A stretch of DNA of 60,773 nt, from the IMG/VR virus record IMGVR_UViG_3300030107_004154, positions 1-60,773 of that record, one strand, 5' to 3'. The position numbers and the translations under genes were made by a program. Shown piece by piece: positions 1 through 60,773 of this stretch (positions are counted from its first letter, which is position 1; the number at the start of each line of letters is the position of its first letter). The notes under the pieces are model-generated. The model saw only the letters and a list, made by a program, of their open reading frames with translations. It was not told the origin of the DNA and searched no databases. The stretch comes from a virus (Duplodnaviria; Caudoviricetes).

Positions 1-135
1 GTAAGAGCTTTATTCATTATTTCAGTGACTTGTTCTGGATCTAACTTCTCGGACAGGTTTGTAAACCCCCTGACGTCGGTGAACAGGAATGTACAAGTAC
101 GTTTCTCCCCTCCTAGCTTAAGTAAACTTGGGTCT
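1..135. repeat. Terminal direct repeat, left copy (identical to 60639..60773 except one base); circular-assembly overlap
   Basis: 1..135 matches 60639..60773; single mismatch G78 vs A60716, synonymous (ACC/ACT Thr) in the cyclase frame. Confidence 0.95.
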
Positions 136-1319
136 TTTTGTAGTCGTGCAACTTGTCCAGGGTCCAGGTAATGTTCGAACTGTTTTTTAATCTGTTGTCT
201 TAACTTGTATTGTTCCCCAAAGCGTAACCAGAATTCTTGTACAGATATAAGTATTAGTGATAATAGGCTATAACTTACGTCAATAAGAATATTTGAAGTA
301 ATAAGATACCAACCACCGACCGCGGTCAACGAACCAAGGCCCACGATCCCTACAATAGTGCCCGCTACGGGTAATGTACGAATTATAACTACGCCTAATA
401 GTAGAACACCAATAAGTATAACTAATTCATATAATATACTTGCTGCAGGAATTTGAGGTGAATCAAAAAATAAACTCTCAGCTAGAGAGGCTTGTACTTC
501 ATGCGGATACAATAAACCAACTGGCGTGGCTATTTGGGGCATCACCCCTTTTGCGCTCACTCCTACAAACACAAACTTATCACGTACATTCATCTCATCC
601 AGAGTAGTGCTCGGAGTATCAACCCAAGATACCCATTTTCTACCTAGCTCATCTGTCTCTATTTCTTTAAAGTTTGGTACTTTTATAGCGGCTATTTGAT
701 TTTGTTCTGTCCGAATAATATAAGTATCTGTAGCTGATAATATTTTTAGTACTTCCGTACCATAAGCTGGAACCCATCCTGTGTCCGTTTGCATAAGCAA
801 AGGAAGTCTTCTTACTAAATTATCTATATCAACCCTTGCTACAGCAATCCCTTCATTAGCTGCTTCACTTAATACATTCGTGTTACCAATCACCCCCGAT
901 GCCAGGATACCGTCCGCACCCTCTCCTAAAACAACTGTCCCAACTGTTGGTGGCATAATGCCACTATTACTTTCAAACATAGCCAGTACACTTGGCGTGC
1001 CCAGCAAAGCTGCACGAAACTCTTCATCTCCGCCAAATCTATCTTCTTGTGGAAAAGCTACAACCCAACCTACACCCATTGCTCCTGCATCCATAAGCTC
1101 GTTATGAATTCGTGCAAGGTCCTGGCGGGGGAAAGGCCACCCACCTGCTTCTGCCACATCTTCTTCTGTTATATCTAACGTTACAAAGTACCCAGTAGGA
1201 TCTGGTGTTTGTACGAGAGCATCAAATACTTTTAACTTAAGTACTTCTAGTGCCTGGAAATTAAATAATAAAGGTAAGCATAGTATTGGTATGCTAAGTA
1301 ACGACAGCCATTTCTTCAT
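1..1319 (-). CDS. CHASE2-domain membrane adenylate cyclase (class III), N-terminal part; continues across the junction into 60203..60638 (584 aa in total)
   Basis: Manual translation from ATG 1319 (ATGA overlap with upstream stop) is open: MKKWLSLL..., CHASE2 motifs GGWPFPRQDLA, DIDNLVRRLPL, KFVFVG, IATPVG; three TM helices; then FLFTDVRGFT. Absent from the ORF track because it crosses the contig end. Confidence 0.9.
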   Translation of the reverse strand, partial: MKKWLSLLSIPILCLPLLFNFQALEVLKLKVFDALVQTPDPTGYFVTLDITEEDVAEAGGWPFPRQDLARIHNELMDAGAMGVGWVVAFPQEDRFGGDEEFRAALLGTPSVLAMFESNSGIMPPTVGTVVLGEGADGILASGVIGNTNVLSEAANEGIAVARVDIDNLVRRLPLLMQTDTGWVPAYGTEVLKILSATDTYIIRTEQNQIAAIKVPNFKEIETDELGRKWVSWVDTPSTTLDEMNVRDKFVFVGVSAKGVMPQIATPVGLLYPHEVQASLAESLFFDSPQIPAASILYELVILIGVLLLGVVIIRTLPVAGTIVGIVGLGSLTAVGGWYLITSNILIDVSYSLLSLILISVQEFWLRFGEQYKLRQQIKKQFEHYLDPGQVARLQKDPSLLKLGGEKRTCTFLFTDVRGFTNLSEKLDPEQVTEIMNKAL

Positions 1320-2395
1320 CCTGATCCTTGTGTAATTGTAATAGTTGAGTTGCCCCCACCATTAACTAATATTTGTTGGTATTTACCATCCTGTATCAAG
1401 ATTATAGTGTACCCTTGTGAGGCGTCCACGGTCAATTGCGCGTTCTGCGTAACCTTTCTTTGGAAGGCAATCTGCTCCCCTTGTAGTATGGTAATAATTT
1501 GTGTTTCTAAGTCCTGTCCTATGCTCGTGCCTTGTACGAGAGTCCCGGTAGCCAGGTTGTCCGATGCTAATTGGTCAATCTCATCTATAATCGCAAGGAG
1601 GTCTTCGAAGAAGTTAACGTCTAAATAATTAATATCAAGCTCTGAAAACTCTAAAGCATCTTCTTCTAGGTAGTCTTTCTCTAGTTCATTAAATTCTAAA
1701 TAATCTATATCTAAAATTGCCCCGCTATCTGCTACGGACGTTGTGGATGAATCTGTGGATAACTCTTGTTCATCTGGTGGGCTTACTATAAGCATGTTAT
1801 CAATAACATCTAGTGTAAGGTCCAATATTACTGGGCTGGAGGGTGTGCTTTCCCAAACAGAAACAGTGGTAGCTTCGTATGGTTTATTGAGGATAACATT
1901 GCCGGCAGCTGTAGCCACAACGATTTCCCCACTAGATAAACCATTAGCGTCAGGTAATAAAATAATGAGAGAACGCCCCAACTCATCAACCGTACAGGTG
2001 AAATCTGTGCCTCGAATAGTAATATCGGCAGTAGGAGTGGAGAGTTTAATATTCTTTTTATCAATTTTTCCTAATTTACTACTTATAAACCTAGCTGTGC
2101 CATTAGCAAACCTAAGGGTCATCTTCCCTTTAGAGGGATTAGGGTCATAAATATATTCAGTTATAACGAGCTTTGAGTGCTCAGTTAGCCGTACAATAGA
2201 ATCGTCCAGGAAGGTTATAGCTACACGACCGGCTGTAGTTCGGACATCGTCCATTTGCCGGATATCAAAATCCAGCTCAGCCCCATAGGGTTGATCTCTT
2301 ATTACTTGTGCAGTTCCAGTTAGTTCAGATATATCCCCAATGTTAGCAACCGGTGCTTGTGCCGCCGTCATTTTGAATGACGCACACAGTACCAT
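1316..2395 (-). CDS. FecR-domain protein with acidic linker and curlin-like C-terminal strands (start uncertain: 2371, 2395 or further upstream)
   Basis: FecR motifs DDVRTTAGRVAITFLDDSIVRLTEHSKLVI and LSTPTADITIRGTDF; acidic LDIDYLEFNELEKDYLEED linker; C-end NGGGNSTITITQGSG. Confidence 0.85.
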   Translation of the reverse strand: MVLCASFKMTAAQAPVANIGDISELTGTAQVIRDQPYGAELDFDIRQMDDVRTTAGRVAITFLDDSIVRLTEHSKLVITEYIYDPNPSKGKMTLRFANGTARFISSKLGKIDKKNIKLSTPTADITIRGTDFTCTVDELGRSLIILLPDANGLSSGEIVVATAAGNVILNKPYEATTVSVWESTPSSPVILDLTLDVIDNMLIVSPPDEQELSTDSSTTSVADSGAILDIDYLEFNELEKDYLEEDALEFSELDINYLDVNFFEDLLAIIDEIDQLASDNLATGTLVQGTSIGQDLETQIITILQGEQIAFQRKVTQNAQLTVDASQGYTIILIQDGKYQQILVNGGGNSTITITQGSG

Positions 2396-3044
2396 TGTTG
2401 CCACTAGAGATAATCTTAAGCCAATCGCTCGCCAATGTAGATGACTGAGTAATATTAAAAGTCCTGCTATTACCTGTCTGATCGAGATAAAAATACCCAT
2501 CTGCATATCCGCTTCCATCAAATGTTATTGAGTTTGAATCTCCATCCACATCAACATAGCTAGTCCCTGTGTCATAGTTAATATCAAAATCAAACTCGTT
2601 GGAATCACCATTAATGATCCAATCTAAATCAAGTGTTGAAGCTAAAGCAGTTGTACCAATATTCAAATCAAAATCATTACTTGAACCTGTTACATCTACA
2701 TTGAAGTCGCCTGAATCCGCTCCGTAAGTATTATTTGGGTCAACTTGTATATCAAATATGTTGCTATCTCCATCAAACTCAAAGAATCCTGTAATGTTAT
2801 CACCTAAGATATCACCTAAGAATTGGTTTGAGCTACCTATTTGGTTTATATCTAAAATAAGATTTAAGCCATCTAGGTCAAGAGCCGTCATAGTACCTGC
2901 AACAGCATCTGTTCCACCAATAATGTTGGAAGAACCTAACTGCTCTAGGTCTATATTAGCGTTGTTTCCAGACTGATCTATATAGATCTCATTATCTGCA
3001 TACAAAAACCCAACTAACAAAAAGAGTGGTATTATTTTTTTCAT
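2343..3044 (-). CDS. Secreted curlin-like (CsgA/CsgB-like) acidic beta-solenoid protein
   Basis: Sec signal MKKIIPLFLLVGFLYA; NEIYIDQSGNNANIDLEQLGSSN and repeated GSSN/GDSN turns; two C-terminal Cys; located next to csgG/csgF. Confidence 0.7.
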   Translation of the reverse strand: MKKIIPLFLLVGFLYADNEIYIDQSGNNANIDLEQLGSSNIIGGTDAVAGTMTALDLDGLNLILDINQIGSSNQFLGDILGDNITGFFEFDGDSNIFDIQVDPNNTYGADSGDFNVDVTGSSNDFDLNIGTTALASTLDLDWIINGDSNEFDFDINYDTGTSYVDVDGDSNSITFDGSGYADGYFYLDQTGNSRTFNITQSSTLASDWLKIISSGNNGTVCVIQNDGGTSTGC

Positions 3045-3853
3045 TCGTAACTCCAATATCCAGCTTGTTCACCCTCCTTGATTATTTCTAATACGGCGGT
3101 TTCGATGGCTGAGCGTAAAGCGAGACCTCCGGACTCATTCCTCACTACTCCGCTTTCTATCTCTACAAGTTCTGTGCCTTGCTCGACAAAACGAAACACG
3201 TCATCTGTTAATGATACACTAAGAACTGTCTTAGTTACTAATTTTTCTACTAAAACTCGCCCAGAGGCTACAGAGATTAAACGTAGTTGAATGGTAAGAG
3301 TATCAGTTCGATATGCTTTAGACATACCAATCCCAAGATACCTAGCCCCCGCGCCACCACTGGTCTCGTTGGCTTCGTACGACACGACCGAACCTTCTAT
3401 TAAGAGGGAGGCAAAGAGAAGGGTCCCAAGGTCAGTATTATCATTGTTTACTTCTCTACCACTACGAATAATTTGGCGCTCTTTAGTCAGATTATCGAGG
3501 CCTATACGTTCTACTACAACAAAAAACCCCCCATTATCTTTGCATGCATCCTTGAGGGCTTTTAACACGTACGCGCTAGGTTGTTGTGTAACTGCGGTAG
3601 AGAAGCTTGCATACATAGAATTACTTAGCCTCTGGCCAGTTTGATCAGTAAAAGCCGTTCCGTACACGGCTACTGTAGGTTTCCTTACCGGTGCACGACA
3701 ACTGGCCAAATCAGTTATAACTAGTTCATCAACACTAGCTGATTCAATGTGTCGTATCGGAGCTATATTATTTTCTATCGGATCGAATAGAAGCGATGTA
3801 CAGCTAGAAAGTAAAAGAACCGATAGGAACTGTAATTTCCGTAACATTACCAT
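3041..3853 (-). CDS. csgG: Curli secretion channel CsgG-family outer-membrane lipoprotein
   Basis: Lipobox LLLSSC; motifs AVY..FTDQTGQR, FSTAVTQ, FVVVERIGLDNLTKERQIIRS, GGAGARYLGIG. Confidence 0.9.
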   Translation of the reverse strand: MVMLRKLQFLSVLLLSSCTSLLFDPIENNIAPIRHIESASVDELVITDLASCRAPVRKPTVAVYGTAFTDQTGQRLSNSMYASFSTAVTQQPSAYVLKALKDACKDNGGFFVVVERIGLDNLTKERQIIRSGREVNNDNTDLGTLLFASLLIEGSVVSYEANETSGGAGARYLGIGMSKAYRTDTLTIQLRLISVASGRVLVEKLVTKTVLSVSLTDDVFRFVEQGTELVEIESGVVRNESGGLALRSAIETAVLEIIKEGEQAGYWSYE

Positions 3854-4265
3854 CTGGGTCCGTTATTTTTAAAGTTATAGATAATCCATCTTCACTAACG
3901 GAATACTCAATGATGTTCCCCATCAATTCTATTATCCCACTAGTAGAAGGAGTATCTCCAAATAGAGCGTCTACTAGCTGTCTAGATAACTGTGCATAAA
4001 TCCTAGACTCAAGGTTACGAATAAACCTTGCTAGGGTAGTATTTTCAGCGTCCCGTTTTAGTTGTTCTTTATAGGCTTTCAGCTCAGCTTTAAGAGCTTC
4101 TTTCCTATTGAACTCTTGATTTTCAATAGTTAAATAGTGTGAAGAAGTTCCCACCCCACTAAAACTAGGGCTTTTGAACTTGTGCACCATTTCATCTGCA
4201 TTTACGTTAATGGCCACAACACTTAGGACCATTACTAAAAACATTATTCCTGTTATTTCTCTCAT
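3804..4265 (-). CDS. csgF: Curli assembly component CsgF-like
   Basis: Signal peptide then ADEMVHKFKSPSFSG (CsgF N-terminal F.NP.FGG-like motif); RFIRNLESRIYAQLS; adjacent to csgG. Confidence 0.8.
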   Translation of the reverse strand: MREITGIMFLVMVLSVVAINVNADEMVHKFKSPSFSGVGTSSHYLTIENQEFNRKEALKAELKAYKEQLKRDAENTTLARFIRNLESRIYAQLSRQLVDALFGDTPSTSGIIELMGNIIEYSVSEDGLSITLKITDPDGNVTEITVPIGSFTF

Positions 4266-4615
4266 TAGTCTTTCCTCTGGTCATCCCTATCTGCTTTAGC
4301 TATTTTATTGCTGTCAATCAGCTGGGGCACACCTAAAATAGTTTTAATTAACGTATCCTGTCTAATGATTTCATTATCCAAACTACGTATCCTATCTATT
4401 AATGCTACCAGTATACCATGCTGTGAATCAAGTTTTGTGCCCAGTCTTTCTTCTATCGCACTTATTTGTTGAGCTACTTTGTCATCTACAATATCAAGTT
4501 TAGTCTCCATGCCATCTACAATACGCATAATAAGCTTATAGATAAACCACCCTAAACCTAACGCAGCAGCTATAGGAAACCCAACTTGTTGGATTATAGT
4601 AACGATATCATTCAT
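4265..4615 (-). CDS. Single-TM protein (YvrJ-like N-terminus) with coiled coil
   Basis: IQQVGFPIAAALGLGWFIYKL hydrophobic helix; coupled by TAATG overlaps on both sides. Confidence 0.55.
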   Translation of the reverse strand: MNDIVTIIQQVGFPIAAALGLGWFIYKLIMRIVDGMETKLDIVDDKVAQQISAIEERLGTKLDSQHGILVALIDRIRSLDNEIIRQDTLIKTILGVPQLIDSNKIAKADRDDQRKD

Positions 4616-5088
4616 TACTTATCGTTAGAGTGTGAGGCCCCAAAATAAAAGGATATGACTGCGCTAGCAAGTCCGCCTAGATACCCTAGGACAAGATTGA
4701 TCAGGGCCTCACTGTTTTGCTCTGGTGGTTGAAGTGTAACTAAAAATATATAACCAAGAAAGCCACCCACCATAGCAATACCGATAATTCTTGCTGTCCA
4801 ATCCTTTGAAAAGGTTTTTCGTGCATCTTGTTTCTCCTGGGTCTCTAACTTGTACAAATCTACATCAAGCTCTTTCATCTTAGCCTCAAAGTCTTTTTCA
4901 GCTTTCTTTATTTCCATTAACTGCTCAGGTGTGGCAGTTGCAATAGCTTTTTCTAATGATGCAGGGTTGTTATCTACCCCTAAAATTTTTGATATGACAT
5001 CTCCTGCCATACCACCTAAAGGCCCGCCTAGAGCAGTACCTAATGTTGGAGCTACGCTCCCGATTATGTTACCCAGTAACTTCTTCAT
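4615..5088 (-). CDS. Putative holin (GTA 3TM-holin-like)
   Basis: VAPTLGTALGGPLGG N-terminus, QEKQDAR, two C-terminal TM helices ending ISFYFGAS. Confidence 0.65.
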   Translation of the reverse strand: MKKLLGNIIGSVAPTLGTALGGPLGGMAGDVISKILGVDNNPASLEKAIATATPEQLMEIKKAEKDFEAKMKELDVDLYKLETQEKQDARKTFSKDWTARIIGIAMVGGFLGYIFLVTLQPPEQNSEALINLVLGYLGGLASAVISFYFGASHSNDK

Positions 5089-5491
5089 ATTTTCCAAGCT
5101 TTAACAGCTCCTCCTTGTTTGCTAAATGTTGTGCTTCGATGTCATCTTTGCTTTGGCCTGTGTAGGCAACAGCTAAGTAATTATCGATCATTGCTTGGTT
5201 TAGGTCTACGCCATCTGCAACAATAACGCCTAAAACCCTACCGAACTTTCCTTTCTTGTCTAATTTGGTTTGTATAAGTAAATCATCTGCATGCAAAATT
5301 GCATCTGACAAATATTTTCCAGCTAGTTTACCTCTAGCTTTTTCATCTAAGTCTCTTGTTCGTGATTCTGGTGTGTCGATTCCGTATAGTCTGACACGGG
5401 ATTTATAAACTATATCAAAACCTAAGTCTATTTCAGCGTCTACTGTATCGCCATCTACAACCCTGGTTATGTTACATTTATACTCGTACAT
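5069..5491 (-). CDS. Thermonuclease (SNase-like)
   Basis: RVVDGDTV, RVRLYGIDTPES, GKFGRVLG motifs. Confidence 0.9.
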   Translation of the reverse strand: MYEYKCNITRVVDGDTVDAEIDLGFDIVYKSRVRLYGIDTPESRTRDLDEKARGKLAGKYLSDAILHADDLLIQTKLDKKGKFGRVLGVIVADGVDLNQAMIDNYLAVAYTGQSKDDIEAQHLANKEELLKLGKYEEVTG

Positions 5492-5748
5492 TATTTCTTC
5501 GCCTTTTTTGCTTTATACCATTTTGAACCCTTCGGTATTCTTTCTAGTTGCGCTCCAGGTTTTTTAGGTGGTTGTGATGGAGCCTTCGGATGTTGCGGCA
5601 TTTGCGCTCCAGGTTTTTCAGGTGGGCCTTTAGGTGCATACACTATAGTGTTTACTTTTTCTATGTTATTATCCTTATGCCCAACAGCGTCGTTCTTCTT
5701 TTCAGTTTTCTTTTTACTTGAAGTACTCATTTTATTGGTTAATTCCAT
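5491..5748 (-). CDS. Small Lys/Pro-rich protein with an internal duplication
   Basis: PPEKPGAQ / PPKKPGAQ repeat; overlaps both neighbours. Confidence 0.5.
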   Translation of the reverse strand: MELTNKMSTSSKKKTEKKNDAVGHKDNNIEKVNTIVYAPKGPPEKPGAQMPQHPKAPSQPPKKPGAQLERIPKGSKWYKAKKAKK

Positions 5749-5956
5749 GCTTACGTTTATTTCGGGATTTCGCCGTAGTTAGCCATGGGGAAGCCTTCTT
5801 GCCAGGTTTTTTTCGAATGGAGCCTGTACTACCTGATTTTACACCAGCAGCTAGCAGCGCCTTAGCACCCGCTTTTCCTGCTTTTCTATATACTTTTGAA
5901 GATTTGCCTTTTGCACCTCCAGTTTTCTTTTTAGTATTTTTAAGAATTTTACTCAT
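5732..5956 (-). CDS. Small very basic protein
   Basis: 74 aa, K/G/A-rich; ATGA overlap with upstream ORF. Confidence 0.55.
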   Translation of the reverse strand: MSKILKNTKKKTGGAKGKSSKVYRKAGKAGAKALLAAGVKSGSTGSIRKKPGKKASPWLTTAKSRNKRKHGINQ

Positions 5957-6123
5957 AAGTTAATTCCTTTAGCTTTCTTTTTTGCTACCCTAGCGCCATG
6001 CCCTAACATCATCATACGTTTAAGGTATGTTGCCTTCGCAACACCGTGGTGTTTCTCAAACTTGTTTATAGAAGCCTCTTGCCTCTTACTTAGTTTTGCT
6101 TTTGGCGGTCTTTTTCTTGCCAT
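5953..6123 (-). CDS. Small basic protein (56 aa, not in ORF track)
   Basis: Manual translation MARKRPPKAKLSKRQEASINKFEKHHGVAKATYLKRMMMLGHGARVAKKKAKGINL; its TGA overlaps the next ATG; AAGGTG upstream. Confidence 0.6.
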   Translation of the reverse strand: MARKRPPKAKLSKRQEASINKFEKHHGVAKATYLKRMMMLGHGARVAKKKAKGINL

Positions 6124-6181
6124 ATTCACCTTTTAGTATTGCTTTCGCATCAGCCCATGGGCTTAGTTTTTTAGTTTTCAT
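6086..6181 (-). CDS. Possible 31-aa basic peptide
   Basis: MKTKKLSPWADAKAILKGEYGKKKTAKSKTK; same composition as neighbours. Confidence 0.35.
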   Translation of the reverse strand: MKTKKLSPWADAKAILKGEYGKKKTAKSKTK

Positions 6182-6208
6182 GTTATAAATATACCATTAA
6201 TGTTTAAT

Positions 6209-6553
6209 TTATGCATCTGCTTCTGTAGTGCCATATATCTTACAGGTAAGTTGCATATTTAAAGCTGCCCGCATTTCAGCACTATTATCTACTAGGTTTT
6301 TAACCCACCCTTCCATATCAGCAGGAGTAACGTCTCTAAAGCTAGTCCAATTAGCATCTGATTTTGTTGCTAGTCTGTCAGTAGGGCTCCAATAAAAATA
6401 CTCAGTTACAGTAAGCGACTTAGAGTTATCTGCTTGGTCCACCCCTGTTATATTAACTACAACTTCACTAATAACTTGATCTGTATAGTTATTAAAAGGT
6501 GCCCCCTGCATAGAAACAAACTCATAGGTTAAATTAAAAGTATGTACAGCCAT
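6209..6553 (-). CDS. Small tail-fibre-associated protein (hypothetical)
   Basis: Coupled by TAATG to the upstream tail gene; SFRDVTPADMEGWV resembles small phage tail-associated proteins. Confidence 0.5.
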   Translation of the reverse strand: MAVHTFNLTYEFVSMQGAPFNNYTDQVISEVVVNITGVDQADNSKSLTVTEYFYWSPTDRLATKSDANWTSFRDVTPADMEGWVKNLVDNSAEMRAALNMQLTCKIYGTTEADA

Positions 6554-9525
6554 TATGGATCCTCTCCTCCACCTGGAGGTCCGCCTGGTCCTGGAGGTCC
6601 TGGAGGAGCACTTGCGGTTACTACAGTATAGATATCGTTGATTGAGCCTATCTCTAACTTAACGTATTCAGAAGCGCTATACCCAGCATCACTTGTTGTT
6701 CTTACCTGTACCGTGTCACCAGAAGCTACAGTAGCTGTCCCCACATTAGTCCAAGCTCCACTATTAATTTTATATTGAGCATTACCAGAGCTACTAGTCC
6801 CAGTAAAAGTAGCAGTGCCAGAAGTAAAACCAGACCCAGATAAGGTAATAGTATTAGAGGTGTATAGAGTACTAAGGCTTGCTCCAGTTACATCTGTAAA
6901 AGTAAACTGGGCAGGTTCATTAACCCCAAATTTATAAAATCGTGCTTCTACAAATTCAACTTGTCTAGCATCTGGCCCACCATCCCCTTGTCCATACATA
7001 TATAATTTTGCCGTACCACTATGAACATGTCTAAAAGTAACAGGGATATTAGTTGTATCTTGGTTAGAATCTAAACGCCCTTCACTTACCATGCCGGTCA
7101 TCTTGTCTAGTGTTGGGCTAGAATAACTACAGTATTGGGAGTAAGTAGCTGGCATACCCCCTTTAGACGTTATAGTAGAATTGTCTACAATAGGGTTAGT
7201 GTCAGTACCTCCACTAGTTTGCGTAACATCTACAGTAAGAGAGCTATCTGCTACCATAAAATGTATAGTTTTTACATATCCAGGGTAATCCCCACCTGCT
7301 GCTCTTATATAACCAGTGTAAATACCAGCCCCTGTACCTATATCCCCTAAATAAGTGTATCGTCCTGAGTTATTATAAAAGGTCCCTACCGCTGTTCCTG
7401 TTTTCTTAAACCCGGTAGTAGGTAAAATAAGTTGATCTAGTACCGTTAATTTACTTGCCGCTAAAGTATCAATCTTAGCATTTGTAACAGCAGCATCCTC
7501 AATCTTAGCTGTTTCAATAGCCGCATCTGCAATTTGAGCAGTGTCTATCTGAGCAGTACCTATCTTAGCTGTGGTTATTTGGGCATCCCCAATTTTAGCT
7601 GTAGTTATTTGAGCATCACCAATTTTAGCTGTAGTTATGGCAGCATCATTTATTTTAGCTGTTTCTATAGCAGCATCTGCAATTTGAGCAGTGTCAATCG
7701 CAGCGTTTTGAATCATCGCATTATTCATATAAACAACATTACTGCTTACGATAAAAGGTGCAGTACTTGAACTGCTGTCATTCCATATTGCAAACTTATC
7801 TGCTTGAAATTGGACCGCGGATGCCGAACCGCCGTCCGCGTTCGCTTCTAAAACCATACCTGCTACAGAGCCATTAGCCGCTACTTGTAGAACATACGAA
7901 GCTTGAGCATTGCCTTCTGCATCTGCTGTAACCTTAGCTAATTGTGCTATGCCTGCGCTTGTACCTATAAAATTATCCGTTGTTTTTGTATAAGCAGAAT
8001 ATGCAGTTGTACTTGTTGCAGCATCTCCTGGAACCGTTATAGTCAGTTCAGTATCACTAACCCTACTCGCAATTCTAAAGGTTTGATTTAGTCTAGCTGC
8101 AGTTATACCCCCTGTAGCCGAAGCCCCCACTAAAGTTATAAAGGCGCCTGCTGTTACCATACCACTAGTAATACCATGGGCGGCAGTAGCATCCGAGCCG
8201 CTATTTGTTCTTGTTTCTATACCAACTGTATTATTAGAGTTAGTTTTTATACGAACTCCAAATTCATTCCCTACTTTAGCCTGTAGCGCAGTAATACTAG
8301 TAGCATTAGCTCCCGTCTCACTAGCACGTGTACTTGCTTCTGAGGTTACAGCAGCTTGGGTAGTAACATCTCTAACTAGCTCCCATTCCCCTGAAGTAAC
8401 TTGATCTGCCCCAGCTGAAGCTGCCCAATATTGTTTATTAGAATCGTTCGTGTCAAACCACAGATCCCCAGCGTTGTACGAAGTAGGAACACCATCTTGG
8501 GCAAAAATATAAGAACCACCACTTCCAGGGATGCCAGAAGAGGTAGCCAAAACCCACTCCCCTGCAGTTACTTGGTCTGCAGTTGCAGAATGTGCCGTGT
8601 ACATTTTATTACTATCATTTGAATCTATCCAAATATCCCCGACGTTTGTAGCAGTAGGAACAGCATCTTGGACAAAAGTTCTAGTTTTAGTATTAACGGT
8701 CGAAGTTAAAGAAGAAAGGCTAGTCATAGCCTGTGTATCACGAGCCGCTTCCCATCCATTATTGCTTGAGTTTCGTATATAAAGTTGATTGTTATCGTTA
8801 GTGTCATACCACATATCTATTGCTTGTAGTGCGGAACCATCAGCTCTTTGTGTTGGGGCAGCGTCTTGTCTAAATATATTAGTAGAATTAGCAGTTACTA
8901 GACCCGGTACAGTTGTACTAATTAGAGTAGAGTATCCAGGCAGTCCACTTAATTCCTCAGAAAGACTTGTCATCACTGCTCCTACATCAGCAGCAGTAGT
9001 AGCACTTACTCCTTCTGTAGCGTTGTATGGGCCTATTACATTTTCTCTACTTACAAACCTAATCCAATAGTAATATGTCTTGTTATACCCTACCTCATCT
9101 GTATAAACAGAAGAATGAGTAGTAGAGCGTAAAACAGCTCCTCCGATTTGATTTGTTTCGGATCTATATATTTTAGTATAAGCATGGTTAGAATACCCTG
9201 CAGGTGCCCAGTCTAGAATAACTTGGGTAAAAGCCCCCGACGCAGATAAGCTTAGAGGAATAGGGGGGACAGATAAATCTCCGGGTGGGGCCTCATCAGG
9301 TGGGACAAAATCTTTAGGGTTTTGGCCAATTGCCGTTGCCGCTTCTACTTCTTTAGCTAGTCCGCTATCTATTAACTCCCTAAGAGTAATTGCTCTATCT
9401 TTTGGATCCCCTCGACGTCCTAATCTTATTTCTAAAGCTTCAGTTAAAGAGGCTAAGGTACTTCTTAATTCAGGGCTTAAGGAAGAAGGGGGTCTAACAA
9501 TAGAAGGAACTTTAGTCTCGGCCAT
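6553..9525 (-). CDS. Tail fibre / host-specificity protein (DUF1983-like domain, 10-aa beta-helix repeats)
   Basis: [16 protein letters not shown]...FQADKFAI...[15 protein letters not shown]; [10 protein letters not shown] repeats; Fn3-like N-terminal part; three G-D-x-W-x-D-x-N-D modules. Confidence 0.8.
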
Positions 9526-11561
9526 TAGATTCCCCTTAATTCATCAATAGATTCCCCTATACATATTTCATTAACAACAGTGGCCCCAATAACCTCTATA
9601 GCAAATGTGGAATGTACACTAGCTGGCAATCTAACTATTGGCTCTTGTATAGCAGTAGCACCAAAACTAGGAGTGGCACCAGTAACAGCGTAAGCACTGC
9701 CAGAAGTAGAAATAGTAGCGTCATATATAACAGACCCGTCTCCATATATTTTTATTTGTACTGGATATGTATCTGCCTCTACTTTAGCAAACCCCATACT
9801 AGTTGGCTTTGGAAGAGCAATTTCTTTTGATTTCCAATTAAAAGTGAGGTTAGACCCCCCTCCTTGGAATTTTTCAATCTTGTTTCCTATAATTATATAT
9901 AACTGATTATCATCTGGGTCTGTAAAACCACCACGTATAAGGGCACTAGCATCTAAGTCTATAAAAGCAGAATCTGAAAGCCTAGTAGTGTTCCCATCTT
10001 TTACAAGCCTTGGGTCAAATATAAACCCTCCATATCTAGGGGATCCACTCCCCCTATCAAAAAAACCTACATATTTATCTTCCCATTGAAAACCTGTAAT
10101 AGTAGAAGGGTAATAATCAGACTGCCATTGTGTTGGGGAGATAAGTGCTTCTGTAATTACCTGTCCTCCTCCCTCAGAAACCGCCACTAACCCATCTGGG
10201 CCTGCATAGTATACAACTCCTCCCATATCTACCATTGAACGTTTTTGTAAACAGGCTTGGCTTAAATCTGTACGAACCCCCATTAGAGAAGCTGCATCAT
10301 AACCCACTATAAGATATGGGGTTCCTTTGGTTGCTACAAATAGACCCCTTGAAGTGGGTTTGACCCCTACTATTTCTTCTTCTATTGTTACTCTATAACT
10401 AGAAGGCCAAGCATGAGGTTGGTAAGCTTCAGAAAAACAAACTCTTTTACCGGTAAACCCAGCAAACATTCCCCCTGGCATTGCACATAATCCTTTCACA
10501 GGCCCATCTGGATAGAGACTTGTGTCTTCATTAGGAGGTCCTATCCAATATGTAGAAGGTATAACTTCAGCTAATTCCTTATTCTTAGAAGTATCTGTAT
10601 AAGTTGCATCTGCTAAATTTACCTCTGCAACAAATTGAAAAGCTGTAGTATTTGAACCTGTATTTGATCTATAGATACGTTTTTTAGATAGGTTAGTATT
10701 AGTCCTTCCTGCACTACTTCCAGCTGAAGTTTCTAGACCACTAATGGCCACTGATTGGTTATCATCTGTCTCTATATTGCTAGATGCTGGGGAAGGAGGC
10801 CCTTCCTCTCCATAGGCAGAAACAAAGGTATATACATAGGAAGTTTCATAATCGAGCTGGGCATCTGATTTCCCCCCAACTTTTACCCCGTCCGCTACAC
10901 TCCCTGAAGTAGCACCACTTGTAGCTGCAGCAGCTAGCTCTACAGTAAGAGTACTAGTGCTAGGTACAGTTTTTATTCTATATGTACCATTTATATTTTC
11001 AGCTGTTATCCCTGCGGTAGTTGAAAACCCTTCAAGAGTTACATACTCCCCTACAACTGCACTATGAGCTGTGGGGGAACCACTAGATAAAGTGGTAACC
11101 GTAATAGTAGCGGATTCGTTTGTAGTAGTTATTGTGCCATCAAAACTAGTTTCAGCAACTACTGCTACTGTTGGCGCTGCTGTAGGTGCGGGGATTCCTA
11201 GTCGATATGAATTGTTAGGGTAAACTGAACCTCCTATAACATCAGAAGAACGGCCCATTTTTGCGTAAGTACCATCTCCGGTCCAATATACCGTGTTATT
11301 AGTATCCCCTTCAATAGGGCCGAGCTCTACATTTACATCATCATCAAATTGAAGCCAACGAACTGGATCATCTGTATATTTAAAAATACTATTTCTAGTA
11401 CTATTACTTAGAGTAAGAGCATCAGAATTAGTCTTGAGAGGAACAATACGACCACTTTCAAGATCTACATCTGTCGCTACCTGGGCAAAATTTTCCTTTA
11501 AAAGCCTAGGGGAAGAACGTGGTGCACGCCCTCCGAATGTAATAAGTTTGAAGTATGCCAT
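9525..11561 (-). CDS. Tail tubular/nozzle (stabilisation) protein
   Basis: N-terminal [41 protein letters not shown]; position in tail block. Confidence 0.65.
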
Positions 11562-11571
11562 AATTTATTCA

Positions 11572-12024
11572 TTATACATTATTAAGAACCGTCGTTTGTA
11601 ATTCTAGACTCCTTCTTCCTACTTGTTTAAACCACCTAGAGTCTTCCATTTCTCTAGCCATACGCTCCCAATCATGTTCTCTACAAGCTTCTAACATGTT
11701 TTTAAAGTTAGAAAGCCTATTGCCCCCTAGGTTAAAACACATGTTTACTAGTACATGTTGGATATCTTCAGGGAGATTATAAAAGCCATCTTCTGACCCA
11801 AACACCTTAACAGCTTCTTCTAAATGTTTTTCAAAATCGTGTTCAAAGTACATATCTACTACTTCTTGTGACACGGGAGTTCCTATATCCAATACGTATT
11901 CTGGTTCCCCTTTTTGACATAGGTGACCAATACCAAGTGTTTTATATCCTAAACTATCTTCGTATATCTCTAAAACTTCACCTTCATGTCGTTTTATGTC
12001 TTCTTTACACTGTTCTATATTCAT
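11572..12024 (-). CDS. Endolysin, T4-lysozyme-like (GH24)
   Basis: Catalytic E-x8-D-x5-T pattern HEGEVLEIYEDSLGYKTLGIGH; NMCFNLG; SRWFKQVGRR. Confidence 0.92.
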   Translation of the reverse strand: MNIEQCKEDIKRHEGEVLEIYEDSLGYKTLGIGHLCQKGEPEYVLDIGTPVSQEVVDMYFEHDFEKHLEEAVKVFGSEDGFYNLPEDIQHVLVNMCFNLGGNRLSNFKNMLEACREHDWERMAREMEDSRWFKQVGRRSLELQTTVLNNV

Positions 12025-12284
12025 TGTGTAACAATCTCGGACTCTTTTGTAGGTTTTATATTATCCTCAACCATTATTACTTTCAGGTCCCCTACAATTT
12101 TTTGTTGGGCTGTTTCTACCTTTTTTACCTCATACTGAGCTTCAGTCCAATCAGTTTGTAGTCGTACTAACATATTAAAACATTCAGCAGCTCTGTCCGT
12201 AAGAGTGCTTATATCGTAAGACTTACCATCAAAATTGATAAGTTGTGGGCTATCCGTAGCCATATTTATTGGTTTTTTTGCCAT
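12021..12284 (-). CDS. Small hypothetical protein (DUF6447-like)
   Basis: INFDGKSYDISTL followed by coiled coil; SD GGAGG. Confidence 0.55.
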   Translation of the reverse strand: MAKKPINMATDSPQLINFDGKSYDISTLTDRAAECFNMLVRLQTDWTEAQYEVKKVETAQQKIVGDLKVIMVEDNIKPTKESEIVTQ

Positions 12285-12293
12285 TCTTCCCTC

Positions 12294-12491
12294 CTATGAA
12301 AAGATTCTTTCTACGCCACTAGCTGCAATAATTAGAATATAAAGACCTAAAATATACCTAGTGAACTTAGCGTCCATAGCATCAAATTTAGCGTCTCCTT
12401 TATCTAATCTTTTTTCTATGTTCGCATAGCGGATAGCACATTCTCTTTCATGTGCTGCTATCTTTTCCATAGATTCTTTCGCCGTAGCCAT
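12294..12491 (-). CDS. Small coiled-coil + TM protein (possible holin/lysis accessory)
   Basis: AHERECAIRY motif and C-terminal TM helix, near the endolysin. Confidence 0.55.
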   Translation of the reverse strand: MATAKESMEKIAAHERECAIRYANIEKRLDKGDAKFDAMDAKFTRYILGLYILIIAASGVERIFS

Positions 12492-12505
12492 GCCTAATTA
12501 TAACC

Positions 12506-13222
12506 TTAGTCGAAGGAAACCGTAAAGTTCCCATCTATGAGAGCAGATGGACCTGTTCCACCACTCGCTGAAGACCAACTCCATTGGTATACAAGCCTAC
12601 TATAGTAAAAAGTAGGAAGACCTACATTCCTTGCAAATTTATACCCTACCCCATCGTCTCCGCTCGCAGCGTGTCCTTTAACATAAACATTACTCCAGTC
12701 TGTATCTCCTGTATCACATCCACTCCCTTCAAACGCTATTTTAAAAGTAAAAGTGTCAACTATCCCATCTAGTTGTTGAAAAGTTGCTCCTGAGAGCCAC
12801 TTATTGCTATCAAAATCACTACCATTTGGCTTTGCGTTAGAAGAACTTAGTGCTAAAGCAGAAGTGGTGTATGAGGTATCTCCATCGTCAAGGGATCCAA
12901 TTTGGGTAGTGGTACCATTATTAGTCATCCCTTGCATACCCCCCACTGTACCCCAGCCTTTTATATACACGGTAGTGGTTACCGTCTCTTTAGTGATTTG
13001 TTGTTCAAAGTTGTAAGAAGTATCTCCTCCTGTTACTTCGTAGGAGTTAGCCCAGTCTCTAAAGTGTGAAGTAGCTGTATTACTAGTGCCATGAGTATTT
13101 ACAGTAGTACCATTAGTTCTAGGTCTATAGTCTTGGTAAGTGCTAGCATCCACAGCCCCACTGTTATTCATTACATCACGCATGCCATCCATGCTTAAAT
13201 TTGTCCAAACTAGTTTACTCAT
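12506..13222 (-). CDS. Hypothetical virion protein (T/S/G-rich; possible distal fibre/adhesin)
   Basis: 238-aa ORF; ATGA overlap; beta-rich composition. Confidence 0.5.
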   Translation of the reverse strand: MSKLVWTNLSMDGMRDVMNNSGAVDASTYQDYRPRTNGTTVNTHGTSNTATSHFRDWANSYEVTGGDTSYNFEQQITKETVTTTVYIKGWGTVGGMQGMTNNGTTTQIGSLDDGDTSYTTSALALSSSNAKPNGSDFDSNKWLSGATFQQLDGIVDTFTFKIAFEGSGCDTGDTDWSNVYVKGHAASGDDGVGYKFARNVGLPTFYYSRLVYQWSWSSASGGTGPSALIDGNFTVSFD

Positions 13223-13911
13223 AGAAAATCTACCTCAATTACATCATGAGTAACAGTATACTCATTTATTAATGTGTCTGGTACTTCTTCCCCTCCTGCA
13301 CTGCCATCTTCAGTAGGAACAACAACTCCCCCTGGTGTTCTATATTTATATTCTTTAGTTAGCTCAGAAACTGTATAAGTAGACCAGTCTATAAGTGAAT
13401 TAGGTTGTTGTAAGCCAGCTATTTCAGCACGCTTGAAAGTTGCAGTCATAGGGCCGTCTTTTGCTGTATAACTTTTCTTTTTTATTGCCCCTAGTTCTTT
13501 CCACACTTCAACTCTAGCGTTTTGCCACTCTACGTTAAAAACATACTCTCTACTATTAGAGGTATTAGGCCTAACTAAACTTCTACATTCATTAATAGAC
13601 CTATCAGAATTGTCATAAAAGGACTCTTCTAGGGTTAATAAATAACCATCTTCATAACTAGCAGTAACACAATATCCCTCTTTAAGCCTATAAACAACTG
13701 CATAGTTAAATTGTTTATACCACCAGTTTGCCTTATCTTCATCCGTTGCTGCTTTATAGTCTGCGTCTGAGACTGTACCTTTTGTCCAATAGGCGTATGA
13801 TAAATTACCTCCATCTATATAAGGCTTAGAAGCCATATACATATTAAAGATATCTCCATTATCTAAATGCTCTTTTAGTTCTTCGCTTGTAAGGTTTTTA
13901 GCTGTAAACAT
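13219..13911 (-). CDS. Hypothetical protein
   Basis: 230-aa ORF tightly packed between neighbours. Confidence 0.55.
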   Translation of the reverse strand: MFTAKNLTSEELKEHLDNGDIFNMYMASKPYIDGGNLSYAYWTKGTVSDADYKAATDEDKANWWYKQFNYAVVYRLKEGYCVTASYEDGYLLTLEESFYDNSDRSINECRSLVRPNTSNSREYVFNVEWQNARVEVWKELGAIKKKSYTAKDGPMTATFKRAEIAGLQQPNSLIDWSTYTVSELTKEYKYRTPGGVVVPTEDGSAGGEEVPDTLINEYTVTHDVIEVDFL

Positions 13912-13913
13912 TC

Positions 13914-15746
13914 CTAAATTGTATCATTAGGGAACCTCTGAGACCATATGGTCAAGCTATACTTAGTACCACTTTTTAACTCTAAACATTCATGTGGGTG
14001 GGTTACAGCCCCTGGAAATAACAATAGTTTACCTACAGGGATATCTTTATTACTTAGGTTTTGACGTGGGAAACTTAGTTCTCCCCCCTCATATCCTTCG
14101 TTTAGTTTAACAGACCCTGTGACGTAGGAAGCATCATGATGTAAAGATAACTTAGTCTGTGTTTCAGGTGAATATTTAAGAATAAAAGCATCTCTTAAAC
14201 CATACATTAATAAAGGCTTCCAATGTTTTTCAGCGATTGGGGCAATATATTTTTGCCAGTGAAATTCTAACATTTCCCAAAGTTCTAGTTGTTTTAAACG
14301 TATCTCTTGTGCAGGAAACTTATCATAATCTAAACTTTTCCAATTCCCATTAGCATTGGCCATATTAATAAGGTCTTCACATTGAGAAATAGTCATAAAA
14401 TCTACTAGAAGCATGTCATTCTCGAGGAGTTCATATTCTCCTAGGTTAGCTATAAATAAAGAAGATTGATTTGGATAAAGTTTTTGATACAGGTTTTCAA
14501 AATGTTTTTTAGCCTCAGCCCCACCATTTCCATGGTAGATACAAGGGCAGCAAATACCATTATCTAACTGTCCATTTGTAACTTGTATTCCAGGTTCATG
14601 TGTTTGAAAAATGTAACCCTCAGTATCTAACACAATATCATAAAGGCCTTCAAGATAAGCTTCTTGGTAAAAAAGCTGGTCATCTTCTTGGTCTGTTATA
14701 TTTGAGTGGCTTAATATTTTTTTTAGTTCTCCTACTTCTCCTATAAAAGTTCCAGAATTAAGGTAACGGTAAGGGGTATTAGTTGGAGGGAATTGTTCAG
14801 CTATACTTTCGTCTGGCCAACAAACAGATTCCGCTGAAAACACAACCTTGTGGTTAAACCCTTTATAACGTTCTTTTATAGTATGTAGAGTATCTGCATA
14901 AAACACGTCGTACGCGTCTGTGAAGAGTACAATATCCGTGTCCGGAAGTTCTTCATACTCCATATGGGCCTTTAAGAGGTTTATTTTCATTCCACCCCCA
15001 GGGCCAGTCATATCAGTACCATTCCATTGCACTTTTTCTCCAATGTTTAGGTATTTAATACCTTGGACATGGGCTGAATTTCTTAGCTTGGTAAGTTTAT
15101 TTTCCTCTGTACCTATCGTTATTACATGAACAGTACTCGCCTCTCTTATGTCTGATGGTAAAATATCAACACTAGCTTGATTACAAGCATCCTGTGATAA
15201 AGCAAGAGCATTAAAAGAATGCTTTTGTATCATCTCTGGTAAGTACTCATCTACAGGGATAATACCCGATAGAATATCTGTTTTTAATAACTTCCTAGCT
15301 CCTTTAGGTCGTATTACATAAGCAGTAGTATTGTAGGGATACCAAGGCCTTTCTAGTCTATCGTCTATTCTATTTGTTCTTTCTGGTTCATTTTCATTAC
15401 GTTGTAAGTATAAGAAGTCCCAACTATCTATAACTTTTTCATAATATTCTTCATCCCAAGTTTCATTAATAATTGCGTCATCTTCAAGTACTATAATTGG
15501 TTCATCCAGTTCTACACATTTCTCCCAAGCTTTTCTGTGGGATAAGAAACAGGCTACTTCAGTAGGAAGAATAGGTCTATTAAGAAAAGGATCTACCCAT
15601 CCCTCTCTTGTTGGATACATTGAAAGGTCCTCTAGCTCCCCATCTACGGCTGTTATGAATTCTACAGAAAGGTTGTTATTTTCTATAAAATGGTCCCGTC
15701 TATCTTCCCGTCTTTCTAAATTGATAACAAACTTTTTTAACGCCAT
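13914..15746 (-). CDS. Trifunctional collagen-modifying enzyme: GT25 (COLGALT-like) + PLOD/LH3-type glycosyltransferase + lysyl-hydroxylase-like 2OG-Fe(II) oxygenase
   Basis: GT25: VINLERREDRR, GWVDPFLNRP, CFLSH, LEDDA, GARKLL..PVDEYLP. PLOD-GT: GGGMKI, FTDAYDV, FSAESVCWP, YLNSGTFIG, DDQLFY, HGNG. LH: LSLHHDAS, YEGG, PGAVTHPHE. Confidence 0.88.
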   Translation of the reverse strand: MALKKFVINLERREDRRDHFIENNNLSVEFITAVDGELEDLSMYPTREGWVDPFLNRPILPTEVACFLSHRKAWEKCVELDEPIIVLEDDAIINETWDEEYYEKVIDSWDFLYLQRNENEPERTNRIDDRLERPWYPYNTTAYVIRPKGARKLLKTDILSGIIPVDEYLPEMIQKHSFNALALSQDACNQASVDILPSDIREASTVHVITIGTEENKLTKLRNSAHVQGIKYLNIGEKVQWNGTDMTGPGGGMKINLLKAHMEYEELPDTDIVLFTDAYDVFYADTLHTIKERYKGFNHKVVFSAESVCWPDESIAEQFPPTNTPYRYLNSGTFIGEVGELKKILSHSNITDQEDDQLFYQEAYLEGLYDIVLDTEGYIFQTHEPGIQVTNGQLDNGICCPCIYHGNGGAEAKKHFENLYQKLYPNQSSLFIANLGEYELLENDMLLVDFMTISQCEDLINMANANGNWKSLDYDKFPAQEIRLKQLELWEMLEFHWQKYIAPIAEKHWKPLLMYGLRDAFILKYSPETQTKLSLHHDASYVTGSVKLNEGYEGGELSFPRQNLSNKDIPVGKLLLFPGAVTHPHECLELKSGTKYSLTIWSQRFPNDTI

Positions 15747-16309
15747 TTTGGTCCCTCCACCCAAGATACTAAAGATTTACGAATACCTTTAGTTACAGGT
15801 AAAACCCTATGCCGTATTGGGGAGGGGAAAACTAAAATAGTGCCTTGTTTCTTTAGAAGGTCTTTATCTGGGGCTTCATACTGAGGTTCAAGTTCAAACT
15901 CTCCCCCTTCATATTCTGAAGGATCAGAAAGTTGAATTATTATACTTAGCTTCCTGTCATAACTAGAAGGGTTCCCCCAGAAAGTGTCATGGTGCCAATT
16001 ATAATGTCCTTCTTCTGTACCTTTATATGTAGTAAATTGAATATCCCATACGTTTGTAATATCAAGTCCAAAAGCTGCTCTATTGGCACTAGATATATAA
16101 TCCCAAATTATTTTTTGAATTGTAGGAGAAGAATTTGGAGAGACCCAACGTAGTTCAGATCTACGTACGGTTAAGTCTTCCTTGGATTCCATGTTACTCT
16201 GATGTCCAATCTTTGCTGTGACTGGTTCATAGGTTTCACATTCTTTTACTATTGCTTCAACTGTAGCGCGGTCTAGTTCGCCGGCCCACATTTGCCAAAT
16301 TGCTTTCAT
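15737..16309 (-). CDS. 2OG-Fe(II) oxygenase (prolyl-hydroxylase/PKHD-like)
   Basis: HYNWHHD (HxD), RKLSIIIQL, YEGGEF, FPS..RHRVLPVTKGIRKSLVSW. Confidence 0.9.
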   Translation of the reverse strand: MKAIWQMWAGELDRATVEAIVKECETYEPVTAKIGHQSNMESKEDLTVRRSELRWVSPNSSPTIQKIIWDYISSANRAAFGLDITNVWDIQFTTYKGTEEGHYNWHHDTFWGNPSSYDRKLSIIIQLSDPSEYEGGEFELEPQYEAPDKDLLKKQGTILVFPSPIRHRVLPVTKGIRKSLVSWVEGPKWR

Positions 16310-16324
16310 AACACCTCCTGTGTT

Positions 16325-18934
16325 TTATTTATCTTCTAGTTTTCTTATTCTAGAGTCAAGGTCTTCATACCCTTCTAGATCATATAAATCTTTTGGAGTA
16401 TGCGAATCTATTGCTAGTTCTTTAATTGCTTCAACTAAGAGTGGAATAACTTTTTCGTACCAAATAGTTAAGTAATCCCCATGTATAGGAGCTTCTGTAA
16501 CCACTTCTGGGAGAACTTTTTGTACTTCTTGAGCATTGAGTCCTACTTGACGCTTGTCGTTGTCATATCCTAAGCTACGAGCTAATTCATTCTCTTTAAA
16601 GTAATATCCTGTAAGTTGTAAAACTTTTTCAAGAGCATCTACTATTGGCCCTTCAAATTCTTTTAATCTTTCATCAGAGTAATAAGCAGTAATATTATTA
16701 GTTGCCCTAATTTCACCTGCTGTGCCACTTGCTGCTGTGCCTGCCCCTAAAGAGTTTAATTGAGTATTAGAACTTGTGCTTATCCCTGCCCCTGTCGGTC
16801 CTGTAGGTCCCGTCGGTCCCGTCGGTCCTGTAGGTCCGGTTGGCCCTGTAGGTCCGCCACCCCCTGTTGAACCTGGGGCACCTTTTTGTCCTTTACTTCC
16901 GTCCGAACCATCATCACCACTCGGTCCAGTAGGTCCTGTTCCACCTGTAGGACCAGTTCCACCAGAAGGCCCAGTCGGCCCAGTTGGGCCCGTTCCACCA
17001 GAAGGCCCAGTTGGGCCCGTTCCACCAGTTGAACCAGTAGCTCCTTTTTGTCCTTTTTGTCCTTTAGAACCATCTGATCCATCTGACCCATCGCTTCCGC
17101 CTGGTCCAGTTGGTCCAGTTGGACCTGTTCCACCAGTTGAACCGGTAGCTCCTTTTTGTCCTTTTTGTCCTTTGGCCCCTGCGGAACCATCACTACCATC
17201 GCTACCCGCAGGTCCCGTTGGTCCTGTGCCCCCGGTTGGTCCAGTTCCGCCACTTGGGCCCGTAGACCCAACTTCTCCTTTTTGTCCTTTTGAACCGTCT
17301 GATCCATCTGACCCGTCTGAACCAGCAGGTCCTGTAGAACCTGTAGGTCCACTAGCTCCTACCTCACCTTTTTGTCCTTTAGAACCTGTAGGTCCCGTTG
17401 GGCCTGTTCCTCCAGTAGGTCCTGCTCCTCCTGTAGATCCAACTTCTCCTTTTTGTCCTTTTGAACCGTCTGAACCATCACTACCATCTGAACCAGCGGG
17501 TCCAGTAGGTCCAGTAGGCCCTGTTCCTCCAGTTGATCCAACTTCACCTTTTTGTCCTTTTGAACCGTCTGATCCGTCTGATCCCCCTGGCCCTGTTGGT
17601 CCTGTTGGTCCTGTTGGTCCTGTAGGACCGGTTGGGCCGGTTGGGCCGGCTGGTCCTGTGTCTCCAACATCACCCGTTCTTGCAAAAGTAACTACTACAT
17701 TATTGCCATTGCCAAAGGGGCTTGCTGCCGAACTATCAACATTACTTACTGTTATATCAAAGTATCCACTTGCTTCTGATAAACTTGAAATTGTATAAAG
17801 TAGAAATTTATTAGCATCTGTTTTTAATGAAATTTTTACATGCCCTTTAATAGTAGAAGTTGAATCATCTATTGTTCTTAAGAAAGATTGAATATCACTG
17901 GAACCAGCATCAGCATCATCTATATAGATACCTGTAGCACCATTCTGAGTTGAATTATCTAGTCTAAGGGTTCCCGCTCCAGGGTCCGCATTAGTTGTTG
18001 TAGTGCTGAAAGCATATTCAAAAGATTGTCCACCAAAATTACCTTGTGGTCCGGTAGGACCTGTAGGACCCGTAGGACCTGTACCTCCAGTTGGGCCTGT
18101 ACTACCCCCTGGTCCTGTTGAGCCTACTTCTCCTTTTTGTCCTTTAGACCCGTCTGAACCATCTGAACCATCTGAACCTGCTGAACCGCCAGGACCGGTA
18201 GGACCCGTAGATCCAACTTCTCCTTTTTGACCTTTATCCCCAGCTGAGCCTCCAGGACCTGTAGGGCCTGTGCTTCCTGTTGAGCCTACTTCTCCTTTTT
18301 GGCCTTTAGAGCCATCTGAACCATCTGAACCATCTGAACCTGCTGAACCTGTAGGGCCGGATGGGCCTGTGGGACCCGTGGAGCCAACTTCTCCTTTTTG
18401 GCCTTTCGCCCCGGCTGAACCATCTGAACCATCTGAACCTGTTGGGCCTGTTGGACCTGTACTACCTCCTGGCCCAGTTGGACCTGTTGGACCTGCCCCT
18501 CCAACTTCTCCTTTTTGTCCTTTCTGCCCTTTTATACCACCAGTGGGGCCTTGCCATTCACCTGAGCTATTAATAACCTCAGAGCCACCTATTTTTACAC
18601 CAGTTATGTCAATGACACCTGTTTGAGAGTTTTGGTCTAATTGAGGAAACGTTTCTAAGACTTTAGCTGTTAAACGTAGATCACAAGCATCACCAGCATC
18701 AAAAGAACGTGCTGAAGTTCCGTCTTGTTCACGGACTACTGTGAGCGTATTACCGCTCCTGGCAGTTACTTTAACTACCTCATTGTTTGTCCCGTCATCA
18801 AACGTTACATAAAACGACTGTCCGCTACTTAGTGTAGGAAAGACCGAACCATCTGTAACTCCAATACTGGTAACAGAGGTGTTGATATCTCCTGATAGAG
18901 TCGTAGTCGCATTGTTCTTAAAAACAATTGCCAA
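16325..18934 (-). CDS. Collagen-like tail fibre with C-terminal peptidase-S74 intramolecular chaperone
   Basis: Two long Gly-X-Y tracts ([15 protein letters not shown]) separated by a ~120-aa globular insert; YYSDERLK...[17 protein letters not shown]...LLVEAIKEL. Confidence 0.92.
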
Positions 18935-18952
18935 ACTAACCTCCTCCTACTG

Positions 18953-19375
18953 TTATGAAACAGTTACAGTCCAGGTAATTGTCATGGCGTCATTAGCACC
19001 TTTATTGACAACGCTGAACACAGTCCTAGCAAGCATTGTTCCACCGGAAGAAGCAGTTAAAAGTCCTGCCTCTGTTATAGCACCAGTACCAGTACCTGCA
19101 GCGAAAGTATCAACGTACGTTACGACCGCTCCAGAGACATTGGTTGATGTTAATGCTGTTCTAGCTGATTCACTGCCTAAAGCAGTATTACCAGCTGCCG
19201 CAGCAGTTGAGCCTGTACCAATCGCCATATACCCTATAACAGTAGAGTTATTAGCCATACGATCAGCTACATAGCCTTTTCCAGCAGTAACAACTAAGTT
19301 AGGAACTTCTTGAACAACTTTATCATTAAGGGCAATGGTTAATTTACCTTTTAATTTTAAGCCATCTTTTAACAT
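18953..19375 (-). CDS. Virion structural protein (fibre attachment/baseplate-like)
   Basis: NLVVTAGK, YMAIGTG, AITEAGLL, MLARTVFSVVNK; SD AGGAG. Confidence 0.6.
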   Translation of the reverse strand: MLKDGLKLKGKLTIALNDKVVQEVPNLVVTAGKGYVADRMANNSTVIGYMAIGTGSTAAAAGNTALGSESARTALTSTNVSGAVVTYVDTFAAGTGTGAITEAGLLTASSGGTMLARTVFSVVNKGANDAMTITWTVTVS

Positions 19376-19383
19376 AATTTCTC

Positions 19384-20520
19384 CTAGTTAAGTGTATTAC
19401 TATTTAAAGCCGACGCATTCAAAACACTTTGTCTATTAGCGTTTAGAATAGATATCGACTCTGTTATTGTAGCACTATCTTGTGCTGATTTACCAAAACT
19501 ATGTACAAGACTATCTGTAATAGTTGAGGATTCCGTTTTTGCAAGAGCAACAGAATGTGCTAAAGCCTCTGTAACGCTCGCAGTGTCTGACTTTCCTAAG
19601 TCGCTAGTATGAGTTAAAGAGTCAGTAAACTCAAATTCATCATCTGTTAATGGCTTAGAAAAAGAGTAGCTAGATGCTTCAGAAACACTTACAGACTCTG
19701 CTTTAGCTAAACTAGCAGAAAAATAAGAGCTATCTGACATCGTCATACTACTTGCTGCTGGTGTTGAAAAATCTATAGCAGGACTATCTAGCATGGAAAA
19801 AGTATCTGATCTTGCTTTGCTTGTTGAGTAAGAAAGAACATCTGCAAAACTAATAACATTAGTTTTATCCATATTTACGTCAGTCTGTAAAGGATCTGAT
19901 ACAGAAGCCCTATCATCTAGAGAAATAGCATCTGCAAAGGCTCTTGAAAATGTCACTACACGTGCGAAAGAATCAGACATGCTAAGAGTTTCTGATGGCC
20001 CTAAGTTAGCCTCTAAGACTGTAGAGTCACTAAGAGAAGCTGTTTCAGAGAGCGCCTTGTCTAAAGCATACGTTAATACTTCACTTGTACTAATTGTTTC
20101 TGTAGGGCCTAATTCAATATTAAAAGTAGCAGCATCTGACATGCTAAAGGAATCAGAATAAGAACGTCCTAGTTCTCTAACTACTACAACACTATCACCT
20201 ATGCTGACGGATTCAGAATAAGCAGTAGAAAGGTCAAAAGCTAGTTGTTCACTTATATACGCAGCATCATCTATTCTATTACTTAGGGTAAAGGCGAGTG
20301 TTTCTGTTACTGATAAAGACTCAGCAATAAGTTTATCTAAAGTCTCAGAATCTAAATAGAGGCTTGCAATCTTAAGATTTTGGTAGGTAACTAAACCCTG
20401 TAAACTAACGTAAGCAACTAGACTACTTAAATTAGTATAAGAGACCGAGGAGTTACTCTCCTCTAAGTCTATATTTGTTATTTTTAGGTTAGTGTAAGTA
20501 ACCTTAGCTTTAAAAGCCAT
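19384..20520 (-). CDS. Ser/Thr/Asp-rich repetitive virion protein
   Basis: About 19-aa quasi-repeats of type ESVSISDS/DSFSMSD throughout. Confidence 0.6.
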   Translation of the reverse strand: MAFKAKVTYTNLKITNIDLEESNSSVSYTNLSSLVAYVSLQGLVTYQNLKIASLYLDSETLDKLIAESLSVTETLAFTLSNRIDDAAYISEQLAFDLSTAYSESVSIGDSVVVVRELGRSYSDSFSMSDAATFNIELGPTETISTSEVLTYALDKALSETASLSDSTVLEANLGPSETLSMSDSFARVVTFSRAFADAISLDDRASVSDPLQTDVNMDKTNVISFADVLSYSTSKARSDTFSMLDSPAIDFSTPAASSMTMSDSSYFSASLAKAESVSVSEASSYSFSKPLTDDEFEFTDSLTHTSDLGKSDTASVTEALAHSVALAKTESSTITDSLVHSFGKSAQDSATITESISILNANRQSVLNASALNSNTLN

Positions 20521-20894
20521 TAATCGAAATCGTCTCGGACTCTAAATTTGATCAAATCCTGAACAGTTTGTATACCTCCTCCTGAAGTAGTGTATTCAAC
20601 TTCTCCTTCAAATGTGCCAGCTGCAGTCCAAGTTCCACTAGGAAAGGTACATGTGCATTGGCCATTAGAGGCGTCCGAAAGGGTCATAGTAATAGTTTTA
20701 AGAACTGTAGTACTTCCTACTTCTCTTATTCTTAACTTTACACTGCCCCCACTAAGATTAATTGCAGCCCAGGTAGTACTGTCCTCTGAATCTAAAGTTT
20801 TACCCGAAGCAGCTTCATTGCTATCTTTTAGAGTAAATACTAATTGAGGAAGTGTATCTCCTACTACTAATTTAACTGTATCTGAATATGCCAT
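20520..20894 (-). CDS. BppU-like N-terminal domain virion protein
   Basis: GDTLPQLVFTLKD, INLSGGSVKLRIR, DASNG, GTFEGEVEYT..GIQT. Confidence 0.65.
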   Translation of the reverse strand: MAYSDTVKLVVGDTLPQLVFTLKDSNEAASGKTLDSEDSTTWAAINLSGGSVKLRIREVGSTTVLKTITMTLSDASNGQCTCTFPSGTWTAAGTFEGEVEYTTSGGGIQTVQDLIKFRVRDDFD

Positions 20895-20914
20895 AATTTA
20901 TTCTACCATAAAAA

Positions 20915-23900
20915 TTATTCGTTTCTGCCACCAAAATTGCTAGTGTTTAAGTTACTATAAATAGGAATTAACTCAGGTATCTCTGTATCTAAAGTAACTA
21001 AGTTCCAAGTTTTTTCTGCTGTAGGGCCAAGCATTGGAACAAAGAATGGGTCTCCATATCTTCTATTCTCCATAAATAGTGGGAAAAGAAGAGAATATTT
21101 ACCAGGGATTCCCCCTCTATCAATTACTTCAAACCAGTACTCCCCACTGCTCATAGACTGTGATTGTCTATAATCTGTGTCTGCAGGGCTAATACCAGGT
21201 AATAACCAAGCAAGTCCTATTTTAAACCTTTCTCTTAAGTCCCAACCAATCATGGTTAAAGGAAGAACAGTTAACGCCATCATAATAAGAGGGTACATGG
21301 CATCAGGAATTTGCCCTTTATTACCGTAGATTGTTCTACTTTCTCTTAGAACTCCCCCTACAATATTTTTACCGTATGCGTAATAGAAAGACTTTAACTG
21401 CCAAACTAAAGCAAAATTAGGATCAGAGGCCCATATAGGCCTTTCTGCTGAATTTGGCCTAACAATAGCTTCGTCCACAAACCTACGTAACGCACTTTTT
21501 ATTTTTGGAGAAGTTTTTAAATTTTGACCTTGTGCTACCCATTCATTTATTTCTTTTCCTGTGATTCCTAGCTCTTCTAAATATCTTTTAGAAGTAAGCA
21601 CTTCATAGGACCCTGGTAATTTATTAGGGTCAGTAACTATTTTTGCGTGTTTAATAAGAAAGTCCCTACCCATACCAGCGGCAAAACTACGTGTCCACCT
21701 TGTCCATCTTTCTAATTGGGTAAACCTGAACCACCCATTGGTCCATTTCTGAGCATATCCATATTGAGCCTGTTGAGTTTCCCCTTGGTAAAGGTTCATA
21801 TCCATCATGGCCTCTAGTCCATTTACTCCTATGCTTTTAGCTAGTTGTGCACCCTCCTCTTTAGTTAAAGAATTAAATAAATTATCAACTATAGTTTTCA
21901 CATCTAAAGTTCTAGAACGTAAAACAGGGCCAGCAGCATCAGGAATAGAAGCAAAAACTACCATACTTAAAAGGGAAACTACATTATAAAAAAGCCCCCA
22001 GTTTGTAAATTTTTTCCATAGGTCATGTTTTATAGGGCTTATTTTGCCTAACATTGCGTTAATAGCTTCTTGGGCAATTATTTGTTCTTCTGGAGACAAC
22101 TGATCTACAAGTTTCTTTAAGTGTTCGGCCCCTCCTCTTTTCTCAAACTCTACCCTTCTTACTGTTTTTCTTACATACTCCATTAAAGCAATTTCAGGAG
22201 GACTAACCAGTTTTTTCTCAAAAAGCTCTGCAAACGTTATATTTTCAAAATACTTAGACCTTTCTCTACTCATACCAATGGTATATTCCCCTTCTTCGTC
22301 TACAACGTTATATTCATCTGACTCATTCTTACTAATTAGATCTTCTACTATTTTAGTAGCTTCTTTTAATGTAAGTCCTTTGTTCTTTTTAACTAAAAGA
22401 TCAATTAGGGCGTTTCTTAATTCTTCATTGGCTGCAATTTCTTGTAAATTTATTAGACGAGGGAAGAAGTTCTCACGTCTTTTAATACCTAGCTTCTCTA
22501 ACTCTAAGTCATCATATAACTTATCTAATAATTCTCTAACTTTTCGTGCTTTTTCGCTTAAATCTTTTGTTGCTGTAGTTTCATCAGAAGCCTCTTCTAA
22601 AACAGCTTTTGCTTCATCTGTAAAAGTAGTATTAACTCCTAAAATCTCTCCTATTTCATTAATAATTTCATAGGCTTTCCCACTCGCGGCATTAATAAAC
22701 CCTTCTTCTCCTAACACTCCTGATACTTTATGGAAGAAGTTTGCAATTTCTTCCCCTACGGGGCCCATTCTAAAAAGAATTCCATGGGCTGAATCAAAAA
22801 TCTTTTTAAACCATTTAGGTAGTTTGCCATTCATAAGCATACGGTTTGCTAGCTTTTCTATATTTCTAAGGCTTTTATGTCCAAACTTGTCACCAAAACC
22901 AGTAGATTCTAGGAGAGACTCAACATGCGCAAGTTCTTCATACCCAGGCTCTCGAGCGTCCTTCTGTTCTTGTGCTTCTTTCTGGGAGGTCTGTAGCCCA
23001 TTTACAAACTCAGCGAAAGATTCACTATAAGAGAATCGTTCAGCGACCCTCTCTTTCCCTAGTGCCGATCTAGTTATAAATTTACCAGCTGTTCCATCTG
23101 TTATATAGTCCCAGAAAGCTTTAAGGGCCTCTGTTATCTTTTTAAGGAAAGACTGCCCCACGTTAGTAGCTTTATAAATTTTACCTTTGTGTAAATCAAA
23201 GAGCAGGGAGGCAGTTTTATCAGAAAACCACTCATCAAATCCTTTTTGTCCTTGCCATTGTTTTATTCCAGGATTAGCAGCCACATCTTTTTTGTACTCT
23301 TTTAAAAGAGCATTTCTTAAGGCTTTATTTGTTAAAGAATTTTCTTTAAGTTGGTTTAGGAAAGTATGTCCTATCTCATGCCCTAACACCTTTAAATAGA
23401 AACCCATTGTCTCTAATGTTGCATTAGGGGAAATATTTAAAATAATAACATCATAGTCTTTAAAGTGGATATTCCGCCCTTTTGTCTTTTCATCATTTTG
23501 TAGTTCTGCTTGTATTCCTTCTACTATTTTATTTAAACGCGCATTCCCTAAATCAATGGATTCAGTAGTAGAAAAGACCAGAATGGGTTTAGTGATACCT
23601 AATAGTTTTCTAGCACCCTCTACTATTGTTTTCAGAAAACCAGAAGCTTCTCCAAAAAGTTCATCTACTGTATTCGAAATTTCTATTTTTGTTTTTTTAT
23701 TTACTTCTTTCCCATTAATAATAGGTTTTTCCTTAGGCATGTTCATCTTACTAAGAGGTTGTTTAGCCCATTGCTCATAAGCAGAATCCCATTTTTCTTC
23801 TTGGGTTGGTTCGAGGGTAGTTTCAGACTGTTCTTCTCTTAATTGAGATAGTTCTCCTTCTTTTGTTTCAATTTCAGTTTCTAGCTCTTCTTGAGTCCAG

Positions 23901-26743
23901 TTTTTATATTCCCACCATATTTTTGACTTACCAGAGTCTTGTAGTGCTACAAGCACTTGTTCCAGCTCTCGTATTAATGCTTCTAAATTTGATTCTCGGT
24001 CTTTGGGATCTGTTCCAAAAGTTCTCCCTTCATCTCTTTCTTGTCCTGCTAACTCTTGAAGCTCCTTAAGGGTATAAGATTTACCCCCTTGAGAATAAAT
24101 AGGCAGAGAAGCTGCATTTTCATTAGTAACTGGTTTTCCATCATATTCTAGAGTGCCTTTTTCAATAAGCTCTCCATATAATTGAGAAAAAGCATCCATC
24201 AAGTCACCATAAAAAAGATTATTACCCATTCCCATTCTTCTGAATAAATTACGCATTTGAGTAACAGCAAAAGGCATATCAATAGGTTTTCCATCAAGGG
24301 TCCACCTACTGGCTTTTTTATTTTTAAGTTTGTTTGCTCTTCCTCTTTTTCTAGCTTTTCTAAGAATACTATCGGCTTCTGCAGTAACATCAATATCTGC
24401 CTGCGCAGTTAAATTATATTTAAGAATCTCTACCCCATTTTCTGTTTCTTCTATTTTAAAAGTAGTATCTACAGTAGACTGTGTATCCATAAGGTCTAAG
24501 TATTTTTTTAGAACAAACTTAGACAACTTACCTTGAGCAAATAGTTCATCTAACTCCGCTCTAAATACTTCAGCAGTGGATAACCTAGCCTCATCATATA
24601 AATCTTGATCTGGGAATTGATCTTCATACTGTTCATCTGGAAAAGCCCAAGGTTTATTATTTCTACTACGGATAGGATTTTCTATAGACCCGAGAGAAAG
24701 GTTTTCAGGGTCACTAACAGGTTGGGGCTCAACCTCAAATATGTTTCCTTCGTCATCTAAGGTTTCCTGCATGTCATTAAAAGAAACAGGCTCCGCCCCT
24801 AGTTCTTGTACCTCTTCTAGGTGTGTTTCAGCATCTACAATGTCATAAGTGTAATTTTTGCTATTCTTAAAAACCTTATTTTTAAAATCATCAAGATGTT
24901 TTTGTCCATCTTCCTTTGGGTTATTAGTTTGAAAAGACTTAACAATGTTCCCTTTTTTATCTTTTACTCTAACAACCCAACCGTCTCTTGAGTCTCTACT
25001 ACGAGGAAAATCTAATATCCTAGCGAGCGTTTCATCTACCAACCTTTGACTAGGCATATTTAAACTAAATATATTAGTAAAGCTCTCCGCTTTTTGTTGG
25101 TTCTTAGTAAGAAGAATACCTCCTATTGGGCTTTTTAACCTCACATCAAACCAAGCATCCGTTCCATATTTTTCAGCTACCTCTTTTTCTATCTCTGCCC
25201 AATTATCTAGACTTTGAAACTCTATCCATGTGGTATCTATATCATTGGTTGGGTCCATCATAGTCTCGATCGCACCCCAAAGTTGTTCTTTTGTCTCTGG
25301 TATTACTTTACCTTCGTTTAGGCCACCAAATTTAGCTATAGTCATTTCTTTAATAGTCCTATTAATTTGGTATTTTTGGAGCCAATTATTGGCGGAAGAT
25401 ACAATCCCCCCAGCGCTGCCTCCAAGACCCCCAATACTAAGACCTGCGGAGAAACCCGCGAAAGCTGAAGTGGCTAGGTCTAATTTCATTTGCTCCTTTG
25501 AGTAACGAGGGTCAATCTGATCTTCAAAAAAGTTTTTAGTGCTTGGGTCATCAGCTGGTAATCTTTCTTGGTCCCATACTCCCATTTTTACTGAGCTTTC
25601 TATACCTGCTTGTGTAGTCTCCGCTATCATTTCAGCCCCACTTGCAGTTCCCATAGATCTAAAAACATTGCCAACAATTGAGCCCGGAGTCCTAGGAACT
25701 CCTTCTATTAAACCAGTCCCAGCAAAACCCCTAGGGAATATTGCTCTAAGAGCTTTAAACATCGTAACATCTGCTGCAAGTTCTGCTGCTGCAAAAGGGA
25801 CAGCAAGTCCTAAAGACTTCCAAGCTGAAACAGGGTCAGTGTATCCTTGTTCTGCATACTCTCCAAAAATAGTCCCTGCCCCTAATCTGTAAGACCCCTC
25901 AAAAGCACCTCCCATTGCCCAACGACCTAGGGTTTTATTTTTCATTTTTGTACGGTAGTTAGCATACACAGCATTCATTACTGCATTTTGTTTATTGGTA
26001 AGTGTAAGACCCCTTAAAGATGCTTCTACCGCCTCTCTTATAGACTGTTCAGTGATATCTGCAGCCAATAATCTTTTTGCTACTATTTTTTTAGCGCCTT
26101 GTTTAGTAACTGCAGCACCAGCTGCGGCTGTTATTCCAGCAGCTCCAGCAGGGATTGCTGCTCCTCCTGTTAAGATTGAAGCAATTCCTCCTATAGCTGT
26201 AGCGACTATGGTATCAGCAATTACTACACCCATAGTAGGCAAGGCTTCTCCTGCAAAACCTTGCATAGCTCTCCATCCATCATTACTAGCTACTTTGCCA
26301 AGGAAGCCTCCCCAAGTCTCTTCATCCCAAGCATCTGCAAATATTGCACTAGCATCTACTTTTTTTACCCTAGAAGCAGTCATTTCAGCATTGCCAGCTT
26401 GGAAAAGAGCTTCTTCTACCGCTTCTTCATTTCCAGCTAGAGAATAGAAAAGAGAACTAAGCTTATGGTGTAGTGCATCTACAGTATGAGCACCGGCCTG
26501 GGCGCCATACCCCATGATACGCGCATTATCTTTATTACTAACATCAACTTCTTCATATAGGCTAGGATCAGCATATAGACCAGCAATTCTTCCTGTATCA
26601 ACTGCATCCTCTTGGAAAATACCTGGGCCTGGTTTTATTGCTGCTTCTTCAGGTTCTAGATTAACACCACGTTCAAATATACCGCCTGGGGAGTAGGCTC
26701 CTGCTGATCTGGATCTGAATGCTTGGACTATATCATCAGCCAT
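20915..26743 (-). CDS. Large internal virion (DNA-ejection) protein with an HExxH metallopeptidase-like motif
   Basis: 1942 aa; Gly/Ala-rich hydrophobic N-terminal helices; GHEIGH...DEWFSD; C-terminal WQLKSFYYAY; position after head-tail genes. Confidence 0.7.
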   Translation of the reverse strand: MADDIVQAFRSRSAGAYSPGGIFERGVNLEPEEAAIKPGPGIFQEDAVDTGRIAGLYADPSLYEEVDVSNKDNARIMGYGAQAGAHTVDALHHKLSSLFYSLAGNEEAVEEALFQAGNAEMTASRVKKVDASAIFADAWDEETWGGFLGKVASNDGWRAMQGFAGEALPTMGVVIADTIVATAIGGIASILTGGAAIPAGAAGITAAAGAAVTKQGAKKIVAKRLLAADITEQSIREAVEASLRGLTLTNKQNAVMNAVYANYRTKMKNKTLGRWAMGGAFEGSYRLGAGTIFGEYAEQGYTDPVSAWKSLGLAVPFAAAELAADVTMFKALRAIFPRGFAGTGLIEGVPRTPGSIVGNVFRSMGTASGAEMIAETTQAGIESSVKMGVWDQERLPADDPSTKNFFEDQIDPRYSKEQMKLDLATSAFAGFSAGLSIGGLGGSAGGIVSSANNWLQKYQINRTIKEMTIAKFGGLNEGKVIPETKEQLWGAIETMMDPTNDIDTTWIEFQSLDNWAEIEKEVAEKYGTDAWFDVRLKSPIGGILLTKNQQKAESFTNIFSLNMPSQRLVDETLARILDFPRSRDSRDGWVVRVKDKKGNIVKSFQTNNPKEDGQKHLDDFKNKVFKNSKNYTYDIVDAETHLEEVQELGAEPVSFNDMQETLDDEGNIFEVEPQPVSDPENLSLGSIENPIRSRNNKPWAFPDEQYEDQFPDQDLYDEARLSTAEVFRAELDELFAQGKLSKFVLKKYLDLMDTQSTVDTTFKIEETENGVEILKYNLTAQADIDVTAEADSILRKARKRGRANKLKNKKASRWTLDGKPIDMPFAVTQMRNLFRRMGMGNNLFYGDLMDAFSQLYGELIEKGTLEYDGKPVTNENAASLPIYSQGGKSYTLKELQELAGQERDEGRTFGTDPKDRESNLEALIRELEQVLVALQDSGKSKIWWEYKNWTQEELETEIETKEGELSQLREEQSETTLEPTQEEKWDSAYEQWAKQPLSKMNMPKEKPIINGKEVNKKTKIEISNTVDELFGEASGFLKTIVEGARKLLGITKPILVFSTTESIDLGNARLNKIVEGIQAELQNDEKTKGRNIHFKDYDVIILNISPNATLETMGFYLKVLGHEIGHTFLNQLKENSLTNKALRNALLKEYKKDVAANPGIKQWQGQKGFDEWFSDKTASLLFDLHKGKIYKATNVGQSFLKKITEALKAFWDYITDGTAGKFITRSALGKERVAERFSYSESFAEFVNGLQTSQKEAQEQKDAREPGYEELAHVESLLESTGFGDKFGHKSLRNIEKLANRMLMNGKLPKWFKKIFDSAHGILFRMGPVGEEIANFFHKVSGVLGEEGFINAASGKAYEIINEIGEILGVNTTFTDEAKAVLEEASDETTATKDLSEKARKVRELLDKLYDDLELEKLGIKRRENFFPRLINLQEIAANEELRNALIDLLVKKNKGLTLKEATKIVEDLISKNESDEYNVVDEEGEYTIGMSRERSKYFENITFAELFEKKLVSPPEIALMEYVRKTVRRVEFEKRGGAEHLKKLVDQLSPEEQIIAQEAINAMLGKISPIKHDLWKKFTNWGLFYNVVSLLSMVVFASIPDAAGPVLRSRTLDVKTIVDNLFNSLTKEEGAQLAKSIGVNGLEAMMDMNLYQGETQQAQYGYAQKWTNGWFRFTQLERWTRWTRSFAAGMGRDFLIKHAKIVTDPNKLPGSYEVLTSKRYLEELGITGKEINEWVAQGQNLKTSPKIKSALRRFVDEAIVRPNSAERPIWASDPNFALVWQLKSFYYAYGKNIVGGVLRESRTIYGNKGQIPDAMYPLIMMALTVLPLTMIGWDLRERFKIGLAWLLPGISPADTDYRQSQSMSSGEYWFEVIDRGGIPGKYSLLFPLFMENRRYGDPFFVPMLGPTAEKTWNLVTLDTEIPELIPIYSNLNTSNFGGRNE

Positions 26744-26755
26744 AGTCGCCCAAAA

Positions 26756-29700
26756 TTAAGGATTTACTACCGGTAATATATCTATAAGATGATTGACCCT
26801 GTCTGGTGGCATTATGCCTTCAGATAGTATCCATTCTAATGGTACGGAATTTTCTGCCTCTATCCCTGCGCCACCTGTTCTAGTTCCTTTTTTATGGGCA
26901 AGTTTAAGACCCGCACCATCTTTATCTTGTATTAATACAAACCTATCTTGGAGCTCAGAGATTGAAGTAACTGTTGCATCCCCTGCCCAAACATCATTCC
27001 AGTATTCAGCAAAAGAAGCTTCATCAGCAACACCAACCCAATTTTTAAGTGAGCCCCATACTCCCTCCCAGAAACCAACATCTCCCCATTCACTAGTAAC
27101 TACCATTAAGTCTTTAAGTGCATCTTTATCATACATCTCTACGAAAGTATGCAGGTTATCTGGTCTGTAACTACCCGCGCCAGGGGTCTTAGCTATCAGT
27201 CTGACATAATCCATGTCTGTAAAGGCAGGAAGCTGAGATTCATCTTTATATTTTCCAGAGGCTAATAATGCTGCTTTCCATTGTTCCTCAGCTATAGCAT
27301 ACATACCTGAGGTCCTACCAGTCTCCGCAACATTTAGTATTACCTGTTCGGATTCACTGTCAAACTTCTCAGAATCAAAGCCTGCGCCACCGAAAGATAC
27401 TACTCCGTCGTTGTCTATTGACATATTTCTAAAGTCCCAAGAACCTTTAAAGGTGTTCCATAAACCGTCTATATTAGTACCAATATCCTTTACTTTCTTC
27501 GCAAAAGCGGTTGCGCTTCCACTAGTTTGCTCAGATATAAACTTCTGCCACTCAAGGTTTAGCCTACTTGCATTTTGCTTTGTAACTACCTGTTGTCTTT
27601 TCTCCGTAGTGATGTCAGCTGGTCCTTTATTTATGTCGCCTGTTGTAATATAGTTAAATAGCCTCTCAGTAGCATCTTTTAGAGGCATGCCTAAAACCAT
27701 ACCAGTATGGTCTGAAAGAGCCATAGACATTAATAAAGATGTTTTATATGGATCTTTTACCTCTCCCCTATCTACTGCAGCTTTAAGGTCATCTGCGTTG
27801 TTTATCTTACTGCTCTCTAACCAGCTATCAATCCTAGCAATTGTCTCTGGACTAAACTTAGACTCGGCAAAAGTACCTTCTTCTCTCATCTTTTCTACAG
27901 CATCAGTAAGCTCTGAGCCTTCTAAACCTACCAAAGATGGAAACATCTCATTTAGAGTAAGAGTGGCTGGGCCTACTTCTTCAGTTTGTGTTGATGGGGA
28001 CGCCCCTTTCCTTTCTTCTAAAGTTTTAAAATCATAATTCCCTGTATCATTTGGGCCACCTGGGTAATTACCAGAAGCTATAATTGCTCTTAATTCACTT
28101 TCATGGATATTTGGACTACCGAGGGATTCCCATATTTGTTTATGCCCTTCTTCGTACCCCGGATAACTCCATGGAAATGGATTAGAAGTACGAGGGTTTA
28201 AAGGTCTATCTCCTGTAGAGAGTGGGGTATCAGCAAATTTATCGCCTTGCACAGGTGTGCCCGCCCCTCCATCAGGAGGTACCTGGTTCTGTAGGAGAAC
28301 TTGAGCATCCTCCGTTCCAGTCACAAAATCACCAAAATAATTTAAATCAAATGGGATTTCACCCTCCTTATCTTCTAACGCCCCTAGGTTTGAAAGGTCT
28401 TGTTGAACGGCTAATTGGTAGTTGTCGGCTAATACTCTTAAACGCTCAGGATCAGCTAGAAGGTCTTTCCAGTTTTGATCAAGCGTTGACCTAACTCCTT
28501 GTCCTTCTTCTGTATCTTGCCAATATTTAAACATTCCACTTACCACTCCATGTTTAGAGTTTATCCCATCAAGTGTACCCGATTCTTTTATTTTACTTAG
28601 CTCAGGAAAAAGTCTAAAAGGATCAACATGGCCCTGGTTTATATAGGTAGTTCCATGTCTACTGCTTGCTGCGTTAGAGGTCATAAAGCTTATCTTCTTA
28701 AGAGACTTTTCATATCTCTTTTGGTTTTGATTAAATACAATCCCTACTTGAGTAGTAGCATCTGGGTCCCCACTCACTGAAGTTATATTATTTAATTCAT
28801 TGTCTCTACGTTCTCTTCTTTCATTAGTCTGGGCATTTAATTCATCAATTTCTGATGTAAGGATAGCAGAAAGAGTTACCTTATCCCCTGGTATCACGTC
28901 GTCTGCGTTTTGACCATCCCTTCTTTGAGTAACGAGGGTATTTTCATAATCATCATATATATCATGATACGTTTGTCCCTGTTTACCCATACCCAGTGTT
29001 CCTCCATATGCGTCGGAATTTGAATTAAGTAGCTTTATTTCCGTGTAGTTTGGGTTATATCTGCTCTGAAGGTCATCTACAGCATCTTCTAACATAGTTG
29101 CGACTTGATTCCCACTAAGAACAAGAGCTACATCATCCTCTTTATCAGTTCTCCATCTAGAGAGTAAACTCCAGCCGTCTTGTTGGGTGTAAACTGGTAC
29201 CATAACGGCTGATTTTTGATTTCTACCACTGTCTATATCTTCTTTCCATTCTGCTAACTGGGTTGCTGTTCCTTTGACTTTTACCTCTCCAACCTGAGCT
29301 TTACCCTCTTTAACTTCTGGATCCTCGGCTGTAAAAAACTGATCCTCTGTTAAGAGGCCTTTTTCTTCTGCTTCTAATAAATGCGTTGGAATTTGACCCC
29401 TGACCATCATAGGGCGTCCATAAAATTGGTTCTTTTCTATTGAGTGTCCTCCTCCTGCATCTGTTTTAAGCCACTCTAACAAGTAGTCACTACTAAGAAG
29501 CTCAGCCATTTCGCTTTCTTTCACATTGCCGCTCATCATGTACTCTAGACCTCCCTCAGCGACCTTTAACGTTCCATCATCTCCAAGTTCGAAAATACCG
29601 TTTTCACCATTACTATCAACTGTAAGCTTCCCCGTTAATAACTCTGCACCTTCTGCTTCTTTATAGGCCTCATAGTCTTTTCTCATTATCTCTTGAGCGT

Positions 29701-29776
29701 ATTCGTCGTTTCGGGCTTTACGTATATTTTGAGAGGTTTCTACCCCTTTTTGAAATGATGCCAGTGCGTTACTCAT
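26756..29776 (-). CDS. Internal virion (ejection) protein
   Basis: 1006 aa acidic ORF in the ejection-protein position; N-terminus ASFQKGVETSQ. Confidence 0.55.
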   Translation of the reverse strand: MSNALASFQKGVETSQNIRKARNDEYAQEIMRKDYEAYKEAEGAELLTGKLTVDSNGENGIFELGDDGTLKVAEGGLEYMMSGNVKESEMAELLSSDYLLEWLKTDAGGGHSIEKNQFYGRPMMVRGQIPTHLLEAEEKGLLTEDQFFTAEDPEVKEGKAQVGEVKVKGTATQLAEWKEDIDSGRNQKSAVMVPVYTQQDGWSLLSRWRTDKEDDVALVLSGNQVATMLEDAVDDLQSRYNPNYTEIKLLNSNSDAYGGTLGMGKQGQTYHDIYDDYENTLVTQRRDGQNADDVIPGDKVTLSAILTSEIDELNAQTNERRERRDNELNNITSVSGDPDATTQVGIVFNQNQKRYEKSLKKISFMTSNAASSRHGTTYINQGHVDPFRLFPELSKIKESGTLDGINSKHGVVSGMFKYWQDTEEGQGVRSTLDQNWKDLLADPERLRVLADNYQLAVQQDLSNLGALEDKEGEIPFDLNYFGDFVTGTEDAQVLLQNQVPPDGGAGTPVQGDKFADTPLSTGDRPLNPRTSNPFPWSYPGYEEGHKQIWESLGSPNIHESELRAIIASGNYPGGPNDTGNYDFKTLEERKGASPSTQTEEVGPATLTLNEMFPSLVGLEGSELTDAVEKMREEGTFAESKFSPETIARIDSWLESSKINNADDLKAAVDRGEVKDPYKTSLLMSMALSDHTGMVLGMPLKDATERLFNYITTGDINKGPADITTEKRQQVVTKQNASRLNLEWQKFISEQTSGSATAFAKKVKDIGTNIDGLWNTFKGSWDFRNMSIDNDGVVSFGGAGFDSEKFDSESEQVILNVAETGRTSGMYAIAEEQWKAALLASGKYKDESQLPAFTDMDYVRLIAKTPGAGSYRPDNLHTFVEMYDKDALKDLMVVTSEWGDVGFWEGVWGSLKNWVGVADEASFAEYWNDVWAGDATVTSISELQDRFVLIQDKDGAGLKLAHKKGTRTGGAGIEAENSVPLEWILSEGIMPPDRVNHLIDILPVVNP

Positions 29777-29786
29777 ATTTTATTCC

Positions 29787-30398
29787 TTAAATAAAGAAAG
29801 AAGCTAAAAGAGCTCCTGCTGCTCCAGTTGCGAATTGTCTTTTCTGCATTGAATACCCGTGTCGTGCTTGGGCGTAAGCTTGTGACCTAGCATTTGCATT
29901 TGCTGCAGCCCCACCTAGTTGGCTTAAATTGTCTCTATTTAGCCCTAAGCTCATATTCATTAGCTGATTTCTTGTACTATTTTGAAGGTCCCTGTCTGCT
30001 AATTTTGCTTGATTAATTGCACCCGCAGTAGACAGTGCGTTACCACGTTGTACAGCTCTTTCTTGTTCTTGTAGTTGGGCAGCAGAAAGGCCCCCACCTC
30101 CATACCTAGCTAAATTTCTAGCCCGTATGCCTTTATTTTTTTCTATCTCCATAGGAGTATCTTGTCTTACTAGGTCTTCTATTGGGGTATCATCTAAGGA
30201 ATCAATCAGCCTATTCTCAAAATCTCTATAATTTTTTATATAGTCATCATATTGCTGCCTGACGATACCGGCATAAGCTTTATCGGGATCTGCTACATTT
30301 GGGTAGTTTGAAGTATTATAATACCCAGCTTGCTCGTCCTCCCAGCCATATACCCTTCCTAAATTTCTTCCTAAGTTATTCCACAAAGCATTACTCAT
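29787..30398 (-). CDS. Internal virion protein
   Basis: A/Q/G-rich helical protein with hydrophobic C-end. Confidence 0.55.
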   Translation of the reverse strand: MSNALWNNLGRNLGRVYGWEDEQAGYYNTSNYPNVADPDKAYAGIVRQQYDDYIKNYRDFENRLIDSLDDTPIEDLVRQDTPMEIEKNKGIRARNLARYGGGGLSAAQLQEQERAVQRGNALSTAGAINQAKLADRDLQNSTRNQLMNMSLGLNRDNLSQLGGAAANANARSQAYAQARHGYSMQKRQFATGAAGALLASFFI

Positions 30399-30408
30399 AA
30401 TTATATTC

Positions 30409-31092
30409 CTACCACTTTAATGTTACATTACGCCACAAACTACGCCCTTTTGCTCGTTCTTCATCAGACTCTGGCCTATCCTTTTCATATATACCACTAT
30501 ATGTTCTATAGTCTTTTCGTCTACTATTTTTGAATTCGCCAGTTTTTGGATCCTTCTTTCCACCACCCCAAAAAGTATAGCCCTTCGCCAGATTGTCTTG
30601 GCCCGCGTCCCAAGCAGCCCCAGCTAGCTCGAAAGCGCTTTGTACATTCTGATCTCGGCTTTCTAACTTTCTTTGTGCGCTTGCTAAGACGTTTCTTGTC
30701 TCCATATCCGCTAAGCCAGCTAAACGAGTCTGAGACTCTGACTTTAAACCATGTCCGTAAGAGAGTACATTCAACTGCGTATCTTTTTTAGTAGCTTCCC
30801 CCACACTTGCGGCACCCACATAGGCGTCTAACCCAGCTGACGCCCTATCTGCAGACGCATCTACCGATTGAGTAGCTTGTAAACTAGGTTTATCTAACAT
30901 TTGTGAAACATCTGCACCCGATACTCCCGCAGCATATGAAGTAAAATCTTCTTTTTCTGACCTATCTCTTTCATGTAAAGCTAATGGCCCATACTTTTCT
31001 CGTCTATAGGCTTCTTCGGAAACTGCAATACCAGCACTCACCTTTTCGGCTTCACTAGCTTTGTAATCTGATGCTTTTGGTTTACCGCCCAT
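30409..31092 (-). CDS. Internal virion protein
   Basis: MGGKPK N-terminus and Ala-rich helices, typical of the first small ejection protein. Confidence 0.55.
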   Translation of the reverse strand: MGGKPKASDYKASEAEKVSAGIAVSEEAYRREKYGPLALHERDRSEKEDFTSYAAGVSGADVSQMLDKPSLQATQSVDASADRASAGLDAYVGAASVGEATKKDTQLNVLSYGHGLKSESQTRLAGLADMETRNVLASAQRKLESRDQNVQSAFELAGAAWDAGQDNLAKGYTFWGGGKKDPKTGEFKNSRRKDYRTYSGIYEKDRPESDEERAKGRSLWRNVTLKW

Positions 31093-31531
31093 TTATTTTC
31101 TTCCTATATATTCTTGTTTCTAAATTCCATCCTATGTCTTTAACATAAGTCTCCATTTCTGGGACCCTGGACCTCGCTTCAATATACTTACAACCAGCAT
31201 CTTTAGCAAGGCTCATTACCCAATCTTCATGAGGCATCCAATGATGTCCTCCTTTATTATAAGTATACGCTATCCATATAAGCAATGTCTTGTCTTTTGT
31301 AAACTGATCAACTTCTATTGTCAGTACTCCAAAACCTACAGGGGATGTGTAAAGAAAGGCTCTTTCGTTTACACACTCGCTGTAAACATCTTCAGGAATA
31401 AAAGAAAGATAAGGATTCTCTTTTAAAATTTCCTCGATTCCTGGTTTTATTCGATCCCAACAACTTCTTATATCTGTAAGTTTTGGGGGAATAAAATCGT
31501 TAGTAATCGATCTCCTTTCCGTATCTTCCAT
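31082..31531 (-). CDS. GNAT-fold-like virion assembly protein
   Basis: LLIWIAY...AKDAGCKYIEARSR...GW pattern; position before ejection genes. Confidence 0.5.
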   Translation of the reverse strand: MEDTERRSITNDFIPPKLTDIRSCWDRIKPGIEEILKENPYLSFIPEDVYSECVNERAFLYTSPVGFGVLTIEVDQFTKDKTLLIWIAYTYNKGGHHWMPHEDWVMSLAKDAGCKYIEARSRVPEMETYVKDIGWNLETRIYRKKINGR

Positions 31532-32180
31532 ACCTCCTCCTGGGTAATCCTATTCCTTTATACTTAACTGTTCTTTTTACGCCGAGGTCTCCACCTCTAG
31601 CTCTTAATTCGGCTTGTCTTACTTCTTGCCCAAACTGATATAAATATTCTTGGGCCGCATTAATATCACTCCAAGCTTTATTAGGCATCCTTAAAAGCCG
31701 ATATAGTGCCCCATAGATAATCCCATCTCTATAATTATTAGCAAAATCTGTATCTATATTATTTGAAGTCCTTGTTGGTTTTAATGCCACTCCCATAATC
31801 AAAGAGCTTGTTTTTGATGCGCTTGGCACAGGCACAACCCAAAAAGTATCAGGGGATTTTTGTAAGTAGACATAAGGCTGACCAGTTCGATCTCTCCAAT
31901 CTGGGTAATTTAATTCTAAACTACGGGGACTAATAGGATCCATATCTTTCCCGTCATATACCATATAGAGAATTTGATGAACGTCTGTACCACTTGGTTG
32001 GTCAAAATCATATTCATAAACCCCAGAAATAGTACTAATTGGGTCTAAGTCGAATTTATAAGCCTTGGTTCGCTCACAAAGATCAATAGTAGCGGAACGT
32101 ATATTATCAGCTACTAAGCTATCTGGGCACTCTGGCACATATGGTAAAACTTCTTTAACTAAGGAAGCAAAGGTTGCCAC
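31500..32180 (-). CDS. Head-tail adaptor protein
   Basis: VLPYVPECPD..IRSATIDLCERT, IIYGALYRLLRMP.KAWSD; GTG start. Confidence 0.65.
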   Translation of the reverse strand: MATFASLVKEVLPYVPECPDSLVADNIRSATIDLCERTKAYKFDLDPISTISGVYEYDFDQPSGTDVHQILYMVYDGKDMDPISPRSLELNYPDWRDRTGQPYVYLQKSPDTFWVVPVPSASKTSSLIMGVALKPTRTSNNIDTDFANNYRDGIIYGALYRLLRMPNKAWSDINAAQEYLYQFGQEVRQAELRARGGDLGVKRTVKYKGIGLPRRRYGRYGKEIDY

Positions 32181-32183
32181 AGT

Positions 32184-32900
32184 TTACCCCCCTGCCACAG
32201 GTGGAACAGAAGCAGCCGAAAGTCTATCATTGTTTGGACTTACAATCTGTGCCGCTTGCGCCCCGCCCCCAACACTATTTGTAAACAAAGTATAATGAGA
32301 TTGAGCTCTAGCTTCATTACCAGCGAACTCAGCGTCTTTCATATAACACCTATACAATACAAAATCGACAATTGCGTTACCATAAATATCATCTACTGCA
32401 ATAGTCGCACTAGTACTACCTAAATCTGAAGGGGCCGCAGAATAAACAATTTCTATGAAAGTACTCGTACTGGATGCTCCTGGATAAACATAGAATGACC
32501 TAGGATCATCTTCATCAAAAACGTAGTGTTTTACTGTAGTAGTATGTGCCGCATCTCCTGAAACAGTTGGATCATGCCAATTAGGTTCTTGTGAATCTAA
32601 AATATCTCTATCAACGATGCGGATTGCCCTCTTTCCTGAGGCACCACCGGAAGCATCAGACATATTTCTTGTGATTTTAATAAGCCTAAGCCCGCCCGTA
32701 GGTAGCGACTGTTTAGTACCAACAACAAGTGCCGTATTAGCAGTAGTTGCCGTAGATTCTGGTTTTAAATTAACTATCTCTCTTTGAGCATCATTAATAT
32801 ACCGAAGCAATTCAGCTTCTAGCCATCTAACCCCTGTAGTATCTTGTAGTGTATCTTGTATTCTACTAATAAGGTTAGCACCTGTCAGTGTCCCTGCCAT
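32184..32900 (-). CDS. Head-tail adaptor protein (DUF6682-like)
   Basis: LQD..GVRW.EAELLRYINDAQREI, AIVDFVLYRCYMKDAE. Confidence 0.7.
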   Translation of the reverse strand: MAGTLTGANLISRIQDTLQDTTGVRWLEAELLRYINDAQREIVNLKPESTATTANTALVVGTKQSLPTGGLRLIKITRNMSDASGGASGKRAIRIVDRDILDSQEPNWHDPTVSGDAAHTTTVKHYVFDEDDPRSFYVYPGASSTSTFIEIVYSAAPSDLGSTSATIAVDDIYGNAIVDFVLYRCYMKDAEFAGNEARAQSHYTLFTNSVGGGAQAAQIVSPNNDRLSAASVPPVAGG

Positions 32901-32906
32901 AATTTA

Positions 32907-33245
32907 TTACTCCGCTGCTTTTAACTCTTCAATTAAAGCTGCTTTCTTTTTGCGTCTATCAAGCTCTATCCCAATAGTACGACCATACTCTTCTAATTGT
33001 ATTTTAGTCATGCTATCAAGGTCTATTGAATCTTCTCCTACTGGAGCCTCTTCTATTGGAGCTTCTTCTATTGGGGCTTCTTCCTTAATTGGAGTTTCTT
33101 TTATTCCTTTAACTTCCGTACACCCTTGTTGTAACGCAAGAAGCGCTATATCATCACCCACTTCTTTAGGTACACCCGCCTCTAACCGAATGGATGCTCC
33201 CCAAGTTGTGGTTATGTATTTATCTTCATCTGCAACTATTATCAT
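32907..33245 (-). CDS. Small protein with C-terminal Rho-N/HeH-like motif
   Basis: LDSMTKIQLEEYGRTIGIELDRRKKKAALIEEL; EEAPI repeats. Confidence 0.65.
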   Translation of the reverse strand: MIIVADEDKYITTTWGASIRLEAGVPKEVGDDIALLALQQGCTEVKGIKETPIKEEAPIEEAPIEEAPVGEDSIDLDSMTKIQLEEYGRTIGIELDRRKKKAALIEELKAAE

Positions 33246-33268
33246 AATTTTCTCCTAAAATTTTTTAA

Positions 33269-33298
33269 TTATAGGTGGCCCCGAAAGACCACCTATAA
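33269..33298 (-). terminator. Stem-loop just downstream of the major capsid gene
   Basis: Minus strand TTATAGGTGGTC-T-TTCG-G-GGCCACCTATAA with UUCG loop; lacks a good U-tract, so it may be an mRNA-stabilising or attenuating hairpin. Confidence 0.55.
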
Positions 33299-33310
33299 AA
33301 TATAACACAA

Positions 33311-34456
33311 TTAGTATGCTACATCTAATCTTATAACACCGAAGTCTTCATTTTGACCTGAGTGGTCACTGTTAAAGACTGGCTTCTTAAGACCAAATAT
33401 CTTACCAATTGAAATACCGTTCTGGTTGCCATAGTCGAAAGTATCTTCAACTATCTCTGGAATACCAATATCGGCCATCGCTAATGCTTGAGCTCCGCAG
33501 AATAAACATGCAGAACCATTAATATCAGCGTCAGCACCCCATTTGTATCCGGCTGAACCAGCATTTGATGAGGTTCCAGTCGTAGCGCCAGATGTATTAA
33601 ATACATGTCTGAACTCATGGACCATAATCCCATCAACCATTAAGCTAGAAGAACCAGCGAACAGGCTGTTGCCTGGTCCTCTGACTCCAGCATTTCTTAC
33701 GTTAGCTAAGAAATCTGAATCTAGTTTAAGGTCAGCCATTACTTGTGGAGTAACGAAAAGATGGAACATCTCATCATTACCTGCGCTTCTTATACCTCTC
33801 ATATATTGATCTTTAGCATATGCTTTAAGATCAACAAGAGATTTATAGCTAATAGTGTCAGCTGCTGCTACCGCAGTAACATCACCAGCCACTAGGCCGC
33901 TTGTAGCATCCCATCTTCTATGTCTATTAGACGTAGGGGCAGATACATCACCAGAGAATGCTAAGTCACCAAGGTTCTGTCCTGAAGTCATGACAGACCT
34001 TAATGCACCAGTATTCTTTTGTGTGTAAGCTACACCACTTAAAGATAAAAATGCTAATTGGTCAATTCTATCCGCCATTGCATAAGCAAGGGCATCTCTA
34101 GAATGTTCCCTAAAATTCACAACTGATTTTTGATCAGCTAATCTACCAGATAGTCTATTAGCAAATCTTAATTGATCAAGTTGTACTACGATGTCGTAAG
34201 CTCTTAATGCTTCTTCATTACCTTCGAGAGTGTTGTCTCCAACAATACCGTCACCAGTCATGTCAGCTAAAAGTGTTAATACTGCTCTAGCTCCCTTTTC
34301 TGATTGGGTCAGTTCAGATATTCTCTGAACCATTGCGTTAGATCCACTACCCGCGAATTGGTTAATGAATGACATATTTCGAGCTACACGCCAGAAATCG
34401 CGTGACCAGATTGTCAATTGTTCGCTGGTCAACGCGGCAAAATTTGTATTTGCCAT
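33311..34456 (-). CDS. Major capsid protein (N4-gp56/DUF4043-like)
   Basis: GDNTLEGNEEAL, DQLRFANR, LFCGAQAL, FDYGNQNGISIGKIFGLKK, EDFGVI; strong SD GGAG. Confidence 0.88.
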   Translation of the reverse strand: MANTNFAALTSEQLTIWSRDFWRVARNMSFINQFAGSGSNAMVQRISELTQSEKGARAVLTLLADMTGDGIVGDNTLEGNEEALRAYDIVVQLDQLRFANRLSGRLADQKSVVNFREHSRDALAYAMADRIDQLAFLSLSGVAYTQKNTGALRSVMTSGQNLGDLAFSGDVSAPTSNRHRRWDATSGLVAGDVTAVAAADTISYKSLVDLKAYAKDQYMRGIRSAGNDEMFHLFVTPQVMADLKLDSDFLANVRNAGVRGPGNSLFAGSSSLMVDGIMVHEFRHVFNTSGATTGTSSNAGSAGYKWGADADINGSACLFCGAQALAMADIGIPEIVEDTFDYGNQNGISIGKIFGLKKPVFNSDHSGQNEDFGVIRLDVAY

Positions 34457-34673
34457 AATAATGTCTCCATTAATTAAAATTATTAACCAGTCGACTTATT
34501 GGAGCGACTATTTATCCGTGTACCCTTTATCGTTGGGGTGACGCTCTCGTATATTTAACGGGTACGAACCCGGCTGTTTTTACGCCTTAGCAGGCGATTT
34601 TACGATTTTTTACTGGAACGACCCAGGTTAGATATCGCTCTAACATGCGAAACTTATTATTTTATAACATACT
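34457..34673 (-). ncRNA. Candidate structured 5' leader RNA of the capsid gene (several pseudoknots)
   Basis: 217-nt non-coding gap with TGTTATAAAAT extended -10 at its 5' end and multiple complementary segments (see findings). Confidence 0.5.
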
Positions 34674-35759
34674 TTATCCGAAATCGCCACGCATTCTTCG
34701 AACTGTCTCTTCCGGTAAAGCATCAAATTCATCGGCAGAAAGCAAATCAACATCTATCTTTTTATCTACTTTATTTTTACCTTTCATAGCAGGTGGTTGA
34801 GATTCAGAAGCTTCTATCTTCTTATTTGTATTAGCCACTTTTTTCTTCTCTTGCACCTTTTTTTCTACCTTAGTATCAGGTTTAACATCTTCTACTATAG
34901 AAGGTGGCACTATATAATCTGCTGCTTTTTGTAAAGCATCTGCAGGCGCATGTCCCTGTGTCATAAAAGCATCTCTCAGGTCTAAAACTTCTTGAGTTTT
35001 TACTTGATCAAAATCTTTATGGGTTTCATCTAATTCTGGAAACTTAGTCGCAAGTTCTACAGCTTTCGCTTGAAGTTGCATAGTCTCTGCACTCTGTTCT
35101 ACAGTTTTTCCTGCCATATTTTGCATTTCAAACAGCATTTGATCTTTTTCTGCTGCTCTAATCTCAGCACGTAACTTAGCAGCATCATCTGTTTTACCAT
35201 TTAAAATAAGGTCCTGATACTCTACTTCTTTTGTATCAAAATCAAACTCAGGTGCTTTTTCCATTTTTTCTGGAGCAGGGTTTTTAAGTTCATCAACTTG
35301 TCTTTGTAAAGCTTTTTGTTTAGAAAGTACTTCATCAAACCTAGACTTAGGGATCATTGGTTCTTTATCACTTGTGTCCTTTGTTTCAGAAGTTGCTTCT
35401 TCATCTCCTCCCTCAGGTTGTCGTGTATCGTCTGTAGATTCTTCTGATACTCCTTCTGGGCTATCGCTTTCTGTTCCCTCTCCTTCAGTTTCTTCAACCG
35501 GTTCTTCTCCCTCCGGCTCTTCCCCTTCTGGTGATTCTTCTTCAGCCTGTTCTGGCTCTGACTCTTCTGCTTCTTCAACTTCTTCTTCCTCCGTGACTTC
35601 TTCCGCGTCTTCTGCTTTAGGTTCTTCTTCAAAATTCAGATCAACATCAAAAGGTTTAACGTCTTCATCTGTTACTTTATCTGCTCCTGGGATACCGTCA
35701 TAGACAACATCTAAATTATCTTCGACTTCGGGTGCTTTCGCTTTCTTCTTTTTTGCCAT
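34674..35759 (-). CDS. Capsid scaffolding protein
   Basis: Very acidic N-half, MIPKSRFDEV motif, coiled coil; between portal and capsid genes. Confidence 0.75.
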   Translation of the reverse strand: MAKKKKAKAPEVEDNLDVVYDGIPGADKVTDEDVKPFDVDLNFEEEPKAEDAEEVTEEEEVEEAEESEPEQAEEESPEGEEPEGEEPVEETEGEGTESDSPEGVSEESTDDTRQPEGGDEEATSETKDTSDKEPMIPKSRFDEVLSKQKALQRQVDELKNPAPEKMEKAPEFDFDTKEVEYQDLILNGKTDDAAKLRAEIRAAEKDQMLFEMQNMAGKTVEQSAETMQLQAKAVELATKFPELDETHKDFDQVKTQEVLDLRDAFMTQGHAPADALQKAADYIVPPSIVEDVKPDTKVEKKVQEKKKVANTNKKIEASESQPPAMKGKNKVDKKIDVDLLSADEFDALPEETVRRMRGDFG

Positions 35760-37864
35760 TATTCATTACCTCCTGTGGTTTTCATGGCCGCAGCTGCCAT
35801 CTTAGATGCTGCTGCAACTTCAGTTTGTTGTTGCCTCATGGCGTTTGTCATATTTGATAAACGTTCACGAAGCTCCAATTCCTCACGTTTCGCTTGTAGT
35901 TTACTCTGTAACTCTGCAACCTTCAACTGTGGATCTGCTTCAGCCTGTTCTACCTTAGCTACATTCAAGGCAGACTCAGTCTGTGTTCTAGTGACTTCAG
36001 CTTCTAATTTAGCAATTTCTAGCTGAGTAGCTCGTATCTGTGATTCCATTTGGAATTGTTGTAATTGTAACTGTTCTTCTGTTGGAGGGGCTGTGCCTTC
36101 CAGTTGTCTAATTCTATCTGCAATATCTGCTTTACGTGATAAGTGTGAGTACTCCACAATCATATCATTTGGTATTGGTACTCCAACCCCTCGAAGCTCA
36201 ATAGCCTCAGCAAATTGCATTTCATCAAAGTTATCTCTAGCAGGAGCAGTACCAACAATAACGTCATACTCTCCAATTGTTAAACTATTAATAACTTCTC
36301 CTTCTGGGGTCATTTCATTGACCATCATTGGTTGACTTGTTTTATAAGGGTCAGATTCATCTGTCACTTGTATAATTCTTTCTTCTGTATAAAAAGCTTG
36401 CACTAAATTTAATATTTTCTCTGCTAAGTATTGTCTAGTTTTAGCTAAGTTATCTAAAGGTACTTGTAGCATTAAAGAACCCCTATTTTGCTTAGCATTA
36501 ATTGCTACTCCTGAAACTTCTGGGCTGTCCATACCAAGCATTGCATCAGAAATTCCACTAATTTGTTTAATGTTTGCAGAGGCTTTTTGCCCTAACCTAT
36601 CTAAACCTGTAGGAATCTGGTTTGGTGGAATTTTGGCTGGAGGTGTGGAGCCACGATTAAACTCTAATACTAAGCCAGTTTCTGCACCATGCTCTTCTAG
36701 ATCATCCGCATTCATACCAGATAGAGACCCTGACTCCACAATCCAACCACTATTTGCCGTAGTATTTACAATGTGAAGCTCTTGGGATGTTATTTTGTTT
36801 AGCTGCTCCTGAGGGGATAGGAGATTTCGTACCATTCCAAAAGGTTTTCCACGCCTAAAATACGGAAAATAAGGAACTAAAGTAAAATGTTTATAAGGGG
36901 ACCAATCATCAAAAAGGACAACTGTATCTGCGGACACTGTCCAACGGACCTTCCGAATTTTTTTCTCTATTATTGCTAAACCAAACTGCGTAGCAAAATC
37001 TTCTCTTTTCTTTTTCCCCCAATTCCCAGGTACTTGTCTTTTATCCCCTGTAACAGGGTCAACAAAAAACATACAATCATCTAATCTATAATATTGTCTT
37101 TCTAATACTCTAATAGATTTAAGCATACGTGCATTTTCTGGGTCATTTGGCATTTGATTGCCATACTCATTCTGGTCTGTATCTCCATATCGTACTTCTT
37201 CAAATTCCATAGAATCAGCACCTAAAGTAGTACCAGTCTCTGCTAATAGTCTTAGCTTATCCGCTTTTTCTTGCCCGTATATTTCTTCTATCTCATCTAA
37301 GCTCATCCACTTGGTTTCAAATATTTCATTCCAAGTTCTTGGGTCATAATGTTTTGCGTCTGGGTCAATAAGAATATCTAATGGGTCTTTCGACTCTATG
37401 CGTACTTCCCCCATAACATGATCATCAAAATCTATACGTACATCGAACCAACCCCTATCTTGTATTAACCCATCTTGGAATACCTGAGCTTCTACCCAAT
37501 CTAATTTATTATTATCTGATATCTGCGCATAAACTTTAGTGAGTACATCAGCAATGGCTTGGTGGCCACCCCCTCTAGGTTTAAATTGAATATCTGCTTT
37601 TTTAGCACTCTGTTCTCCAAGTACAGCATTAATGGTAGGTAATATAGTATTAATAGTTAGAGCTGGCCGCCCTTGGTCGTCGAGCTGTTGCATATCGAAC
37701 GTATCCCACTGGTCTCCTCTATAATAGGCATCACACTTTTTTGCCATTTCAATAAAATCATCATGCCCAGCATCTCGGGCACGAACGTAAGAGTTCCATT
37801 GGTTTTTTGCTAAAGTAAGTTCTTCAGCTTTTGTTAGTTTCTTTTTTGTCTTTTTATATGCCAT
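35759..37864 (-). CDS. Portal protein (P22/N4-like)
   Basis: YYRGDQW, GRPALTINTI, PFGMVRNLLSPQEQLNK, SGVAI, GEYDVIV; C-terminal Q-rich coiled coil. Confidence 0.9.
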   Translation of the reverse strand: MAYKKTKKKLTKAEELTLAKNQWNSYVRARDAGHDDFIEMAKKCDAYYRGDQWDTFDMQQLDDQGRPALTINTILPTINAVLGEQSAKKADIQFKPRGGGHQAIADVLTKVYAQISDNNKLDWVEAQVFQDGLIQDRGWFDVRIDFDDHVMGEVRIESKDPLDILIDPDAKHYDPRTWNEIFETKWMSLDEIEEIYGQEKADKLRLLAETGTTLGADSMEFEEVRYGDTDQNEYGNQMPNDPENARMLKSIRVLERQYYRLDDCMFFVDPVTGDKRQVPGNWGKKKREDFATQFGLAIIEKKIRKVRWTVSADTVVLFDDWSPYKHFTLVPYFPYFRRGKPFGMVRNLLSPQEQLNKITSQELHIVNTTANSGWIVESGSLSGMNADDLEEHGAETGLVLEFNRGSTPPAKIPPNQIPTGLDRLGQKASANIKQISGISDAMLGMDSPEVSGVAINAKQNRGSLMLQVPLDNLAKTRQYLAEKILNLVQAFYTEERIIQVTDESDPYKTSQPMMVNEMTPEGEVINSLTIGEYDVIVGTAPARDNFDEMQFAEAIELRGVGVPIPNDMIVEYSHLSRKADIADRIRQLEGTAPPTEEQLQLQQFQMESQIRATQLEIAKLEAEVTRTQTESALNVAKVEQAEADPQLKVAELQSKLQAKREELELRERLSNMTNAMRQQQTEVAAASKMAAAAMKTTGGNE

Positions 37865-39510
37865 TATGCGCTCATTGCAGTTTTACTCTTTTTGTCTTTC
37901 GCAATATATCTTAACCTATCTCGCCAAGAAGGTATATGCTCAGGCCTCTCATAAAAAGTTGCAAACTCAACCATCATTAAACCCACCCAGGCCAAAGCAT
38001 CAACTTGGTCATCATTGACCCCATTAGGAAAACGAAGAAGTTCAGCCACCATTGGGCCGGTCCAAATTGCGTCCTTCGGAAAGTATACCATGCCTTGTTG
38101 CATTCTACCTTGAATTGCTCTAGCTCTAGCTTCTTTATCTCGTCGCCCAACTTTTAAATCCTTAAAATAAGCAGAATGTAATTTACGTTCTGCTACACGT
38201 TTCTCTAGGAAAGGACCAATAGCCATTTCGATATGACCACGTTCTATCCCCACGATTCCCGGTCGCCACTGTTCGTACAAATCCAGGATCTTTTCTACAA
38301 GCTCGAATCCGTCATACTTCCCACGTACAGCATCAACTACAAACATATTATCATATTCATCTACTCCAACTACAACCCCAACAGAAAAATCGTTCCTTTC
38401 TCTTTGTCCTATAGCCAAGTCCCACGCACAATAATATCGTAATCTGTCATATTCAATTTCTTCGGGTTCATAATATTTAACCATGTCCCTAGTAAAATAG
38501 TCACCTTCATCTGATACTGGGTTCTGTTGGTATAGCGCGGTCCAGTCCCTTGGACCAATCGCTTTTTGTATCATTTCTAAAGATTCTAGGTTGTATCTTT
38601 CTGGGTGTAATGGTTCGCCTGTTTTTCTAAATTCTTCATCTTCTTCTGCTACTGCTGGATATTTGACCACTTCCCATTCATCTGCGCCATCTTCCGCATG
38701 TTGCAATAAACGGCCAGCTAAATCATCATCATGCCATCTAGTAAGAATAACTAGTATACCTCCACCGGGGGATAGTCGGGTATATGCTGTAGAGGTATAC
38801 CAGTCCCACGTCGCTTCGCGGTTGTTTTCAGATTCAGCATCTTCTCTGTTTTTTACCGGGTCATCAATTAATAATATATTTGCACCTTTACCTGTAATAC
38901 CACCACCAACACCGGCCGCGACATAACCACCCCCTTGGGTCGTTAACCAGGATTCGATAGACTGCGAATCTTTATCTAGTTTTGTTTTTTCAAAAACATT
39001 TTTATAGTTAGGTTCCCTTAATAATTGACGAACCTTCCTTGAGAAACTCATAGCTAAGGAGCCCGAATACGAACAACTAATAAATTCATGTTTTGGGTTT
39101 TTTCCTAAATGCCAAGCAGGAAAAGCCACACTAGCCAGAGTTGACTTCCCATGCCTCGGAGGCATAAACAGCATCAGTCTTGGGGATTTCTGATCAGCCA
39201 CATCTTGACTAAATTTCTCCAATCGTTGGCAAATATCTTTATGGACCCAACCTGCTTGGTAATCAGGATTAAATTTTTCTACAAAGGGTAGAAGACGTTT
39301 TCTGGACAATACACGCATCGCCAGTTCTTTTTCTGCACGAGCTTGTGCATCTAGTTCTTTTTGATCTGGACCGGGGTCCGCTGGTGGAGGTTTAGGCAAC
39401 TCGTCCGCTTCATCCGCTGCGCAATACACACAGAGCCCTTTGGGCAATACAAGATTTTCAGCTAATAGCTTCTTGCACTTGTAGCATTCGAGCTTTTGTA
39501 AATCTGGCAT
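37864..39510 (-). CDS. terL: Terminase large subunit
   Basis: MPPRHGKS Walker A, LLIDDPVK Walker B, TRWHDDDLAG, ALYQQNP, AWDLA, FPNGVNDDQVDA; N-terminal CxxC...CxxC. Confidence 0.95.
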   Translation of the reverse strand: MPDLQKLECYKCKKLLAENLVLPKGLCVYCAADEADELPKPPPADPGPDQKELDAQARAEKELAMRVLSRKRLLPFVEKFNPDYQAGWVHKDICQRLEKFSQDVADQKSPRLMLFMPPRHGKSTLASVAFPAWHLGKNPKHEFISCSYSGSLAMSFSRKVRQLLREPNYKNVFEKTKLDKDSQSIESWLTTQGGGYVAAGVGGGITGKGANILLIDDPVKNREDAESENNREATWDWYTSTAYTRLSPGGGILVILTRWHDDDLAGRLLQHAEDGADEWEVVKYPAVAEEDEEFRKTGEPLHPERYNLESLEMIQKAIGPRDWTALYQQNPVSDEGDYFTRDMVKYYEPEEIEYDRLRYYCAWDLAIGQRERNDFSVGVVVGVDEYDNMFVVDAVRGKYDGFELVEKILDLYEQWRPGIVGIERGHIEMAIGPFLEKRVAERKLHSAYFKDLKVGRRDKEARARAIQGRMQQGMVYFPKDAIWTGPMVAELLRFPNGVNDDQVDALAWVGLMMVEFATFYERPEHIPSWRDRLRYIAKDKKSKTAMSA

Positions 39511-39602
39511 TAATACCTTTTACTTTTTTGCTTTCTTGCTTTTTTTGCTGCCGCTTTTCCCTTTTTTGTGTACGGGAACTTTTTCTTTCCTACTTTTGGC
39601 AT
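39510..39602 (-). CDS. 30-aa basic peptide coupled to terL (not in ORF track)
   Basis: MPKVGKKKFPYTKKGKAAAKKARKQKSKRY; TAA overlaps terL ATG (TAATG); AGGAG upstream. Confidence 0.6.
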   Translation of the reverse strand: MPKVGKKKFPYTKKGKAAAKKARKQKSKRY

Positions 39603-39717
39603 TTCTTTTCTCCTTTTGCTCTGAAACCATAACACTACCCATATAGGCAAAAAAAGCTAAGCCAATAAGTAAAGCTATTCCAAAAACAATATCCATAACG
39701 AGCTTAAGTGTTTCCAC
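39520..39717 (-). CDS. Small membrane protein
   Basis: TM helix IVFGIALLIGLAFFAYM; the basic C-terminal part overlaps the 30-aa peptide in another frame. Confidence 0.45.
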   Translation of the reverse strand: METLKLVMDIVFGIALLIGLAFFAYMGSVMVSEQKEKRNAKSRKEKVPVHKKGKSGSKKSKKAKK

Positions 39718-39856
39718 TAGGTTTAGCTAATCCAGTTAGTTTCCCTTTTATAGGAGTAAGCTTCATACTTCCATCTTTATTTTGAGAAATCTGCGTATGG
39801 GTAGTTGTTCTTTTTACTCTCCTAGCATCTGCCGCTTGTTTATATTTAGTTGACAC
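39704..39856 (-). CDS. 50-aa basic protein (not in ORF track)
   Basis: AAGGAGG SD then GTG: MSTKYKQAADARRVKRTTTHTQISQNKDGSMKLTPIKGKLTGLAKPSGNT. Confidence 0.5.
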   Translation of the reverse strand: MSTKYKQAADARRVKRTTTHTQISQNKDGSMKLTPIKGKLTGLAKPSGNT

Positions 39857-40370
39857 TTTTATCCTCCTTGCTTGGCTCTAAGTAATTTGTCTCAGATCCT
39901 GCTATTTTTAATAATTCAGAATCTGACATACGCTCGAGTCTCTCTAAATTATCTACATTAATATTAACCTGTGTTGCTTGCTCAGGTGCAAATAGACCGT
40001 GAAGCTTGCATAAAGAATCGACGACATTTTTTTCTTCCGTCGCGTTTGCAGATTTTCTATGTGCTTCTAAATACATAGTAGTCGCAGTAGTGCGGTCAAA
40101 TTTTACTTCTTCACGCATCTCGGACCGTAGATAATCAACCGCCTTTACAATGGCAGGTCTTTTAAAAACCTCGTACACGGAATCCTGGTTACGGTACCCC
40201 GCTGCACGGCCCGCGGCCGCTTTACTCATTCCTTTTAGATAAAATAAAATTAACCTTTCTTCTTGGACCGAAAGCTCGGATAAACGAACCCCCGCGTAAG
40301 GAAAATGGGATTGCAACTCTGTTCTATCTTCATCAGTTACTTCAACTGCTTCGTTTTCTAACAGGCTCAT
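39846..40370 (-). CDS. terS: Terminase small subunit
   Basis: HTH-like GMSKAAAGRAAGY, LCKLHGLF; first gene of the late block, upstream of terL. Confidence 0.75.
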   Translation of the reverse strand: MSLLENEAVEVTDEDRTELQSHFPYAGVRLSELSVQEERLILFYLKGMSKAAAGRAAGYRNQDSVYEVFKRPAIVKAVDYLRSEMREEVKFDRTTATTMYLEAHRKSANATEEKNVVDSLCKLHGLFAPEQATQVNINVDNLERLERMSDSELLKIAGSETNYLEPSKEDKSVN

Positions 40371-40376
40371 GTGCTA

Positions 40377-40406
40377 AATATAACTTATTAAAGTGTTATT
40401 TGTAAA
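40377..40406 (-). promoter_or_regulatory. Sigma70-like promoter for the late/terS unit (leaderless geometry)
   Basis: TTTACA-N18-TATATT, 6 nt before the ATG; no SD. Confidence 0.4.
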
Positions 40407-40554
40407 TTTTTTGTGGAAAATTTTTTTTGAAAAAATATAGTAGAAATCGCTCACGCATGGGATTCTACTATCACTACAGAAGCACTCCCCTCCCGAATCG
40501 GATCGGGGATAAGGAAATCCAAATCAAAGATTTGGAACCTTGTATTGAAAAAAC

Positions 40555-40580
40555 CGCTCTGGCGCACGCGCCTACGAGCG
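40555..40580 (+). promoter_or_regulatory. Conserved bulged hairpin element, copy 1
   Basis: CGCTC-T-GGCGC-AC-GCGCC-TAC-GAGCG; covaries with copies 2 and 3. Confidence 0.7.
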
Positions 40581-40657
40581 CTTACATATCTCTATGTAGT
40601 TAGTAAAGAGGAGCTAGCTACTATCATCATTAACCATCCTCACTTAAGGAGTCCATC

Positions 40658-41020
40658 ATGGATATCATTAAATTATTAGGTAACGGCGTCGGTAACATAC
40701 TCAAAGCAGGGTATACAATCGGCAAGGGTACCGCTAACTCATTCACCGAAGGTGTAAAAGAATCTTTCAAAGATCCAGCTGATAACATAGTTGGCAACAT
40801 GGAAGAAGATACATCTCTTGGTTATAAATCTGTCCAAGAAGAAGTCATGGAGGGAGCAAGAGATAACCCTCTAGACTATGAAGACGGAGAGTTAGATAAA
40901 CCAATCGCTGAAAAATATCGTGAGCTTAAAAAAGCTAAAGCTGAATCTGAAGCTGAATTTAAAGCTCAACATCAGACAGTTCAAACTGAGTTTGATTTCG
41001 AACCAGGAGGACAGAGATGA
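40658..41020 (+). CDS. Early hypothetical protein (acidic)
   Basis: SD TAAGGAG; 120 aa. Confidence 0.65.
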   Translation: MDIIKLLGNGVGNILKAGYTIGKGTANSFTEGVKESFKDPADNIVGNMEEDTSLGYKSVQEEVMEGARDNPLDYEDGELDKPIAEKYRELKKAKAESEAEFKAQHQTVQTEFDFEPGGQR

Positions 41021-41202
41021 ACGGTAACATCAGACGTCTAGCATGTGGGGTAGCCTTAGCTACCTCACTCCTATTAGCAATAGAATTAATACTATCATCA
41101 GGTATGGTATCTTACATTGGTGGTGTCTACGCATTCACCTTTGGAGTGGTATTCGCTAGTTCAATAGCTTATTTCATTCATTTATCTAAAGAGGTATCAT
41201 GA
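41017..41202 (+). CDS. Small 2-TM membrane protein
   Basis: ATGA overlap; two hydrophobic helices. Confidence 0.6.
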   Translation: MNGNIRRLACGVALATSLLLAIELILSSGMVSYIGGVYAFTFGVVFASSIAYFIHLSKEVS

Positions 41203-41315
41203 ACAAGTTAAAGTATTTAATTCTCATTCCTCTCTATCCACTATTCCTAGTTGGATTAACATTTTCTTTCTTTGTCCATCAAGTCAGAAGACAGGCTTGG
41301 CTTAATAAATCTTAA
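41199..41315 (+). CDS. 38-aa membrane peptide (not in ORF track)
   Basis: GAGG SD, ATGA overlap; MNKLKYLILIPLYPLFLVGLTFSFFVHQVRRQAWLNKS. Confidence 0.55.
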   Translation: MNKLKYLILIPLYPLFLVGLTFSFFVHQVRRQAWLNKS

Positions 41316-41320
41316 CTAAC

Positions 41321-41346
41321 GGGGGTGTCCAGCCCCCTTCTTTTTT
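41321..41346 (+). terminator. Rho-independent terminator
   Basis: GGGGG-TGTCCAG-CCCCC followed by TTCTTTTTT. Confidence 0.7.
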
Positions 41347-41406
41347 ATTTAACTACTATCATCAGTGCCGAAGTGCTTCTGCATCTTCGTGCACTGCCTG
41401 CATTTA

Positions 41407-41692
41407 TGGTTCCGTCTGTTCCACAGACATGTGCCGATGTGGAACCACATCGTGGAACCAATATTAAATGCATGGGAATGCGGTTTTGCGACTGCAAAGT
41501 TGCATTCTGGTTCCGCGGTTCCGCGTATTTCAGAACTATGTACTGAAATGAACCGTGGATCGTGGTTCTTGGTTTTAGGTTTAGAAGACCTAAAACTAGT
41601 GGAACCAGTGGAACCAAACCTTACAACCCTGACTGTTGTTGGGCTAATCGTGTTCCATTACTCGTGGAACCAAGTGGAACCATGTGGAACCA
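41407..41692. repeat. Iteron-like GTGGAACCA array (candidate replication origin or packaging site)
   Basis: Exact GTGGAACCA at 41439, 41452, 41599, 41608, 41664, 41674, 41684; inverted/variant copies at 41407, 41417, 41508, 41516, 41651. Confidence 0.75.
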
Positions 41693-41728
41693 AATTTTCG
41701 TCGCTCGCGCCTCTCGGCGCTCGCTCAC

Positions 41729-41754
41729 CGCCCTTTCGCAAGCGAATACGGGCG
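41729..41754 (+). promoter_or_regulatory. Conserved bulged hairpin element, copy 2
   Basis: CGCCC-T-TTCGC-AA-GCGAA-TAC-GGGCG. Confidence 0.7.
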
Positions 41755-41818
41755 TTTCTATTGTTATATGATCTTGGTACGGGTGTATCGAGACTTAACC
41801 TTAACTTAAGGAGATATT

Positions 41819-42067
41819 ATGAATCAATTATATTCATTATACATATTAAAATCTGGCGCTGATGGTAAAAACAGAAAGCGTGAGGTTGGCATAGCTACTA
41901 CTAATAAAGATGGTAGCTTAACATTACACTTTGACGTTGCTGTTCCGCTAACTGCGGACAATGAGCAAGCTAAAGTGTTCATGAGGGTTATTGAGCCAAG
42001 AGCTCAGGCCCAGGCAAATGGGCAGTCAACTGAGAATGTTGAACCAGCTCAAGCTGTAGCAAGTTAA
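41819..42067 (+). CDS. Small early protein, possibly ssDNA-binding
   Basis: SD TAAGGAG; REVGIATTNKDGSLTLHFD beta-hairpin pattern. Confidence 0.55.
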   Translation: MNQLYSLYILKSGADGKNRKREVGIATTNKDGSLTLHFDVAVPLTADNEQAKVFMRVIEPRAQAQANGQSTENVEPAQAVAS

Positions 42068-42232
42068 TTGCTAACATAGTCTACCCCTGCTCTATCAGAC
42101 CCGAGGGCAGGGCAAGACTTTAAAATTGCTGAGGTCTGTGGTTACTTCGAAGAACCAACGTAATGCTCGGAGTGCTGGTAAGCAGAGATATCCCACGGCG
42201 AGAATGAAAAAGCTCGCCACCCCTTAAATATT

Positions 42233-42418
42233 ATGAAAAAGAAAAAAATGACTATCGTAGAAAAACATGGCAGAAGTGGACCTTCCATCTCTGTTACATG
42301 GAAAGATGACGCTCTCTTAGAGAACTTGAAGAAGCTGTTAGGTCTAAAGACCAAACCAGCTGTAATACGATTTCTTGTAGAGAGATTTCGAAATGATTTA
42401 ATTAATCTGACTAAATAG
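42233..42418 (+). CDS. Ribbon-helix-helix-like DNA-binding protein
   Basis: SISVTW strand followed by helices LLENLKKLLG and KPAVIRFLVE. Confidence 0.55.
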   Translation: MKKKKMTIVEKHGRSGPSISVTWKDDALLENLKKLLGLKTKPAVIRFLVERFRNDLINLTK

Positions 42419-42427
42419 GAGGTTGTT

Positions 42428-42589
42428 ATGTTGGAATTTATGCTTGGATTACTGCTCGGTGGCTTCCTAGGCTACGTAGTGGTTTCTTATAGTTTTTATC
42501 AACTCGCCGTAGATTCATCTTGGCGCGAGTGGATTGAATTAAGAGATGAAGCCAGGAAGACTAGGATACAACTCGAACTCGAGGAGTGA
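42428..42589 (+). CDS. 53-aa membrane-anchored protein (not in ORF track)
   Basis: AGGAGG SD; MLEFMLGLLLGGFLGYVVVSYSFY... Confidence 0.6.
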   Translation: MLEFMLGLLLGGFLGYVVVSYSFYQLAVDSSWREWIELRDEARKTRIQLELEE

Positions 42590-42600
42590 GTGGAGGTAGA

Positions 42601-42641
42601 AGGGAATTAGTAGACGCGTGCGTCGAACATTCCCTTTTTTT
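42601..42641 (+). terminator. Rho-independent terminator
   Basis: AGGGAAT...GACGC/GCGTC...ATTCCCT followed by a T-run. Confidence 0.55.
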
Positions 42642-42834
42642 ATGTTTATTAGTTAACACGTGCAACATTGCTTCACGTGGAACAATCCGTGCGTGTTGCT
42701 ACTAGCCCCGCCTAAATCCGTGGCTGATGCTAAACCATCAGCCACCCCGCAGCGGTTACCCGTGCGGGTTTAGGCCGGCATCCGCAACAGCGCACCCCAG
42801 CTACAACTGCTTGCAATAGACCCCCTAAAGCTAG

Positions 42835-42860
42835 CGCCCTATCGCAAGCGATTACGGGCG
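42835..42860 (+). promoter_or_regulatory. Conserved bulged hairpin element, copy 3
   Basis: CGCCC-T-ATCGC-AA-GCGAT-TAC-GGGCG. Confidence 0.7.
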
Positions 42861-42905
42861 ATTCCATAATTTAGTGTATTTAATTAAGTCCATAAGGAGG
42901 TAAAT

Positions 42906-43061
42906 ATGGAACCAATACAAGTACCTGAAGAGGTATTAAATCAAGCTGAGGAAGCAGAAATGCGTTCGCGAGCTGAATACATGAATTCTGGTGAGTTTAT
43001 AGAAAGATTTATCAGACGAATTAACGCTATAAGAGGAGGAAAACAACATGGCGAGAACTAG
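42906..43061 (+). CDS. 51-aa protein (not in ORF track)
   Basis: Perfect SD TAAGGAGGT; MEPIQVPEEVLNQAEEAEMRSRAEYMNSGEFIERFIRRINAIRGGKQHGEN. Confidence 0.65.
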   Translation: MEPIQVPEEVLNQAEEAEMRSRAEYMNSGEFIERFIRRINAIRGGKQHGEN

Positions 43062-43812
43062 AAATGTGGATCATTTCGATCCATCAGACCAGGAAACAAA
43101 GGAATTGGTCACCCCAAACGAAACACCGGAATCAGCATTTATCCCTGATACTAATGCTGACCCCGAGGGTTCTGAAGTAAGAGATAAGCAATTGGCTATA
43201 CATTTGCCTGACTTTTACTTTAGAAAATACACTTTAGATGATTTAGGTAATCCTACCTTTATTCAGTCTAGAGTGGATGGGGTTATGGCTGTCTTTGAAG
43301 ATAAGAAAAATTCGATAATGACATTCAATAACCCAGACGATGAAGCAAGAAAGAAGGAAGAAGAATATTACCTTAAACAGTGCACTACGATAGCAGACGG
43401 CCTTATGCCTCTATTGGAAGTTGATCCACAGTCTACAGGTATTAACTTTTTGCAACTCACCACTAGAACGTGGGCAGAGTTCGCTTCTATTGCATATGAG
43501 TACAAGGAAGAAGCAAGCATGGCTAATCCAAACGATGATTTACCAACATGGTTGATCGAACGTGAAGATAAGATGTTTGGCCTTGGACGAAAAGCAAGAA
43601 TGCTTTCCGCTGTAGTCGGACTTATTGGGCAGGACTTTGGACTGCGTGATTTAAGTCTTAATTCACAGCGTGTCAGAATCGAAATTGAGAGACGTCAACA
43701 ACGTTTAGCTGAATGGAACTTTAAGAACCATGCAGATCAGTCGGTGAAGACAGCAAATACTTTAAACAGTGCAACACAAGAGCACACTAATAGTGTGTTT
43801 AGTAGCGCATAG
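43048..43812 (+). CDS. Hypothetical protein
   Basis: 254 aa; SD GGAGG. Confidence 0.7.
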   Translation: MARTRNVDHFDPSDQETKELVTPNETPESAFIPDTNADPEGSEVRDKQLAIHLPDFYFRKYTLDDLGNPTFIQSRVDGVMAVFEDKKNSIMTFNNPDDEARKKEEEYYLKQCTTIADGLMPLLEVDPQSTGINFLQLTTRTWAEFASIAYEYKEEASMANPNDDLPTWLIEREDKMFGLGRKARMLSAVVGLIGQDFGLRDLSLNSQRVRIEIERRQQRLAEWNFKNHADQSVKTANTLNSATQEHTNSVFSSA

Positions 43813-43822
43813 TTTAAATAAT

Positions 43823-43854
43823 CGGGGAGAGCTTTAGGGCTTTCCCCGCTTTTT
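43823..43854 (+). terminator. Rho-independent terminator
   Basis: CGGGGAGAGCT-TTAG-GGCTTTCCCCG then CTTTTT. Confidence 0.75.
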
Positions 43855-43876
43855 ATAGTCTAAATGGAGGAAAATT

Positions 43877-44473
43877 ATGGCTAATGTAAAAGAATTTCAA
43901 ATTAATCCACCTAACTTTCAGAAAGTACAACTGAAAGTCACAGGTTTAACACCGTTAATTCAGAATAAAATGAAGGAAACAGTGATACAAGAAATGGAAG
44001 ATGTTCGTGCGGGTAAGAAGACGAAAGTCAATGCCCAGAGAACAGCTATCGACCCTAAAAAAGAATATATCAAGTCTGCTTATAAGCAAGACGATGGTTC
44101 TTTTGGTTTTCCAGCATCTGCCTTTAAACAATGTGCAGTGCGTGCCGGTAAAGCCCTGGGCTTAGCTATGACTGACGCAAGAACATTATTCTTCGTGTTA
44201 CCAACTGCCCCTGACGGTGAGTGCGTGAGCATAAAGAGTAAGAAACCAGTCTTGCGTAAAGATCCAGTAAATGTAAAAACCGGAAAAGATCTAAGATTTA
44301 GACCGGAATTTAAAGACTGGAAAGCTGAATTATTAGTAAGTTATGACGCCGATAGAATTACTATTGAGCAAATAGCTAACTTACTTAACCATGGTGGTCA
44401 AACTGTTGGCGTAGGCGAATGGAGACCAGAAAAGAATGGTACGTTTGGTATGTTCCAAGTAGGAGCTAAATAA
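43877..44473 (+). CDS. Stand-alone Cas7/RAMP-like RNA-binding protein (Vipr-like candidate)
   Basis: RAMP-type signature order: LKVTGLTPLI (beta1), GFPASAFKQCA (cf. IPGSSLKG), LRFRPEF, C-terminal glycine-rich loop GGQTVGVGEWRPEKNGTFGMFQV. Confidence 0.7.
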   Translation: MANVKEFQINPPNFQKVQLKVTGLTPLIQNKMKETVIQEMEDVRAGKKTKVNAQRTAIDPKKEYIKSAYKQDDGSFGFPASAFKQCAVRAGKALGLAMTDARTLFFVLPTAPDGECVSIKSKKPVLRKDPVNVKTGKDLRFRPEFKDWKAELLVSYDADRITIEQIANLLNHGGQTVGVGEWRPEKNGTFGMFQVGAK

Positions 44474-44961
44474 TGCCACGCGGAAGAAAGCCAAAAGCTG
44501 ATATCAGAGATGAACTGCTAAAAATTCGAAAGAAATATGGCAGTCTCTCTGCTTCCGCAGTCGTTACAGAGGCTAAAAAGAAACGACATCCGTTACATCC
44601 CTTTTTTAACTGGGATGATACAGACGCAGCCAAGAAGTGGCGTTTGCATCAGGCAAACATGCTTATTGTGCGTGCGAAAATAACCTTCACAACACATGAA
44701 CAGCAAACTATTAAAGCTTTCATTAGTGTTGCAGATGAAGAGAATGGTAGAAATTTTGTTTACACTGCAGACGCAGTGCAAGACAAAGAACTTATGCTTC
44801 AACTATTCGATCAATTACATACACGTATTGAGAATATAGAAGCTCAACTAACTGCGTTAAGTTTACTTAAAGGTGCAACTGCTACTGCATTGAAAAATGC
44901 TAAAACACCTATTAAACGTAGAAAACAACAGCTACAACGCTTATTACCAGCAACTGGCTAA
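44473..44961 (+). CDS. Conserved basic partner protein of the RAMP-like gene
   Basis: TAATG coupling; motif AVVTEAK..RHPLHPFFNWDDTDAAKKWRLHQA. Confidence 0.7.
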   Translation: MPRGRKPKADIRDELLKIRKKYGSLSASAVVTEAKKKRHPLHPFFNWDDTDAAKKWRLHQANMLIVRAKITFTTHEQQTIKAFISVADEENGRNFVYTADAVQDKELMLQLFDQLHTRIENIEAQLTALSLLKGATATALKNAKTPIKRRKQQLQRLLPATG

Positions 44962-44965
44962 ACAC

Positions 44966-45260
44966 GGCAGTCAGCGTTGGGTTTGGGCGGTGCCGTATGG
45001 CGGCGTTTGGTCGCGTATGGTGAGGTTTATCAAGGCAGTTGAGGCGGCGAGAGGCGACTTTCGGTTGGGTGTGGAGAGGCGAGGAGCAGTATGGCAGTTG
45101 AGGCAGCGACAGGCAGTGTTGGGTATAGCGAGGTATGGTTTTTCAAGGCAGTTAAGGCATGGTTCGTTCGCGCATAGTACTGTTCGGTAGGTTTTGTCGA
45201 GGCAGTTTAGGCTCGTCACGGAGTGGCACGTCGATGTTTGGTGCGTTAAGGCAAGGCAAC
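44966..45260 (+). repeat. Non-coding array of five units: GGCAGTYnn header + (G)GY-NN pentamers (candidate guide-RNA array)
   Basis: Headers at 44966, 45034, 45093, 45147, 45201, terminal GGCAAC at 45255; unit lengths 68, 59, 54, 54, 54; strict 5-nt period in units 2-5. Confidence 0.85.
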
Positions 45261-45302
45261 TAACTAAAGCTAGTATAAATTATATATTCCAAGGAGGTAA
45301 TT

Positions 45303-45713
45303 ATGGGATTAGATCAATATGCTGGATTTGCTAACGTAGCAGATCTAGAAACAAAAGATAATAAGGTTGTGCCGATCATCAATAATGATGACGAAGACAA
45401 CCCTTATGTAACAGTTTACGATTGGCGTAAACACGCAAGGTTACAAGAGTTTATGGAAAAGCTCTGGCAAAGAAAAAACAATAAAGAAGATTTTAACTGT
45501 AAAAAAATGGATTTACAGAGAGAAGATATTTTAGAACTACAAAAACTTGTAGAAAATGACGACTTGCCTTTCTGTGGCGGTGGATTCTTTTGGGGACATC
45601 AGTTCCAAGAAGAATCTATGAGTGAGTATAAAGAACAAGACTTAAAGTTTTGTGAAGACGCACTCAAATGGTTAGCAGAAGGTAAAGAGGTTTGGTACGA
45701 GTGTTGGTGGTAA
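45303..45713 (+). CDS. Conserved phage hypothetical protein (MGLDQY family)
   Basis: SD AAGGAGGT; MGLDQY, DWRKHARLQ, GFFWG, YECWW. Confidence 0.7.
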   Translation: MGLDQYAGFANVADLETKDNKVVPIINNDDEDNPYVTVYDWRKHARLQEFMEKLWQRKNNKEDFNCKKMDLQREDILELQKLVENDDLPFCGGGFFWGHQFQEESMSEYKEQDLKFCEDALKWLAEGKEVWYECWW

Positions 45714-45728
45714 ATTTAGGAGGTAATT

Positions 45729-46748
45729 ATGAAAGATACTATAACTTGTGATATATCAGAGTTAAAGAATCACATTAAAGCTTGTATAGCAAGTGAAACG
45801 ACACCGATGATTTGGGGCGCCCCAGGCGTAGGAAAATCTGAGGTTGTACAACAAGTAGCAGATGAGCAAGGAGTTGCTTTAATTGATTTCCGTGCAAATC
45901 TGTTTGATCCTGTGGATGTAAGAGGTATACCTTTTCTCCATCAGAAAGATATAGATTCGCCGAAACAGACAGGCTGGGCAGTCCCAGATGTATTTCCAAG
46001 AGTAGAAAGAGACGGGGACCGTGGTATCTTGTTCATAGATGAGATAACAACAGCCCCTACTGCAACACAGAACTCTTTCTTACAACTGTTAATAAAACCT
46101 TTTAAAATAGGTGATTATAAATTGCCTCCAGGTTGGAGAACAGTTTGTGCTGGTAACAGAATGACCGATGGAGCTGCTGTATATCAAATGCCTGCAACAG
46201 TTAAAGATAGAGTTATGCATTACACTTTAACCCCTACTTTAGACGCTTGGTGTAACTGGGCATTTAAATCTAATATCCATCCAGATATTATTAGTTTCAT
46301 TAGATACAGACCTAATCTTTTATTAGACCTGAGAAAAGATGAAGCTAATCCATCCCCAAGAACTTGGGCGTTATTAAGCAAAACACTACCTAAGTTAACC
46401 CCTGATCTTATTATGTCGGGTGTAACTGCTGCTGTTGGTGAAGGTGCTGCCGGTGAGTTTATAACTTTTAGGCAGATTGCTAATAAGTTACCTAATTTAG
46501 ATACACTTATAGCTAACCCTACTACTTATGTTAAGGACGACAATCCAGCATTATTATATGCTTTGTCAGTAGGTCTAGCATCTAGAGCAGACCAAAATAC
46601 AATGGCAAATATCATGGAAATAGCTAAAAAGATACCAATAGAGTACCAGGTTGTGCTTGTTAAAGGTGCTTTAGCTAAAGATAGACAATTGTTACAGCAT
46701 AATGATGTTGTTACTTGGTCGCAAAAGAACCAAAACGTAGTAATGTAA
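45729..46748 (+). CDS. MoxR-like AAA+ ATPase
   Basis: WGAPGVGKS, DVRGIP, ILFIDEI, CAGNR, PSPRTW. Confidence 0.9.
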   Translation: MKDTITCDISELKNHIKACIASETTPMIWGAPGVGKSEVVQQVADEQGVALIDFRANLFDPVDVRGIPFLHQKDIDSPKQTGWAVPDVFPRVERDGDRGILFIDEITTAPTATQNSFLQLLIKPFKIGDYKLPPGWRTVCAGNRMTDGAAVYQMPATVKDRVMHYTLTPTLDAWCNWAFKSNIHPDIISFIRYRPNLLLDLRKDEANPSPRTWALLSKTLPKLTPDLIMSGVTAAVGEGAAGEFITFRQIANKLPNLDTLIANPTTYVKDDNPALLYALSVGLASRADQNTMANIMEIAKKIPIEYQVVLVKGALAKDRQLLQHNDVVTWSQKNQNVVM

Positions 46749-46761
46749 CAAAGGAGGAATA

Positions 46762-47439
46762 ATGAAAACAGTTAGATTATCACAAACGTTAAAACATGAC
46801 ATTTTACAAACTGCTGAAGAAAAGTTTCGAAATGTTAACCCAAGAAAATCATATCCAGAAAAAGGACTAGATGTGCTGGAAAGCCATGGAGTAACTCAAA
46901 AGATTGAAAAAACTAGAGCACAGTTTAAAGAGATTTGGGACATGGATATGCCTTTGAAAACCATTGATAAGATTAAGATTAAAGCAGAAGGCATAGAAAC
47001 CATAGATGATGAAGGTCACCCCAGTGAACCAGAATCTAGAGCTTATACTCTTTCAATACCAGAAATGGAAGTGCCCTCTTTTATCTGTAGTGATTCTTAT
47101 TATGATACAGCTTTAAAAGTTAAAGTAGAGCCAGATGATCTTGTATTTTCTGAGTGTTATCAAATAGAGGTCTACAATGAAAATCTTGAAAAACAGATGA
47201 GAAAACAGAGAATGGAATTAGATATTACTTTAGATAAATTTCCAACGTTAAATCAATTGCTTAAAGCTGCACCTTGGATATCTAAACTCGTGCCACCTGA
47301 AAGGATCCAAAAAATGCACGAAAAAGATGATCGCAAAAGAAAGCAGCAAGAACAGCAAGAAATAGCTGAAACTGAATTATCTAATCTAAAAAACACTGTC
47401 CTTTCTGATTCTTTATTAGGTGGTACTAGTAATGAATAA
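46762..47439 (+). CDS. Hypothetical protein (Nmad5-like)
   Basis: N-terminal VRLSQTLKHDI and TLNQLLKAAPW.SKLVP pattern. Confidence 0.5.
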   Translation: MKTVRLSQTLKHDILQTAEEKFRNVNPRKSYPEKGLDVLESHGVTQKIEKTRAQFKEIWDMDMPLKTIDKIKIKAEGIETIDDEGHPSEPESRAYTLSIPEMEVPSFICSDSYYDTALKVKVEPDDLVFSECYQIEVYNENLEKQMRKQRMELDITLDKFPTLNQLLKAAPWISKLVPPERIQKMHEKDDRKRKQQEQQEIAETELSNLKNTVLSDSLLGGTSNE

Positions 47440-47629
47440 ATATGAATTCTATAACGACACCATAATGTTTTGGAGAAGTGGGAGAATGATTGTCGAAGTC
47501 AGATCTATTGGTCACAAATGGGTATGGCTTCGACATAATCCACGTAAAAACTTTCGTAAAATCCCTAGAGCCCACTGGGATAGGATAACAAAAGGTAAAC
47601 AATTTAAGGAGATAAAAAATGAATCCTGA
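47432..47629 (+). CDS. Small basic hypothetical protein
   Basis: Overlaps both neighbours; RSIGHKWVWLR. Confidence 0.55.
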   Translation: MNKYEFYNDTIMFWRSGRMIVEVRSIGHKWVWLRHNPRKNFRKIPRAHWDRITKGKQFKEIKNES

Positions 47630-48752
47630 GTTAGTTAAAGCACGTGCTGCATTAATAACAGACCAACCGTTCTTTGGTACCCTTATGCTTAAACTTAAGG
47701 TAAAAGAATGGGAAGATTCTACAGGAGCCACTGACGGTGTTAATCTATTTTATAACCTAAAATGGTTTCTAAAACTGCCGTACAATGCACGTCTAGGCTT
47801 TTTAGCCCATGAAATTATGCATATTGTTGGTTTACATCCTAGTAGAAGAGGAGAAAGACATCCTAGGAAATGGAATGTTGCTTGCGACTACGCTATTAAT
47901 AATTATCTTATTAAACAAGGGTTTATATTGCCAGATGGCGGACTAGTTGACGATCAGTACGACGACATGAGTGCCGAAGAAATCTATGAACTACTACCGG
48001 AACCTCCTTCGGGCTGGGACTCAGTTAGTATGGATTTTGGTGGTTGTGGCGGCGTACTTGATCACCCTGGTTTAGATGGTACAGATGGTACCTTTAAAAC
48101 AGTGGAATCTGAATTACGTACTGCAATTGCCCAATCAGCTGAAGCTGCAAAGATGAGTGGTAATTTACCTGGAGCTTTAAAAGACTTTATAGACCAGGCT
48201 CTTGAGCCTCAAGTTGATTGGAGAACCGTGCTTGCTAGATTTTTAACAGCTAATAATAAGAATGACTATAGCTGGCTTAAAGCAAATAGACGTTTTATAG
48301 GCAACGGATTATATCTACCATCTCTGTATAGCACTGGACTTGAAGAGATTGTAATTGCTGTAGATACCTCAGGATCTGTTTCCAATGAGGAATTAGAACA
48401 ATTTACTGGAGAAACTTCTGCAATTTTAAGAGAGTTAAACCCTGAAAAAATACAATTTTTACAGTGTGATACAGAAGTATGTGCAACCGATGAGTACACT
48501 AAAGATAATTTACCTTTAGAAGTTACTTATGAAGGAAGAGGCGGAACCTGTTTCTATCCAGTAATTAATCATATCAACGAGCATTTTCCTAATATACGTG
48601 CATTAGTATATTTGACAGATTTAGGTGTAAGTTATAATGATTTCGGGGAAGCGCCTGATTATCCAGTACTATGGGTAAGCACACACCCCGCAGATCACTT
48701 AGAAGAAGGAGTACCATATGGAGAAGTCATCCAAATGCAAAAACATAGCTAA
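47619..48752 (+). CDS. HExxH metallopeptidase-like + vWA domain protein (DUF2201-like), partner of the MoxR ATPase
   Basis: ATDG, LAHEIMH, WNVACDYAIN, MIDAS motif DTSGS, GRGGT, YLTD. Confidence 0.88.
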   Translation: MNPELVKARAALITDQPFFGTLMLKLKVKEWEDSTGATDGVNLFYNLKWFLKLPYNARLGFLAHEIMHIVGLHPSRRGERHPRKWNVACDYAINNYLIKQGFILPDGGLVDDQYDDMSAEEIYELLPEPPSGWDSVSMDFGGCGGVLDHPGLDGTDGTFKTVESELRTAIAQSAEAAKMSGNLPGALKDFIDQALEPQVDWRTVLARFLTANNKNDYSWLKANRRFIGNGLYLPSLYSTGLEEIVIAVDTSGSVSNEELEQFTGETSAILRELNPEKIQFLQCDTEVCATDEYTKDNLPLEVTYEGRGGTCFYPVINHINEHFPNIRALVYLTDLGVSYNDFGEAPDYPVLWVSTHPADHLEEGVPYGEVIQMQKHS

Positions 48753-48897
48753 AGAGTATGCCCAATCTTTATTAGTTGGGACGTTTGTACTCTTTGTGCT
48801 ATTCGGAATTGCCACAAGTGTGCAATTTTCATTAATTTTACTGGGTGTAGGTGTTGGCCTAGGCTCAATTTTATATTTACTATGGAGGTTAATATGA
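48718..48897 (+). CDS. 59-aa 2-TM protein (not in ORF track)
   Basis: AAGGAG SD; LLVGTFVLFVLFGIA and LILLGVGVGLGSILYLLW. Confidence 0.6.
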   Translation: MEKSSKCKNIAKEYAQSLLVGTFVLFVLFGIATSVQFSLILLGVGVGLGSILYLLWRLI

Positions 48898-49043
48898 CAA
48901 CAACTGTAAATGCAATTACCACTTTACTGTGGATTTTAATCGAAGCCATACAATTTGGTTATATGGCGTATTTAATGTGGAGGGAGCGAAATGTTAATGG
49001 TAGGCATACTGTCCGCGCTAGGTCTGCTTTTGCTAGCGCTTAA
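48894..49043 (+). CDS. 49-aa membrane peptide (not in ORF track)
   Basis: GGAGG SD, ATGA overlap; LLWILIEAIQFGYMAYLMW. Confidence 0.55.
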   Translation: MTTTVNAITTLLWILIEAIQFGYMAYLMWRERNVNGRHTVRARSAFASA

Positions 49044-49308
49044 AGCTGGTGGACGTAAAGCTATTGGACAAGATATTTTTGTAGATGTTCTTATAACAGT
49101 TACATTGATGATCTGTTTTTATGGAACTTTTAGCGGCATGGCTGCTGCTATGGTAGGAGGCCTGGTTGCTTCTGTTGTCTTATTTATTATGAAAAAGACA
49201 ATGACTCATGAAAAACTAATTTTTCAAAATGATCCTATAAAAACACCTATAGCAAAAATTCCTAGACTAAAAGTAAAATGGAAGACTGTTAAACCAAACT
49301 GGCAGTAA
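48991..49308 (+). CDS. 3-TM membrane protein
   Basis: Three hydrophobic segments; FYGTFSGMAAAMVGGL. Confidence 0.65.
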   Translation: MLMVGILSALGLLLLALKAGGRKAIGQDIFVDVLITVTLMICFYGTFSGMAAAMVGGLVASVVLFIMKKTMTHEKLIFQNDPIKTPIAKIPRLKVKWKTVKPNWQ

Positions 49309-49331
49309 AATGCTAAAATAAGGAGATAAAC

Positions 49332-49535
49332 ATGGGGAGGCTATTTGTGAAAGACGATACCGAACAATGGAAATATAATATCAATTGGTCTTGGGTAGCG
49401 AACCGAGATGACTGGTTCTATGCCGTCAATGACGAACGCAGAAGATACGATGAAAAAATTATGACTCAAGAACAAGCCTATGCAAAATTCGAAGAGTATT
49501 ATCCAAAGGAGGACTTTGAGAATGGGAAGACTTAA
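49332..49535 (+). CDS. Hypothetical protein
   Basis: SD TAAGGAG; 67 aa. Confidence 0.6.
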   Translation: MGRLFVKDDTEQWKYNINWSWVANRDDWFYAVNDERRRYDEKIMTQEQAYAKFEEYYPKEDFENGKT

Positions 49536-49737
49536 AAGTGCAATGTTTGACGTTGGCTATTTTGCTATAGAAAACGGTATAACTGCAGCCCAGGAAGAGT
49601 TTCATATGTCCGAGGGTGATATAAAAGCTTGTGTGCTCTTTACTTGCGCCTTTCAAGGTGAAGAAGAAGCTACACAAGAAGATGAATGGGATCAATTTGT
49701 CCAACAAGGTAACTGGGAAGAGCCCAAGTTACATTAA
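49522..49737 (+). CDS. Small acidic hypothetical protein
   Basis: SD GAGGA before ATG 49522 (MGRLKSAMFD...). Confidence 0.6.
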   Translation: MGRLKSAMFDVGYFAIENGITAAQEEFHMSEGDIKACVLFTCAFQGEEEATQEDEWDQFVQQGNWEEPKLH

Positions 49738-49867
49738 AAGTTTGGCTCTCTTGACGAAAAGCCATCCAACTGAGGTAAGACGCGTCAAAACCAGTTACAA
49801 CAACTGTGCCTACTGGCTAAATCGATGGAGATAGAGAGTCATTTGAACATGCCAAGGAGTGGCATTA

Positions 49868-49911
49868 GTATAGCCCAAGATTCGGTGTCCCGGCTTGGGC
49901 TATGCGTTTTT
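49868..49911. terminator. Terminator hairpin between convergent genes
   Basis: GTATAGCCCAAG...CTTGGGCTATGC followed by GTTTTT. Confidence 0.65.
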
Positions 49912-49914
49912 AGA

Positions 49915-50325
49915 TTAGGATACGTATACCCACATCTCTAGTGTGCCAGTTGCAACGTCACCTGCTGGAGCTACTTCACAGATAATATCAATTGTATCAT
50001 CTGAAGAGTATTCCACAGGAGCTACGTCAGCATCCATTTCGTCAGCTGTACCACCTTGTCCACATGTTGAAGCAGCGATATACTTATCAGTATCTCCGCC
50101 ATCACCAACACCAAAGACTAGGCCAGTACCTGTATCGAGGTCACTAGATTTAATTTTTACGTCGTGGACTGTCTCACCTGCAAAAACATCAACCATTTTG
50201 TAGATGTCAGCAGCGTTAGGAGCCGCACTAACCGTAATTTTAGCGTATCTCACACCAACTGTTCCGCCAGGGAACGGCTTAAATGATTGATGTCCGCTTA
50301 CTTGATCACTTGTAAAAGTTGCCAT
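49915..50325 (-). CDS. Putative capsid decoration/cement protein (beta-sandwich)
   Basis: ADIYKMVDV..G..VHDVKI..DLDTGT.L.FGVGD..DTDKYI, DDTIDI, ATGTLEMWVY; SD GGAG. Confidence 0.55.
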   Translation of the reverse strand: MATFTSDQVSGHQSFKPFPGGTVGVRYAKITVSAAPNAADIYKMVDVFAGETVHDVKIKSSDLDTGTGLVFGVGDGGDTDKYIAASTCGQGGTADEMDADVAPVEYSSDDTIDIICEVAPAGDVATGTLEMWVYVS

Positions 50326-50375
50326 AGTAATTTCTCCAGTTTGTTATGTTACCCATAATTGGTGTAACATATTCC

Positions 50376-50403
50376 CTTATAAAGACATTTTTAAGAATGT
50401 CAA
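50376..50403 (-). promoter_or_regulatory. Sigma70-like promoter for the isolated 49915..50325 gene
   Basis: TTGACA-N16-TATAAG; hairpin TATGTTAC..GTAACATA at 50345..50371 in the leader. Confidence 0.6.
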
Positions 50404-50424
50404 ATTTAATTAAGGAGTAATTAA

Positions 50425-50637
50425 ATGCCACCATCACATGTATACGTAAAGCGGAATCCAATTCATCCGTATACTTATAACAACCCAGACGATTTACCAT
50501 ATATTCAGTGGAAATTTGTACGTATATCTGTGGCTTATGGAATGTATACCAGTAAGCAAATAGGTTGGGAGCGAGCGAAACGAGAAGAATACGAGCAGTG
50601 GTGCAAACAAATGGAAGAACTTAAGGAGAAGAAATGA
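50425..50637 (+). CDS. Hypothetical protein
   Basis: SD TAAGGAG; 70 aa. Confidence 0.6.
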   Translation: MPPSHVYVKRNPIHPYTYNNPDDLPYIQWKFVRISVAYGMYTSKQIGWERAKREEYEQWCKQMEELKEKK

Positions 50638-50810
50638 AAGAAGTAACAAGCAATGATGCGATTGAACTTATAAATGATCTTATACATCAATATTATAATG
50701 ACCCTGCTTATATTGCAGCATGGGAAAGAGTTCAAGAACTAGCAAAAAAGGGCCAAGTTGCAGAGAAGTATGTAAAAGAATGGAGTAAAAATGCAAAAGA
50801 TTTATCTTGA
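50634..50810 (+). CDS. 58-aa protein (not in ORF track)
   Basis: TAAGGAG SD, ATGA overlap; MKEVTSNDAIELINDLIHQYYNDPAY... Confidence 0.55.
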   Translation: MKEVTSNDAIELINDLIHQYYNDPAYIAAWERVQELAKKGQVAEKYVKEWSKNAKDLS

Positions 50811-52587
50811 TTTTGAAACTTACTATGACGTACAGCTTTCTTTGACAAAAATGTCTACAGTGCAATACGTAAATCACTCAGATTTTAAAGTGTGGGGCGT
50901 AGGAATAAAGGTAGAAGATAATGAAACCGAATGGTATAACGAGGAAGAAACCCCGGCCATTTTAGAGCAAATCGATTGGGATAATACAGCCCTGGTTTGC
51001 CATAATACATTATTTGACGCTTATATTCTTACACAATACTTCGGGTATAAACCAGCGTATTATTATGATACAGCGGCAATGAGTCGTGGTTTGTACCCGA
51101 ACATGTCTGCAGCTCTAAAGAACTGTGTGAAACGTGAATTTCCTAACGATGAAACTATGCGTAAAGGAGAGGAACTTGTTAATGCTAAAGGCGTGCGAGA
51201 TTTAGATCCTGAGCTTGACGCACAGATCGGTGGGTATTGTATCCAGGACGTGGACTTGACGTACGCATTATTCCAAAGATATATGACCAACTACCCGGAC
51301 AAAGAGTTAGATCTCATCGATCTTACCGTACGAATGTTTGTTGAACCTAGATTAATGTTGGACCGTGGTCTATTGTCCGCTTATAAAGAAGAAATGGTAG
51401 CTCGAACACAAAAAGCTATCCAGGACTCCGGCATTACACGAGAAGTTTTAGCTTCACAAGTTAAGTTTAAAGAATATTTAGAATCTTTAGATATAGTTGT
51501 GCCTACTAAAAAGAGCCCTACTACTGGACAAATGATACCTGCTTTCGGTAAAAATGACCCGGGTTACCTTCAGATGTGTAACATGTATCCAGAACATAAC
51601 AACATATGGGAAGCTAGAGAGTTTGTTAAGTCTCGTATAGAAGAAACCAGAGCTCAGCGATTTATAGACTCAACTAATCCTGACGGTACCTTTAGTGTCC
51701 CGCTGCGTTATTATGCGGCACACACAGGACGCTTCGGGGGTGCTGATAAAATTAACTTACAAAACCTCCCCCGGGGTTCAAAATTACGTACGGCACTTAT
51801 GGCCCCTGAAGGACAGAAGTTATTTATTGCGGACTTATCTAATATTGAAGCTCGAATGCTTGCTTGGTTAGCTAAAGAAGCTGATTTACTTGACGCATTT
51901 GCTACAGGACGTGATGTGTACTGTGAATTTGCATCTCAGATATATGGTCGCACGATTACGAAAGAGAATAAATTAGAAAGATATGTCGGTAAAACAGCGA
52001 TCCTGGGGCTGGGGTACGGCATGGGACATGTTAAGTTCCAAGCCACACTGAAGACAGGATCCCCATCGGTAGATGTGTCCGACAGCGTTGCACAAAATAT
52101 TGTTATGCAATATAGAGGAATGTATCCAAACATACCATTACTCTGGTCAGGTATGAAAGACTGTTTATTTCAGATGATTAATCCTAGATCTATAGGAAAT
52201 ATGTATGGTCCATTAAAGATAAACTCTCGTGCCTTAGAATTACCTAATGGTATGGCTCTTAATTATCCTAATTTAAACTACGATAGAGGAGAGTTTATTT
52301 ATTCAACTGAAAAAGCTTACATACGTACACATGGACCTCGAGTTACAGAGAATGTCGTACAAGCCTTAGCTAGGCTGGTTATAACCGATCAAATGTTAGA
52401 CATACAAACACTACCACAGGTAGACATTGTAATGCAGGTTCACGATGAAATAATAGCTATTGGCTCTGATGTTGATTCAGATGCTACAATGGAACAAATA
52501 ATAGATATCATGCGTACTCCACCAGAATGGTGTTCAGATTTACCGCTTGATGCAGAAGGTGGAATTAGTCAAGTATATGACAAATAA
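50791..52587 (+). CDS. DNA polymerase family A with 3'-5' exonuclease
   Basis: ExoI LDFET, ExoII HNTLFD, ExoIII YCIQDV; HTGRFGG, NLQN; motif A DLSNIEAR, motif B RYVGKTAILGLGYG, motif C VHDE. Confidence 0.95.
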   Translation: MQKIYLDFETYYDVQLSLTKMSTVQYVNHSDFKVWGVGIKVEDNETEWYNEEETPAILEQIDWDNTALVCHNTLFDAYILTQYFGYKPAYYYDTAAMSRGLYPNMSAALKNCVKREFPNDETMRKGEELVNAKGVRDLDPELDAQIGGYCIQDVDLTYALFQRYMTNYPDKELDLIDLTVRMFVEPRLMLDRGLLSAYKEEMVARTQKAIQDSGITREVLASQVKFKEYLESLDIVVPTKKSPTTGQMIPAFGKNDPGYLQMCNMYPEHNNIWEAREFVKSRIEETRAQRFIDSTNPDGTFSVPLRYYAAHTGRFGGADKINLQNLPRGSKLRTALMAPEGQKLFIADLSNIEARMLAWLAKEADLLDAFATGRDVYCEFASQIYGRTITKENKLERYVGKTAILGLGYGMGHVKFQATLKTGSPSVDVSDSVAQNIVMQYRGMYPNIPLLWSGMKDCLFQMINPRSIGNMYGPLKINSRALELPNGMALNYPNLNYDRGEFIYSTEKAYIRTHGPRVTENVVQALARLVITDQMLDIQTLPQVDIVMQVHDEIIAIGSDVDSDATMEQIIDIMRTPPEWCSDLPLDAEGGISQVYDK

Positions 52588-52771
52588 AAATTTAATACTT
52601 ACAAGAAAAAAAGGTAATAAGGTTTACGTACATGATGGGGCTGAAGTAGTCTGTGTAGTAACCGTAACTGATATATCAACTAGTCAAGTAAAGTTAGGAT
52701 TTGAAGCAAGTTCTAATATTAAAATCGACAGAGAAGAAGTGTTTAATGCTAAAATTAATAAGGAGGAATAA
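52577..52771 (+). CDS. csrA: CsrA/RsmA-like carbon storage regulator
   Basis: LILTRKKG, QVKLGFEA, IDREEV. Confidence 0.8.
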   Translation: MTNKNLILTRKKGNKVYVHDGAEVVCVVTVTDISTSQVKLGFEASSNIKIDREEVFNAKINKEE

Positions 52772-55260
52772 TGGAAGTAGTATTTTTATCTGCTAAGAAA
52801 AGGCTTAGCAAAGAGATTACAGCAGATGGTACAAAGCCATATCCTTTAATTAAAAACTTCACTTCTAGCCATTTTGATATAACTCCAGATAAAAAAGGTC
52901 TTAATAAACTATATAAATTACTTACAGAACAAGCAGAAGCCGGTGCATGTTTACACAAAGGGGGACTAAAGCAGCCCCTACAAGATGAACCTAGGGCATT
53001 TATGTCCGATAGAAATGCAACTACTGAGTTATTAGTCCTTGATATAGATGGTCTCCGTACAATTCCAGGAGAGGATCTTCAGGCCATGGCCGATAAAATC
53101 GTGCTTCAACTACCTGAAGTATTTCATAATGTTTCATATATAGCGCAAGCAAGCGCATCCTTAGGTATAAAGAAAGGACAGGTGTCTATGCATCTGTTCT
53201 TTCTTATGGACATGCCCGTACATCCGAAGACTCTAAAGGACTACCTACGTATGCTTAATTACCAAAGTGAATTCCTTGCAGAACAAATTACATTGTCAGC
53301 AAATGGCCAAAGTCTTTCGTACATATTAGACCCATCAGTTGCAGATAACAGTAAATTAATATACATAGCACCACCTAAATTTGATGGTGTAGAAGATCCC
53401 TATCCGAAAGGTAGATTTATTAAAGTTGACCGTGGTTCGCCAATCTTGGAAATCTCCTCATCTTTAATTGGCGTAAATCCAGAGAAAGTTCACTCTCTAG
53501 GTTTACATATTAAAGATAACTTAAGAAAGAAAAATAATCTTCCTAAGAAAACAGGAAAGGTATCTACGGTCAACGTTTCTGGTGAAATGCAAGAAGTACT
53601 ACAAAACCCAGACAAGATGACTATCCAGATCTCACGGGTGTCCGAACCTTTTGTTAACTGTAATGTTAATGGGGGAGACAGTGGAGCATATTATTTTTTA
53701 CTCACTAACCCCCATTACATGTTTAATTTTAAGGGTGAACCTGTATGGGAAATAGAAAAAGCAGATCCAGATTTTTATAAAAGTATTTTTGAAATATTTG
53801 CAGACAAAATAGATGCAGATACTAAAAAGAAACCTTTAGTACTTAGAGATTTTTACACAGACACATATTACAACGGAGTATTTGATGAAACAAAACAACA
53901 ATTTAGTGATGAATATCCTCTCACACCAACAAACAAAAGCTCAGTCAACGACTTTCTCAAATCACATGGGCGTCCTAGTATGGATTTTGTTCCTGATGCC
54001 AGGGTCATTTTTGATCCTTCTTCTGATAAAGGCGTACAACTGGATGAGGTCCCTTACTACGTAAACTTGTTTCGTCGTACATCTTATATGCTGCAGGCAG
54101 AAAAGAATGTAAAAGAACTTTCGTACGGTGAGGCCATTCAGATCCAGAAAGTTGCACCGAATTTTCATAAATTAGTTATGCATATACTTGGAAATGGTAA
54201 ACCAGAGTTTGAGCATTTTATAAATTGGTTAGCTTATATTTATCAAAATAAACGTAAAGCTATGACAGCATGGATTTTTACAGGTATACCAGGTACTGGT
54301 AAAGGGTTGTTTGTTCACAAAGTTCTAAAACCCTTATTTGGAGAACTGCAAACTCCTATGCGTTCATTAGAAAACATAGAAGAACAGTTTAATTTGTATA
54401 TGCGAACAGCCCTTTTCCTTATAGTTGATGAGTTTCGTATGGCAGACTCAGGACATGTAGGTAAAATGGCCGATAAATTAAAGCACCAAATTACAGAGCC
54501 TACTTTAACTATTAGAGCTATGCGTACAAACCAAATAGAGCTGCCATCTTTTACGAACTTTATCTTCTTAACTAATAGAGCAGACGCAGTAAAAATTGAA
54601 GATTCAGATAGAAGATATAATGTAGCCCCTAGACAAGAACAAAAGATTGAACAAGTACACCCAGAACTCTTGGAGAATTTATCCGCACTTGAAAAAGAGT
54701 TATATATTATATCTGGTGTATTAGAGAAGTTTAAAGTAGATGCACGTATGGCTCATACAGCTCTAGAAAATGACGCGAAGAAAGAAATGAAAGAAGTATC
54801 TATGTCTATACTTGAAGAATTTGCAAATGCAATACGTATAAGAAATCTTGAATATTTTACAGAGATATTAGATATACCTCTTACAAATACTTTTGATGCT
54901 GGCGGAATTAGCACGGCACAAAGATATGTAAAAGAATGGATAGCGACTATGGGACATGAAACAATCATACCTTTATCTCATTTTAAAGTTGTATATGACG
55001 TTATGACTGATAGCAGAAATACACTATCTCAAAGAGATTTTTCTAAACGTATGACACGTTTAAATATTAAGACAGCGCGTAAGCGTATTAGTAAAGACCG
55101 TTCAGCTGGTATCCCTAGAGGGGTTGTCTTAACATGGAAATTAGACAATAATGTCCGTAAAGAACTAATAAGTGAACATTTTGACGAAAGGGATTTAATA
55201 CTATTAGATAATGGAGAATCTGACACAACCCAATCGTCCAGACCTAATCTCAACGGTTGA
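52771..55260 (+). CDS. Primase-polymerase / SF3 helicase fusion
   Basis: N-terminal LDIDG and MHLFF (AEP-like); GIPGTGKG Walker A, LIVDE Walker B, FLTN, DSDRRY. Confidence 0.85.
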   Translation: MEVVFLSAKKRLSKEITADGTKPYPLIKNFTSSHFDITPDKKGLNKLYKLLTEQAEAGACLHKGGLKQPLQDEPRAFMSDRNATTELLVLDIDGLRTIPGEDLQAMADKIVLQLPEVFHNVSYIAQASASLGIKKGQVSMHLFFLMDMPVHPKTLKDYLRMLNYQSEFLAEQITLSANGQSLSYILDPSVADNSKLIYIAPPKFDGVEDPYPKGRFIKVDRGSPILEISSSLIGVNPEKVHSLGLHIKDNLRKKNNLPKKTGKVSTVNVSGEMQEVLQNPDKMTIQISRVSEPFVNCNVNGGDSGAYYFLLTNPHYMFNFKGEPVWEIEKADPDFYKSIFEIFADKIDADTKKKPLVLRDFYTDTYYNGVFDETKQQFSDEYPLTPTNKSSVNDFLKSHGRPSMDFVPDARVIFDPSSDKGVQLDEVPYYVNLFRRTSYMLQAEKNVKELSYGEAIQIQKVAPNFHKLVMHILGNGKPEFEHFINWLAYIYQNKRKAMTAWIFTGIPGTGKGLFVHKVLKPLFGELQTPMRSLENIEEQFNLYMRTALFLIVDEFRMADSGHVGKMADKLKHQITEPTLTIRAMRTNQIELPSFTNFIFLTNRADAVKIEDSDRRYNVAPRQEQKIEQVHPELLENLSALEKELYIISGVLEKFKVDARMAHTALENDAKKEMKEVSMSILEEFANAIRIRNLEYFTEILDIPLTNTFDAGGISTAQRYVKEWIATMGHETIIPLSHFKVVYDVMTDSRNTLSQRDFSKRMTRLNIKTARKRISKDRSAGIPRGVVLTWKLDNNVRKELISEHFDERDLILLDNGESDTTQSSRPNLNG

Positions 55261-55966
55261 GGTCACGGAGGATCTAGAACTGGGATTAATTCCAGCTTGG
55301 AGCTATTCGGCCTTAAAAACCTACGAATCTTGTGCATATCGTTCTTATATAGCTAAAGTCAAAAAGGTCCCTGAAGACTTCGGACCAGCCGCAGCCCGTG
55401 GAACGGAGATCCACAACGAAGCTGAACATTATGTAGATGGTACTTTAGGTGACTTGCCCCAAACTTTAAGTAAATTTACAGACAAGTTCCAGGAACTGAA
55501 GGACTTGTACGAAGAAGCAAAAGTAGAACTTGAAGGTGAATGGGGTTTTACACGAGATTGGGAGCCGTGCGGATGGATGGAGCCTGGGGTTTGGGGACGA
55601 ATAAAATTAGATGCTTTTGTTAATGAAACAGAAACTTCAGCAAGAGTCATTGATTATAAAACTGGTAAGCAATTCGGTAATGAAATTGCTCACAGCCAAC
55701 AAGCACTTATTTACGCAATTGGTAGTTTTTTCAGATATCCAGATTTAGAAATAGCAAAAACAGAATTATGGTATTTAGACCATGGTACTACAATGGAGCA
55801 AGTCTATACGCGAGATGAAGCTATGGTATTTATGCCTAAACTACATGATCGAGCTATAAATATGACTACTGCTACTAAATTTCCACCGAACCCAAGTACA
55901 TATGCATGTAAATGGTGTTCATATGGAAAAGGCCCTGATCCTTATTGTGAATGGGCTATAAAGTAG
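55211..55966 (+). CDS. Cas4/RecB-like PD-(D/E)xK exonuclease
   Basis: WSYSALKTYESC, GTEIH, KLDA, IDYKTGK, Q..IY, C-terminal CKWC...C. Confidence 0.85.
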   Translation: MENLTQPNRPDLISTVEVTEDLELGLIPAWSYSALKTYESCAYRSYIAKVKKVPEDFGPAAARGTEIHNEAEHYVDGTLGDLPQTLSKFTDKFQELKDLYEEAKVELEGEWGFTRDWEPCGWMEPGVWGRIKLDAFVNETETSARVIDYKTGKQFGNEIAHSQQALIYAIGSFFRYPDLEIAKTELWYLDHGTTMEQVYTRDEAMVFMPKLHDRAINMTTATKFPPNPSTYACKWCSYGKGPDPYCEWAIK

Positions 55967-56029
55967 TATAATACTTATATCAGTATTTAAAACAAATAAC
56001 ACAAAATACTGATCGACGGAGAATGAAAC

Positions 56030-57379
56030 ATGAACGAGATGAATAGCATCCCTGCGCCTTATGCGCATCAACAAACAACCACAGATTTCATTGTATCTAA
56101 CCCTAGATGTTTAGTAACATCTGACCCAGGTACTGGTAAAACACGTGCAGTCTTAGACGCACATGCTATACTTGGAGGTAAGACATTAGTCTTAGCGCCA
56201 CTTTCTATCTTAGAAGCGGCGTGGGTTGAAGACATAAACAAGTTTCAACCTGGTATTAAATATGGAGTAGCTTATGCCAAAAACAGAAAACAAATATTTG
56301 AAGATGATCAAATCGAAATGGTCATTACTAATTTCGAAGCCGTTAACTTTTTACAAAAAAATCCACACTTACTTAGTGGGTTTACTACAATCGTCATTGA
56401 CGAGTTTACCGCTTTTAAAAATAGAGAAGCAAAAAGATCCAAAAATCTTAAACAAATTATCCCATGCTTTACTAATAGGGTTGCCATGTCTGGTACTCCT
56501 AATAGTAATACTATTCTAGATATCTGGCACCCCGTGTTCCTAGTGGACGGCGGGGCTCGTCTCGGTACACGTTTTTATTCATTTCGTCATCAAGTATGCA
56601 CACCTAAGTTTAATGGGTTTGCAAATGAATGGATTGATAAACCAGGTATAGAAGAAGCTGTAGCTAATAAACTCTCTGATATTTCTATACGTTATGCATT
56701 ATCTGAATGTATAGATCTACCAGATAATATTGTACGAACAGTAAATACTAGCTTAACTCCTAAAGTACAAAAACAGTACGAGCTTCTTGCAGACGAATCA
56801 GTTTTATATACAAAATCTGGTACTGTTAACGCAGTTAATGCTGGAGCACGAGTTAAAAAGCTGCTACAGCTTGTTACCGGGGCAGTGTACGACGAGGAAA
56901 GCAATGTTAACTTCATCCACCAAGAAAGGTATGACATTGTAATGACTCTTGTTTCACAACGTGCACATTCCCTGGTAGCCTTTAATTGGAAACATGAAAG
57001 AGAAGCCTTATGCGCACTTGCTGAAAAAGAGGGAATTTCGTACGAAGTTATCGATGGTTCGGTCCCTGCTGAGAAGAGAAAAGATATAGTCGCACGATTT
57101 CAAGCAGGACATTTTCGTGTTCTATTTTGCCATCCCCAGTCTGCTTCACATGGTTTAACTTTAACGAAAGCAACAACCACTATTTGGTGTTCACCTACAT
57201 ATAACGCTGAACATTTTCAACAATTTAATCAACGTATTTATAGAGCAGGTCAAACAGAAAAAACCGAAACTATACTTATACAAGCTAGGGATACCTGGGA
57301 ACCGCACGTATATAAAAAGCTAAACGGTAAATTAGGAAAAATGGAAAACTTATTAAATATTCTTACGGAGATAAGATAA
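56030..57379 (+). CDS. SNF2-like SF2 helicase
   Basis: DPGTGKT, IVIDEF, MSGTP, HGLTL, QFNQRIYRAGQ. Confidence 0.92.
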   Translation: MNEMNSIPAPYAHQQTTTDFIVSNPRCLVTSDPGTGKTRAVLDAHAILGGKTLVLAPLSILEAAWVEDINKFQPGIKYGVAYAKNRKQIFEDDQIEMVITNFEAVNFLQKNPHLLSGFTTIVIDEFTAFKNREAKRSKNLKQIIPCFTNRVAMSGTPNSNTILDIWHPVFLVDGGARLGTRFYSFRHQVCTPKFNGFANEWIDKPGIEEAVANKLSDISIRYALSECIDLPDNIVRTVNTSLTPKVQKQYELLADESVLYTKSGTVNAVNAGARVKKLLQLVTGAVYDEESNVNFIHQERYDIVMTLVSQRAHSLVAFNWKHEREALCALAEKEGISYEVIDGSVPAEKRKDIVARFQAGHFRVLFCHPQSASHGLTLTKATTTIWCSPTYNAEHFQQFNQRIYRAGQTEKTETILIQARDTWEPHVYKKLNGKLGKMENLLNILTEIR

Positions 57380-57381
57380 AA

Positions 57382-57786
57382 ATGAAAATAGGGTTTACAT
57401 GTGGAGCTTTTGATTTATTGCATGCTGGGCATGTAGTTATGTTTAAAGAAACAAAAAAACATTGTGATTATCTTATTGTGGGATTGCAGACCAATCCTAA
57501 TTTAGATAGGCCAAATAAAAATATACCAGTTCAATCTATGTATGAAAGGTATATACAACTAGACGCAATTAAGTACATAAATGAAATTATTCCTTATGAT
57601 ACTGAACAAAGTTTAGAAGACTTATTACAATCAACTTCAATAGATATTAGATTTATTGGAGAAGACTATAAAGACAGAAGCTTTACAGGTGATTATCTAT
57701 CTATACCTTTGCATTACACTAGTAGAAAACATTCCTTTTCCACTAGTGGATTGCGTATAAAAATAATGGAGGAAAAAAATGACTAA
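57382..57786 (+). CDS. Cytidylyltransferase (TagD/glycerol-3-phosphate CTase-like, HxGH family)
   Basis: FTCGAFDLLHAGH, LIVGLQ, GEDY, RKHSFST. Confidence 0.88.
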   Translation: MKIGFTCGAFDLLHAGHVVMFKETKKHCDYLIVGLQTNPNLDRPNKNIPVQSMYERYIQLDAIKYINEIIPYDTEQSLEDLLQSTSIDIRFIGEDYKDRSFTGDYLSIPLHYTSRKHSFSTSGLRIKIMEEKND

Positions 57787-58045
57787 AGAAATTAAATGCG
57801 ATTCTTGTGATACAGATTTAACACAAGAAGAAATAGCACATGACGCACTTTATAGTGCTTTACATGGAGTTATGGCTCTTGCTGCTTTAACTAAACTACC
57901 AGTTGCTCATACTATTCATGTAGCTCTTGATTATTTTATGGAACAATCTTATGAATGCGCTCCAGATAATGAAGGCGCTGAAGATATGATTATTGAAACA
58001 TTTAACCGAAAAAAGGAGGAAAAAAATGGACCAACAGTCAATTGA
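57779..58045 (+). CDS. Hypothetical protein
   Basis: SD GGAGG; CxxC near the N-terminus. Confidence 0.6.
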   Translation: MTKEIKCDSCDTDLTQEEIAHDALYSALHGVMALAALTKLPVAHTIHVALDYFMEQSYECAPDNEGAEDMIIETFNRKKEEKNGPTVN

Positions 58046-58412
58046 AATAAAAACTAGTGATCTTTTAACTGAACTTCATGCTACACGTGCCATTATTAGG
58101 GATGTGCAAGCACAAGAAAAAGATCTAAAAATGAAACAACGAGAACTTGAATCTCAGATTGCTATTAAATTACAGCAAGAAGGGATTGATAAAGTATCAA
58201 ATGATGTCTGTACGCTTTCTTTAAAAGCAGAAGTTGTACCAACTGTAGAAGATTGGGATCAATTTTTTGAATACTTAAAGGAGACTGGACAATTTGAACT
58301 TATGCAGAAGCGAATGTCTGCGACTGCATATAGAGAACTCATTGCTATGGGGGTTGATATTCCTGGAGTAAAGAGTACTGAGCTGACCCGAATTAATTTT
58401 AGGTCGCTTTAA
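58026..58412 (+). CDS. Conserved coiled-coil replication-module protein
   Basis: VEDWDQFFEYL..ELMQKRMS..IPGV; SD GGAGG. Confidence 0.65.
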   Translation: MDQQSIEIKTSDLLTELHATRAIIRDVQAQEKDLKMKQRELESQIAIKLQQEGIDKVSNDVCTLSLKAEVVPTVEDWDQFFEYLKETGQFELMQKRMSATAYRELIAMGVDIPGVKSTELTRINFRSL

Positions 58413-58441
58413 TATTAACGATGAAAAAAGGAGAACGTTCT

Positions 58442-59125
58442 ATGACTAATGATATTAGTATCGTCGCTACTGAGCTGCCTGCTCATGTTAAACAAGGCAG
58501 TGGTTTAGGTAATGAAAATGTTACCTCAGACCATTTACAAACGCCACGAATTAAACAGCTTCAACAGTTGTCTAATGAAGTGGATGAAAATCATAGTGAA
58601 TATATTGAAGGAGCCAAAGTTGGTGACTTCATAAACACTGTGACACATGAAAACTATGGAAAGGAACTTTATGTGGTTAATGTCCATTTTAGAGAAGAAT
58701 TCGTAGTTTGGGTAAAAAGAGAGAAAGGTGGAGGTCTAGTTGGCAGCTATCCTACAGAATCAGACGCTATTACAGCACTGAAAGACGCAGGTAAAGTTGT
58801 TGATGACCATGAAATCACACAGACTCAGACTCATACTCTATTAAGAGTTGATGAAAAGACTGGGGAAATCGCTGATATTCCTTTCTTGTTTGATTGCTCA
58901 TCTTCTAAGTTAAGAGTTTCACGTGAGTGGAATACTCAAATTATGAAGTTGGGTGGAGATCGTTTTGCATCTCTATGGAAGCTTGCTTCTGTACAGACAG
59001 CTAATAGAGCTGGACAGAAATTCATGAATATTTCTGTAAAGAATGTTGGTTGGCTTAAGGAAGAAGCATATAACTCAGCTAAAGCTTTTTTTCAAAGAAG
59101 CTTTGCTAGTAAAACTAGTTCCTAA
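58442..59125 (+). CDS. Putative single-stranded DNA-binding protein
   Basis: GNENVTSDHLQTPRIKQLQQLS, GAKVGDF, KLRVSREWN; position in the replication block. Confidence 0.6.
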   Translation: MTNDISIVATELPAHVKQGSGLGNENVTSDHLQTPRIKQLQQLSNEVDENHSEYIEGAKVGDFINTVTHENYGKELYVVNVHFREEFVVWVKREKGGGLVGSYPTESDAITALKDAGKVVDDHEITQTQTHTLLRVDEKTGEIADIPFLFDCSSSKLRVSREWNTQIMKLGGDRFASLWKLASVQTANRAGQKFMNISVKNVGWLKEEAYNSAKAFFQRSFASKTSS

Positions 59126-59159
59126 CTTAATTAATTAAATTCGATATATAGGAATTAGT

Positions 59160-59214
59160 GTTCGTACAGGTGCGACATATACTGTCGCATCTATGTACGG
59201 ACTAGTGTTATACT
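59160..59214 (+). promoter_or_regulatory. Long hairpin followed by an extended -10 element
   Basis: GTTCGTACA-GGTGCGACA-TATAC-TGTCGCATC-TA-TGTACGGAC, then TGTTATACT 6 nt before GTG 59221. Confidence 0.5.
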
Positions 59215-59220
59215 TTCTAT

Positions 59221-59622
59221 GTGCGCGAAAAGGAGTTCATAAATAAAGTCCATAAACAACTTCCTAAAGAAGTTTATAAGTGGAAGATCAATGATCCTTA
59301 CCACGGAGGTGTTTCGGATACTTACTACTCAGGTCCAGCCAATCATTGTTGGATCGAATACAAGTACAAAGAAGACTTGCCTGCAAAGCTTAGCTCTAAG
59401 ATTAAAATTAACTTATCTGAACAGCAGCGCATTTGGCTTACTCGCCAAAAAGATCATGGAGTCTTTACGTACGTAGTATTTGCATCTGGGAATCAAGTGT
59501 ACATAACCGAAGACTTTTCACTTTCGCATATAACGGTAGAACAATTTAATAAGGAAGCTATACCTTTTAAAGTATTTATAAAAGTATTAACTAATTTTTG
59601 TCTAGGAGAAAAAAATGACTGA
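59221..59622 (+). CDS. VRR-NUC / Holliday-junction-resolvase-like nuclease
   Basis: MREKEF, GVSD, WIEYK, LSEQQRIW. Confidence 0.75.
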   Translation: MREKEFINKVHKQLPKEVYKWKINDPYHGGVSDTYYSGPANHCWIEYKYKEDLPAKLSSKIKINLSEQQRIWLTRQKDHGVFTYVVFASGNQVYITEDFSLSHITVEQFNKEAIPFKVFIKVLTNFCLGEKND

Positions 59623-59875
59623 TTATGTAAACTCACCCCCACATTACAATAGTGGAAATATAGAATGTATTGATGCAATTGAAGAAAGTATGACTTCGGA
59701 TGCCTTTGAAGGTTACCTAAAAGGTAATATTCAAAAGTATGTTTGGCGTTATGAAAACAAAAAAGGCCTTCAAGACTTACTAAAAGCTGAATGGTACCTA
59801 AAAAGACTAATAAAAACGCTCGAAAAAGAAGAAACTTCGTCAGACGCCCGTACAGAGCCACCAAGCGCTTTTTAG
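59615..59875 (+). CDS. DUF3310 (SaV / T7 gp1.7-like) protein
   Basis: VNSPPHY..GNIECIDAI, GNIQKYVWRY, DLLKAEWYL. Confidence 0.88.
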   Translation: MTDYVNSPPHYNSGNIECIDAIEESMTSDAFEGYLKGNIQKYVWRYENKKGLQDLLKAEWYLKRLIKTLEKEETSSDARTEPPSAF

Positions 59876-59942
59876 TATTTTTGGACTAATAGTATGCCTT
59901 AGTAGCAGAAAAGAGCTCTGCCGCCCTTTATAAAGGCCATTT

Positions 59943-60200
59943 TTAGGCGTACTTAGATTTTTTGCCTGCCTTCTTATTTCTAGCATAAGATCGGTTAGAA
60001 GAAGCACTACGTATTTGTAAATTATCTGGACTTGAATCCATTGGGTTACCATTTCGATGATGAACATCACGTCCGTCCCCTTTTCGTACACGCCCATCTC
60101 TCATTGCTTGACGACGTGCTTTGTTTCTCATTGCTCGTCTTTTCTTTTGTGCTGGACTACCTTGATATCTATCGTATTCTTGTCTGTAATTTCTAGCCAT
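59943..60200 (-). CDS. Small HNH-like endonuclease
   Basis: RNYRQEY, RNKARR, GDGRDVHHRNGNP, NL...SSNRS. Confidence 0.75.
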   Translation of the reverse strand: MARNYRQEYDRYQGSPAQKKRRAMRNKARRQAMRDGRVRKGDGRDVHHRNGNPMDSSPDNLQIRSASSNRSYARNKKAGKKSKYA

Positions 60201-60202
60201 AG

Positions 60203-60638
60203 TTAAACAGTATACACCTTTAAGGCTTTTTTCTTACCTTTAACATACATGTTTCGTACAAACTTCACGCCCACCTTCGGTGGTATTTTTTTGTATGTGC
60301 TTTCCCCAATTAAAATATCTACCTTTGCTTCTTTCGTTGCACTCTCTAATCGTGCCGCTGTATTCACAGCATCTCCTATCGCACTGAAATCAAATCTTGT
60401 ATCACTTCCCATATTGCCTACTACAGCTTCACCTGTATTAACACCTATCCCTATTGCTATCGGTTCGGGCAATTTGTCCTGGAGTTCCTCCATTGCCGTA
60501 CGCATATCCTGAGCACATGCCACAGCACGTTGTTCGTGGTTGTCTAGATTTAAAGGAGCATTAAATATCGCCATACACGCGTCTCCTATGAACTTATCAA
60601 CCATACCGCCATGTTTTTGTATACACTCAACTTGCACA
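60203..60638 (-). CDS. Adenylate cyclase catalytic domain, C-terminal part of the gene starting at 1319
   Basis: DKFIGD, IGIGVNTG, GNMGS..RFDFSAIGDAVNTAARLE, VKGK; in frame across the junction. Confidence 0.92.
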
Positions 60639-60773
60639 GTAAGAGCTTTATTCATTATTTCAGTGACTTGTTCTGGATCTAACTTCTCGGACAGGTTTGT
60701 AAACCCCCTGACGTCAGTGAACAGGAATGTACAAGTACGTTTCTCCCCTCCTAGCTTAAGTAAACTTGGGTCT
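60639..60773. repeat. Terminal direct repeat, right copy
   Basis: Matches 1..135 with one synonymous mismatch. Confidence 0.95.

Follow-up and report, generated by a model that had tools for sequence, protein, structure and literature searches.

The window, a 60,773-nucleotide stretch of viral DNA analysed at its full length, raises the question of why a tailed phage should encode the parts of a curli secretion pore in one run with an exported FecR-domain protein and a CHASE2-type nucleotide cyclase. The genes for CsgF, CsgG, a curlin-like protein, the FecR protein and the CHASE2 cyclase were confirmed as five overlapping minus-strand genes, lying where the first-pass annotation had placed them, and the CsgF, CsgG, FecR and CHASE2 matches in Pfam profile searches were far beyond chance. 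The same annotation held that csgF and csgG alone were known from marine phages, which is out of date. According to the available text of Wittmers et al. 2022 (PMC9599517), the whole block, in the order HK-CsgF-CsgG-CsgA/B-FecR-(CsgA/B)-AC, is present in both podoviruses and myoviruses from marine waters; it was reported at all 65 stations analysed and is abundant among phages of the ocean. The gene block is thus already published, and the window contributes one further copy together with comparative evidence. The stretch itself is present in sequencing runs of seven studies, two of which may be its source.

The block occupies the distal end of the strand that carries the late, structural genes in a podovirus-like genome of about 60.6 kb. 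Portal, TerL and capsid mark a tailed phage, and the capsid is closest (54%) to KPP25-like phages, which we take to be podoviruses and from which we infer the tail type of the window. Its size (~60 kb), G+C content and ORF number fit published podovirus values, and only 4/46 proteins are shared with MW574966, a deposited HTVC023P-type representative. The gene order, p116, csgF, csgG, curlin-like, FecR and cyclase on a single strand, is that of the records of Pelagibacter phage HTVC008M (KC465899) and Methylophilales phage Melnitz (MZ577097), in which the same block was found; it is also that of the pelagiphage T8SS region in the available text of PMC9599517 and PMC7029224. The block proteins are 32–49% identical to those of HTVC008M. 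Both of these myophages carry a second curlin-like gene between FecR and cyclase, whereas the window has none.

CsgG, the outer-membrane lipoprotein of the curli pore (3041..3853; this and the other block genes lie on the minus strand), matched PF03783 at E 7e-45 and aligned with E. coli CsgG over residues 46-268 (E 1.7e-38); it keeps the FSTAV residues in its channel loop and has an LSSC lipobox in the translation. The CsgF-like secreted protein (3804..4265) matched PF10614 (E 8e-15, profile positions 4-132 of 132) and phrog_35372 (E 3e-43); a phmmer search of the window CsgF against solved CsgF returned nothing at E up to 1. For the secreted curlin-like protein (2343..3056), no Pfam family matched at E 0.01, and Curlin_rpt reached E 0.037 and 14.4 bits, below its 20.7-bit cut-off. 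Among 14 relatives, 7 matched Curlin_rpt weakly, the best at E 3.3e-4, and the relatives keep the signal peptide, the repeats and two invariant Cys. The model of this protein is an all-beta solenoid (pLDDT 75, pTM 0.72) whose best VIA match was P. korlensis CsgA (8c50_A; Z 17.6, 196 aligned, 24% identity, rmsd 8.8); the E. coli CsgA fibril scored Z 11.0 in VIA, and Foldseek returned nothing at E 0.001 or better. As modelled, the solenoid appears to resemble CsgA in fold, and it is presumed to be a fibre subunit. Window-identical contigs of one RNA library, which may be DNA carry-over, cover 2508-2900 and 2994-3187, which fall in the curlin gene and at the csgG end. Compared with E. coli curli, the window has CsgG, the CsgF family and a substrate modelled as a CsgA-aligning beta-solenoid in common; it differs in that a separate CsgB is unrecognised, the substrate barely matches Curlin_rpt, and genes for a FecR protein and for a CHASE2 cyclase come on top. 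Pfam recognised CsgE, CsgC and CsgD neither in the block nor among the 57 scanned ORFs of the phage, in agreement with the first-pass annotation.

The FecR-domain protein, encoded at 1316..2521, is exported and matched PF04773 at E 5e-11. Given that the part upstream of 2404 holds stops in 5 of 12 relatives checked and that a signal peptide is conserved from a start near 2404, the gene probably begins there, at a GTG, and not at 2521. Besides the FecR domain, the protein has an acidic linker and, at its C terminus, a small beta region; the model reaches a pLDDT of 60-82 for the domain and below 50 for the remainder. In their available text, the papers on the viral T8SS region interpret this gene as an iron regulator (PMC9599517; PMC7029224). 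The label of iron-dependent regulator is unsupported, because PF04773 is the only domain found behind the signal peptide, with no recognised C-terminal transducer-binding domain, and because profile searches of the phage ORFs recognised neither a sigma factor nor a TonB-dependent transducer. The FecA-FecR-FecI system shares with the window the periplasmic FecR domain and the idea of a signal passing inward from the outer membrane, but in the phage the protein is made with a cleavable signal peptide and lacks both the cytoplasmic anti-sigma part and the membrane anchor.

The cyclase gene is divided between the two ends of the window, its 5' part (3..1319) encoding the first TM segment, CHASE2, three further TM segments and the start of the cyclase, and its 3' part (60203..60773) the class III catalytic domain. 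The window represents a closed genome whose two ends share a repeat of 135 bases (bases 60639-60773 equal bases 1-135 with one mismatch), and the frame reads 584 aa without a stop across the repeat junction, which rules out a gene cut by the window end. CHASE2 matched PF05226 (E 3.5e-29, residues 14-310), and the translation predicts one TM segment, a periplasmic CHASE2 domain (about residues 21-292) and then three TM segments. An intact copy (L004) that is 98% identical matches both CHASE2 and Guanylate_cyc (PF00211, E 2.5e-22). The catalytic domain aligned with solved class III cyclase domains at E 4e-35, with both metal Asp and the Lys, Asn and Arg in register. In the alignment to 2w01 and 6fht, the phage Lys pairs with the Lys of 6fht and the Glu of 2w01; this position presumably sets the purine, here of adenine type, and the second specificity residue is Ser in the phage cyclase. 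Since the catalytic set is complete and the Lys is adenine-type, the product is probably cAMP. The CHASE2 protein alignment retains 42 invariant columns across 21 relatives with identity down to 30%. The signal of CHASE2 was called unknown in a 2016 paper (PMC5192318, available text), and the domain has 0 occurrences by name in the available text of the papers describing the viral T8SS region.

The conserved block also includes a sixth gene, p116 (4265..4615), which stands first and encodes a small single-pass membrane protein of 116 aa with one TM segment and a coiled coil. It precedes csgF in 49/49 loci with enough upstream DNA, as well as in HTVC008M and Melnitz. Judged by position alone, p116 would correspond to the gene published as a histidine kinase. 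A kinase identity finds no support, as the protein is only 116 aa long and no kinase domain (HisKA, HATPase_c) matched in Pfam searches even at E 1. The atlas clusters to which it belongs are unnamed and contain viral proteins only; the nearest named ones are Holin_BhlA and the Mu releasin family, at scores below 0.9 that serve as leads only. The neighbouring minus-strand gene (4615..5097) encodes a membrane protein that matched phrog_1544 (E 1e-26) and is possibly holin-like, GTA_holin_3TM being reached at E 0.19 only. It is not a fixed block member: of 80 loci, 15 have a gene of this type ahead of the block and 21 have it behind the cyclase.

Conservation of the arrangement was assessed across viral and bacterial loci. 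A FecR relative is encoded in 294 of 321 candidate viral stretches. Among the best 80 of these, all four upstream genes are colinear in 49/49 loci with at least 3.3 kb upstream, and the CHASE2 cyclase follows in 69/69 with at least 2 kb downstream; the synteny survey suggested by the first-pass annotation thus found the block colinear in every assessable viral locus. The bacterial sample comprised 301 alphaproteobacterial genomes. CHASE2 was present in 84 of the 86 genomes with a phage-type FecR domain (genomes present in both samples), against a baseline of 136/301. Counted by hand among the matches listed, FecR and CHASE2 are no more than 5 kb apart in at least 27 pairs, compared with about 1.7 expected at random, and at least five further pairs are joined via one giant FecR-bearing frame. 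FecR is not an obligate neighbour of CHASE2, given that the 20 best-scoring CHASE2 loci showed no FecR match in the first Pfam pass. ABC/HlyD/OEP genes flank 6 of 20 sampled CHASE2 loci, two of these six carrying RTX giants with an N-terminal FecR domain, and one SAR11-family genome combines CHASE2-SpoIIE with a FecR protein and has TpsB close by. The bacterial FecR and CHASE2 genes are often encoded together with another outer-membrane secretion route, in modules of type I, two-partner or Slam-like form. This comparison gives independent, partial support to the FecR protein and the CHASE2 cyclase acting as one periplasm-to-cytoplasm sensing unit. None of 48 CsgG matches in the 301 genomes lay within 15 kb of the CHASE2 or FecR matches listed, and CsgG is absent from the five genomes whose FecR domains are the most phage-like. 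Because CsgG was never near CHASE2 or FecR, coupling of curli to this pair has no parallel among the bacteria sampled and may be no more than co-carriage. The trans-envelope relay envisaged by the first-pass annotation is partly supported, through the FecR/CHASE2 pairing, but its CsgG part finds no such backing in these bacteria.

Known systems show similar combinations. FecR genes adjoin CHASE2 kinases in Burkholderiales, and in the Burkholderia "BiofilmReg" operon (response regulator, LysM-FecR, CHASE2 histidine kinase) an exported FecR protein directly precedes a CHASE2 receptor, as in the window; that operon differs in its kinase output, the LysM on its FecR protein and its lack of pore genes (PMC5192318, available text). 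In Sinorhizobium meliloti, the CHASE2 adenylate cyclases CyaD1, CyaD2 and CyaK answer an outside signal via the outer-membrane protein NsrA, which acts upstream of them (available text of PMC13001267). This circuit also includes the FecR-domain protein SMc02177, and removal of CHASE2 makes CyaD1 constitutive, with pCyaD1-deltaCHASE2 producing cAMP constitutively (available text of PMC5498481). It differs from the window in being bacterial and in that NsrA is a beta-barrel and not CsgG; moreover, the S. meliloti FecR-domain gene was dispensable for signal perception in that work (PMC5498481). Alphaproteobacterial type I operons (L107, L099, L095) combine, like the window, a CHASE2-class III cyclase, a secreted FecR-domain protein and an outer-membrane exit. 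Their exit is ABC/HlyD/OEP, whereas that of the window is CsgG/CsgF, and their FecR domain forms the head of the giant cargo protein itself, whereas that of the window is a separate 360-aa protein. We found no published description of type I operons with a CHASE2 cyclase and FecR-headed RTX giants.

On this basis, we put at a little under even (about 0.45) the probability that this copy of the published curli region works as a pore, a fibre and a FecR/CHASE2-to-cAMP sensor, where the parts are assigned by homology and we infer the links between them. The CsgG lipoprotein and CsgF would form a curli-type pore in the outer membrane of the infected cell, through which the Sec-exported curlin-like solenoid would exit as a fibre subunit. 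The exported FecR protein may stay in, or cross, the periplasm as a partner or ligand of the CHASE2 domain, which would control how active the cytoplasmic class III cyclase is, probably yielding cAMP. The cassette could thereby represent a variant, built on a curli pore, of a broader bacterial scheme in which a CHASE2 receptor and a FecR protein stand beside an outer-membrane secretion route. Candidate purposes of the signal include aggregation, the exclusion of other phages and the timing of lysis. Pfam found no cNMP_binding domain in the 57 phage ORFs and detected one in 2 of 41 genomes of the family holding Ca. Pelagibacter, although SAR11-type cells may not be the host of this phage; the cAMP output is therefore without a recognised reader. 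Class III cyclase domains likewise occur in 2 of these 41 genomes, so that cAMP synthesis would be new to most SAR11-type hosts, which again may not include the host of this phage.

Several other explanations were weighed against this sensor reading. Plain curli production, proposed in the available text of Wittmers et al. (PMC9599517) and Zaragoza-Solas et al. (PMC7029224), holds that the phage makes an amyloid coat for aggregation ("sibling capture") or as an anti-phage shield, with FecR and the cyclase regulating expression or being separate cargo. We regard it as unlikely; the joint presence of CsgG, CsgF and a CsgA-like solenoid speaks for it, as do the RNA-library contigs over the curlin gene and the csgG end, which may be DNA carry-over. 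The first-pass annotation had set this reading aside on the grounds that CsgE, CsgC and CsgD were missing. That dismissal is unsupported, given the CsgA-like fold and the fact that alphaproteobacterial curli modules also lack CsgC/D/E (PMC9599517, available text). However, a curli coat leaves unexplained the exported FecR protein and CHASE2 receptor in strict order with the pore genes, as well as the tight FecR/CHASE2 pairing in bacteria without curli. No cAMP-reading transcription factor was recognised, and Melnitz-infected cells did not clump, according to the available text of Buchholz et al. 2022. The same authors proposed a lysis or envelope-permeability role, in which the outer membrane would be breached, or the moment of lysis set, by the CsgG/CsgF pore, possibly aided by p116, and the cyclase would be a timer input. 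The faintly holin-like gene adjoining the block and the p116 leads point this way, but the holin likenesses fall below any threshold, a mere hole needs neither a conserved fibre-like substrate nor CsgF, and a lysozyme-like gene lies 7 kb off (11572-12024), all of which makes such a device quite unlikely.

Host take-over by cAMP alone would require the cyclase to flood the cell with cAMP or drain ATP, reprogramming metabolism or blunting defence, with the secretion genes unrelated. The intact catalytic residues and the rarity of cyclase domains in the SAR11 family are consistent with this proposal. Nevertheless, the periplasmic CHASE2 domain is retained with its invariant columns, which favours regulated rather than constitutive output; this retention, the strict order with the other block genes and the lack of a recognised cAMP reader render take-over very unlikely. 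The least probable proposal, and a far-fetched one, is that the CsgG channel is left ungated and admits cofactors or nutrients, an idea raised in the literature (PMC9599517; PMC7029224, available text) with which the lack of a recognised CsgE-like protein in the block agrees. An import pore would leave CsgF, the fibre-like protein, FecR and the cyclase unexplained, and an outer-membrane pore alone moves no solute across the inner membrane.

The sensor reading can be extended, on the doubtful side of our estimates, to a large undescribed class of "secretion-coupled CHASE2 sensors", of which the cassette would be the viral curli-pore member. Within this extension, the FecR domain would be periplasmic at a type I, two-partner, Slam-like or curli exit, either free or as the head of the cargo, and would report the state of the secreted fibre to CHASE2, enabling the phage to turn a surface event into cAMP. 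In a host lineage mostly devoid of cAMP signalling, such a phage would have to bring or exploit a cAMP reader. With the cassette, a planktonic cell would acquire a secretion system as well as a second messenger, both otherwise missing there. If FecR/CHASE2 does monitor a secretion route, this would provide a first partner for CHASE2 and would link the phage cassette with the bacterial modules of type I, two-partner and Slam-like form.

The five minus-strand genes at the start of the window are present as the first-pass annotation had described them, four through profile matches and the fifth as a secreted repeat protein. They encode a CsgF-like protein (3804–4265; PF10614, E 8e-15), CsgG (3041–3853; PF03783, E 7e-45), a curlin-like protein with a signal peptide and repeats (2343–3056), a FecR-domain protein (1316–2521; PF04773, E 5e-11), and a CHASE2 protein (3–1319; PF05226, E 3.5e-29) that also takes in the opening 30 residues of a cyclase domain. 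The block is opened by p116, a 116-aa small membrane gene (4265–4615, minus strand) that lacks a kinase domain and falls into viral-only clusters; the likeness of the neighboring 4615–5097 protein to GTA_holin_3TM stayed under threshold. Residues 46–268 of CsgG align with E. coli CsgG; FSTAV is retained in the channel loop, and Ser occupies the position of Asn55 in the E. coli protein. In the curlin-like protein, the repeats center on a G-x-S-N motif and two C-terminal Cys are invariant, with the curlin repeat faint at the sequence level. Structure prediction yielded an all-beta model (pLDDT 75, pTM 0.72) whose top structural match was Pontibacter korlensis CsgA (8c50_A; Z 17.6, 196 aligned, 24% identity, rmsd 8.8). 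Among many other beta-helices, the E. coli CsgA fibril scored Z 11.0, and a Foldseek search of the model against the PDB returned no match at E ≤ 0.001.

The first 135 bases of the window are repeated at its end (1–135 and 60639–60773) with a single mismatch, G versus A at position 78 within the cyclase gene, and the record is classed as linear despite this terminal direct repeat. When the window is closed into a unit of 60,638 bases, the cyclase frame extends into 60203–60772 and stays open for 584 aa. In the close relative L004, an intact copy of 97–98% identity matches CHASE2 as well as Guanylate_cyc (E 2.5e-22 for Guanylate_cyc). The cyclase domain aligns with solved class III cyclases (E 4e-35), including both metal Asp residues and the Lys, Asn, and Arg; the Lys position sets adenine specificity in this class. 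After the cyclase gene lies a small basic phrog_4590 protein (59943–60200, minus strand), which has no Pfam match and appears to follow the cyclase gene in many relatives as well, at 48%–65% identity.

The identity of the cassette is settled: the first-pass observation was correct, and the system has already been described. Zaragoza-Solas et al. (2020; PMC7029224) first reported the cluster, and Wittmers et al. (2022; PMC9599517) described it from pelagimyophages and from nine podovirus genomes of the HTVC023P type, assigned it an alphaproteobacterial origin with transfer between virus families, and presented metatranscriptome evidence for it. Cultured phages gave no blastn match to the block. 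By tblastn, FecR was found in six phage records and CsgG in seven, six of each being copies of the Pelagibacter phage HTVC008M and the Methylophilales phage Melnitz. The annotated order in these phages is CsgF, CsgG, a curlin-associated protein, a FecR or hypothetical protein, a further curlin-like or hypothetical protein, and an adenylate cyclase. In the accessible text of Wittmers et al., Zaragoza-Solas et al., and Buchholz et al. (2022), CHASE2 is not named (zero occurrences in the Wittmers main text), and the word "cyclase" does not occur in the accessible text of the latter two. In our literature search, Wittmers et al. was the only paper to mention phage alongside CsgG, adenylate cyclase, and FecR, and the only one with both CHASE2 and curli was on S. 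meliloti.

Rated 100% complete, the virus contig has its terminase, portal, capsid, internal virion protein, and tail fiber genes on the minus strand, where the block occupies the far end, and its replication genes on the plus strand. No tRNAs were found in the window, and promoter-like sites were not enriched (16 versus 17.7 in shuffles). The nearest capsid and terminase relatives are KPP25-like Pseudomonas podoviruses (54% and 42%) and Aeromonas phage phiA008. G+C content, size, and ORF number are consistent with published HTVC023P-type figures, but in a comparison with the first 50 kb of a deposited representative of that type (MW574966), only 4 of 46 proteins matched. The literature search did not connect HTVC023P with KPP25-type phages. 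Two genes (13914–16309 and 16325–18934, both minus strand), directly downstream of a collagen-like tail fiber gene, carry GT25, PLOD-type glycosyltransferase, and 2OG-Fe(II) oxygenase domains and look like a collagen hydroxylation and glycosylation set for the fiber. Among the replication genes lies that of a CsrA homolog (52547–52771, plus strand; PF02599, E 1.5e-11), which may act post-transcriptionally in host take-over. The stretch or part of it is contained in 20 marine or seawater runs from seven studies (2014–2024). Nineteen of these are DNA runs holding at least half of its words, two of which may be its source, and one is a metatranscriptome library (X20) holding a tenth. Three contigs of that library are identical to the window at 2508–2726, 2703–2900, and 2994–3187, which places them in the curlin gene and the last part of csgG; the reading is confined to these parts of the block, and DNA carry-over is possible.

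A FecR relative is encoded in 294 of 321 candidate stretches of the viral collection. In the viral part of the synteny survey suggested by the first-pass annotation, the block order was kept: among the best 80 loci, the small membrane gene, csgF, csgG, and the curlin-like gene were colinear in all 49 with at least 3.3 kb upstream, and the CHASE2 cyclase was present in all 69 with at least 2 kb downstream. Because these 80 are the closest relatives, the counts describe the sub-lineage only. The gap between FecR and cyclase exceeded 300 bases in 6 of the 69. In the 98%-identical relative L004, a C-5 cytosine DNA methylase fragment (2620–3343; profile positions 1–171 of 324) lies between the two genes, and a MAG-binned phage contig (L086, 2645–4344) carries the block without the cyclase, with a holin-like membrane gene directly after the FecR gene. 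A scan of genome contigs gave seven loci, six of which resemble phage contigs inside MAG bins by gene content; the genome of the sole bacterial-looking locus (L090) is too fragmented for judging adjacency. Contig PBPT01000002.1 (60,834 bases; L084/L085) is a whole phage genome very like the window in a MAG labeled Candidatus Neomarinimicrobiota, a placement that is probably a binning artifact and not host evidence.

The FecR gene probably starts near 2404, since the longest frame contains stops within its first ~26 codons in relatives and a signal peptide is kept from about codon 40; judged from sequence, the protein is exported. Its model (mean pLDDT 47.7) carries some confidence for the FecR domain only and is unreliable elsewhere, so the C-terminal region is left undescribed. 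A curlin-like repeat at this C-terminus was considered and dropped, as profile–profile comparison with the curlin-like protein gave 12 C-terminal columns (probability 0.7%, E 0.084). Unlike FecR anti-sigma regulators, the phage protein comes without any of their other parts.

Of the 301 alphaproteobacterial genomes compared, 136 encode CHASE2, 100 the phage-type FecR domain (profile A1, E 1e-10 or better), and 38 CsgG, and 84 of the 86 FecR-positive genomes also within the CHASE2 sample encode CHASE2. Comparing the best 150 matches for each domain gave at least 27 pairs no more than 5 kb apart on one contig, against about 1.7 expected randomly; among the matches listed, two further pairs lie at 5–7 kb and five are joined via a single giant FecR-bearing frame. 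The first Pfam pass over the 20 best-scoring CHASE2 loci found no FecR match, which was counted against the pairing; a second look found four (L099, L104, L107, and L113). Greedy ORF calls in the GC-rich loci L094, L102, L111, and L112 were wrong-stranded, as were those in L098, where two tries gave no CHASE2 frame, making all five uninformative on neighbors; a Slam-like gene immediately precedes the CHASE2 match in L111. ABC/HlyD/OEP genes flank 6 of the 20. Three loci (L107, G185:C1; L099, G101:C54; L095, G159:C33) are type I secretion operons with a CHASE2 adenylate cyclase beside giant RTX proteins, headed by an N-terminal FecR domain in L107 and L099 and, judging from a domain match outside the retrieved sequence, in L095; no description of this arrangement was found in the literature search. 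A 1.2-Mb genome of the SAR11-type family (the family containing a record titled Ca. Pelagibacter) encodes a CHASE2–SpoIIE phosphatase, a 435-aa protein, and a 504-aa FecR protein (L114, 8049–15931; G105:C1), with a ShlB/POTRA (TpsB) transporter three genes beyond the latter. A module built along these lines can therefore be native to streamlined hosts. CsgG never lay within 15 kb of a CHASE2 or FecR match among those listed, and the five genomes whose phage-like FecR domains score best lack it; thus, in this sample, it is phages that combine a curli pore with FecR/CHASE2. Wittmers et al. likewise describe such a combination as a phage feature (PMC9599517).

Roles proposed for the region include aggregation, superinfection defense, and import (Wittmers et al.; PMC9599517), as well as a lysis-timing pore, with clumping not seen (Buchholz et al.). 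The mechanism we favor, at a probability of about 0.45, is a curli-type pore and fiber together with a FecR-protein/CHASE2 pair that monitors their periplasmic side and controls cAMP synthesis. Homology and fold speak for the putative pore and fiber. Bacterial co-occurrence and adjacency, together with published S. meliloti and Burkholderia work, argue for the proposed FecR–CHASE2 partnership; for the proposed link from fiber to sensor, the only basis is strict synteny. Complex prediction for the mature FecR protein and the CHASE2 periplasmic domain scored 0.00 in two runs without controls and counts neither way. The signaling idea appears reasonable and partly supported, and is absent from the literature searched.

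Pfam found no cNMP_binding domain in 57 phage ORFs, 13 large structural or replication ORFs being compared with PHROGs only. Among 41 genomes of the SAR11-type family, cNMP_binding and class III cyclase domains each occur in 2. If the host is of SAR11 type, the phage would supply cAMP synthesis to a cell without a recognized cAMP reader of the cNMP_binding type.

Follow-up and report, generated by a model that had tools for sequence, protein, structure and literature searches.

A single-chain, three-domain phage enzyme as the probable modifier of its neighbouring collagen-like tail fibre

A marine bacteriophage encodes, directly behind a collagen-like tail-fibre gene, a single protein that joins three domains resembling collagen-modifying enzymes, and this gene order makes it probable that phages decorate their fibres themselves, much as animals do with collagen. 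Specifically, the enzyme is likely, as far as sequence can tell, to act on the neighbouring fibre by lysine hydroxylation followed by two-step O-glycosylation. The window (the whole stretch of DNA analysed, 60,773 nucleotides) is a complete 61-kb marine bacteriophage genome, and the enzyme gene occupies positions 13914..15746 (stop included) within its tail module, on the minus strand, as do all features located below. The linkage to the fibre is a context that the original prediction, made for the enzyme gene, overlooked, and it is more informative than the fusion of domains on which that prediction dwelt. The 610-residue reading frame opens with an ATG at 15746 (GGAGGG, as a Shine-Dalgarno site, ends 6 nt before it), and an alternative TTG start 18 nt upstream would give 616 residues. 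A megablast search of GenBank phages with positions 20000-44000 returned no match, so that collection contains no closely related sequenced phage; tRNA genes were sought in the window and none was found.

The three-domain fusion itself is real. Pfam places Glyco_transf_25 (PF01755) at residues 4-167 (6e-25) and GT_PLOD at 204-408 (1.6e-51), with 2OG-FeII_Oxy_3 at 524-602 (1.2e-5) just below cut-off. A sequence search of the PDB returns human LH3 (3e-37) in two stretches, query 207-384 for the glycosyltransferase (GT) and 473-598 for the lysyl hydroxylase (LH), together with mimivirus R699 (6e-28), COLGALT1 (1e-20) and the LH domain of mimivirus L230 (2e-8); bacterial GT25 enzymes appear in it at 3e-4 only. 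The AlphaFold model (pLDDT 85.7) was submitted to Foldseek, as had been proposed, and matches LH3, R699, COLGALT1 and L230; the domain arrangement is undefined because the model pTM is 0.52. NCBIfam has no match to the fusion, and no bacterial NCBIfam family was matched. All the motifs quoted in the original prediction are present in the translation (GWVDPFLNRP, AYVIRPKGARKLL...IPVDEYLPEM, GGGMK, DAYD, FSAESVCWP, LNSGTFIG, DDQLFY, HGNG, HHD...H and GTKY). Judged by these matches, each domain resembles collagen enzymes best (COLGALT1, LH3, R699, L230), well ahead of generic ones; the contrary outcome, in which the domains would cluster with generic LPS GT25 proteins or generic oxygenases, came out negative, and they group with collagen-modifying enzymes.

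Among 32 homologues (53-70% identity), E88/D89/D90, R16, D166, D277/D280, W241, D355/D356, H405, H536, H585 and K595 are invariant, and D538 is conserved in at least 90%. The family counts more than 1000 phage proteins, and the phage form is a compact, widespread and unannotated variant. The labels found in databases are only 'hypothetical', '2OG-Fe(II) oxygenase' or 'LPS biosynthesis GT25'.

The N-terminal GT25 domain (residues 1-200; 15147..15746) corresponds to the catalytic GT2/GalT-C domain of COLGALT1. The likeness to COLGALT that had been proposed for it is borne out: searched alone, the domain matches COLGALT1 at 1.2e-21 (80 bits) against 2.7e-5 (27 bits) for bacterial GT25, and Foldseek aligns it with COLGALT1 at 4.8e-15 (rmsd 2.3-3.2 across 217-232 columns). 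It has both a GT-A fold and a significant GT25 profile match. Residues E88-D89-D90 align with the COLGALT1 EDD Mn site, R16 with R354, D166 with D522 and E167 with E523; in the human enzyme, EDD is described as the Mn site, R354 as binding the diphosphate and D522 as the catalytic base (PMC12987934, PMC11897130, PMC12003778). The acceptor cleft differs, in that the COLGALT1 YW motif (Y494, W495) is Y138-N139 here, with the Tyr kept and N139 invariant, and K470 is replaced by N117. For human COLGALT1, W495A is reported to abolish activity and K470A to reduce it markedly (PMC12987934). The N-terminal GT1/GalT-N domain of animal COLGALT1/2, non-catalytic and responsible there for dimerisation and LH3 binding, is absent, the GT25 match beginning at residue 4. 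Bacterial GT25 LPS/LOS beta-1,4-galactosyltransferases (e.g. PDB 8xlz) share the Pfam family and the GT-A fold with the phage domain, but are single-domain proteins with glycolipid acceptors and show much weaker similarity to the phage protein than COLGALT1 does.

The central PLOD-type domain (residues 201-430; 14457..15146) was expected from its motifs to resemble the GT domain of LH3, and does so in sequence, in its GT_PLOD score and in structure (Foldseek to LH3 6wfv: TM 0.82, rmsd 2.5). In the PDB-search alignment W241 is equivalent to LH3 W75, D277/D280 to D112/D115, Y279 to Y114 (Y or F across the family), W310 to W145 and D355/D356 to D190/D191, while H405 is equated with H253 via the HGNG motif only. 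In LH3 these residues are described as a Mn site (DxxD plus His), a stack on UDP (W75/Y114), a gate (W145) and the D190/D191 pair (PMC6082870). The two matched stretches are separated by about 380 residues in LH3 and by about 89 in the phage enzyme; therefore the central accessory (AC) domain of animal PLODs is absent, as had been suspected. The gap between the GT and LH domain matches is similarly short in the phage protein, ~1-12 aa vs 200-540 aa in the long viral forms discussed below.

The C-terminal lysyl-hydroxylase (DSBH) domain (residues 431-610; 13917..14456) matches LH3 at 9.6e-10 and L230 at 4.7e-9, and superposes on the L230 LH domain with TM 0.75 and rmsd 1.8-2.2. The HHD...H pattern noted earlier proves to hold the HxD...H Fe(II) triad, H536, D538 and H585, equivalent to LH3 H667/D669/H719; Y525 is equivalent to Y656. 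In 101 aligned rows (query included) the first His and the Asp are each kept in 100 and the distal His in 99. Two positions depart from LH3: L557 replaces C691, and K595 replaces R729, which is described as forming a salt bridge to 2-oxoglutarate (2OG) in LH3 (PMC6082870). The exchange of the 2OG-binding Arg for Lys had been put forward and is confirmed by the alignment (GTRY in LH3, GKRY in L230, GTKY here). Across the 101 rows the position holds Lys in 51 (query included), Arg in 47 and a gap in 3; Arg occurs in most long giant-virus forms and also in some proteins of 620-641 aa, and Lys is invariant in the phage clade. Collagen prolyl 4-hydroxylases (P4H) use Lys for 2OG. Reading Lys595 as the sign of a P4H-like domain was rejected, as LH3 and L230 match at 1e-9 and no P4H was found at E<=1.

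The probable substrate is an 869-residue collagen-like tail fibre (16325..18934), encoded two genes upstream of the enzyme gene. It matches Pfam Collagen (6.5e-49), ends in a Peptidase_S74 chaperone (3e-11), matches PHROG tail-fibre families, and starts with a TTG located 6 nt past AGGAGGAGG. Two unbroken G-X-Y runs, residues 133-303 (18026..18538) and 421-717 (16784..17674), make up collagenous segments 1 and 2; in segment 2, GQKGEV recurs 9 times and GSKGQK 8 times. The fibre has 156 G-X-Y triplets and 27 Lys in them, all in Y, and thus 27 candidate G-X-K-G sites per chain. Between fibre and enzyme lies a small 2OG-Fe(II) oxygenase of P4H/PKHD type (190 aa; 15737..16309; PF13640, 2.5e-17), whose gene overlaps the enzyme start by 10 nt and whose matches are PKHD-type hydroxylases (3e-6) and a viral collagen prolyl hydroxylase (5c5t, 0.0027). 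A homologue stands in the same place in 45 of 80 related loci, and its presence follows fibres with Pro in X. The oxygenase was also considered as a recent duplicate of the LH domain, which was rejected (34% identity across 53 residues only, E 5e-5). On the enzyme's other side are two conserved cassette neighbours, of 230 aa (13219..13911; homologue in 53/80 loci, where it follows the enzyme or sits between it and the fibre) and of 238 aa (12506..13222; homologue in 20/80 loci, phmmer E<=1e-3), and neither has a match in Pfam or PHROG. The cassette genes abut or overlap, and fibre, oxygenase and enzyme are read as an operon; promoter- and terminator-like sites are not in excess in the cassette.

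The same arrangement recurs in other viruses. A scan of viral contigs gave 2 loci with a single-protein query and 377 stretches with an alignment-based query. With a collagen-like ORF defined by at least 12 G-X-Y, such an ORF precedes the enzyme on the same strand in 38 of the 38 viral loci that extend at least 4 kb upstream (34 distinct fibres). The count is 46 of 49 when at least 3 kb is required and 61 of 80 over the whole set; the downstream side has none in the 54 loci that reach at least 4 kb in that direction. Three loci (L063, L064, L066) have no collagen ORF within ~3 kb upstream. The order of fibre then enzyme is also found in phages of unrelated types, namely the T4-like cyanophages S-CAM9 and S-PRM1 and the 45-kb roseophage CRP-6. 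The hosts of these cultured carriers are Synechococcus for the first two and a roseobacter for the third. Prokaryotes, surveyed through one genome each of 185,579 species, yielded only 6 enzyme loci, all in MAGs or a SAG.

The lysines of the linked fibres are placed where such an enzyme would need them: 57 distinct fibres (10034 triplets) have 2493 Lys in Y, 0 in X, and no Arg, whereas the 77 viral collagen-like ORFs taken as controls (4112 triplets) have 191 Lys in Y, 70 in X and 162 Arg. Y-position Lys is, as the controls show, a general habit of collagen-like sequences, and it could serve K-G-E/D ion pairs instead of modification. The prediction that a collagen ORF rich in Y-Lys implies an enzyme on the same record was not borne out, the enzyme being found on 0 of 4 such control viral records (18-85% complete), and Y-Lys richness is therefore not treated as diagnostic. 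Among controls low in Lys, one of three records searched has a weak GT25-like match (E 1.7e-5, residues 50-171).

The likely course of events can be laid out by homology. Modification would take place in the cytoplasm of the infected cell, ahead of fibre trimerisation. The C-terminal Fe(II)/2-oxoglutarate domain would turn the Y-position Lys of G-X-K-G into hydroxylysine (Hyl), the N-terminal GT25 domain (an inverting GT-A enzyme whose Mn site is EDD and whose base is Asp) would place a first hexose from a UDP-sugar on the new hydroxyl, and the central PLOD-type GT would add a second hexose, like LH3 and R699. In known systems animals use Gal as the first sugar and mimivirus L230 uses Glc. The fibre of the window might be modified at up to 27 sites per chain, which would probably make it more stable, more hydrated and harder for proteases to degrade, or would change its recognition surface.

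Some residue changes, namely those of the acceptor cleft (W495->N, K470->N), the 2OG-binding Arg->Lys and C691->Leu, count against full function as judged from the alignments, and there is a modest chance that the fibre is the substrate but undergoes fewer than three steps, for example hydroxylation and the addition of one sugar. In that event one GT would have a structural role, as the AC domain of LH3 and the GT1 domain of COLGALT1 do, or would act on other residues such as the abundant Y-position Thr. Such a reduced chemistry has a precedent in L230, whose product is described as a monosaccharide only (PMC9614988), and GT-like domains that are not catalytic are reportedly normal among these enzymes (PMC12003778, PMC6082870). 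It also agrees with the GT25 acceptor cleft, which is unlike that of COLGALT1 (YN for YW, N for K470), and with Thr in 4393 of the 10034 Y positions of linked fibres. Against it, the metal-binding and catalytic residues of both GT domains are invariant in the 32 homologues, and degenerate domains usually lose such residues.

The fibre may also not be the target. There is a slim chance that the substrate is a small molecule or some other protein of phage or host, with the adjacency reflecting placement in a variable tail module: the tail-fibre region is described as a hot spot for accessory genes (PMC7029224), the conserved 230- and 238-aa proteins travel with the cassette, and Y-Lys-rich collagen-like ORFs exist on records with no detectable enzyme. 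However, phage genomes that differ widely share the adjacency, and only on the upstream side, and what the homologous enzymes recognise (X-Lys-Gly, then Hyl) fits sites on the fibre. That the protein has an auxiliary or host-takeover role, remodelling LPS, another surface glycan or a protein of the host, is highly improbable. That idea, the customary interpretation of phage glycosyltransferases beside tail-fibre genes and of GT25 'LPS biosynthesis' proteins, draws on PHROGs, where phrog_61 is filed under 'moron, auxiliary metabolic gene and host takeover', on the JGI homologue name 'GR25 family glycosyltransferase involved in LPS biosynthesis', and on pelagimyophages, in which glycosyltransferases of the tail-fibre region have been interpreted as O-chain modifiers (PMC7029224). 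It is opposed by the GT25 domain itself (COLGALT1 1e-21 vs bacterial GT25 3e-5, and no bacterial NCBIfam match), by the fused LH domain, for which LPS synthesis has no use, by the collagen-like fibre that precedes the enzyme in 38/38 loci, and by the scarcity of the enzyme among prokaryotes (the 6 MAG or SAG loci). Modification of the fibre by all three domains remains the preferred reading.

The suggestion of a 'Rosetta stone' did not hold as a novelty, since mimivirus L230 and other giant-virus proteins already join GT25 to a PLOD-like protein. L230 (Acanthamoeba polyphaga mimivirus, 895 aa) is described as a GLT25D1-like N-terminal glycosyltransferase joined to a C-terminal lysyl hydroxylase, which hydroxylates and glucosylates viral collagen-like proteins to give Glc-Hyl; in mimivirus particles hydroxylysine is reported as shown and glucosylation as unconfirmed (PMC9614988). 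L230 was itself at first mis-annotated as an LPS biosynthesis enzyme, according to the accounts in PMC9614988, PMC9546862 and PMC4691112. Both enzymes are one chain with an N-terminal GT25 and a C-terminal PLOD-type LH, encoded by viruses that also encode collagen-like structural proteins. An L230 orthologue (L223, 889 aa; 3e-75 to PDB 6ax6) has GT25, an R699-like middle and LH, and contigs of giant viruses, so assigned from GVMAG contig names and the L230 orthologue, encode proteins of ~830-1540 aa with GT25, GT_PLOD, a spacer and LH. The L230 type has ~900 aa with a GT and AC middle, whereas the phage enzyme has 610, keeps the GT and has no AC or spacer; its GT_PLOD score is 1.6e-51 vs 1.9e-6 for the L230 orthologue, its 2OG residue is Lys and not Arg, its host is a bacterium and it is paired with a tail fibre that bears an S74 chaperone.

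In animals, as had been stated at the outset, the activities are split over two interacting proteins, LH3 (PLOD3) and COLGALT1 (GLT25D1) (PMC11897130). This KOGG complex has the same three chemistries as are predicted here, the same catalytic residues, and as its target a Y-position Lys before Gly, a site that the phage fibre offers as well. Assembly of the two animal proteins is described as non-covalent, with COLGALT1 contributing its GT1 domain and N-loop and LH3 its GT/AC domains (PMC11897130), while the phage enzyme lacks GT1 and AC, would be cytoplasmic with no ER context, and differs in YW->YN, K470->N, R729->K and C691->L. Mimivirus R699, a collagen galactosylhydroxylysyl glucosyltransferase, has a catalytic domain homologous to the phage central domain (6e-28; Foldseek 8e-19), where its DxxD, gating Trp and poly-Asp residues, as given in PMC9546862, are kept; it is a stand-alone GT plus AC that works as a dimer, whereas the phage GT, without AC, is joined to GT25 on one side and to LH on the other.

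A 2022 review describes prokaryotic collagen-like proteins as mostly neither hydroxylated nor glycosylated, and sets phage collagens aside as stretches of ~18 residues in capsid proteins (PMC8968730). The family of more than 1000 phage proteins points to long collagenous tail fibres whose Lys are putatively hydroxylated and glycosylated in full. Bacteria are described as not yet able to make glycosylated collagen, in part at least because human collagen glycosyltransferases are hard to express there in active form (PMC9546862), and the phage enzyme, if it works as proposed, would be a tool competent in the bacterial cytoplasm for glycosylated recombinant collagen. In evolutionary terms it represents a third architecture, next to the enzymes that animals keep split and the long fusions of giant viruses, and it has Lys for the 2OG-binding Arg as a clade-specific trait. 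More broadly, and with a confidence that stops a little short of even, many marine phages (cyanophages, roseophages and many uncultured ones) may build fibres of truly modified collagen, with Hyl-linked disaccharides and, for the majority of them, hydroxyproline from the small oxygenase, the 610-aa 'one-chain KOGG' installing the Lys modification in the bacterial cell. This is directly testable because the cultured phages S-CAM9, S-PRM1 and CRP-6 carry the cassette and, if true, it would extend the metazoan-type pathway of collagen Lys modification to bacterial viruses.

The gene at 13914-15746 of the window (minus strand), with an ATG following a GGAGGG Shine-Dalgarno sequence, encodes a 610-aa protein whose translation contains every motif quoted in the original prediction. 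The predicted combination of domains in a single chain is borne out by Pfam, PDB sequence and Foldseek matches, with a GT25 domain (aa 4-167, Pfam 6e-25), a PLOD-type glycosyltransferase domain, GT_PLOD (aa 204-408, 1.6e-51) and a 2OG-Fe(II) oxygenase domain of the lysyl hydroxylase (LH) type (aa 524-602, 1.2e-5); there is no NCBIfam match. In PDB sequence searches, which were also run domain by domain (GT25, LH), the top match of the enzyme is human LH3 (3e-37, covering both the glycosyltransferase and LH domains), and further matches are to the mimivirus enzyme R699 (6e-28), human COLGALT1 (1e-20) and the LH domain of the mimivirus enzyme L230 (2e-8), with bacterial GT25 at just 3e-4. An AlphaFold model based on an alignment of 32 homologues has a mean pLDDT of 85.7 and a pTM of 0.52, and therefore does not fix the inter-domain geometry. 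Foldseek with this model places the domains nearest to collagen-modifying enzymes, namely LH3 (5e-29; isolated LH3 GT domain TM 0.82, rmsd 2.5), R699, COLGALT1 (rmsd 2.3-3.2) and the L230 LH domain (TM 0.75); bacterial GT25 (1.8e-9) and prolyl hydroxylases (about 1e-6) score below them. As had been proposed, the protein lacks the PLOD accessory domain, and in the PDB sequence alignment ~89 residues take the place of ~380 in LH3.

Residue roles follow the sections available of Scietti 2018 (PMC6082870), Sun 2026 (PMC12987934), the cryo-EM study of the LH3 + COLGALT1 complex KOGG (PMC11897130) and De Marco 2025 (PMC12003778), and were mapped via HMMER alignments to PDB sequences, with numbering offsets checked on W145, D190/D191 and D522. 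Specifically, the GT25 domain has E88-D89-D90 as the EDD Mn site, R16 for R354, D166 for the catalytic base D522 and E167 for E523; the central domain has W241 for W75, D277/D280 for D112/D115, Y279 for Y114, W310 for W145, D355/D356 for D190/D191 and, assigned from the HGNG motif alone, H405 for H253; and the LH domain has H536/D538/H585 for H667/D669/H719 and Y525 for Y656. Among 32 homologues (53-70% identical), E88, D89, D90, R16 and D166, D277, D280, W241, D355, D356 and H405, as well as H536, H585, Y525 and K595 are invariant, D538 is conserved to 90% or more, and variation is seen at Y279, E167 and W310. In the COLGALT1 ‘YW’ acceptor motif, W495 is replaced by N139 (an invariant Asn in these homologues), and the COLGALT1 K470 position is also Asn (N117); in the LH domain, the C691 position is Leu (L557). 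The replacement of the 2OG-binding Arg by Lys (GTRY to GTKY) was correctly noticed, R729 corresponding to K595, whereas L230 keeps Arg.

What the original prediction missed is the gene context. The enzyme gene is the third in a compact same-strand run (fibre, 190-aa oxygenase, enzyme, 230 aa, 238 aa), and no excess of promoter- or terminator-like sites dividing this run was found. The run opens with a collagen-like tail fibre of 869 aa (16325-18934, minus strand; Pfam Collagen 6.5e-49, Peptidase_S74 intramolecular chaperone 3e-11), which matches PHROG tail-fibre families and whose TTG start codon is preceded by AGGAGGAGG. Its collagenous segments (aa 133-303 and aa 421-717) together hold 156 G-X-Y triplets, and all 27 of their lysines are in Y, mainly as GQKGEV and GSKGQK. 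According to the portions available of PMC12987934 and PMC9546862, X-Lys-Gly is the lysyl hydroxylase context and Hyl-Gly is required by COLGALT1; the fibre lysines stand in this context for both enzymes. Open frames of 340, 190, 118 and 108 aa across the fibre gene in the other strand or frames (16776-17798 on the plus strand; others over 16780-18626) were rejected as genes because they arise from the G-X-Y repeat composition.

An alignment-based IMG/VR scan gave 377 stretches with an enzyme relative, and 80 loci were kept. Of these 80, 61 have a collagen-like ORF (at least 12 G-X-Y) upstream of the enzyme and on its strand, as do 46 of the 49 with at least 3 kb of upstream sequence (the misses being L063, L064 and L066) and all 38 with at least 4 kb (34 distinct fibres), the other misses having too short an upstream sequence; on the downstream side, none of the 54 loci that have 4 kb or more of sequence there contains one. 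The same order exists in cultured phages, as fibre, small protein, two 2OG oxygenases and enzyme in the T4-like cyanophages S-CAM9 and S-PRM1, and as collagen-like fibre gp60, gp59 and enzyme gp58 in the 45-kb roseophage CRP-6, with the enzyme annotated as ‘hypothetical protein’ in all three. The 230-aa (13219-13911) and 238-aa (12506-13222) proteins of the window, both on the minus strand and without Pfam or PHROG family, have homologues in 53 and 20 of the 80 loci, respectively, and could be fibre-associated or additional modification factors; in other phages these homologues lie between fibre and enzyme, not after the enzyme.

The fibres themselves are consistent with such a partnership. 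In 57 distinct linked fibres (10,034 triplets), Lys occurs 2493 times in Y and never in X, and Arg is absent, while 77 control ORFs (4112 triplets) contain 191 Lys in Y, 70 in X and 162 Arg (Fisher's exact p = 2e-76, with triplets neither independent nor phylogenetically corrected), so that Y-Lys is about five-fold richer in linked fibres. The controls were viral collagen-like stretches sampled by a GG-N7 pattern; one locus that had no long ORF and two that matched the query proteins were excluded. Since Lys favours Y in the controls as well, and none of four full records of Y-Lys-rich controls (18-85% complete) has the enzyme, this pattern is compatible with fibre modification rather than proof of it, and gene order is the stronger evidence.

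The 190-aa 2OG oxygenase (15737-16309, minus strand), whose gene runs 10 nt into the start of the enzyme gene, is assigned by sequence to the P4H/PKHD type, and in 45 of the 80 loci the fibre and enzyme genes have a homologue of it between them. Every one of the 37 distinct fibres that have this oxygenase as a neighbour carries Pro at 20% or more of its X positions, and it is missing beside all 14 Pro-free and 6 Pro-rich fibres (57 fibres; Fisher p = 5e-9, not phylogenetically corrected). Its probable role is that of a prolyl hydroxylase for the fibre, with G-P-T as target and Pro in X, unlike the animal Y. At the control locus L161, a collagen-like ORF of 296 triplets has Pro 50 times in Y, once in X, and no Lys; a small-oxygenase homologue lies nearby (E 2.9e-28), with no three-domain enzyme in the examined stretch.

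Taken together, the best reading, and one we hold to be fairly probable, is that the LH domain would hydroxylate Y-position lysines of the nascent fibre, to which the GT25 domain would add a first hexose and the PLOD-type domain a second. Less complete chemistry, or action on a second target (Thr, for example), seems unlikely. Another protein or a small molecule as target is more doubtful still. Remodelling of host LPS or surface would agree with the sole functional name among the best 120 of 1119 relatives (‘GR25 family glycosyltransferase involved in LPS biosynthesis’); with the bacterial GT25 matches ranking behind the collagen-modifying ones, we consider it highly improbable. For the two-hexose reading of the fibre, donor sugars are not readable from sequence; animals use Gal then Glc, whereas L230 attaches Glc to Hyl (PMC9614988, in the part available). 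In S-PRM1, an annotated nucleotide-sugar epimerase (12434-13225 of that locus) ~3.6 kb downstream of the enzyme gene could supply a UDP-sugar donor.

The window record (60,773 bp, 100% complete by CheckV) encodes terminase, portal, major head protein, DNA polymerase, primase and helicase, as well as lysozyme and tail fibres, which together identify it, by gene content, as a tailed bacteriophage; no close relative was found among GenBank phages. At ~40000-42000 the GC skew changes sign and gene orientation switches from the minus strand, which carries the structural module (1-40 kb), to the plus strand, which carries the replication module (41-60 kb), so that transcription diverges from there. 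A second, non-collagenous tail fibre of 990 aa (6553-9525, minus strand; Phage_Tail_Tip domain) contains a run of near-identical 10-residue repeats and ends in a short 14-residue tail. A sequence binned to a Candidatus Neomarinimicrobiota MAG (PBPT01000002.1, 60,834 bp, near the window's length), with a 69% identical enzyme, is probably a related phage genome, and its binning is a weak hint at best to the host.

A word-indexed search returned 1119 relatives of the enzyme at E ≤ 1e-5, the best 120 of which all share its Pfam set and have lengths of 543-635 aa, and an exhaustive search of 50%-identity representatives returned 4884, 1375 and 227 proteins at E ≤ 1e-3, 1e-10 and 1e-30. Across 185,579 prokaryote species, each represented by a single genome, only six loci turned up, all in MAGs or a SAG (one of them on a 60.8-kb contig in the bin of a Marinimicrobia MAG), so the family is essentially viral. 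Of the 150 best representatives, some short forms of which may be fragments, 43 have the compact three-domain form, 38 are 829-1541 aa and add a spacer of >150 aa to these three domains, 34 have two GT domains only, 11 GT_PLOD + LH and four are PLOD-like. The long forms, mainly on giant-virus contigs (GVMAG names on 22 of 37 loci), bear animal-like YSYW, RKK and GTRYILV and are in effect a COLGALT-GT25 joined to a full PLOD; their layout is GT25, strongly conserved GT_PLOD, accessory-like spacer and LH. The 2OG-binding position in the query and 100 relatives is Lys in 51, Arg in 47 (most long forms plus some 620-641-aa proteins) and a gap in 3. An 889-aa ORF on a 1.02-Mb giant-virus contig, with GT25, an R699-like middle region and LH, is by sequence an L230 orthologue (3e-75 to PDB 6ax6), and its GT_PLOD signal is weak, unlike that of the long marine forms.

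The observation behind the original prediction thus stands and its interpretation does so in part: the fusion is real, but it is not a new Rosetta-stone case, since in L230 (895 aa) a GT domain at the N-terminus, with 27.7% identity to GLT25D1, is already joined to a C-terminal LH (PMC9614988), and giant-virus proteins carry such fusions too. New is the compact form lacking the accessory domain, with three conserved catalytic centres, in bacteriophages and partnered with tail fibres; no description of this system was found in the literature covered, mostly open-access papers without supplements. In the parts available, the nearest prior work found is that of Iyer et al. 2010 (PMC2938197), in which collagen-like or tail-collar proteins were predicted to be modified by bacterial dioxygenases of the beta-hydroxylase type encoded alongside them, and cyanophage dioxygenase arrays were taken as secondary-metabolite genes, and a pelagimyophage study (PMC7029224), which took glycosyltransferases near tail fibres as LPS modifiers. 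PHROGs lists the family as phrog_61, ‘2OG-Fe(II) oxygenase’, in an auxiliary or host-takeover class; the enzyme family is both widespread and mis-annotated.

Follow-up and report, generated by a model that had tools for sequence, protein, structure and literature searches.

Three bulged hairpins upstream of the early genes of an uncultured marine phage and their association with the ejection module

An uncultured marine phage, represented by a complete 60.8-kb record, carries three 26-nt bulged hairpins just 5' of its first genes. The window referred to below is this whole record of 60,773 nucleotides. The locus raises the question of what these hairpins do and by what they are read. The reading favoured here, with a probability of roughly 0.45, is that they are early promoter or entry elements whose action depends on structure and which a virion-delivered factor reads, with a logic like that of phage N4.

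Hairpin copies and their pairing

The three copies are on the + strand at 40555-40580 (CGCTC-T-GGCGC-AC-GCGCC-TAC-GAGCG), 41729-41754 (CGCCC-T-TTCGC-AA-GCGAA-TAC-GGGCG) and 42835-42860 (CGCCC-T-ATCGC-AA-GCGAT-TAC-GGGCG), exactly where the initial annotation had placed them. An IUPAC pattern made from the three copies and allowing up to 3 mismatches matched 3 times in the window, each time on the + strand, where 100 dinucleotide shuffles predict 0 matches. This genome-wide scan, which had been proposed as a check, returned 3 forward matches, 0 reverse matches and 0 in the backward control for the whole record. A sequence-free scan for the architecture 5-1-5-2-5-3-5 with at most 1 stem mismatch gave 7 matches on the + strand and 3 on the - strand; only the three copies combine 0 mismatches with the T/TAC bulge, and this bulge is, as claimed, invariant in the 3-copy alignment. 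All three hairpins are on the early-gene strand and none is found elsewhere in the record. The three lie where the early arm begins, at intervals of about 1.1-1.2 kb.

Each hairpin precedes an early unit on the + strand. Unit 1 (40658-41315) contains ORFs of 120, 61 and 38 aa and is ended by a terminator-like site at 41321-41337, unit 2 (41819-42589) contains ORFs of 82, 61 and 53 aa and is ended by a stem and T-run at 42600-42641, and unit 3 (42906-43812) contains ORFs of 51 and 254 aa and is ended by a terminator-like site at 43823-43848. The stem and T-run at 42600-42641 was spotted by eye and received no call in the terminator scan. Copies 2 and 3 had been described as following terminators, which is correct for both, but only at a distance of 390 nt (from 41321-41337) and 195 nt (from 42600-42641). 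No hairpin is among the 13 terminator-like sites called, and none has the GC-rich stem directly 5' of a T-run that would be looked for in an intrinsic terminator. The TAAGGAG-led genes, said to begin 45-77 nt after the hairpins, start 77, 64 and 45 nt past hairpins 1, 2 and 3, respectively.

The sequences right after the three hairpins are CTTACATA, TTTCTATT and ATTCCATA, and the downstream pattern nTTnnATnnnTnnnTG is invariant in the 3-copy alignment. On the + strand, the type-specific tail of copy 1 (nTTnnATnnnTnnnTG) is at 40581-40596 and is part of the unit swapped in the closest relative, that of copy 2 is at 41755-41770 and is followed by the conserved leader GATCTTGGTACGGGTGTATCGAG (from the alignment with relatives), and that of copy 3 is at 42861-42876 (from the 3-copy alignment). 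A copy of TTGGAACC is found 16 nt 5' of hairpin copy 1.

Copy 2 adjoins a + strand array of 7 exact copies of GTGGAACC (41439-41691), which ends 38 nt before it. This would suit replication or priming sites, where the hairpins load primase, helicase or initiator beside an iteron-bearing origin, and hairpins are single-strand initiation signals in other replicons. Such a role is very improbable: all copies have the same direction and are 5' of genes, and two relatives, G001 and G002, have different hairpin types despite replication proteins (DNA polymerase, primase-helicase, SNF2 helicase and exonuclease) that are 97-98% identical.

The matched stem substitutions described initially are present. 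In the 3-copy alignment 30 of 30 cells are standard pairs and 3 of 10 pairs have changed on both sides. Only 7 of 500 column shuffles equalled the observed pairing and double-sided change, and pairing falls to 22-47% when the partner is slid by 1-3 columns. As single-stranded DNA the window hairpins have a dG of -5.8 to -9.3 kcal/mol, with z of -0.25 to -1.9 against shuffles on either strand, and so are not more stable than shuffles. The case for structure therefore rests on covariation and not on energy. The earlier statement that structure, not just sequence, is conserved agrees with the covariation, but the folding energy is ordinary. It had also been argued that a 2-nt loop suits DNA better than RNA; this is a weak argument, as the folding program favours a loop of 4 nt. 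When the apical C-G pair is open, the window loops read CAAG and CACG.

Transcription signals at the early units

Sigma-70-type promoters were called as -35 and -10 hexamers with 16-18 nt spacing and at least 9 of 12 matches. None was found on the + strand between 40692 and 44445, nor at hairpin 1, the nearest such site to hairpin 1 being at 40414-40441 in a conserved A/T-rich region. Weaker -10-like stretches, without a -35 partner, are present near the hairpins. For unit 1, a candidate -10-like stretch, TAGTTAGTAAAG, together with a putative start region is at 40597-40613 on the + strand, and this sequence is kept in the closest relative.

In each of two runs of one sample, the RNA contigs start at 40610, 30 nt past hairpin 1, and cover 40610-40880; such contigs cannot be taken to show true transcript 5' ends. 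From the loop centre of hairpin 1 (40566-40567) to 40610 the distance is about 42 nt, with the same reservation. The 254-aa gene is under RNA contigs in 4 of 4 RNA runs. In the four RNA runs no contigs were found over any hairpin or over the late genes at 39000-40400, although missing contigs are in themselves no proof.

The motif CTACTATCAT was rejected as a real promoter, with 7 matches (up to 1 mismatch) in the window against 5.9 expected, which is not significant. The start of the RNA contigs at 40610, upstream of the CTACTATCAT copy at 40618, argues against this motif as the promoter of unit 1. As a separate observation, CTACTATCAT is conserved after terminators in relatives.

In the proposed mechanism, the hairpins would be cis-acting DNA and, for each of the three early units, supply the upstream half of the promoter, the half that gives specificity. 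An alternative form of the same proposal is that they would be coupled entry-and-start signals for these units. They would act base-paired, as an extruded hairpin or cruciform, and not as plain sequence. The polymerase would most likely be the host enzyme, acting on a weak, type-independent -10-like stretch 13-25 nt downstream, a distance that would put the hairpin centre near -40.

The hairpins could instead be RNA elements, acting on the early mRNA through processing, through stabilisation of its 5' or 3' end or through nut/put-like antitermination. They are on the sense strand, between gene clusters, and covary; the sigma-70-like site at 40414-40441 could start a transcript through hairpin 1, and the loops CAAG and CACG would as RNA fit the YNMG tetraloop class. 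This explanation is considered unlikely. The RNA contigs do not include hairpin 1, 30 nt upstream of them (weak evidence, from one sample), and for units 2 and 3 no promoter was called in the stretch from the preceding terminator to the hairpin. For RNase III, a 10-bp stem interrupted by an internal loop is short. A search of 39500-44000 against Rfam 15 gave seven matches at E up to 10, all far below gathering scores, and none of them overlaps a hairpin.

Hairpin types in related phages

Marine samples have yielded about 490-590 viral contigs of the related phage group. Where the terminase is about 85% identical, relatives have different hairpin-plus-tail modules at the same sites. Types were first assigned by eye and then checked with regular expressions. 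Within a genome, 2 to 5 sites carry the type of that genome, in the early region only and in the sense orientation only; the core motif is found three times in the window, G003 and G010, twice in G001, G004 and G006 and four times in G002, always early and sense. Upstream of the homologue of the 82-aa gene in 21 loci, the hairpin and the next 12-16 nt vary by type, and are flanked by an GTGGAACC array and a leader that are both conserved. Homology with the closest relative (TerL 99%) ends at 40557 and restarts at 40596. The swapped unit is the hairpin plus about 15 nt, up to the conserved leader, which is a boundary like that of a promoter module. Each phage lineage appears to carry a hairpin-plus-tail type of its own.

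Within types, the stems vary and pairing is kept. Type B comprises 8 distinct 24-nt sequences, 7 of them with 5 of 5 stem pairs, and its three stem variants are CGCCA/TGGCG, CGCGA/TCGCG and CGTCA/TGACG. In types C, D and E both the outer and the inner stem vary from site to site yet remain complementary. The bulged hairpin is not universal, as type B has a 5-bp stem with a 14-nt conserved loop and several site-1 elements have direct repeats in place of a stem. As a class the site-1 windows fold no better than shuffles (median z -0.2; 10 of 57 below -2); an advantage over shuffles is seen in the site-2 windows (median z -2.6; 14 of 22 below -2).

A search in related phages had been suggested to see whether the element is conserved. 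An element of some type is present at homologous sites (the 21 loci with the 82-aa gene), but the window type was not found: a stricter pattern gave 0 matches in viral contigs, and the T/TAC bulge was found in 0 of 84 generic hairpin matches in 80 TerL-anchored relative loci. The matches listed by wider scans for the window type were set aside as chance matches in GC-rich DNA. A host REP-like repeat would be expected in many copies in bacterial genomes; with a relaxed pattern, metagenome and genome contigs gave at least 240 matches, one per contig, with a median GC of 66% among the matches listed; complementary variable positions were seen in 8 among these at least 240 matches listed, all in DNA of 65-74% GC. 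No close DNA relative for 40300-43100 was found among cultured phages, where the best TerL protein match is an Aeromonas phage with 53%. The 254-aa early protein had no match in the protein comparison with cultured phages.

These observations bear on whether the hairpins have any function. Template switching could keep quasi-palindromes perfect, and gene conversion could spread them; inverted repeats are known to undergo templated correction, and the ordinary stability of the window copies would fit. It is hardly to be expected that the absence of function would leave an element of some type at the homologous 82-aa gene site in 21 loci, with strict orientation and region and with a link to the ejection module.

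The loops of the related types were surveyed as distinct triloop hairpins with fully paired stems of 5 bp or more. Of the 267 in the early regions of 75 loci, 47 have T-N-C and 17 have G-N-A loops on the sense strand, and the four commonest triloops are TCC, TTC, TGC and TAC. In the late regions the corresponding numbers are 27 and 28 (of 517). To our knowledge U-N-C triloops on a sense-strand RNA have no special role, which counts further against RNA elements. T-N-C on the sense strand is G-N-A on the template strand, which matches the 5'G/3'A loop rule for hairpin extrusion stated in a passage of a review of N4 (PMC4496689); this template-strand complement does have a role as DNA according to the same passage. 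One G.T pair on the sense strand in type C is in favour of RNA. The balance of G.T and A.C mismatches was dropped as a strand test, since two A.C against one G.T on the sense strand are too few.

The ejection module and comparison with known systems

The putative ejection module is encoded on the - strand. It comprises ejC (227 aa, 30409-31092), ejB (203 aa, 29787-30398), a giant polyvalent or internal-core-like virion protein of 1942 aa (20915-26743) with a HEIGH motif and a conserved C-terminal half, and, between ejB and the giant protein, the hypervariable, acidic ejA of 1006 aa (26756-29776). The ejection gene order and sizes fit a T7-like module in 12 of 12 genomes; such a module has consecutive genes, placed after those of the head, for a small outer-membrane, a mid-size periplasmic and a giant inner-membrane protein.

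Hairpin type co-varies with ejC, ejB and the giant protein. Among 11 genomes, the mean identity of same-type pairs minus that of different-type pairs is +31.1 for the giant protein (permutation p 0.0002), +27.6 for ejB (0 of 5000 permutations) and +25.8 for ejC (permutation p 0.0002). The differences for 15 other gene families are between -2.3 and +10.1, with TerL at +1.6, capsid at +2.2 and TerS at +2.4, and a small link is found also for scaffold (+9.0, p 0.0014) and portal (+3.9, p 0.0008). The link is a correlation over about six types, and because the nine same-type pairs come only from types B (4 genomes) and E (3), few independent events are behind it. One exception is found in type E, where G011 has a giant protein that shares only 39-44% identity with those of the other two genomes. 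The pair G001 and G002, of types B and C, have replication and early proteins that are 97-100% identical, a giant protein and an ejB that are each 39% identical, and no match for ejC. From 13 further loci, ejB or ejC could be extracted from 8, none of which entered the permutation test. L046 has the same sequence as G005, L025 is near type E, and L012 and L180 are in the type-B protein cluster, but the loci of these last two contain too little early region for typing.

No early-gene family is confined to one hairpin type. The 82-aa protein and the 61-aa RHH-like protein had been put forward as binders, and neither follows type: same-type pairs of the former are 1.5 identity points less alike than different-type pairs, and the latter keeps 85-87% identity in relatives that have type C or type E. 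This is evidence also against duplex operators, that is, palindromes at which a dimeric regulator would switch early transcription off or on. The hairpin palindromes do lie over the -35 and spacer region of the weak -10-like stretches, and in lambdoid immunity regions phage-specific operator sets change with the regulator. The variable positions of the hairpins change on both arms every time, which independent drift of half-sites would not produce, and the asymmetry of T against TAC is invariant. With no early gene, the RHH-like one included, following type, operators have little probability.

Host-read RNA, for its part, would have no reason to change type along with virion proteins. The co-variation would be the same if the ejectosome read the hairpins only to pause or dose genome entry, with promoters elsewhere, as in the analogous 850-bp stop of T7 and first-step transfer of T5. 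Three sites at intervals of about 1.1-1.2 kb, where the early arm begins, would suit this, and T7 gp15-gp16 bind DNA and govern entry, according to PMC13434306 and the title of a work that it cites. Entry control alone is nevertheless improbable, as a stop signal needs neither constant orientation nor a constant spacing of 12-16 nt to the leader. The record is a circularly permuted assembly and so does not give the true ends and entry order; in G001 the 'terminal repeat' is an overlap of 99 nt from assembly.

If the hairpins are early promoter or entry elements, their reader would be a part of the ejection module (ejC, ejB, ejA or the giant protein) that enters with the DNA, and not an early gene product. 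The initial suggestion of hairpin promoters or loading sites is in agreement with the fixed orientation, the restriction to early units, the swapping up to the leader and the co-variation of type with the ejection proteins, which had also been put forward as binders, but the loop features of N4 are absent from the window hairpins. That the ejection module of this abundant marine podophage clade contains a putative hairpin-recognising factor, either a polymerase of unrecognised fold or a structure-specific adaptor loading the host RNA polymerase, is possible but doubtful.

The statement that the genome has no recognisable RNA polymerase held in family, profile and fold searches. No polymerase family in PHROGs or Pfam was found for the large virion proteins and about 45 ORFs, no sequence or profile matches in the PDB were found for the virion proteins, and searches of the ejection proteins found no RNA polymerase, sigma factor or DNA-binding domain. 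Folds of the giant protein (residues 1-950 and 470-910) had no Foldseek match at E <= 0.001, and their best VIA Z values were 8.5 (helical) and 6.2. The giant protein was set aside as a polymerase candidate. Its well-folded part, residues 470-910 (pLDDT 84.6), forms small alpha/beta modules, with only weak resemblance to small alpha/beta and R3H-type domains (Z 4.0-6.2), too weak for use. Its nearest neighbours by language-model features include 'internal core protein' clusters and polyvalent-protein domains. From its sequence and searches with it, ejA (1006 aa) was dropped as a hidden polymerase: it has no family and no PDB match, is acidic and looks disordered. Homologues of ejA were not found beyond its own cluster in a word-index search, or by tblastn in three complete relatives. 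No hydrophobic segments were found in ejB or ejC.

The co-variation of hairpin type with injected proteins suggests a new way of starting phage infection. If the ejection module does contain the hairpin-recognising factor, transcription from hairpin promoters driven by injected proteins would have arisen outside the N4 family, and specificity types would be exchanged between phages as matched sets of promoter and ejectosome. This would explain the joint swapping of hairpin and ejection modules in the marine phage group. It would give a testable handle on early transcription in podophages without a polymerase of their own, on DNA still being threaded in, and on the role of large, fast-evolving ejection proteins beyond channel formation. 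The handle is concrete, its two sides being short oligonucleotides and three or four proteins, and the types may be a source of orthogonal pairs of promoter and factor. A full-text literature search, at the level of titles, found no hairpin promoters outside N4-like phages.

The hairpins are not members of the N4 promoter family. The early promoters of N4 (Schitoviridae), used by the injected virion RNA polymerase, are similar in being three small GC-rich inverted repeats before the first genes. Non-conserved stem bases of N4 vary freely while pairing is kept (a passage of PMC4496689), as in the window copies (30/30 cells; 3/10 pairs double-sided), the reader of the element is virion-delivered in N4 and appears to be so here, and the G-N-A triloop required on the template strand in N4 is found in several related types. 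The N4 promoter is described in the same review, in the passage used, as a 5-7 bp stem with a 3-nt loop, 5'G-R-A3' on the template strand, closed by C:G (PMC4496689). The window loops, in contrast, are of 2 or 4 nt, are TT or GT (or CTTG/CGTG) on the template strand and not G-N-A on either strand, and are carried on the 5-bp inner stem of a two-part, bulged 10-bp stem. The TCC types are closed by a 5' purine and a 3' pyrimidine on the template strand and not by C:G. RNA apparently starts, judged from contigs, about 42-55 nt from the loop centre, compared with 11 nt in N4, whose hairpins need gyrase and SSB for extrusion. The virion proteins of the phage studied here yielded no T7-like polymerase domain, and its genome of 61 kb, with divergent early and late arms, is not N4-like.

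The likeness to the T7 ejectosome (gp14, gp15 and gp16) is in the gene order, which behind the head genes runs small, small, medium and giant; neither sequence nor fold matched the T7 core proteins (best Foldseek E 0.44). T7 has three early promoters for the host polymerase at the entering end. These are ordinary sigma-70 promoters without hairpins, unlike the elements described here, and are not known to us to co-vary with gp14-16. According to a passage of PMC13434306, T7 gp16 binds the membrane and recruits the host RNA polymerase.

The promoter sets of T7-like phages and the operator sets of lambdoid phages resemble the hairpins in being a genome-specific motif before several units, which is replaced wholesale in close relatives along with its trans-acting partner. 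The partner in those phages is an encoded polymerase or repressor and the motifs are read as duplex, whereas here the partner module is without a known nucleic-acid-binding domain and it is the pairing of the stem, not its sequence, that is conserved.

Hairpin elements in the phage record

The three 26-nt elements reported in the initial annotation (40555-40580, 41729-41754 and 42835-42860, plus strand) were borne out, and a genome-wide motif scan matched these three alone. Every one of them is on the early-gene strand, and the number expected by chance is zero. The compensatory changes ascribed to the stems are real: 30 of 30 pair cells are standard and three of the ten pairs are altered on both sides. 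Only 7 of 500 column shuffles equalled the observed covariation, and sliding the partner columns gave 22-47% pairing. In the alignment of the three copies the internal-loop T and TAC do not vary, and neither does the tail pattern nTTnnATnnnTnnnTG. According to the folding program the T pairs with the A of TAC and the apical pair opens, leaving a 4-nt loop. The hairpins have no excess stability compared with shuffled sequence (z -0.25 to -1.9) and the argument for structure therefore rests on covariation, not energy. The scans run did not place the elements among sigma-70 promoters or intrinsic terminators, nor in any Rfam family, and among the matches listed they do not resemble a host REP-type repeat, the contrary explanation considered from the start.

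A second hairpin, GCGCC-TCTC-GGCGC, is located at 41695-41727, immediately upstream of copy 2. In the closest relative (locus L004, minus strand, 240-208) its loop reads GAGA, the complement, as though by inversion.

The record is complete (60,773 bases, CheckV 100%) and circularly permuted, since a single minus-strand gene spans both ends (1-1319 and 60203-60773); the 'terminal repeat' of one relative, G001, is a 99-nt assembly overlap. The late arm on the minus strand consists of the small terminase (39846-40370) followed by TerL, portal, scaffold, capsid and tail genes. The early and replication arm starts at 40658 on the plus strand and includes a family A DNA polymerase, a DUF5906 primase-helicase, an SNF2 helicase and an exonuclease. 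Searches of the window found no tRNA genes and no close cultured phage relatives. A TerL relative is encoded on 489 viral contigs and a capsid relative on 589, the best 80 of each being approximately 85-90% identical. The phage is a member of a large uncultured marine group.

Element types and the genes that follow them

Relatives were compared as TerL-anchored loci, in which the homologous intergenic sites were readily located. Site 1 comes after a conserved TTGGAACCTTG, site 2 between a tandem GTGGAACC array and the conserved leader of the 82-aa gene, and site 3 upstream of the 51-aa and 254-aa genes. The window's own hairpin motif was found in none of the relatives; each has, at 2 to 5 sites, a different short inverted repeat whose conserved core and tail are its own. 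Type B is CG[TC][CG]A-GTCGCTACGCTTTG-T[GC][AG]CG followed by TTGYTRGT, while type C has outer stems flanking C-CAT[CT]-A.A-[GA]ATG-T followed by TAGTRTGTA. Type D is CGCTT-T-CA[CT]CA-TTC-TG[GA]TG-[CT]-AAGCG and type E has stems flanking a TCC loop, for example ACAGTTG-TC-CACG-TCC-CGTG-G-CAACTGT. The closest relative, G006 (TerL 99%), has GCGCT-TGTC-AGCGC followed by TTGTTAGT, and more distant loci carry additional types. The stems vary across sites and genomes with complementarity kept; in type B, seven of eight distinct sequences have 5/5 stem pairs, through three stem variants. Regular expressions for the type cores match only the sense strand of the early region and only genomes of their own type, the few exceptions being single chance matches elsewhere. 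Beyond the window, the observation covers a varied family of elements at the start of the early arm in this abundant clade of marine podophages; they are specific to type, and most form hairpins.

Ahead of the 82-aa gene, the type-specific sequence comprises the hairpin plus the 12-16 nt behind it, between a conserved repeat array and a conserved leader. The window and its closest relative align over 9.5 kb at 86%, the alignment breaking off within hairpin 1 at its third base (40557) and restarting at 40596. Judged from its sequence, the unit that is exchanged resembles a promoter module. Upstream of the early transcription units behind hairpins 2 and 3, the scan called no sigma-70-type site. 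A weak, type-independent A/T-rich stretch 13-25 nt downstream of many hairpins (TTATTAA-like; TAGTAA in unit 1) is a candidate -10 element.

Eleven typed genomes (the window, G006, four of type B, one of type C, three of type E and one of type D) were compared for 18 ortholog families, each present in at least 8 of the 11; types were first assigned by eye and the regular expressions applied afterwards. Identity within types exceeded that between types by 31.1 points for the giant virion protein (20915-26743), 27.6 for ejB (29787-30398) and 25.8 for ejC (30409-31092), all encoded on the minus strand in a putative ejection module. Label permutations as extreme numbered 1, 0 and 1 of 5000, respectively, in a set of about six types where same-type pairs come from two types only. 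The remaining 15 families gave -2.3 to +10.1 (TerL +1.6, capsid +2.2, TerS +2.4, 82-aa early protein -1.5), with small, nominally significant links to type for scaffold (+9.0) and portal (+3.9).

G001 (type B) and G002 (type C) are 97-100% identical in replication and early proteins, and their giant proteins and ejB are each 39% identical and their ejC without detectable similarity. Between the window and G006, TerL and capsid are 99-100% identical; their hairpin types differ, as does everything left of 31058. Type B and the G006 type have the tail TTGTTAGT in common and ejB/ejC 61-69% identical; types D and E have a common architecture and ejB 56-59% identical. No early-gene family was restricted to one type, and type C and type E relatives have the RHH-like 61-aa protein at 85-87% identity. 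The two loci are 9 kb apart, with intervening head genes that do not track type. In type E the giant protein of one genome is an exception, only about 40% identical to those of the other type E genomes. Type and ejection module may be co-inherited without a functional tie. The best-supported reading, at a probability of roughly 0.45, is that the elements are candidate structure-dependent early promoters or entry elements, recognised by a factor that the ejection-protein module supplies.

The order after the head genes is the same in 12 of 12 genomes: ejC (~200 aa), ejB (~190 aa), the hypervariable ejA (660-1006 aa) and the giant protein (1780-3017 aa), a layout similar to T7 gp14/gp15/gp16 (PMC13434306). 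The giant protein contains a HEIGH motif, and its C-terminal half is conserved. Homologues of it are 1768 to 3330 aa long and, like polyvalent injected proteins, carry added domains, here of chitinase, YbiA-like or SLOG type; in language-model features the giant protein lies closest to polyvalent-protein and 'internal core protein' clusters. The added Pfam domains are PF00182 (chitinase class I), PF10686, PF12694, PF08719 and PF27376. ejA (26756-29776) and its positional counterparts are extremely variable, and tblastn finds no similarity between genomes with 85-100% identical head genes.

The statement that the genome has no recognisable RNAP stands: family, PDB sequence and profile searches of the ejection module gave no polymerase match, and folds of giant protein residues 1-950 and 470-910 no significant structural match. 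A polymerase of novel fold may be present.

RNA contigs, hairpin form and comparison with N4

Contigs from two runs of one metatranscriptome sample both start at 40610, 30 nt past hairpin 1, these being contig ends and no proof of a start. If transcription begins near this candidate start, the hairpin centre would be near -40. No contig from the four RNA runs covers any hairpin or the adjoining late genes. The 254-aa gene (43048-43812) lies under contigs in all four runs, including the highest reported depths (670 and 235), although contig depth neither ranks genes nor measures expression. Its protein is 66-75% identical across relatives, and no family or cultured-phage match was found. In two runs of one sample, contigs at 41980-42199 span the 3'-terminal part of the 82-aa gene and an intergenic stretch, both ending at 42199; a small RNA or a stable RNA fragment may account for them.

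The early regions of 75 loci contain 267 distinct triloop hairpins (perfect stems of at least 5 bp), with TCC, TTC, TGC and TAC as the commonest sense loops. On the sense strand 47 are T-N-C and 17 G-N-A, compared with 27 and 28 of the 517 found in these loci's late regions. A sense-strand T-N-C is a template-strand G-N-A, and G-N-A triloops form unusually stable DNA minihairpins. In N4 the 5' G and 3' A of the template-strand loop are required for extrusion and stability, according to the review PMC4496689. The loop asymmetry and the RNA contigs point towards a template-strand DNA hairpin. Types B and C and the window's own type do not follow the G-N-A rule. The main rival, that the hairpins act at the RNA level, is less probable.

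The elements resemble N4 early promoters in having three hairpins ahead of the first genes, in keeping pairing but not sequence, and in a virion-delivered reader, here putative; the closing pair differs. The N4 likeness proposed initially would hold for the mode of working and does not extend to the defining loop features, which fail, or to an N4-type polymerase, which was not found, and the elements are therefore not members of the N4 family. No literature on similar elements outside N4-like phages was found.

Other intergenic sequence

An iteron-like array at 41439-41691, conserved in relatives, contains GTGGAACC in seven exact copies, where 1.15 are expected, along with inverted copies reading GGTTCC; a TTGGAACC copy is found at 40532 in the window. 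The array may be an origin or regulator-binding region, also switching type. Distant relatives have other repeated words at the same position: GTTACA-like (L172/L134), GTGTACC (L126) and GTGGAACA (L142). The motif CTACTATCA(T/C) occurs at 40465, 40618 and 41353, and in many relatives just past terminators, ahead of the repeat array; its enrichment within the window is not significant (7 matches, 5.9 expected).

Between the terminase and early arms, 40377-40441 is a highly conserved A/T-tract region with sigma-70-like sites both ways, TTTACA-18-TATATT toward TerS and TGGAAA-16-TATAGT toward the early genes. Upstream of hairpin 3, 42700-42790 is GC-rich and non-coding, without match to Rfam or tRNA, and has nested inverted repeats (GCCTAAA...TTTAGGC around GTGGCTGATG/CATCAGCCAC and CCCGCA/TGCGGG). 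Relatives have another structured stretch in its place.

What the first reader, a model, noticed from the sequence alone, without database searches (positions are those of the whole stretch)
44966..45260. Decoding of the array: conserved triplets, variable dinucleotides
After a 9-nt header (GGCAGTCAG, GGCAGTTGA x2, GGCAGTTAA, GGCAGTTTA), units parse as triplet+NN. U2: GGC-gg CGA-ga GGC-ga CTT-tc GGT-tg GGT-gt GGA-ga GGC-ga GGA-gc AGT-at. U3: GGC-ag CGA-ca GGC-ag TGT-tg GGT-at AGC-ga GGT-at GGT-tt TTC-aa. U4: GGC-at GGT-tc GTT-cg CGC-at AGT-ac TGT-tc GGT-ag GTT-tt GTC-ga. U5: GGC-tc GTC-ac GGA-gt GGC-ac GTC-ga TGT-tt GGT-gc GTT-aa GGC-aa. U1 has about 12 steps with one 1-nt slip. Lengths 59 and 54 differ by exactly one step, and the NN strings differ between units, unlike a slippage microsatellite. 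If every third target base is skipped, the code could ignore codon wobble positions (speculation). I found no convincing self-target by eye.
Basis: partly seen in the sequence, partly recalled or inferred. Interest (0 to 1): 0.85.

Follow-up and report, generated by a model that had tools for sequence, protein, structure and literature searches.

The report
Phage VIPR guide-RNA array

Summary
Window 44966-45264 is a non-coding, G-rich array with a real 5-nt period. Its units are a GGCAG junction followed by G(G/T)Y+NN pentamers.

A DNA-pattern scan found the same array type in many viral contigs. Unit lengths there are quantised as 5n+4. Triplet positions are conserved and the NN positions are nearly random.

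In 31 and 27 of 39 such loci the array sits beside homologues of the two upstream genes. One gene (43877-44473) is a RAMP protein homologous to the solved SUSP1 Vipr protein. Its predicted fold is Cas7/Csm3-like.

2026 preprints describe this system: VIPR, with vrRNAs of alternating GGY/NN that read DNA while skipping every third base.

This locus is an unreported member with a tail-less array. Adjacent guides appear to overlap by 1 nt.

Exact gapped searches gave candidate targets, all aligned with codon wobble positions:
- a family B DNA polymerase gene in another viral contig;
- a Cas4-like nuclease gene in Saccharibacteria MAGs;
- the last codons of glmS.

Their reality is uncertain.

The parts
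43823..43848 (+). terminator-like hairpin followed by a T run, just upstream of vipr; probably the end of the preceding transcription unit
   Evidence: consensus scan only; a sub-threshold Rfam match lies at the same place
43877..44473 (+). vipr gene: 198-aa RAMP protein, the vrRNA-binding filament subunit
   Evidence: Profile of 18 homologues against PDB sequences: SUSP1 Vipr (36pp) E 5.8e-13. The single sequence gives E 6.2e-10, with R142, E181, W182 and R183 aligned to SUSP1 R138, D177, W178 and R179. AF2 model pLDDT 80.6. Foldseek top hits are Csm3/Cas7 RAMPs, E 1.6e-5. phrog_4652.
44473..44961 (+). vap-like accessory gene (162 aa, phrog_15946), function unknown
   Evidence: Adjacent to the array in 31 of 39 array loci. 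No Pfam family. AF2 model pLDDT 87.4. Only weak winged-helix-like Foldseek rows, best E 0.068.
44966..45264 (+). vrRNA array: five or six guides made of G(G/T)Y+NN pentamers, joined at GGCAG|GTY junctions
   Evidence: It is the only G-K-Y-N-N tract of the window with 5 or more of 8 pentamers in frame, apart from one spot inside a CDS. As RNA it is no more structured than shuffles, z +0.92.
44970..44989 (+). v1a: short four-pentamer remnant before a 1-nt slip
44989..45038 (+). guide v1b (10 pentamers)
   Evidence: One exact 18-base hit in viral contigs (L151), at the level expected by chance.
45038..45097 (+). guide v2 (12 pentamers); differs between strains
   Evidence: Rewritten in a variant contig of run X5, with 18 of the listed substitutions plus indels inside it. 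Exact 22-base match in a PD-(D/E)XK/Cas4-like gene of two Saccharibacteria MAGs.
45097..45151 (+). guide v3 (11 pentamers)
   Evidence: No exact hit in viral contigs. One hit in metagenome contigs that is probably chance.
45151..45205 (+). guide v4 (11 pentamers)
   Evidence: Exact 20-base match to codons 5-14 of a family B DNA polymerase ORF in a 105-kb viral contig.
45205..45264 (+). guide v5 (nine variable pentamers, then GGCAA GGCAA instead of GGCAG)
   Evidence: Its exact 18-base pattern hits the last 8 codons plus stop of glmS in 11 of 13 viral-contig hits. No listed strain difference falls on its 18 NN bases (that table is incomplete).

Best explanation
Window 43877-45264 is a VIPR (Viral Interference Programmable Repeat) locus of a marine tailed phage. 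It comprises a vipr gene, a vap-like accessory gene and an array of five to six guide RNAs (vrRNAs).

Inferred from the published mechanism:
- The array is transcribed with the two genes and cut into units.
- One Vipr protomer binds each pentamer, holds the G(G/T)Y triplet and presents the two NN bases.
- The filament pairs NN with double-stranded DNA that reads xNN xNN..., skipping every third base, and blocks transcription there.

Specific to this locus:
- The units have no long 3' tail.
- Neighbouring guides meet at a constant GGCAG pentamer whose last G is also the first base of the next guide's GTYNN pentamer. This explains why unit lengths are always 5n+4.

Shown here: the sequence pattern, its conservation, its linkage to vipr, and the homology and fold of Vipr. 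Inferred: transcription, processing at the junction, RNP formation and silencing.
For: Period-5 signal and the GGY/NN profile.

Header spacings of 80 nt or less in these fall at 5n+4 in 379 of 641 cases; most of the rest are multiples of 9 from coding repeats.

Of 39 non-coding array loci, 31 have the vap-like gene and 27 the vipr gene next to the array, always on the G-rich strand. Some contigs were fetched twice: L002/L038 and L004/L057 are the same contigs by name, and L046/L096 have identical header spacings.

Vipr homology to PDB 36pp 'SUSP1 Vipr protein': E 5.8e-13 for the profile and 6.2e-10 for the single sequence, with the G-loop and thumb contact residues conserved. The predicted fold is Cas7/Csm3-like.

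The preprints define VIPR by exactly these parts. They mention staggered arrays with vrRNAs from 1-nt overlapping positions (legend of fig. S18).

There is no self-target. Cross-targeting in the family: guides from five other arrays match one family A DNA polymerase ORF in L076 at 17/18 to 20/22 NN bases with the skip on wobble.

In a related strain, guide v2 is rewritten while the flanking vap gene has 4 listed substitutions in 489 nt.
Against: No RNA data: no listed sequencing run is on record as RNA, so transcription, unit ends and processing are untested.

The window's own triplets are less canonical than in other arrays. GG starts 44% of its pentamers, against 92% in L060. Unit 1 has a slip. 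Parts of the array could therefore be decaying.

The SUSP1 residue that reads the first G (H17) aligns with Asn in this clade.

The conserved 3' tail with pseudoknot of the characterised type II systems is absent.

The VIPR type and the vap number cannot be assigned, because the type table is in figures and supplements I could not read.
Confidence: 0.93

Rival explanations
1. The locus is a VIPR system, but the exact target hits I found are chance, and the true targets (probably rival phages or satellites of an unknown marine host) are not in the collections searched.
For: Expected chance hits are not negligible. An 18-base pattern gave about 2 unrelated hits in viral contigs (L141 and L142). 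By scaling, a 20-base pattern is expected to give about 0.1-0.2 (my estimate). My estimate for a 22-base pattern in 596 Gb is about 0.1. Guide v3 has no viral hit. Its one metagenome hit lies in a locus of GC 0.63, unlike this phage. The one hit of v1b looks like chance. No other guide of the window or its clade hits the 105-kb contig above shuffled level.
Against: The exact hits of v2 and v4 and 11 of v5's 13 hits put NN on codon positions 1-2. The v5 hits fall on one deeply conserved motif in loci of GC 0.30-0.57. A random pattern should rarely do this. The v2 motif is matched with up to 3 mismatches in 26 of 401 genomes of the same class, against 1 for the backwards control. This follows from one event in a conserved gene.
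Confidence: 0.4
2. The array is a decaying or orphaned VIPR array that no longer makes working guides.
For: Many non-canonical triplets in the window (cga, ctt, agt, tgt, agc, ttc) and a slipped first unit. The last unit lacks the GGCAG end.
Against: The whole clade uses G(G/T)Y, with GGT, GTT, GGC and GTC making up 276 of 399 internal triplets. The preprint notes frequent internal degeneracy of vrRNAs. The vipr and vap reading frames are intact. Three of the five guides searched with (v1b, v2-v5) have exact codon-phased matches. The listed strain differences in v5 fall on triplet positions 2 and 3, not on NN (the table is incomplete).
Confidence: 0.07
3. The array is a DNA-level element of the replication module: origin iterons, or a G-rich non-template stretch that forms R-loops.
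For: It lies among early and replication genes on the + strand and is G-rich on the non-template strand, with GC skew +0.33 to +0.54.
Against: It travels with vipr and vap, not with replication genes: the other neighbours vary. Only 5-7 bases per unit are constant. Length steps of 5 would turn a duplex-binding site by half a helical turn. The NN positions are nearly random.
Confidence: 0.02
4. The array is an RNA sponge for a ring-shaped or polymeric RNA-binding protein of the TRAP kind (triplets separated by 2-nt spacers).
For: The triplet+2 period, and a modal 54-nt unit close to 11 x 5.
Against: Unit length ranges from 39 to 79 nt, so no fixed ring size fits. The linked protein is a RAMP homologous to Vipr. 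No TRAP-like gene was seen beside the arrays.
Confidence: 0.01

Closest known systems
VIPR type II systems of Escherichia phage SUSP1 and a Pseudomonas fulva prophage (bioRxiv 10.64898/2026.04.26.720920 and .720927; Results read)
   Same: Phage-borne. Has a Vipr RAMP protein (E 6.2e-10 to the SUSP1 protein), an adjacent accessory gene, and intergenic guides of GGY+NN pentamers. The candidate targets follow the 1-nt skip with the skip on wobble.
   Different: No invariable 3' tail of about 40 nt with a pseudoknot. Units are 54-69 nt rather than about 100 nt. Guides abut and share one base at GGCAG|GTY. Triplet position 2 is often T. The vap-like protein finds no Escherichia phage by tblastn: 33 records, of which 27 are Mycobacterium, 5 Gordonia and 1 cyanophage. 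The Vipr protein does find Escherichia phages (77 of 159 records).
'Staggered vrRNA arrays' mentioned in the same preprint (text and legend of fig. S18)
   Same: The legend says individual vrRNAs derive from 1-nt overlapping positions, so that the end of one marks the start of the next. This fits the 5n+4 unit lengths and the shared G seen here.
   Different: I could not see the figure or the type table, so I cannot say whether the GGCAG junction, this vap family or this Vipr clade is the one shown.
Unannotated loci in cultured actinophages: Gordonia phage ODay genes 19/20, Mycobacterium phage Pippy genes 48/49
   Same: Same pair of gene families: 32-34% and about 29-32% identity. GGY/NN arrays with GGCAG junctions lie beside them.
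   Different: The junction there is GGCAG|GYNN (G, not T, after the shared G). The array lies between the two genes (ODay) or upstream of vipr (Pippy). These are high-GC hosts. All genes are annotated as hypothetical.
Class 1 CRISPR-Cas effector backbones (Cas7/Csm3 on crRNA)
   Same: RAMP fold: Foldseek E 1.6e-5, TM about 0.5. One protomer per fixed step of guide, with bases flipped out periodically.
   Different: No CRISPR repeats, spacers or cas genes. The step is 5 nt with 3 bases withheld, not 6 with 1. The target is read 2 of every 3 bases.

Membership tests
VIPR system | Vipr protein: a minimal RAMP (RRM core, glycine-rich loop, thumb) homologous to known Vipr proteins | tested here: met
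   Profile against PDB sequences gives SUSP1 Vipr at E 5.8e-13 over 186 of 209 profile positions. The single sequence gives E 6.2e-10. The model's best Foldseek hits are Csm3/Cas7. A conserved C-terminal G-rich loop, GG..GVGEWRPEK.G.FG, is seen in the alignment of 18 homologues.
VIPR system | Residues that hold the GGY triplet in SUSP1 Vipr (H17, R138, D177, W178, R179) | tested here: met
   R142, E181, W182 and R183 align with R138, D177, W178 and R179. R142 and R183 are invariant, and W182 is nearly invariant, in 18 homologues. Exception: H17 aligns with Asn30 in this clade, where other clades have His.
VIPR system | vrRNA region: at least four tandem YNNGG/GGYNN pentamers, with triplets conserved and NN hypervariable | tested here: met
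   The window has 10-12 pentamers per unit. In the family, triplet-position entropies are 0.64, 1.02 and 1.43 bits against 1.95 and 1.99 for NN.
VIPR system | Compact locus: vipr plus one accessory gene (vap) flanked by the non-coding guide region, mostly in viruses | tested here: met
   The gene order vipr, vap-like, array is on one strand. The same trio recurs in 27-31 of 39 loci found by DNA pattern alone. The window is a complete virus record with terminase and family A polymerase genes.
VIPR system | vrRNAs are expressed, processed and bound by Vipr | not testable with these tools
   No RNA run is listed for this DNA. Only DNA contigs could be laid.
VIPR system | Targets obey the 1-nt skip rule, lie mostly in coding DNA with the skip on wobble, and there is no self-target | tested here: inconclusive
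   No self-target. Exact hits for 3 of 5 guides are phased on codons, but chance is not excluded for single hits. There is family-wide enrichment over shuffled guides, 20 against 8 at 2 or fewer mismatches.
VIPR type II (SUSP1 / P. fulva clade) | Each vrRNA ends in an invariable 3' tail that folds into a hairpin or pseudoknot | tested here: not met
   The only constant element between units is GGCAG(T). The whole array folds no better than shuffles, z +0.92. No Rfam match.
VIPR type II (SUSP1 / P. fulva clade) | vap1 accessory gene | tested here: inconclusive
   The vap-like protein finds no Escherichia phage record by tblastn at E <= 1e-3. I did not hold a vap1 sequence to compare directly.
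VIPR 'staggered array' architecture | Adjacent vrRNAs derive from positions overlapping by 1 nt | tested here: inconclusive
   Unit lengths of 5n+4 and the in-frame parse in which GGCAG and GTYNN share one G (43 units of the clade) fit this. RNA ends are unknown and the figure was not visible.
CRISPR array | Direct repeats of 23-47 nt separating unique spacers, with cas genes nearby | tested here: not met
   The constant part is 5-7 nt. No cas genes are beside the arrays.

The most novel reading that the evidence does not exclude
This phage may aim part of its VIPR array at cellular chromosomes rather than only at rival mobile elements.

- Guide v2, the one that varies between strains, matches exactly a conserved PD-(D/E)XK/Cas4-like nuclease gene of Candidatus Saccharibacteria. 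That would name a host lineage and suggest silencing of a host nuclease.
- Guide v5 matches the last eight codons and the stop of glmS. From recall, not from a call, this is the classical Tn7 attachment region.

A Vipr filament at the glmS site could occupy or silence an insertion hotspot next to which mobile elements sit. In the contigs hit, resolvase/methylase genes (L139) and IS21 genes (L147) lie downstream of glmS.
Probability: 0.25. Interest if true: 0.7.

Novelty: new member of a known kind. Interest (0 to 1): 0.42.

Why it matters
VIPR was described only in 2026 preprints, from NCBI genomes, and characterised in two type II systems.

This locus and roughly 35 further viral contigs found here by DNA pattern alone show a tail-less, head-to-tail array form. 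It has a simple signature that can be searched for without any protein: a GGCAG junction, G(G/T)Y+NN pentamers and unit length 5n+4.

The same gene pair and arrays sit unannotated in cultured Gordonia and Mycobacterium phages. These would be convenient for experiments.

If the candidate targets hold, the guides would give a host clue for an uncultured marine phage. They would also extend VIPR targets to essential replication genes of rival viruses and possibly to host genes.

Tried and rejected
- **Coding:** no lag-3 signal. The ORFs over the array are artefacts of the low-A composition.
- **tRNA or known RNA family:** none.
- **Structured RNA:** the array folds no better than shuffles.
- **DNA similarity to phage records:** blastn of 44400-45800 found nothing.
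- **ATPase as a route to relatives:** The search for related loci with the downstream ATPase found no relative.
- **Coding false positives:** the pattern scan also returned coding repeats with spacings that are multiples of 9, for example a 27-nt repeat in L047 and L070. I set these aside by composition, pentamer register and spacing. That filter is my own and crude.
- **Ideas dropped once the Vipr homology appeared:** origin iterons, R-loop region, TRAP-like sponge, G-quadruplex tracts, primase sites, antisense Rho sites.
- **Guide v3:** no exact hit in viral contigs. One hit in metagenome contigs lies in a rhodanese-like ORF of a GC 0.63 locus and is judged chance.
- **Guide v1b:** one hit in a 93-aa ORF, judged chance.
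- **Guide v2:** no exact hit in viral contigs.
- **v5 in the Saccharibacteria MAGs:** the two MAGs that carry the v2 site have no v5 site beyond control level.
- **Other guides on the v4 contig:** no other guide of the window or its clade hits the 105-kb contig above shuffled level.
- **Expression:** no RNA holder listed.
- **vap-like fold:** Foldseek gave no hit at E <= 0.001. The VIA-align wide search returned only matches to the C-terminal helical hairpin, Z about 8, which is uninformative.

Full report
**What is there.** The window is a complete 60,773-base virus record. Structural genes lie on the minus strand and early and replication genes on the plus strand. It encodes a large terminase, a family A DNA polymerase and a primase/helicase-like protein.

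The finding lies in a 340-nt gap between ORF 44473-44961 and ORF 45303-45713. That gap has GC 0.51-0.60 against about 0.38 around it, and GC skew of +0.33 to +0.54. GGCAG(T) stands at 44966, 45034, 45093, 45147 and 45201.

**Is the pattern real?** Yes. Autocorrelation against 1000 shuffles peaks at lags 5, 10, 20 and 25 (z 3.2-4.4) and at 54, 59 and 64 (z 7.8, 4.9, 4.4). There is nothing at lag 3.

**Relatives.** The upstream protein led to five viral contigs, three of which show the same kind of array at the same place.

Header spacings fall in two classes:
- 39, 44, 49, 54, ... 79 nt, that is 5n+4. These are non-coding G/T-rich arrays.
- Multiples of 9. These are coding repeats and false positives.

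Of all spacings of 80 nt or less, 379 of 641 are 4 mod 5.

In 209 unique 5n+4 units (1972 pentamers), position 1 is G in 0.90, position 2 is G 0.76 or T 0.20, and position 3 is a pyrimidine in 0.88. Positions 4 and 5 are nearly uniform, at 1.95 and 1.99 bits. L060 is the cleanest example.

The base after GGCAG is T here, then Y, then two variable bases, then GG. So GGCAG and a first GTYNN pentamer share one G. Read that way, 43 units of the window's clade parse in frame from end to end.

**Linked genes.** I took the 39 loci that passed my filter for non-coding arrays. Some are the same contig fetched twice: L002/L038 and L004/L057 by contig name, and L046/L096 by identical header spacings. I clustered the three ORFs on each side.
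- 31 loci have a homologue of 44473-44961 next to the array: 24 upstream and 7 downstream.
- 27 loci have a homologue of 43877-44473 one gene further, or directly upstream.
- All are on the G-rich strand.
- No other neighbour recurs in more than 6 loci.

**What the genes are.** Neither has a Pfam family; they are phrog_4652 and phrog_15946, both of unknown function.

A profile of 18 homologues of 43877-44473 matches the PDB chain 36pp 'SUSP1 Vipr protein' at E 5.8e-13. The window's sequence alone gives E 6.2e-10. The AlphaFold model (pLDDT 80.6) finds Csm3/Cas7 backbone proteins of type III and VII CRISPR complexes first (E 1.6e-5, TM about 0.5).

The residues that hold the two Gs and the Y in the SUSP1 structure are R138, D177, W178 and R179. 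They align with R142, E181, W182 and R183. H17 aligns with Asn in this clade.

The second protein gives a confident model (pLDDT 87.4): helices, a four-stranded sheet and a long helical hairpin. It has no solid structural match. The best Foldseek rows are winged-helix regulators at E 0.07 or worse. The wide search matched only the hairpin.

**The known system.** A paper search on the PDB name found three 2026 preprints. I read:
- the Results, several Methods sections and the figure legends of 10.64898/2026.04.26.720920;
- the outline and part 1 of the Results of 10.64898/2026.04.26.720927;
- the outline, with its abstract, and one Results section of 10.64898/2026.10.15.759431.

They describe VIPR systems as follows. 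A Vipr RAMP protein and usually one accessory gene (vap) are present. vrRNAs consist of 9-16 YNNGG repeats in which GGY is conserved and NN is hypervariable. One protomer binds each repeat. The target is double-stranded DNA read as xNN, with the skipped base mostly on codon position 3. The outcome is transcriptional silencing of rival phages and satellites.

The characterised type II vrRNAs are about 100 nt and end in a conserved tail with a pseudoknot. Other architectures are mentioned, among them staggered arrays whose vrRNAs come from positions overlapping by 1 nt.

The window's locus has the parts that define VIPR. It lacks the tail and fits the staggered description. I cannot assign the type or the vap number, because these are in figures and supplements that I could not read.

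**Distribution in cultured phages.** By tblastn the Vipr protein finds 159 phage records: 77 Escherichia, 29 Mycobacterium, 17 Salmonella, 8 Gordonia and others. The vap-like protein finds 33 records, none from Escherichia phages. Gordonia phage ODay and Mycobacterium phage Pippy carry both genes, annotated as hypothetical, with GGY/NN arrays and GGCAG junctions beside them.

**Targets.** I converted each guide into the xNN pattern used in the preprint.

Locally there is no self-target, and no hit above shuffled guides in 1.2 Mb of fetched loci.

Exact scans of public collections gave:

| Guide | Specified bases | Result |
|---|---|---|
| v4 | 20 | One hit in viral contigs, on codons 5-14 of a family B DNA polymerase ORF in a 105-kb contig (GC 0.32, CheckV completeness 42%). 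NN sits on codon positions 1-2 of the sense strand. |
| v5 | 18 | Thirteen hits in viral contigs. Eleven lie on the last eight codons plus stop of ORFs ending ...PRNLAKSVTVE (one ends ...VTVD), read on the antisense strand with the skip again on wobble. Four of four full-length ORFs tested are GlmS by NCBIfam. |
| v2 | 22 | No hit in viral contigs. Two hits in genome contigs, both in MAGs titled uncultured Candidatus Saccharibacteria, inside homologous 252/261-aa PD-(D/E)XK (one also Cas4-domain) ORFs at the motif EGDDSWVEDAI, in phase. Neighbours are housekeeping genes. |
| v3 | 20 | No viral hit. One metagenome hit, probably chance. |
| v1b | 18 | One hit, probably chance. |

The other two v5 hits look like chance. 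They set the background for 18-base patterns at about two.

With up to 3 mismatches, the v2 motif is found in 26 of 401 genomes sampled from the same class, against 1 for the backwards control.

My estimate of chance for the single v4 and v2 events is about 0.1-0.2 each before the codon phase is counted, so neither is proven. The v5 hits are harder to get by chance. They fall on one deeply conserved motif in loci of GC 0.30-0.57 that differ at the skipped bases.

**Support from other arrays.** I scanned 210 unique guides from 36 loci against 1.4 Mb. Of the guides scored (208 observed values in the tally), 20 have at most 2 mismatches at their best site, against 8 for the NN-shuffled versions.

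Guides of L031, L069 and L105 hit the same site at 18/20, 19/20 and 20/22. Guides of L055 (19/20) and L120 (17/18) hit two other sites. All are in one family A DNA polymerase ORF of L076, with the skip on wobble. The L031 and L069 versions of that guide share 9 of 10 NN but differ in 5 of 10 triplets. Replication genes of other phages thus look like recurrent targets in this array family.

**Strain variation.** The stretch is held by marine and seawater metagenome runs of 7 studies; none is on record as RNA.

Contigs of four of these runs were laid on the stretch. In a variant contig of run X5, the vap gene has 4 listed substitutions in 489 nt. Region 45008-45092 has 19 listed substitutions and several indels, 18 of the substitutions inside guide v2. 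Guides v3 and v4 show none.

Across the four runs, the listed changes within the nine variable pentamers of v5 lie on triplet positions 2 and 3 (45216, 45237, 45242). Contigs of run X18 break inside the array. The tool did not show 9 further differences, so these counts are lower bounds.

**Verdict.** The thing is a VIPR locus, a kind of system already in print. This is an unreported member of it, with the tail-less overlapping array form. What remains open is which targets are real, what cuts the array, what the vap-like protein does, and who the host is.

Noticed in passing
window 42640-42870: GC-rich non-coding stretch about 1 kb upstream of the VIPR genes. It folds far better than shuffles on both strands (z -5.57 and -5.80), includes a perfect 10-bp hairpin, and has no Rfam match.
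   Followed up: partly
window 43823-43848: Terminator-like hairpin with a T run between the preceding ORF and vipr. A sub-threshold Rfam 'Termite-leu' match (E 0.033, 24 bits against a cut-off of 51) lies on it.
   Followed up: partly
L076 3036-5411: A family A DNA polymerase ORF in one VIPR-bearing contig is matched by guides of five other VIPR arrays (L031, L069, L105, L055, L120) at 17/18 to 20/22 NN bases, with the skip on wobble. This suggests cross-fire between VIPR-carrying phages.
   Followed up: partly
L126 3129-3290 (Gordonia phage ODay) and L127 2084-2320 (Mycobacterium phage Pippy): Cultured actinophages carry the same vipr and vap-like pair with GGY/NN arrays, all annotated as hypothetical proteins. 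In Pippy the array lies under annotated CDS 47, which may be a miscalled ORF.
   Followed up: partly
window 45008-45097, seen in contigs of runs X5 and X18: Guide v2 and part of v1b differ strongly between strains while the flanking genes and guides v3-v5 barely change. Assemblies of another run break inside the array.
   Followed up: partly
L139 614-4808, L147 4971-7227, L145 6578-7999: In contigs hit by guide v5, the DNA just downstream of glmS carries resolvase and DNA methylase genes, IS21 IstA/IstB-like genes, or a Tet/JBP oxygenase. Several short contigs end inside glmS, as if mobile elements sit next to it.
   Followed up: partly
window 45729-48752: Downstream cluster of an AAA ATPase (phrog_1297), a weak Nmad5-like protein (E 0.0028, below the cut-off) and a DUF2201 metallopeptidase/VWA protein. 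In 5 of 39 array loci the ATPase follows the array, so it is not part of the VIPR module.
   Followed up: partly
window 16325-18934 (minus strand): Long runs of 9-nt periods (collagen-like Gly-X-Y coding repeats) in an 869-aa ORF of the structural module.
   Followed up: no
L047 385-840, L070 2608-3020: 27-nt coding repeats containing GGCAGT were picked up by the header pattern. They are false positives for array searches that use the header alone.
   Followed up: yes
window 38888-38927 (minus strand): The only other stretch of the window with 5 of 8 in-frame G-K-Y pentamers. It lies inside the terminase gene and is probably chance.
   Followed up: no
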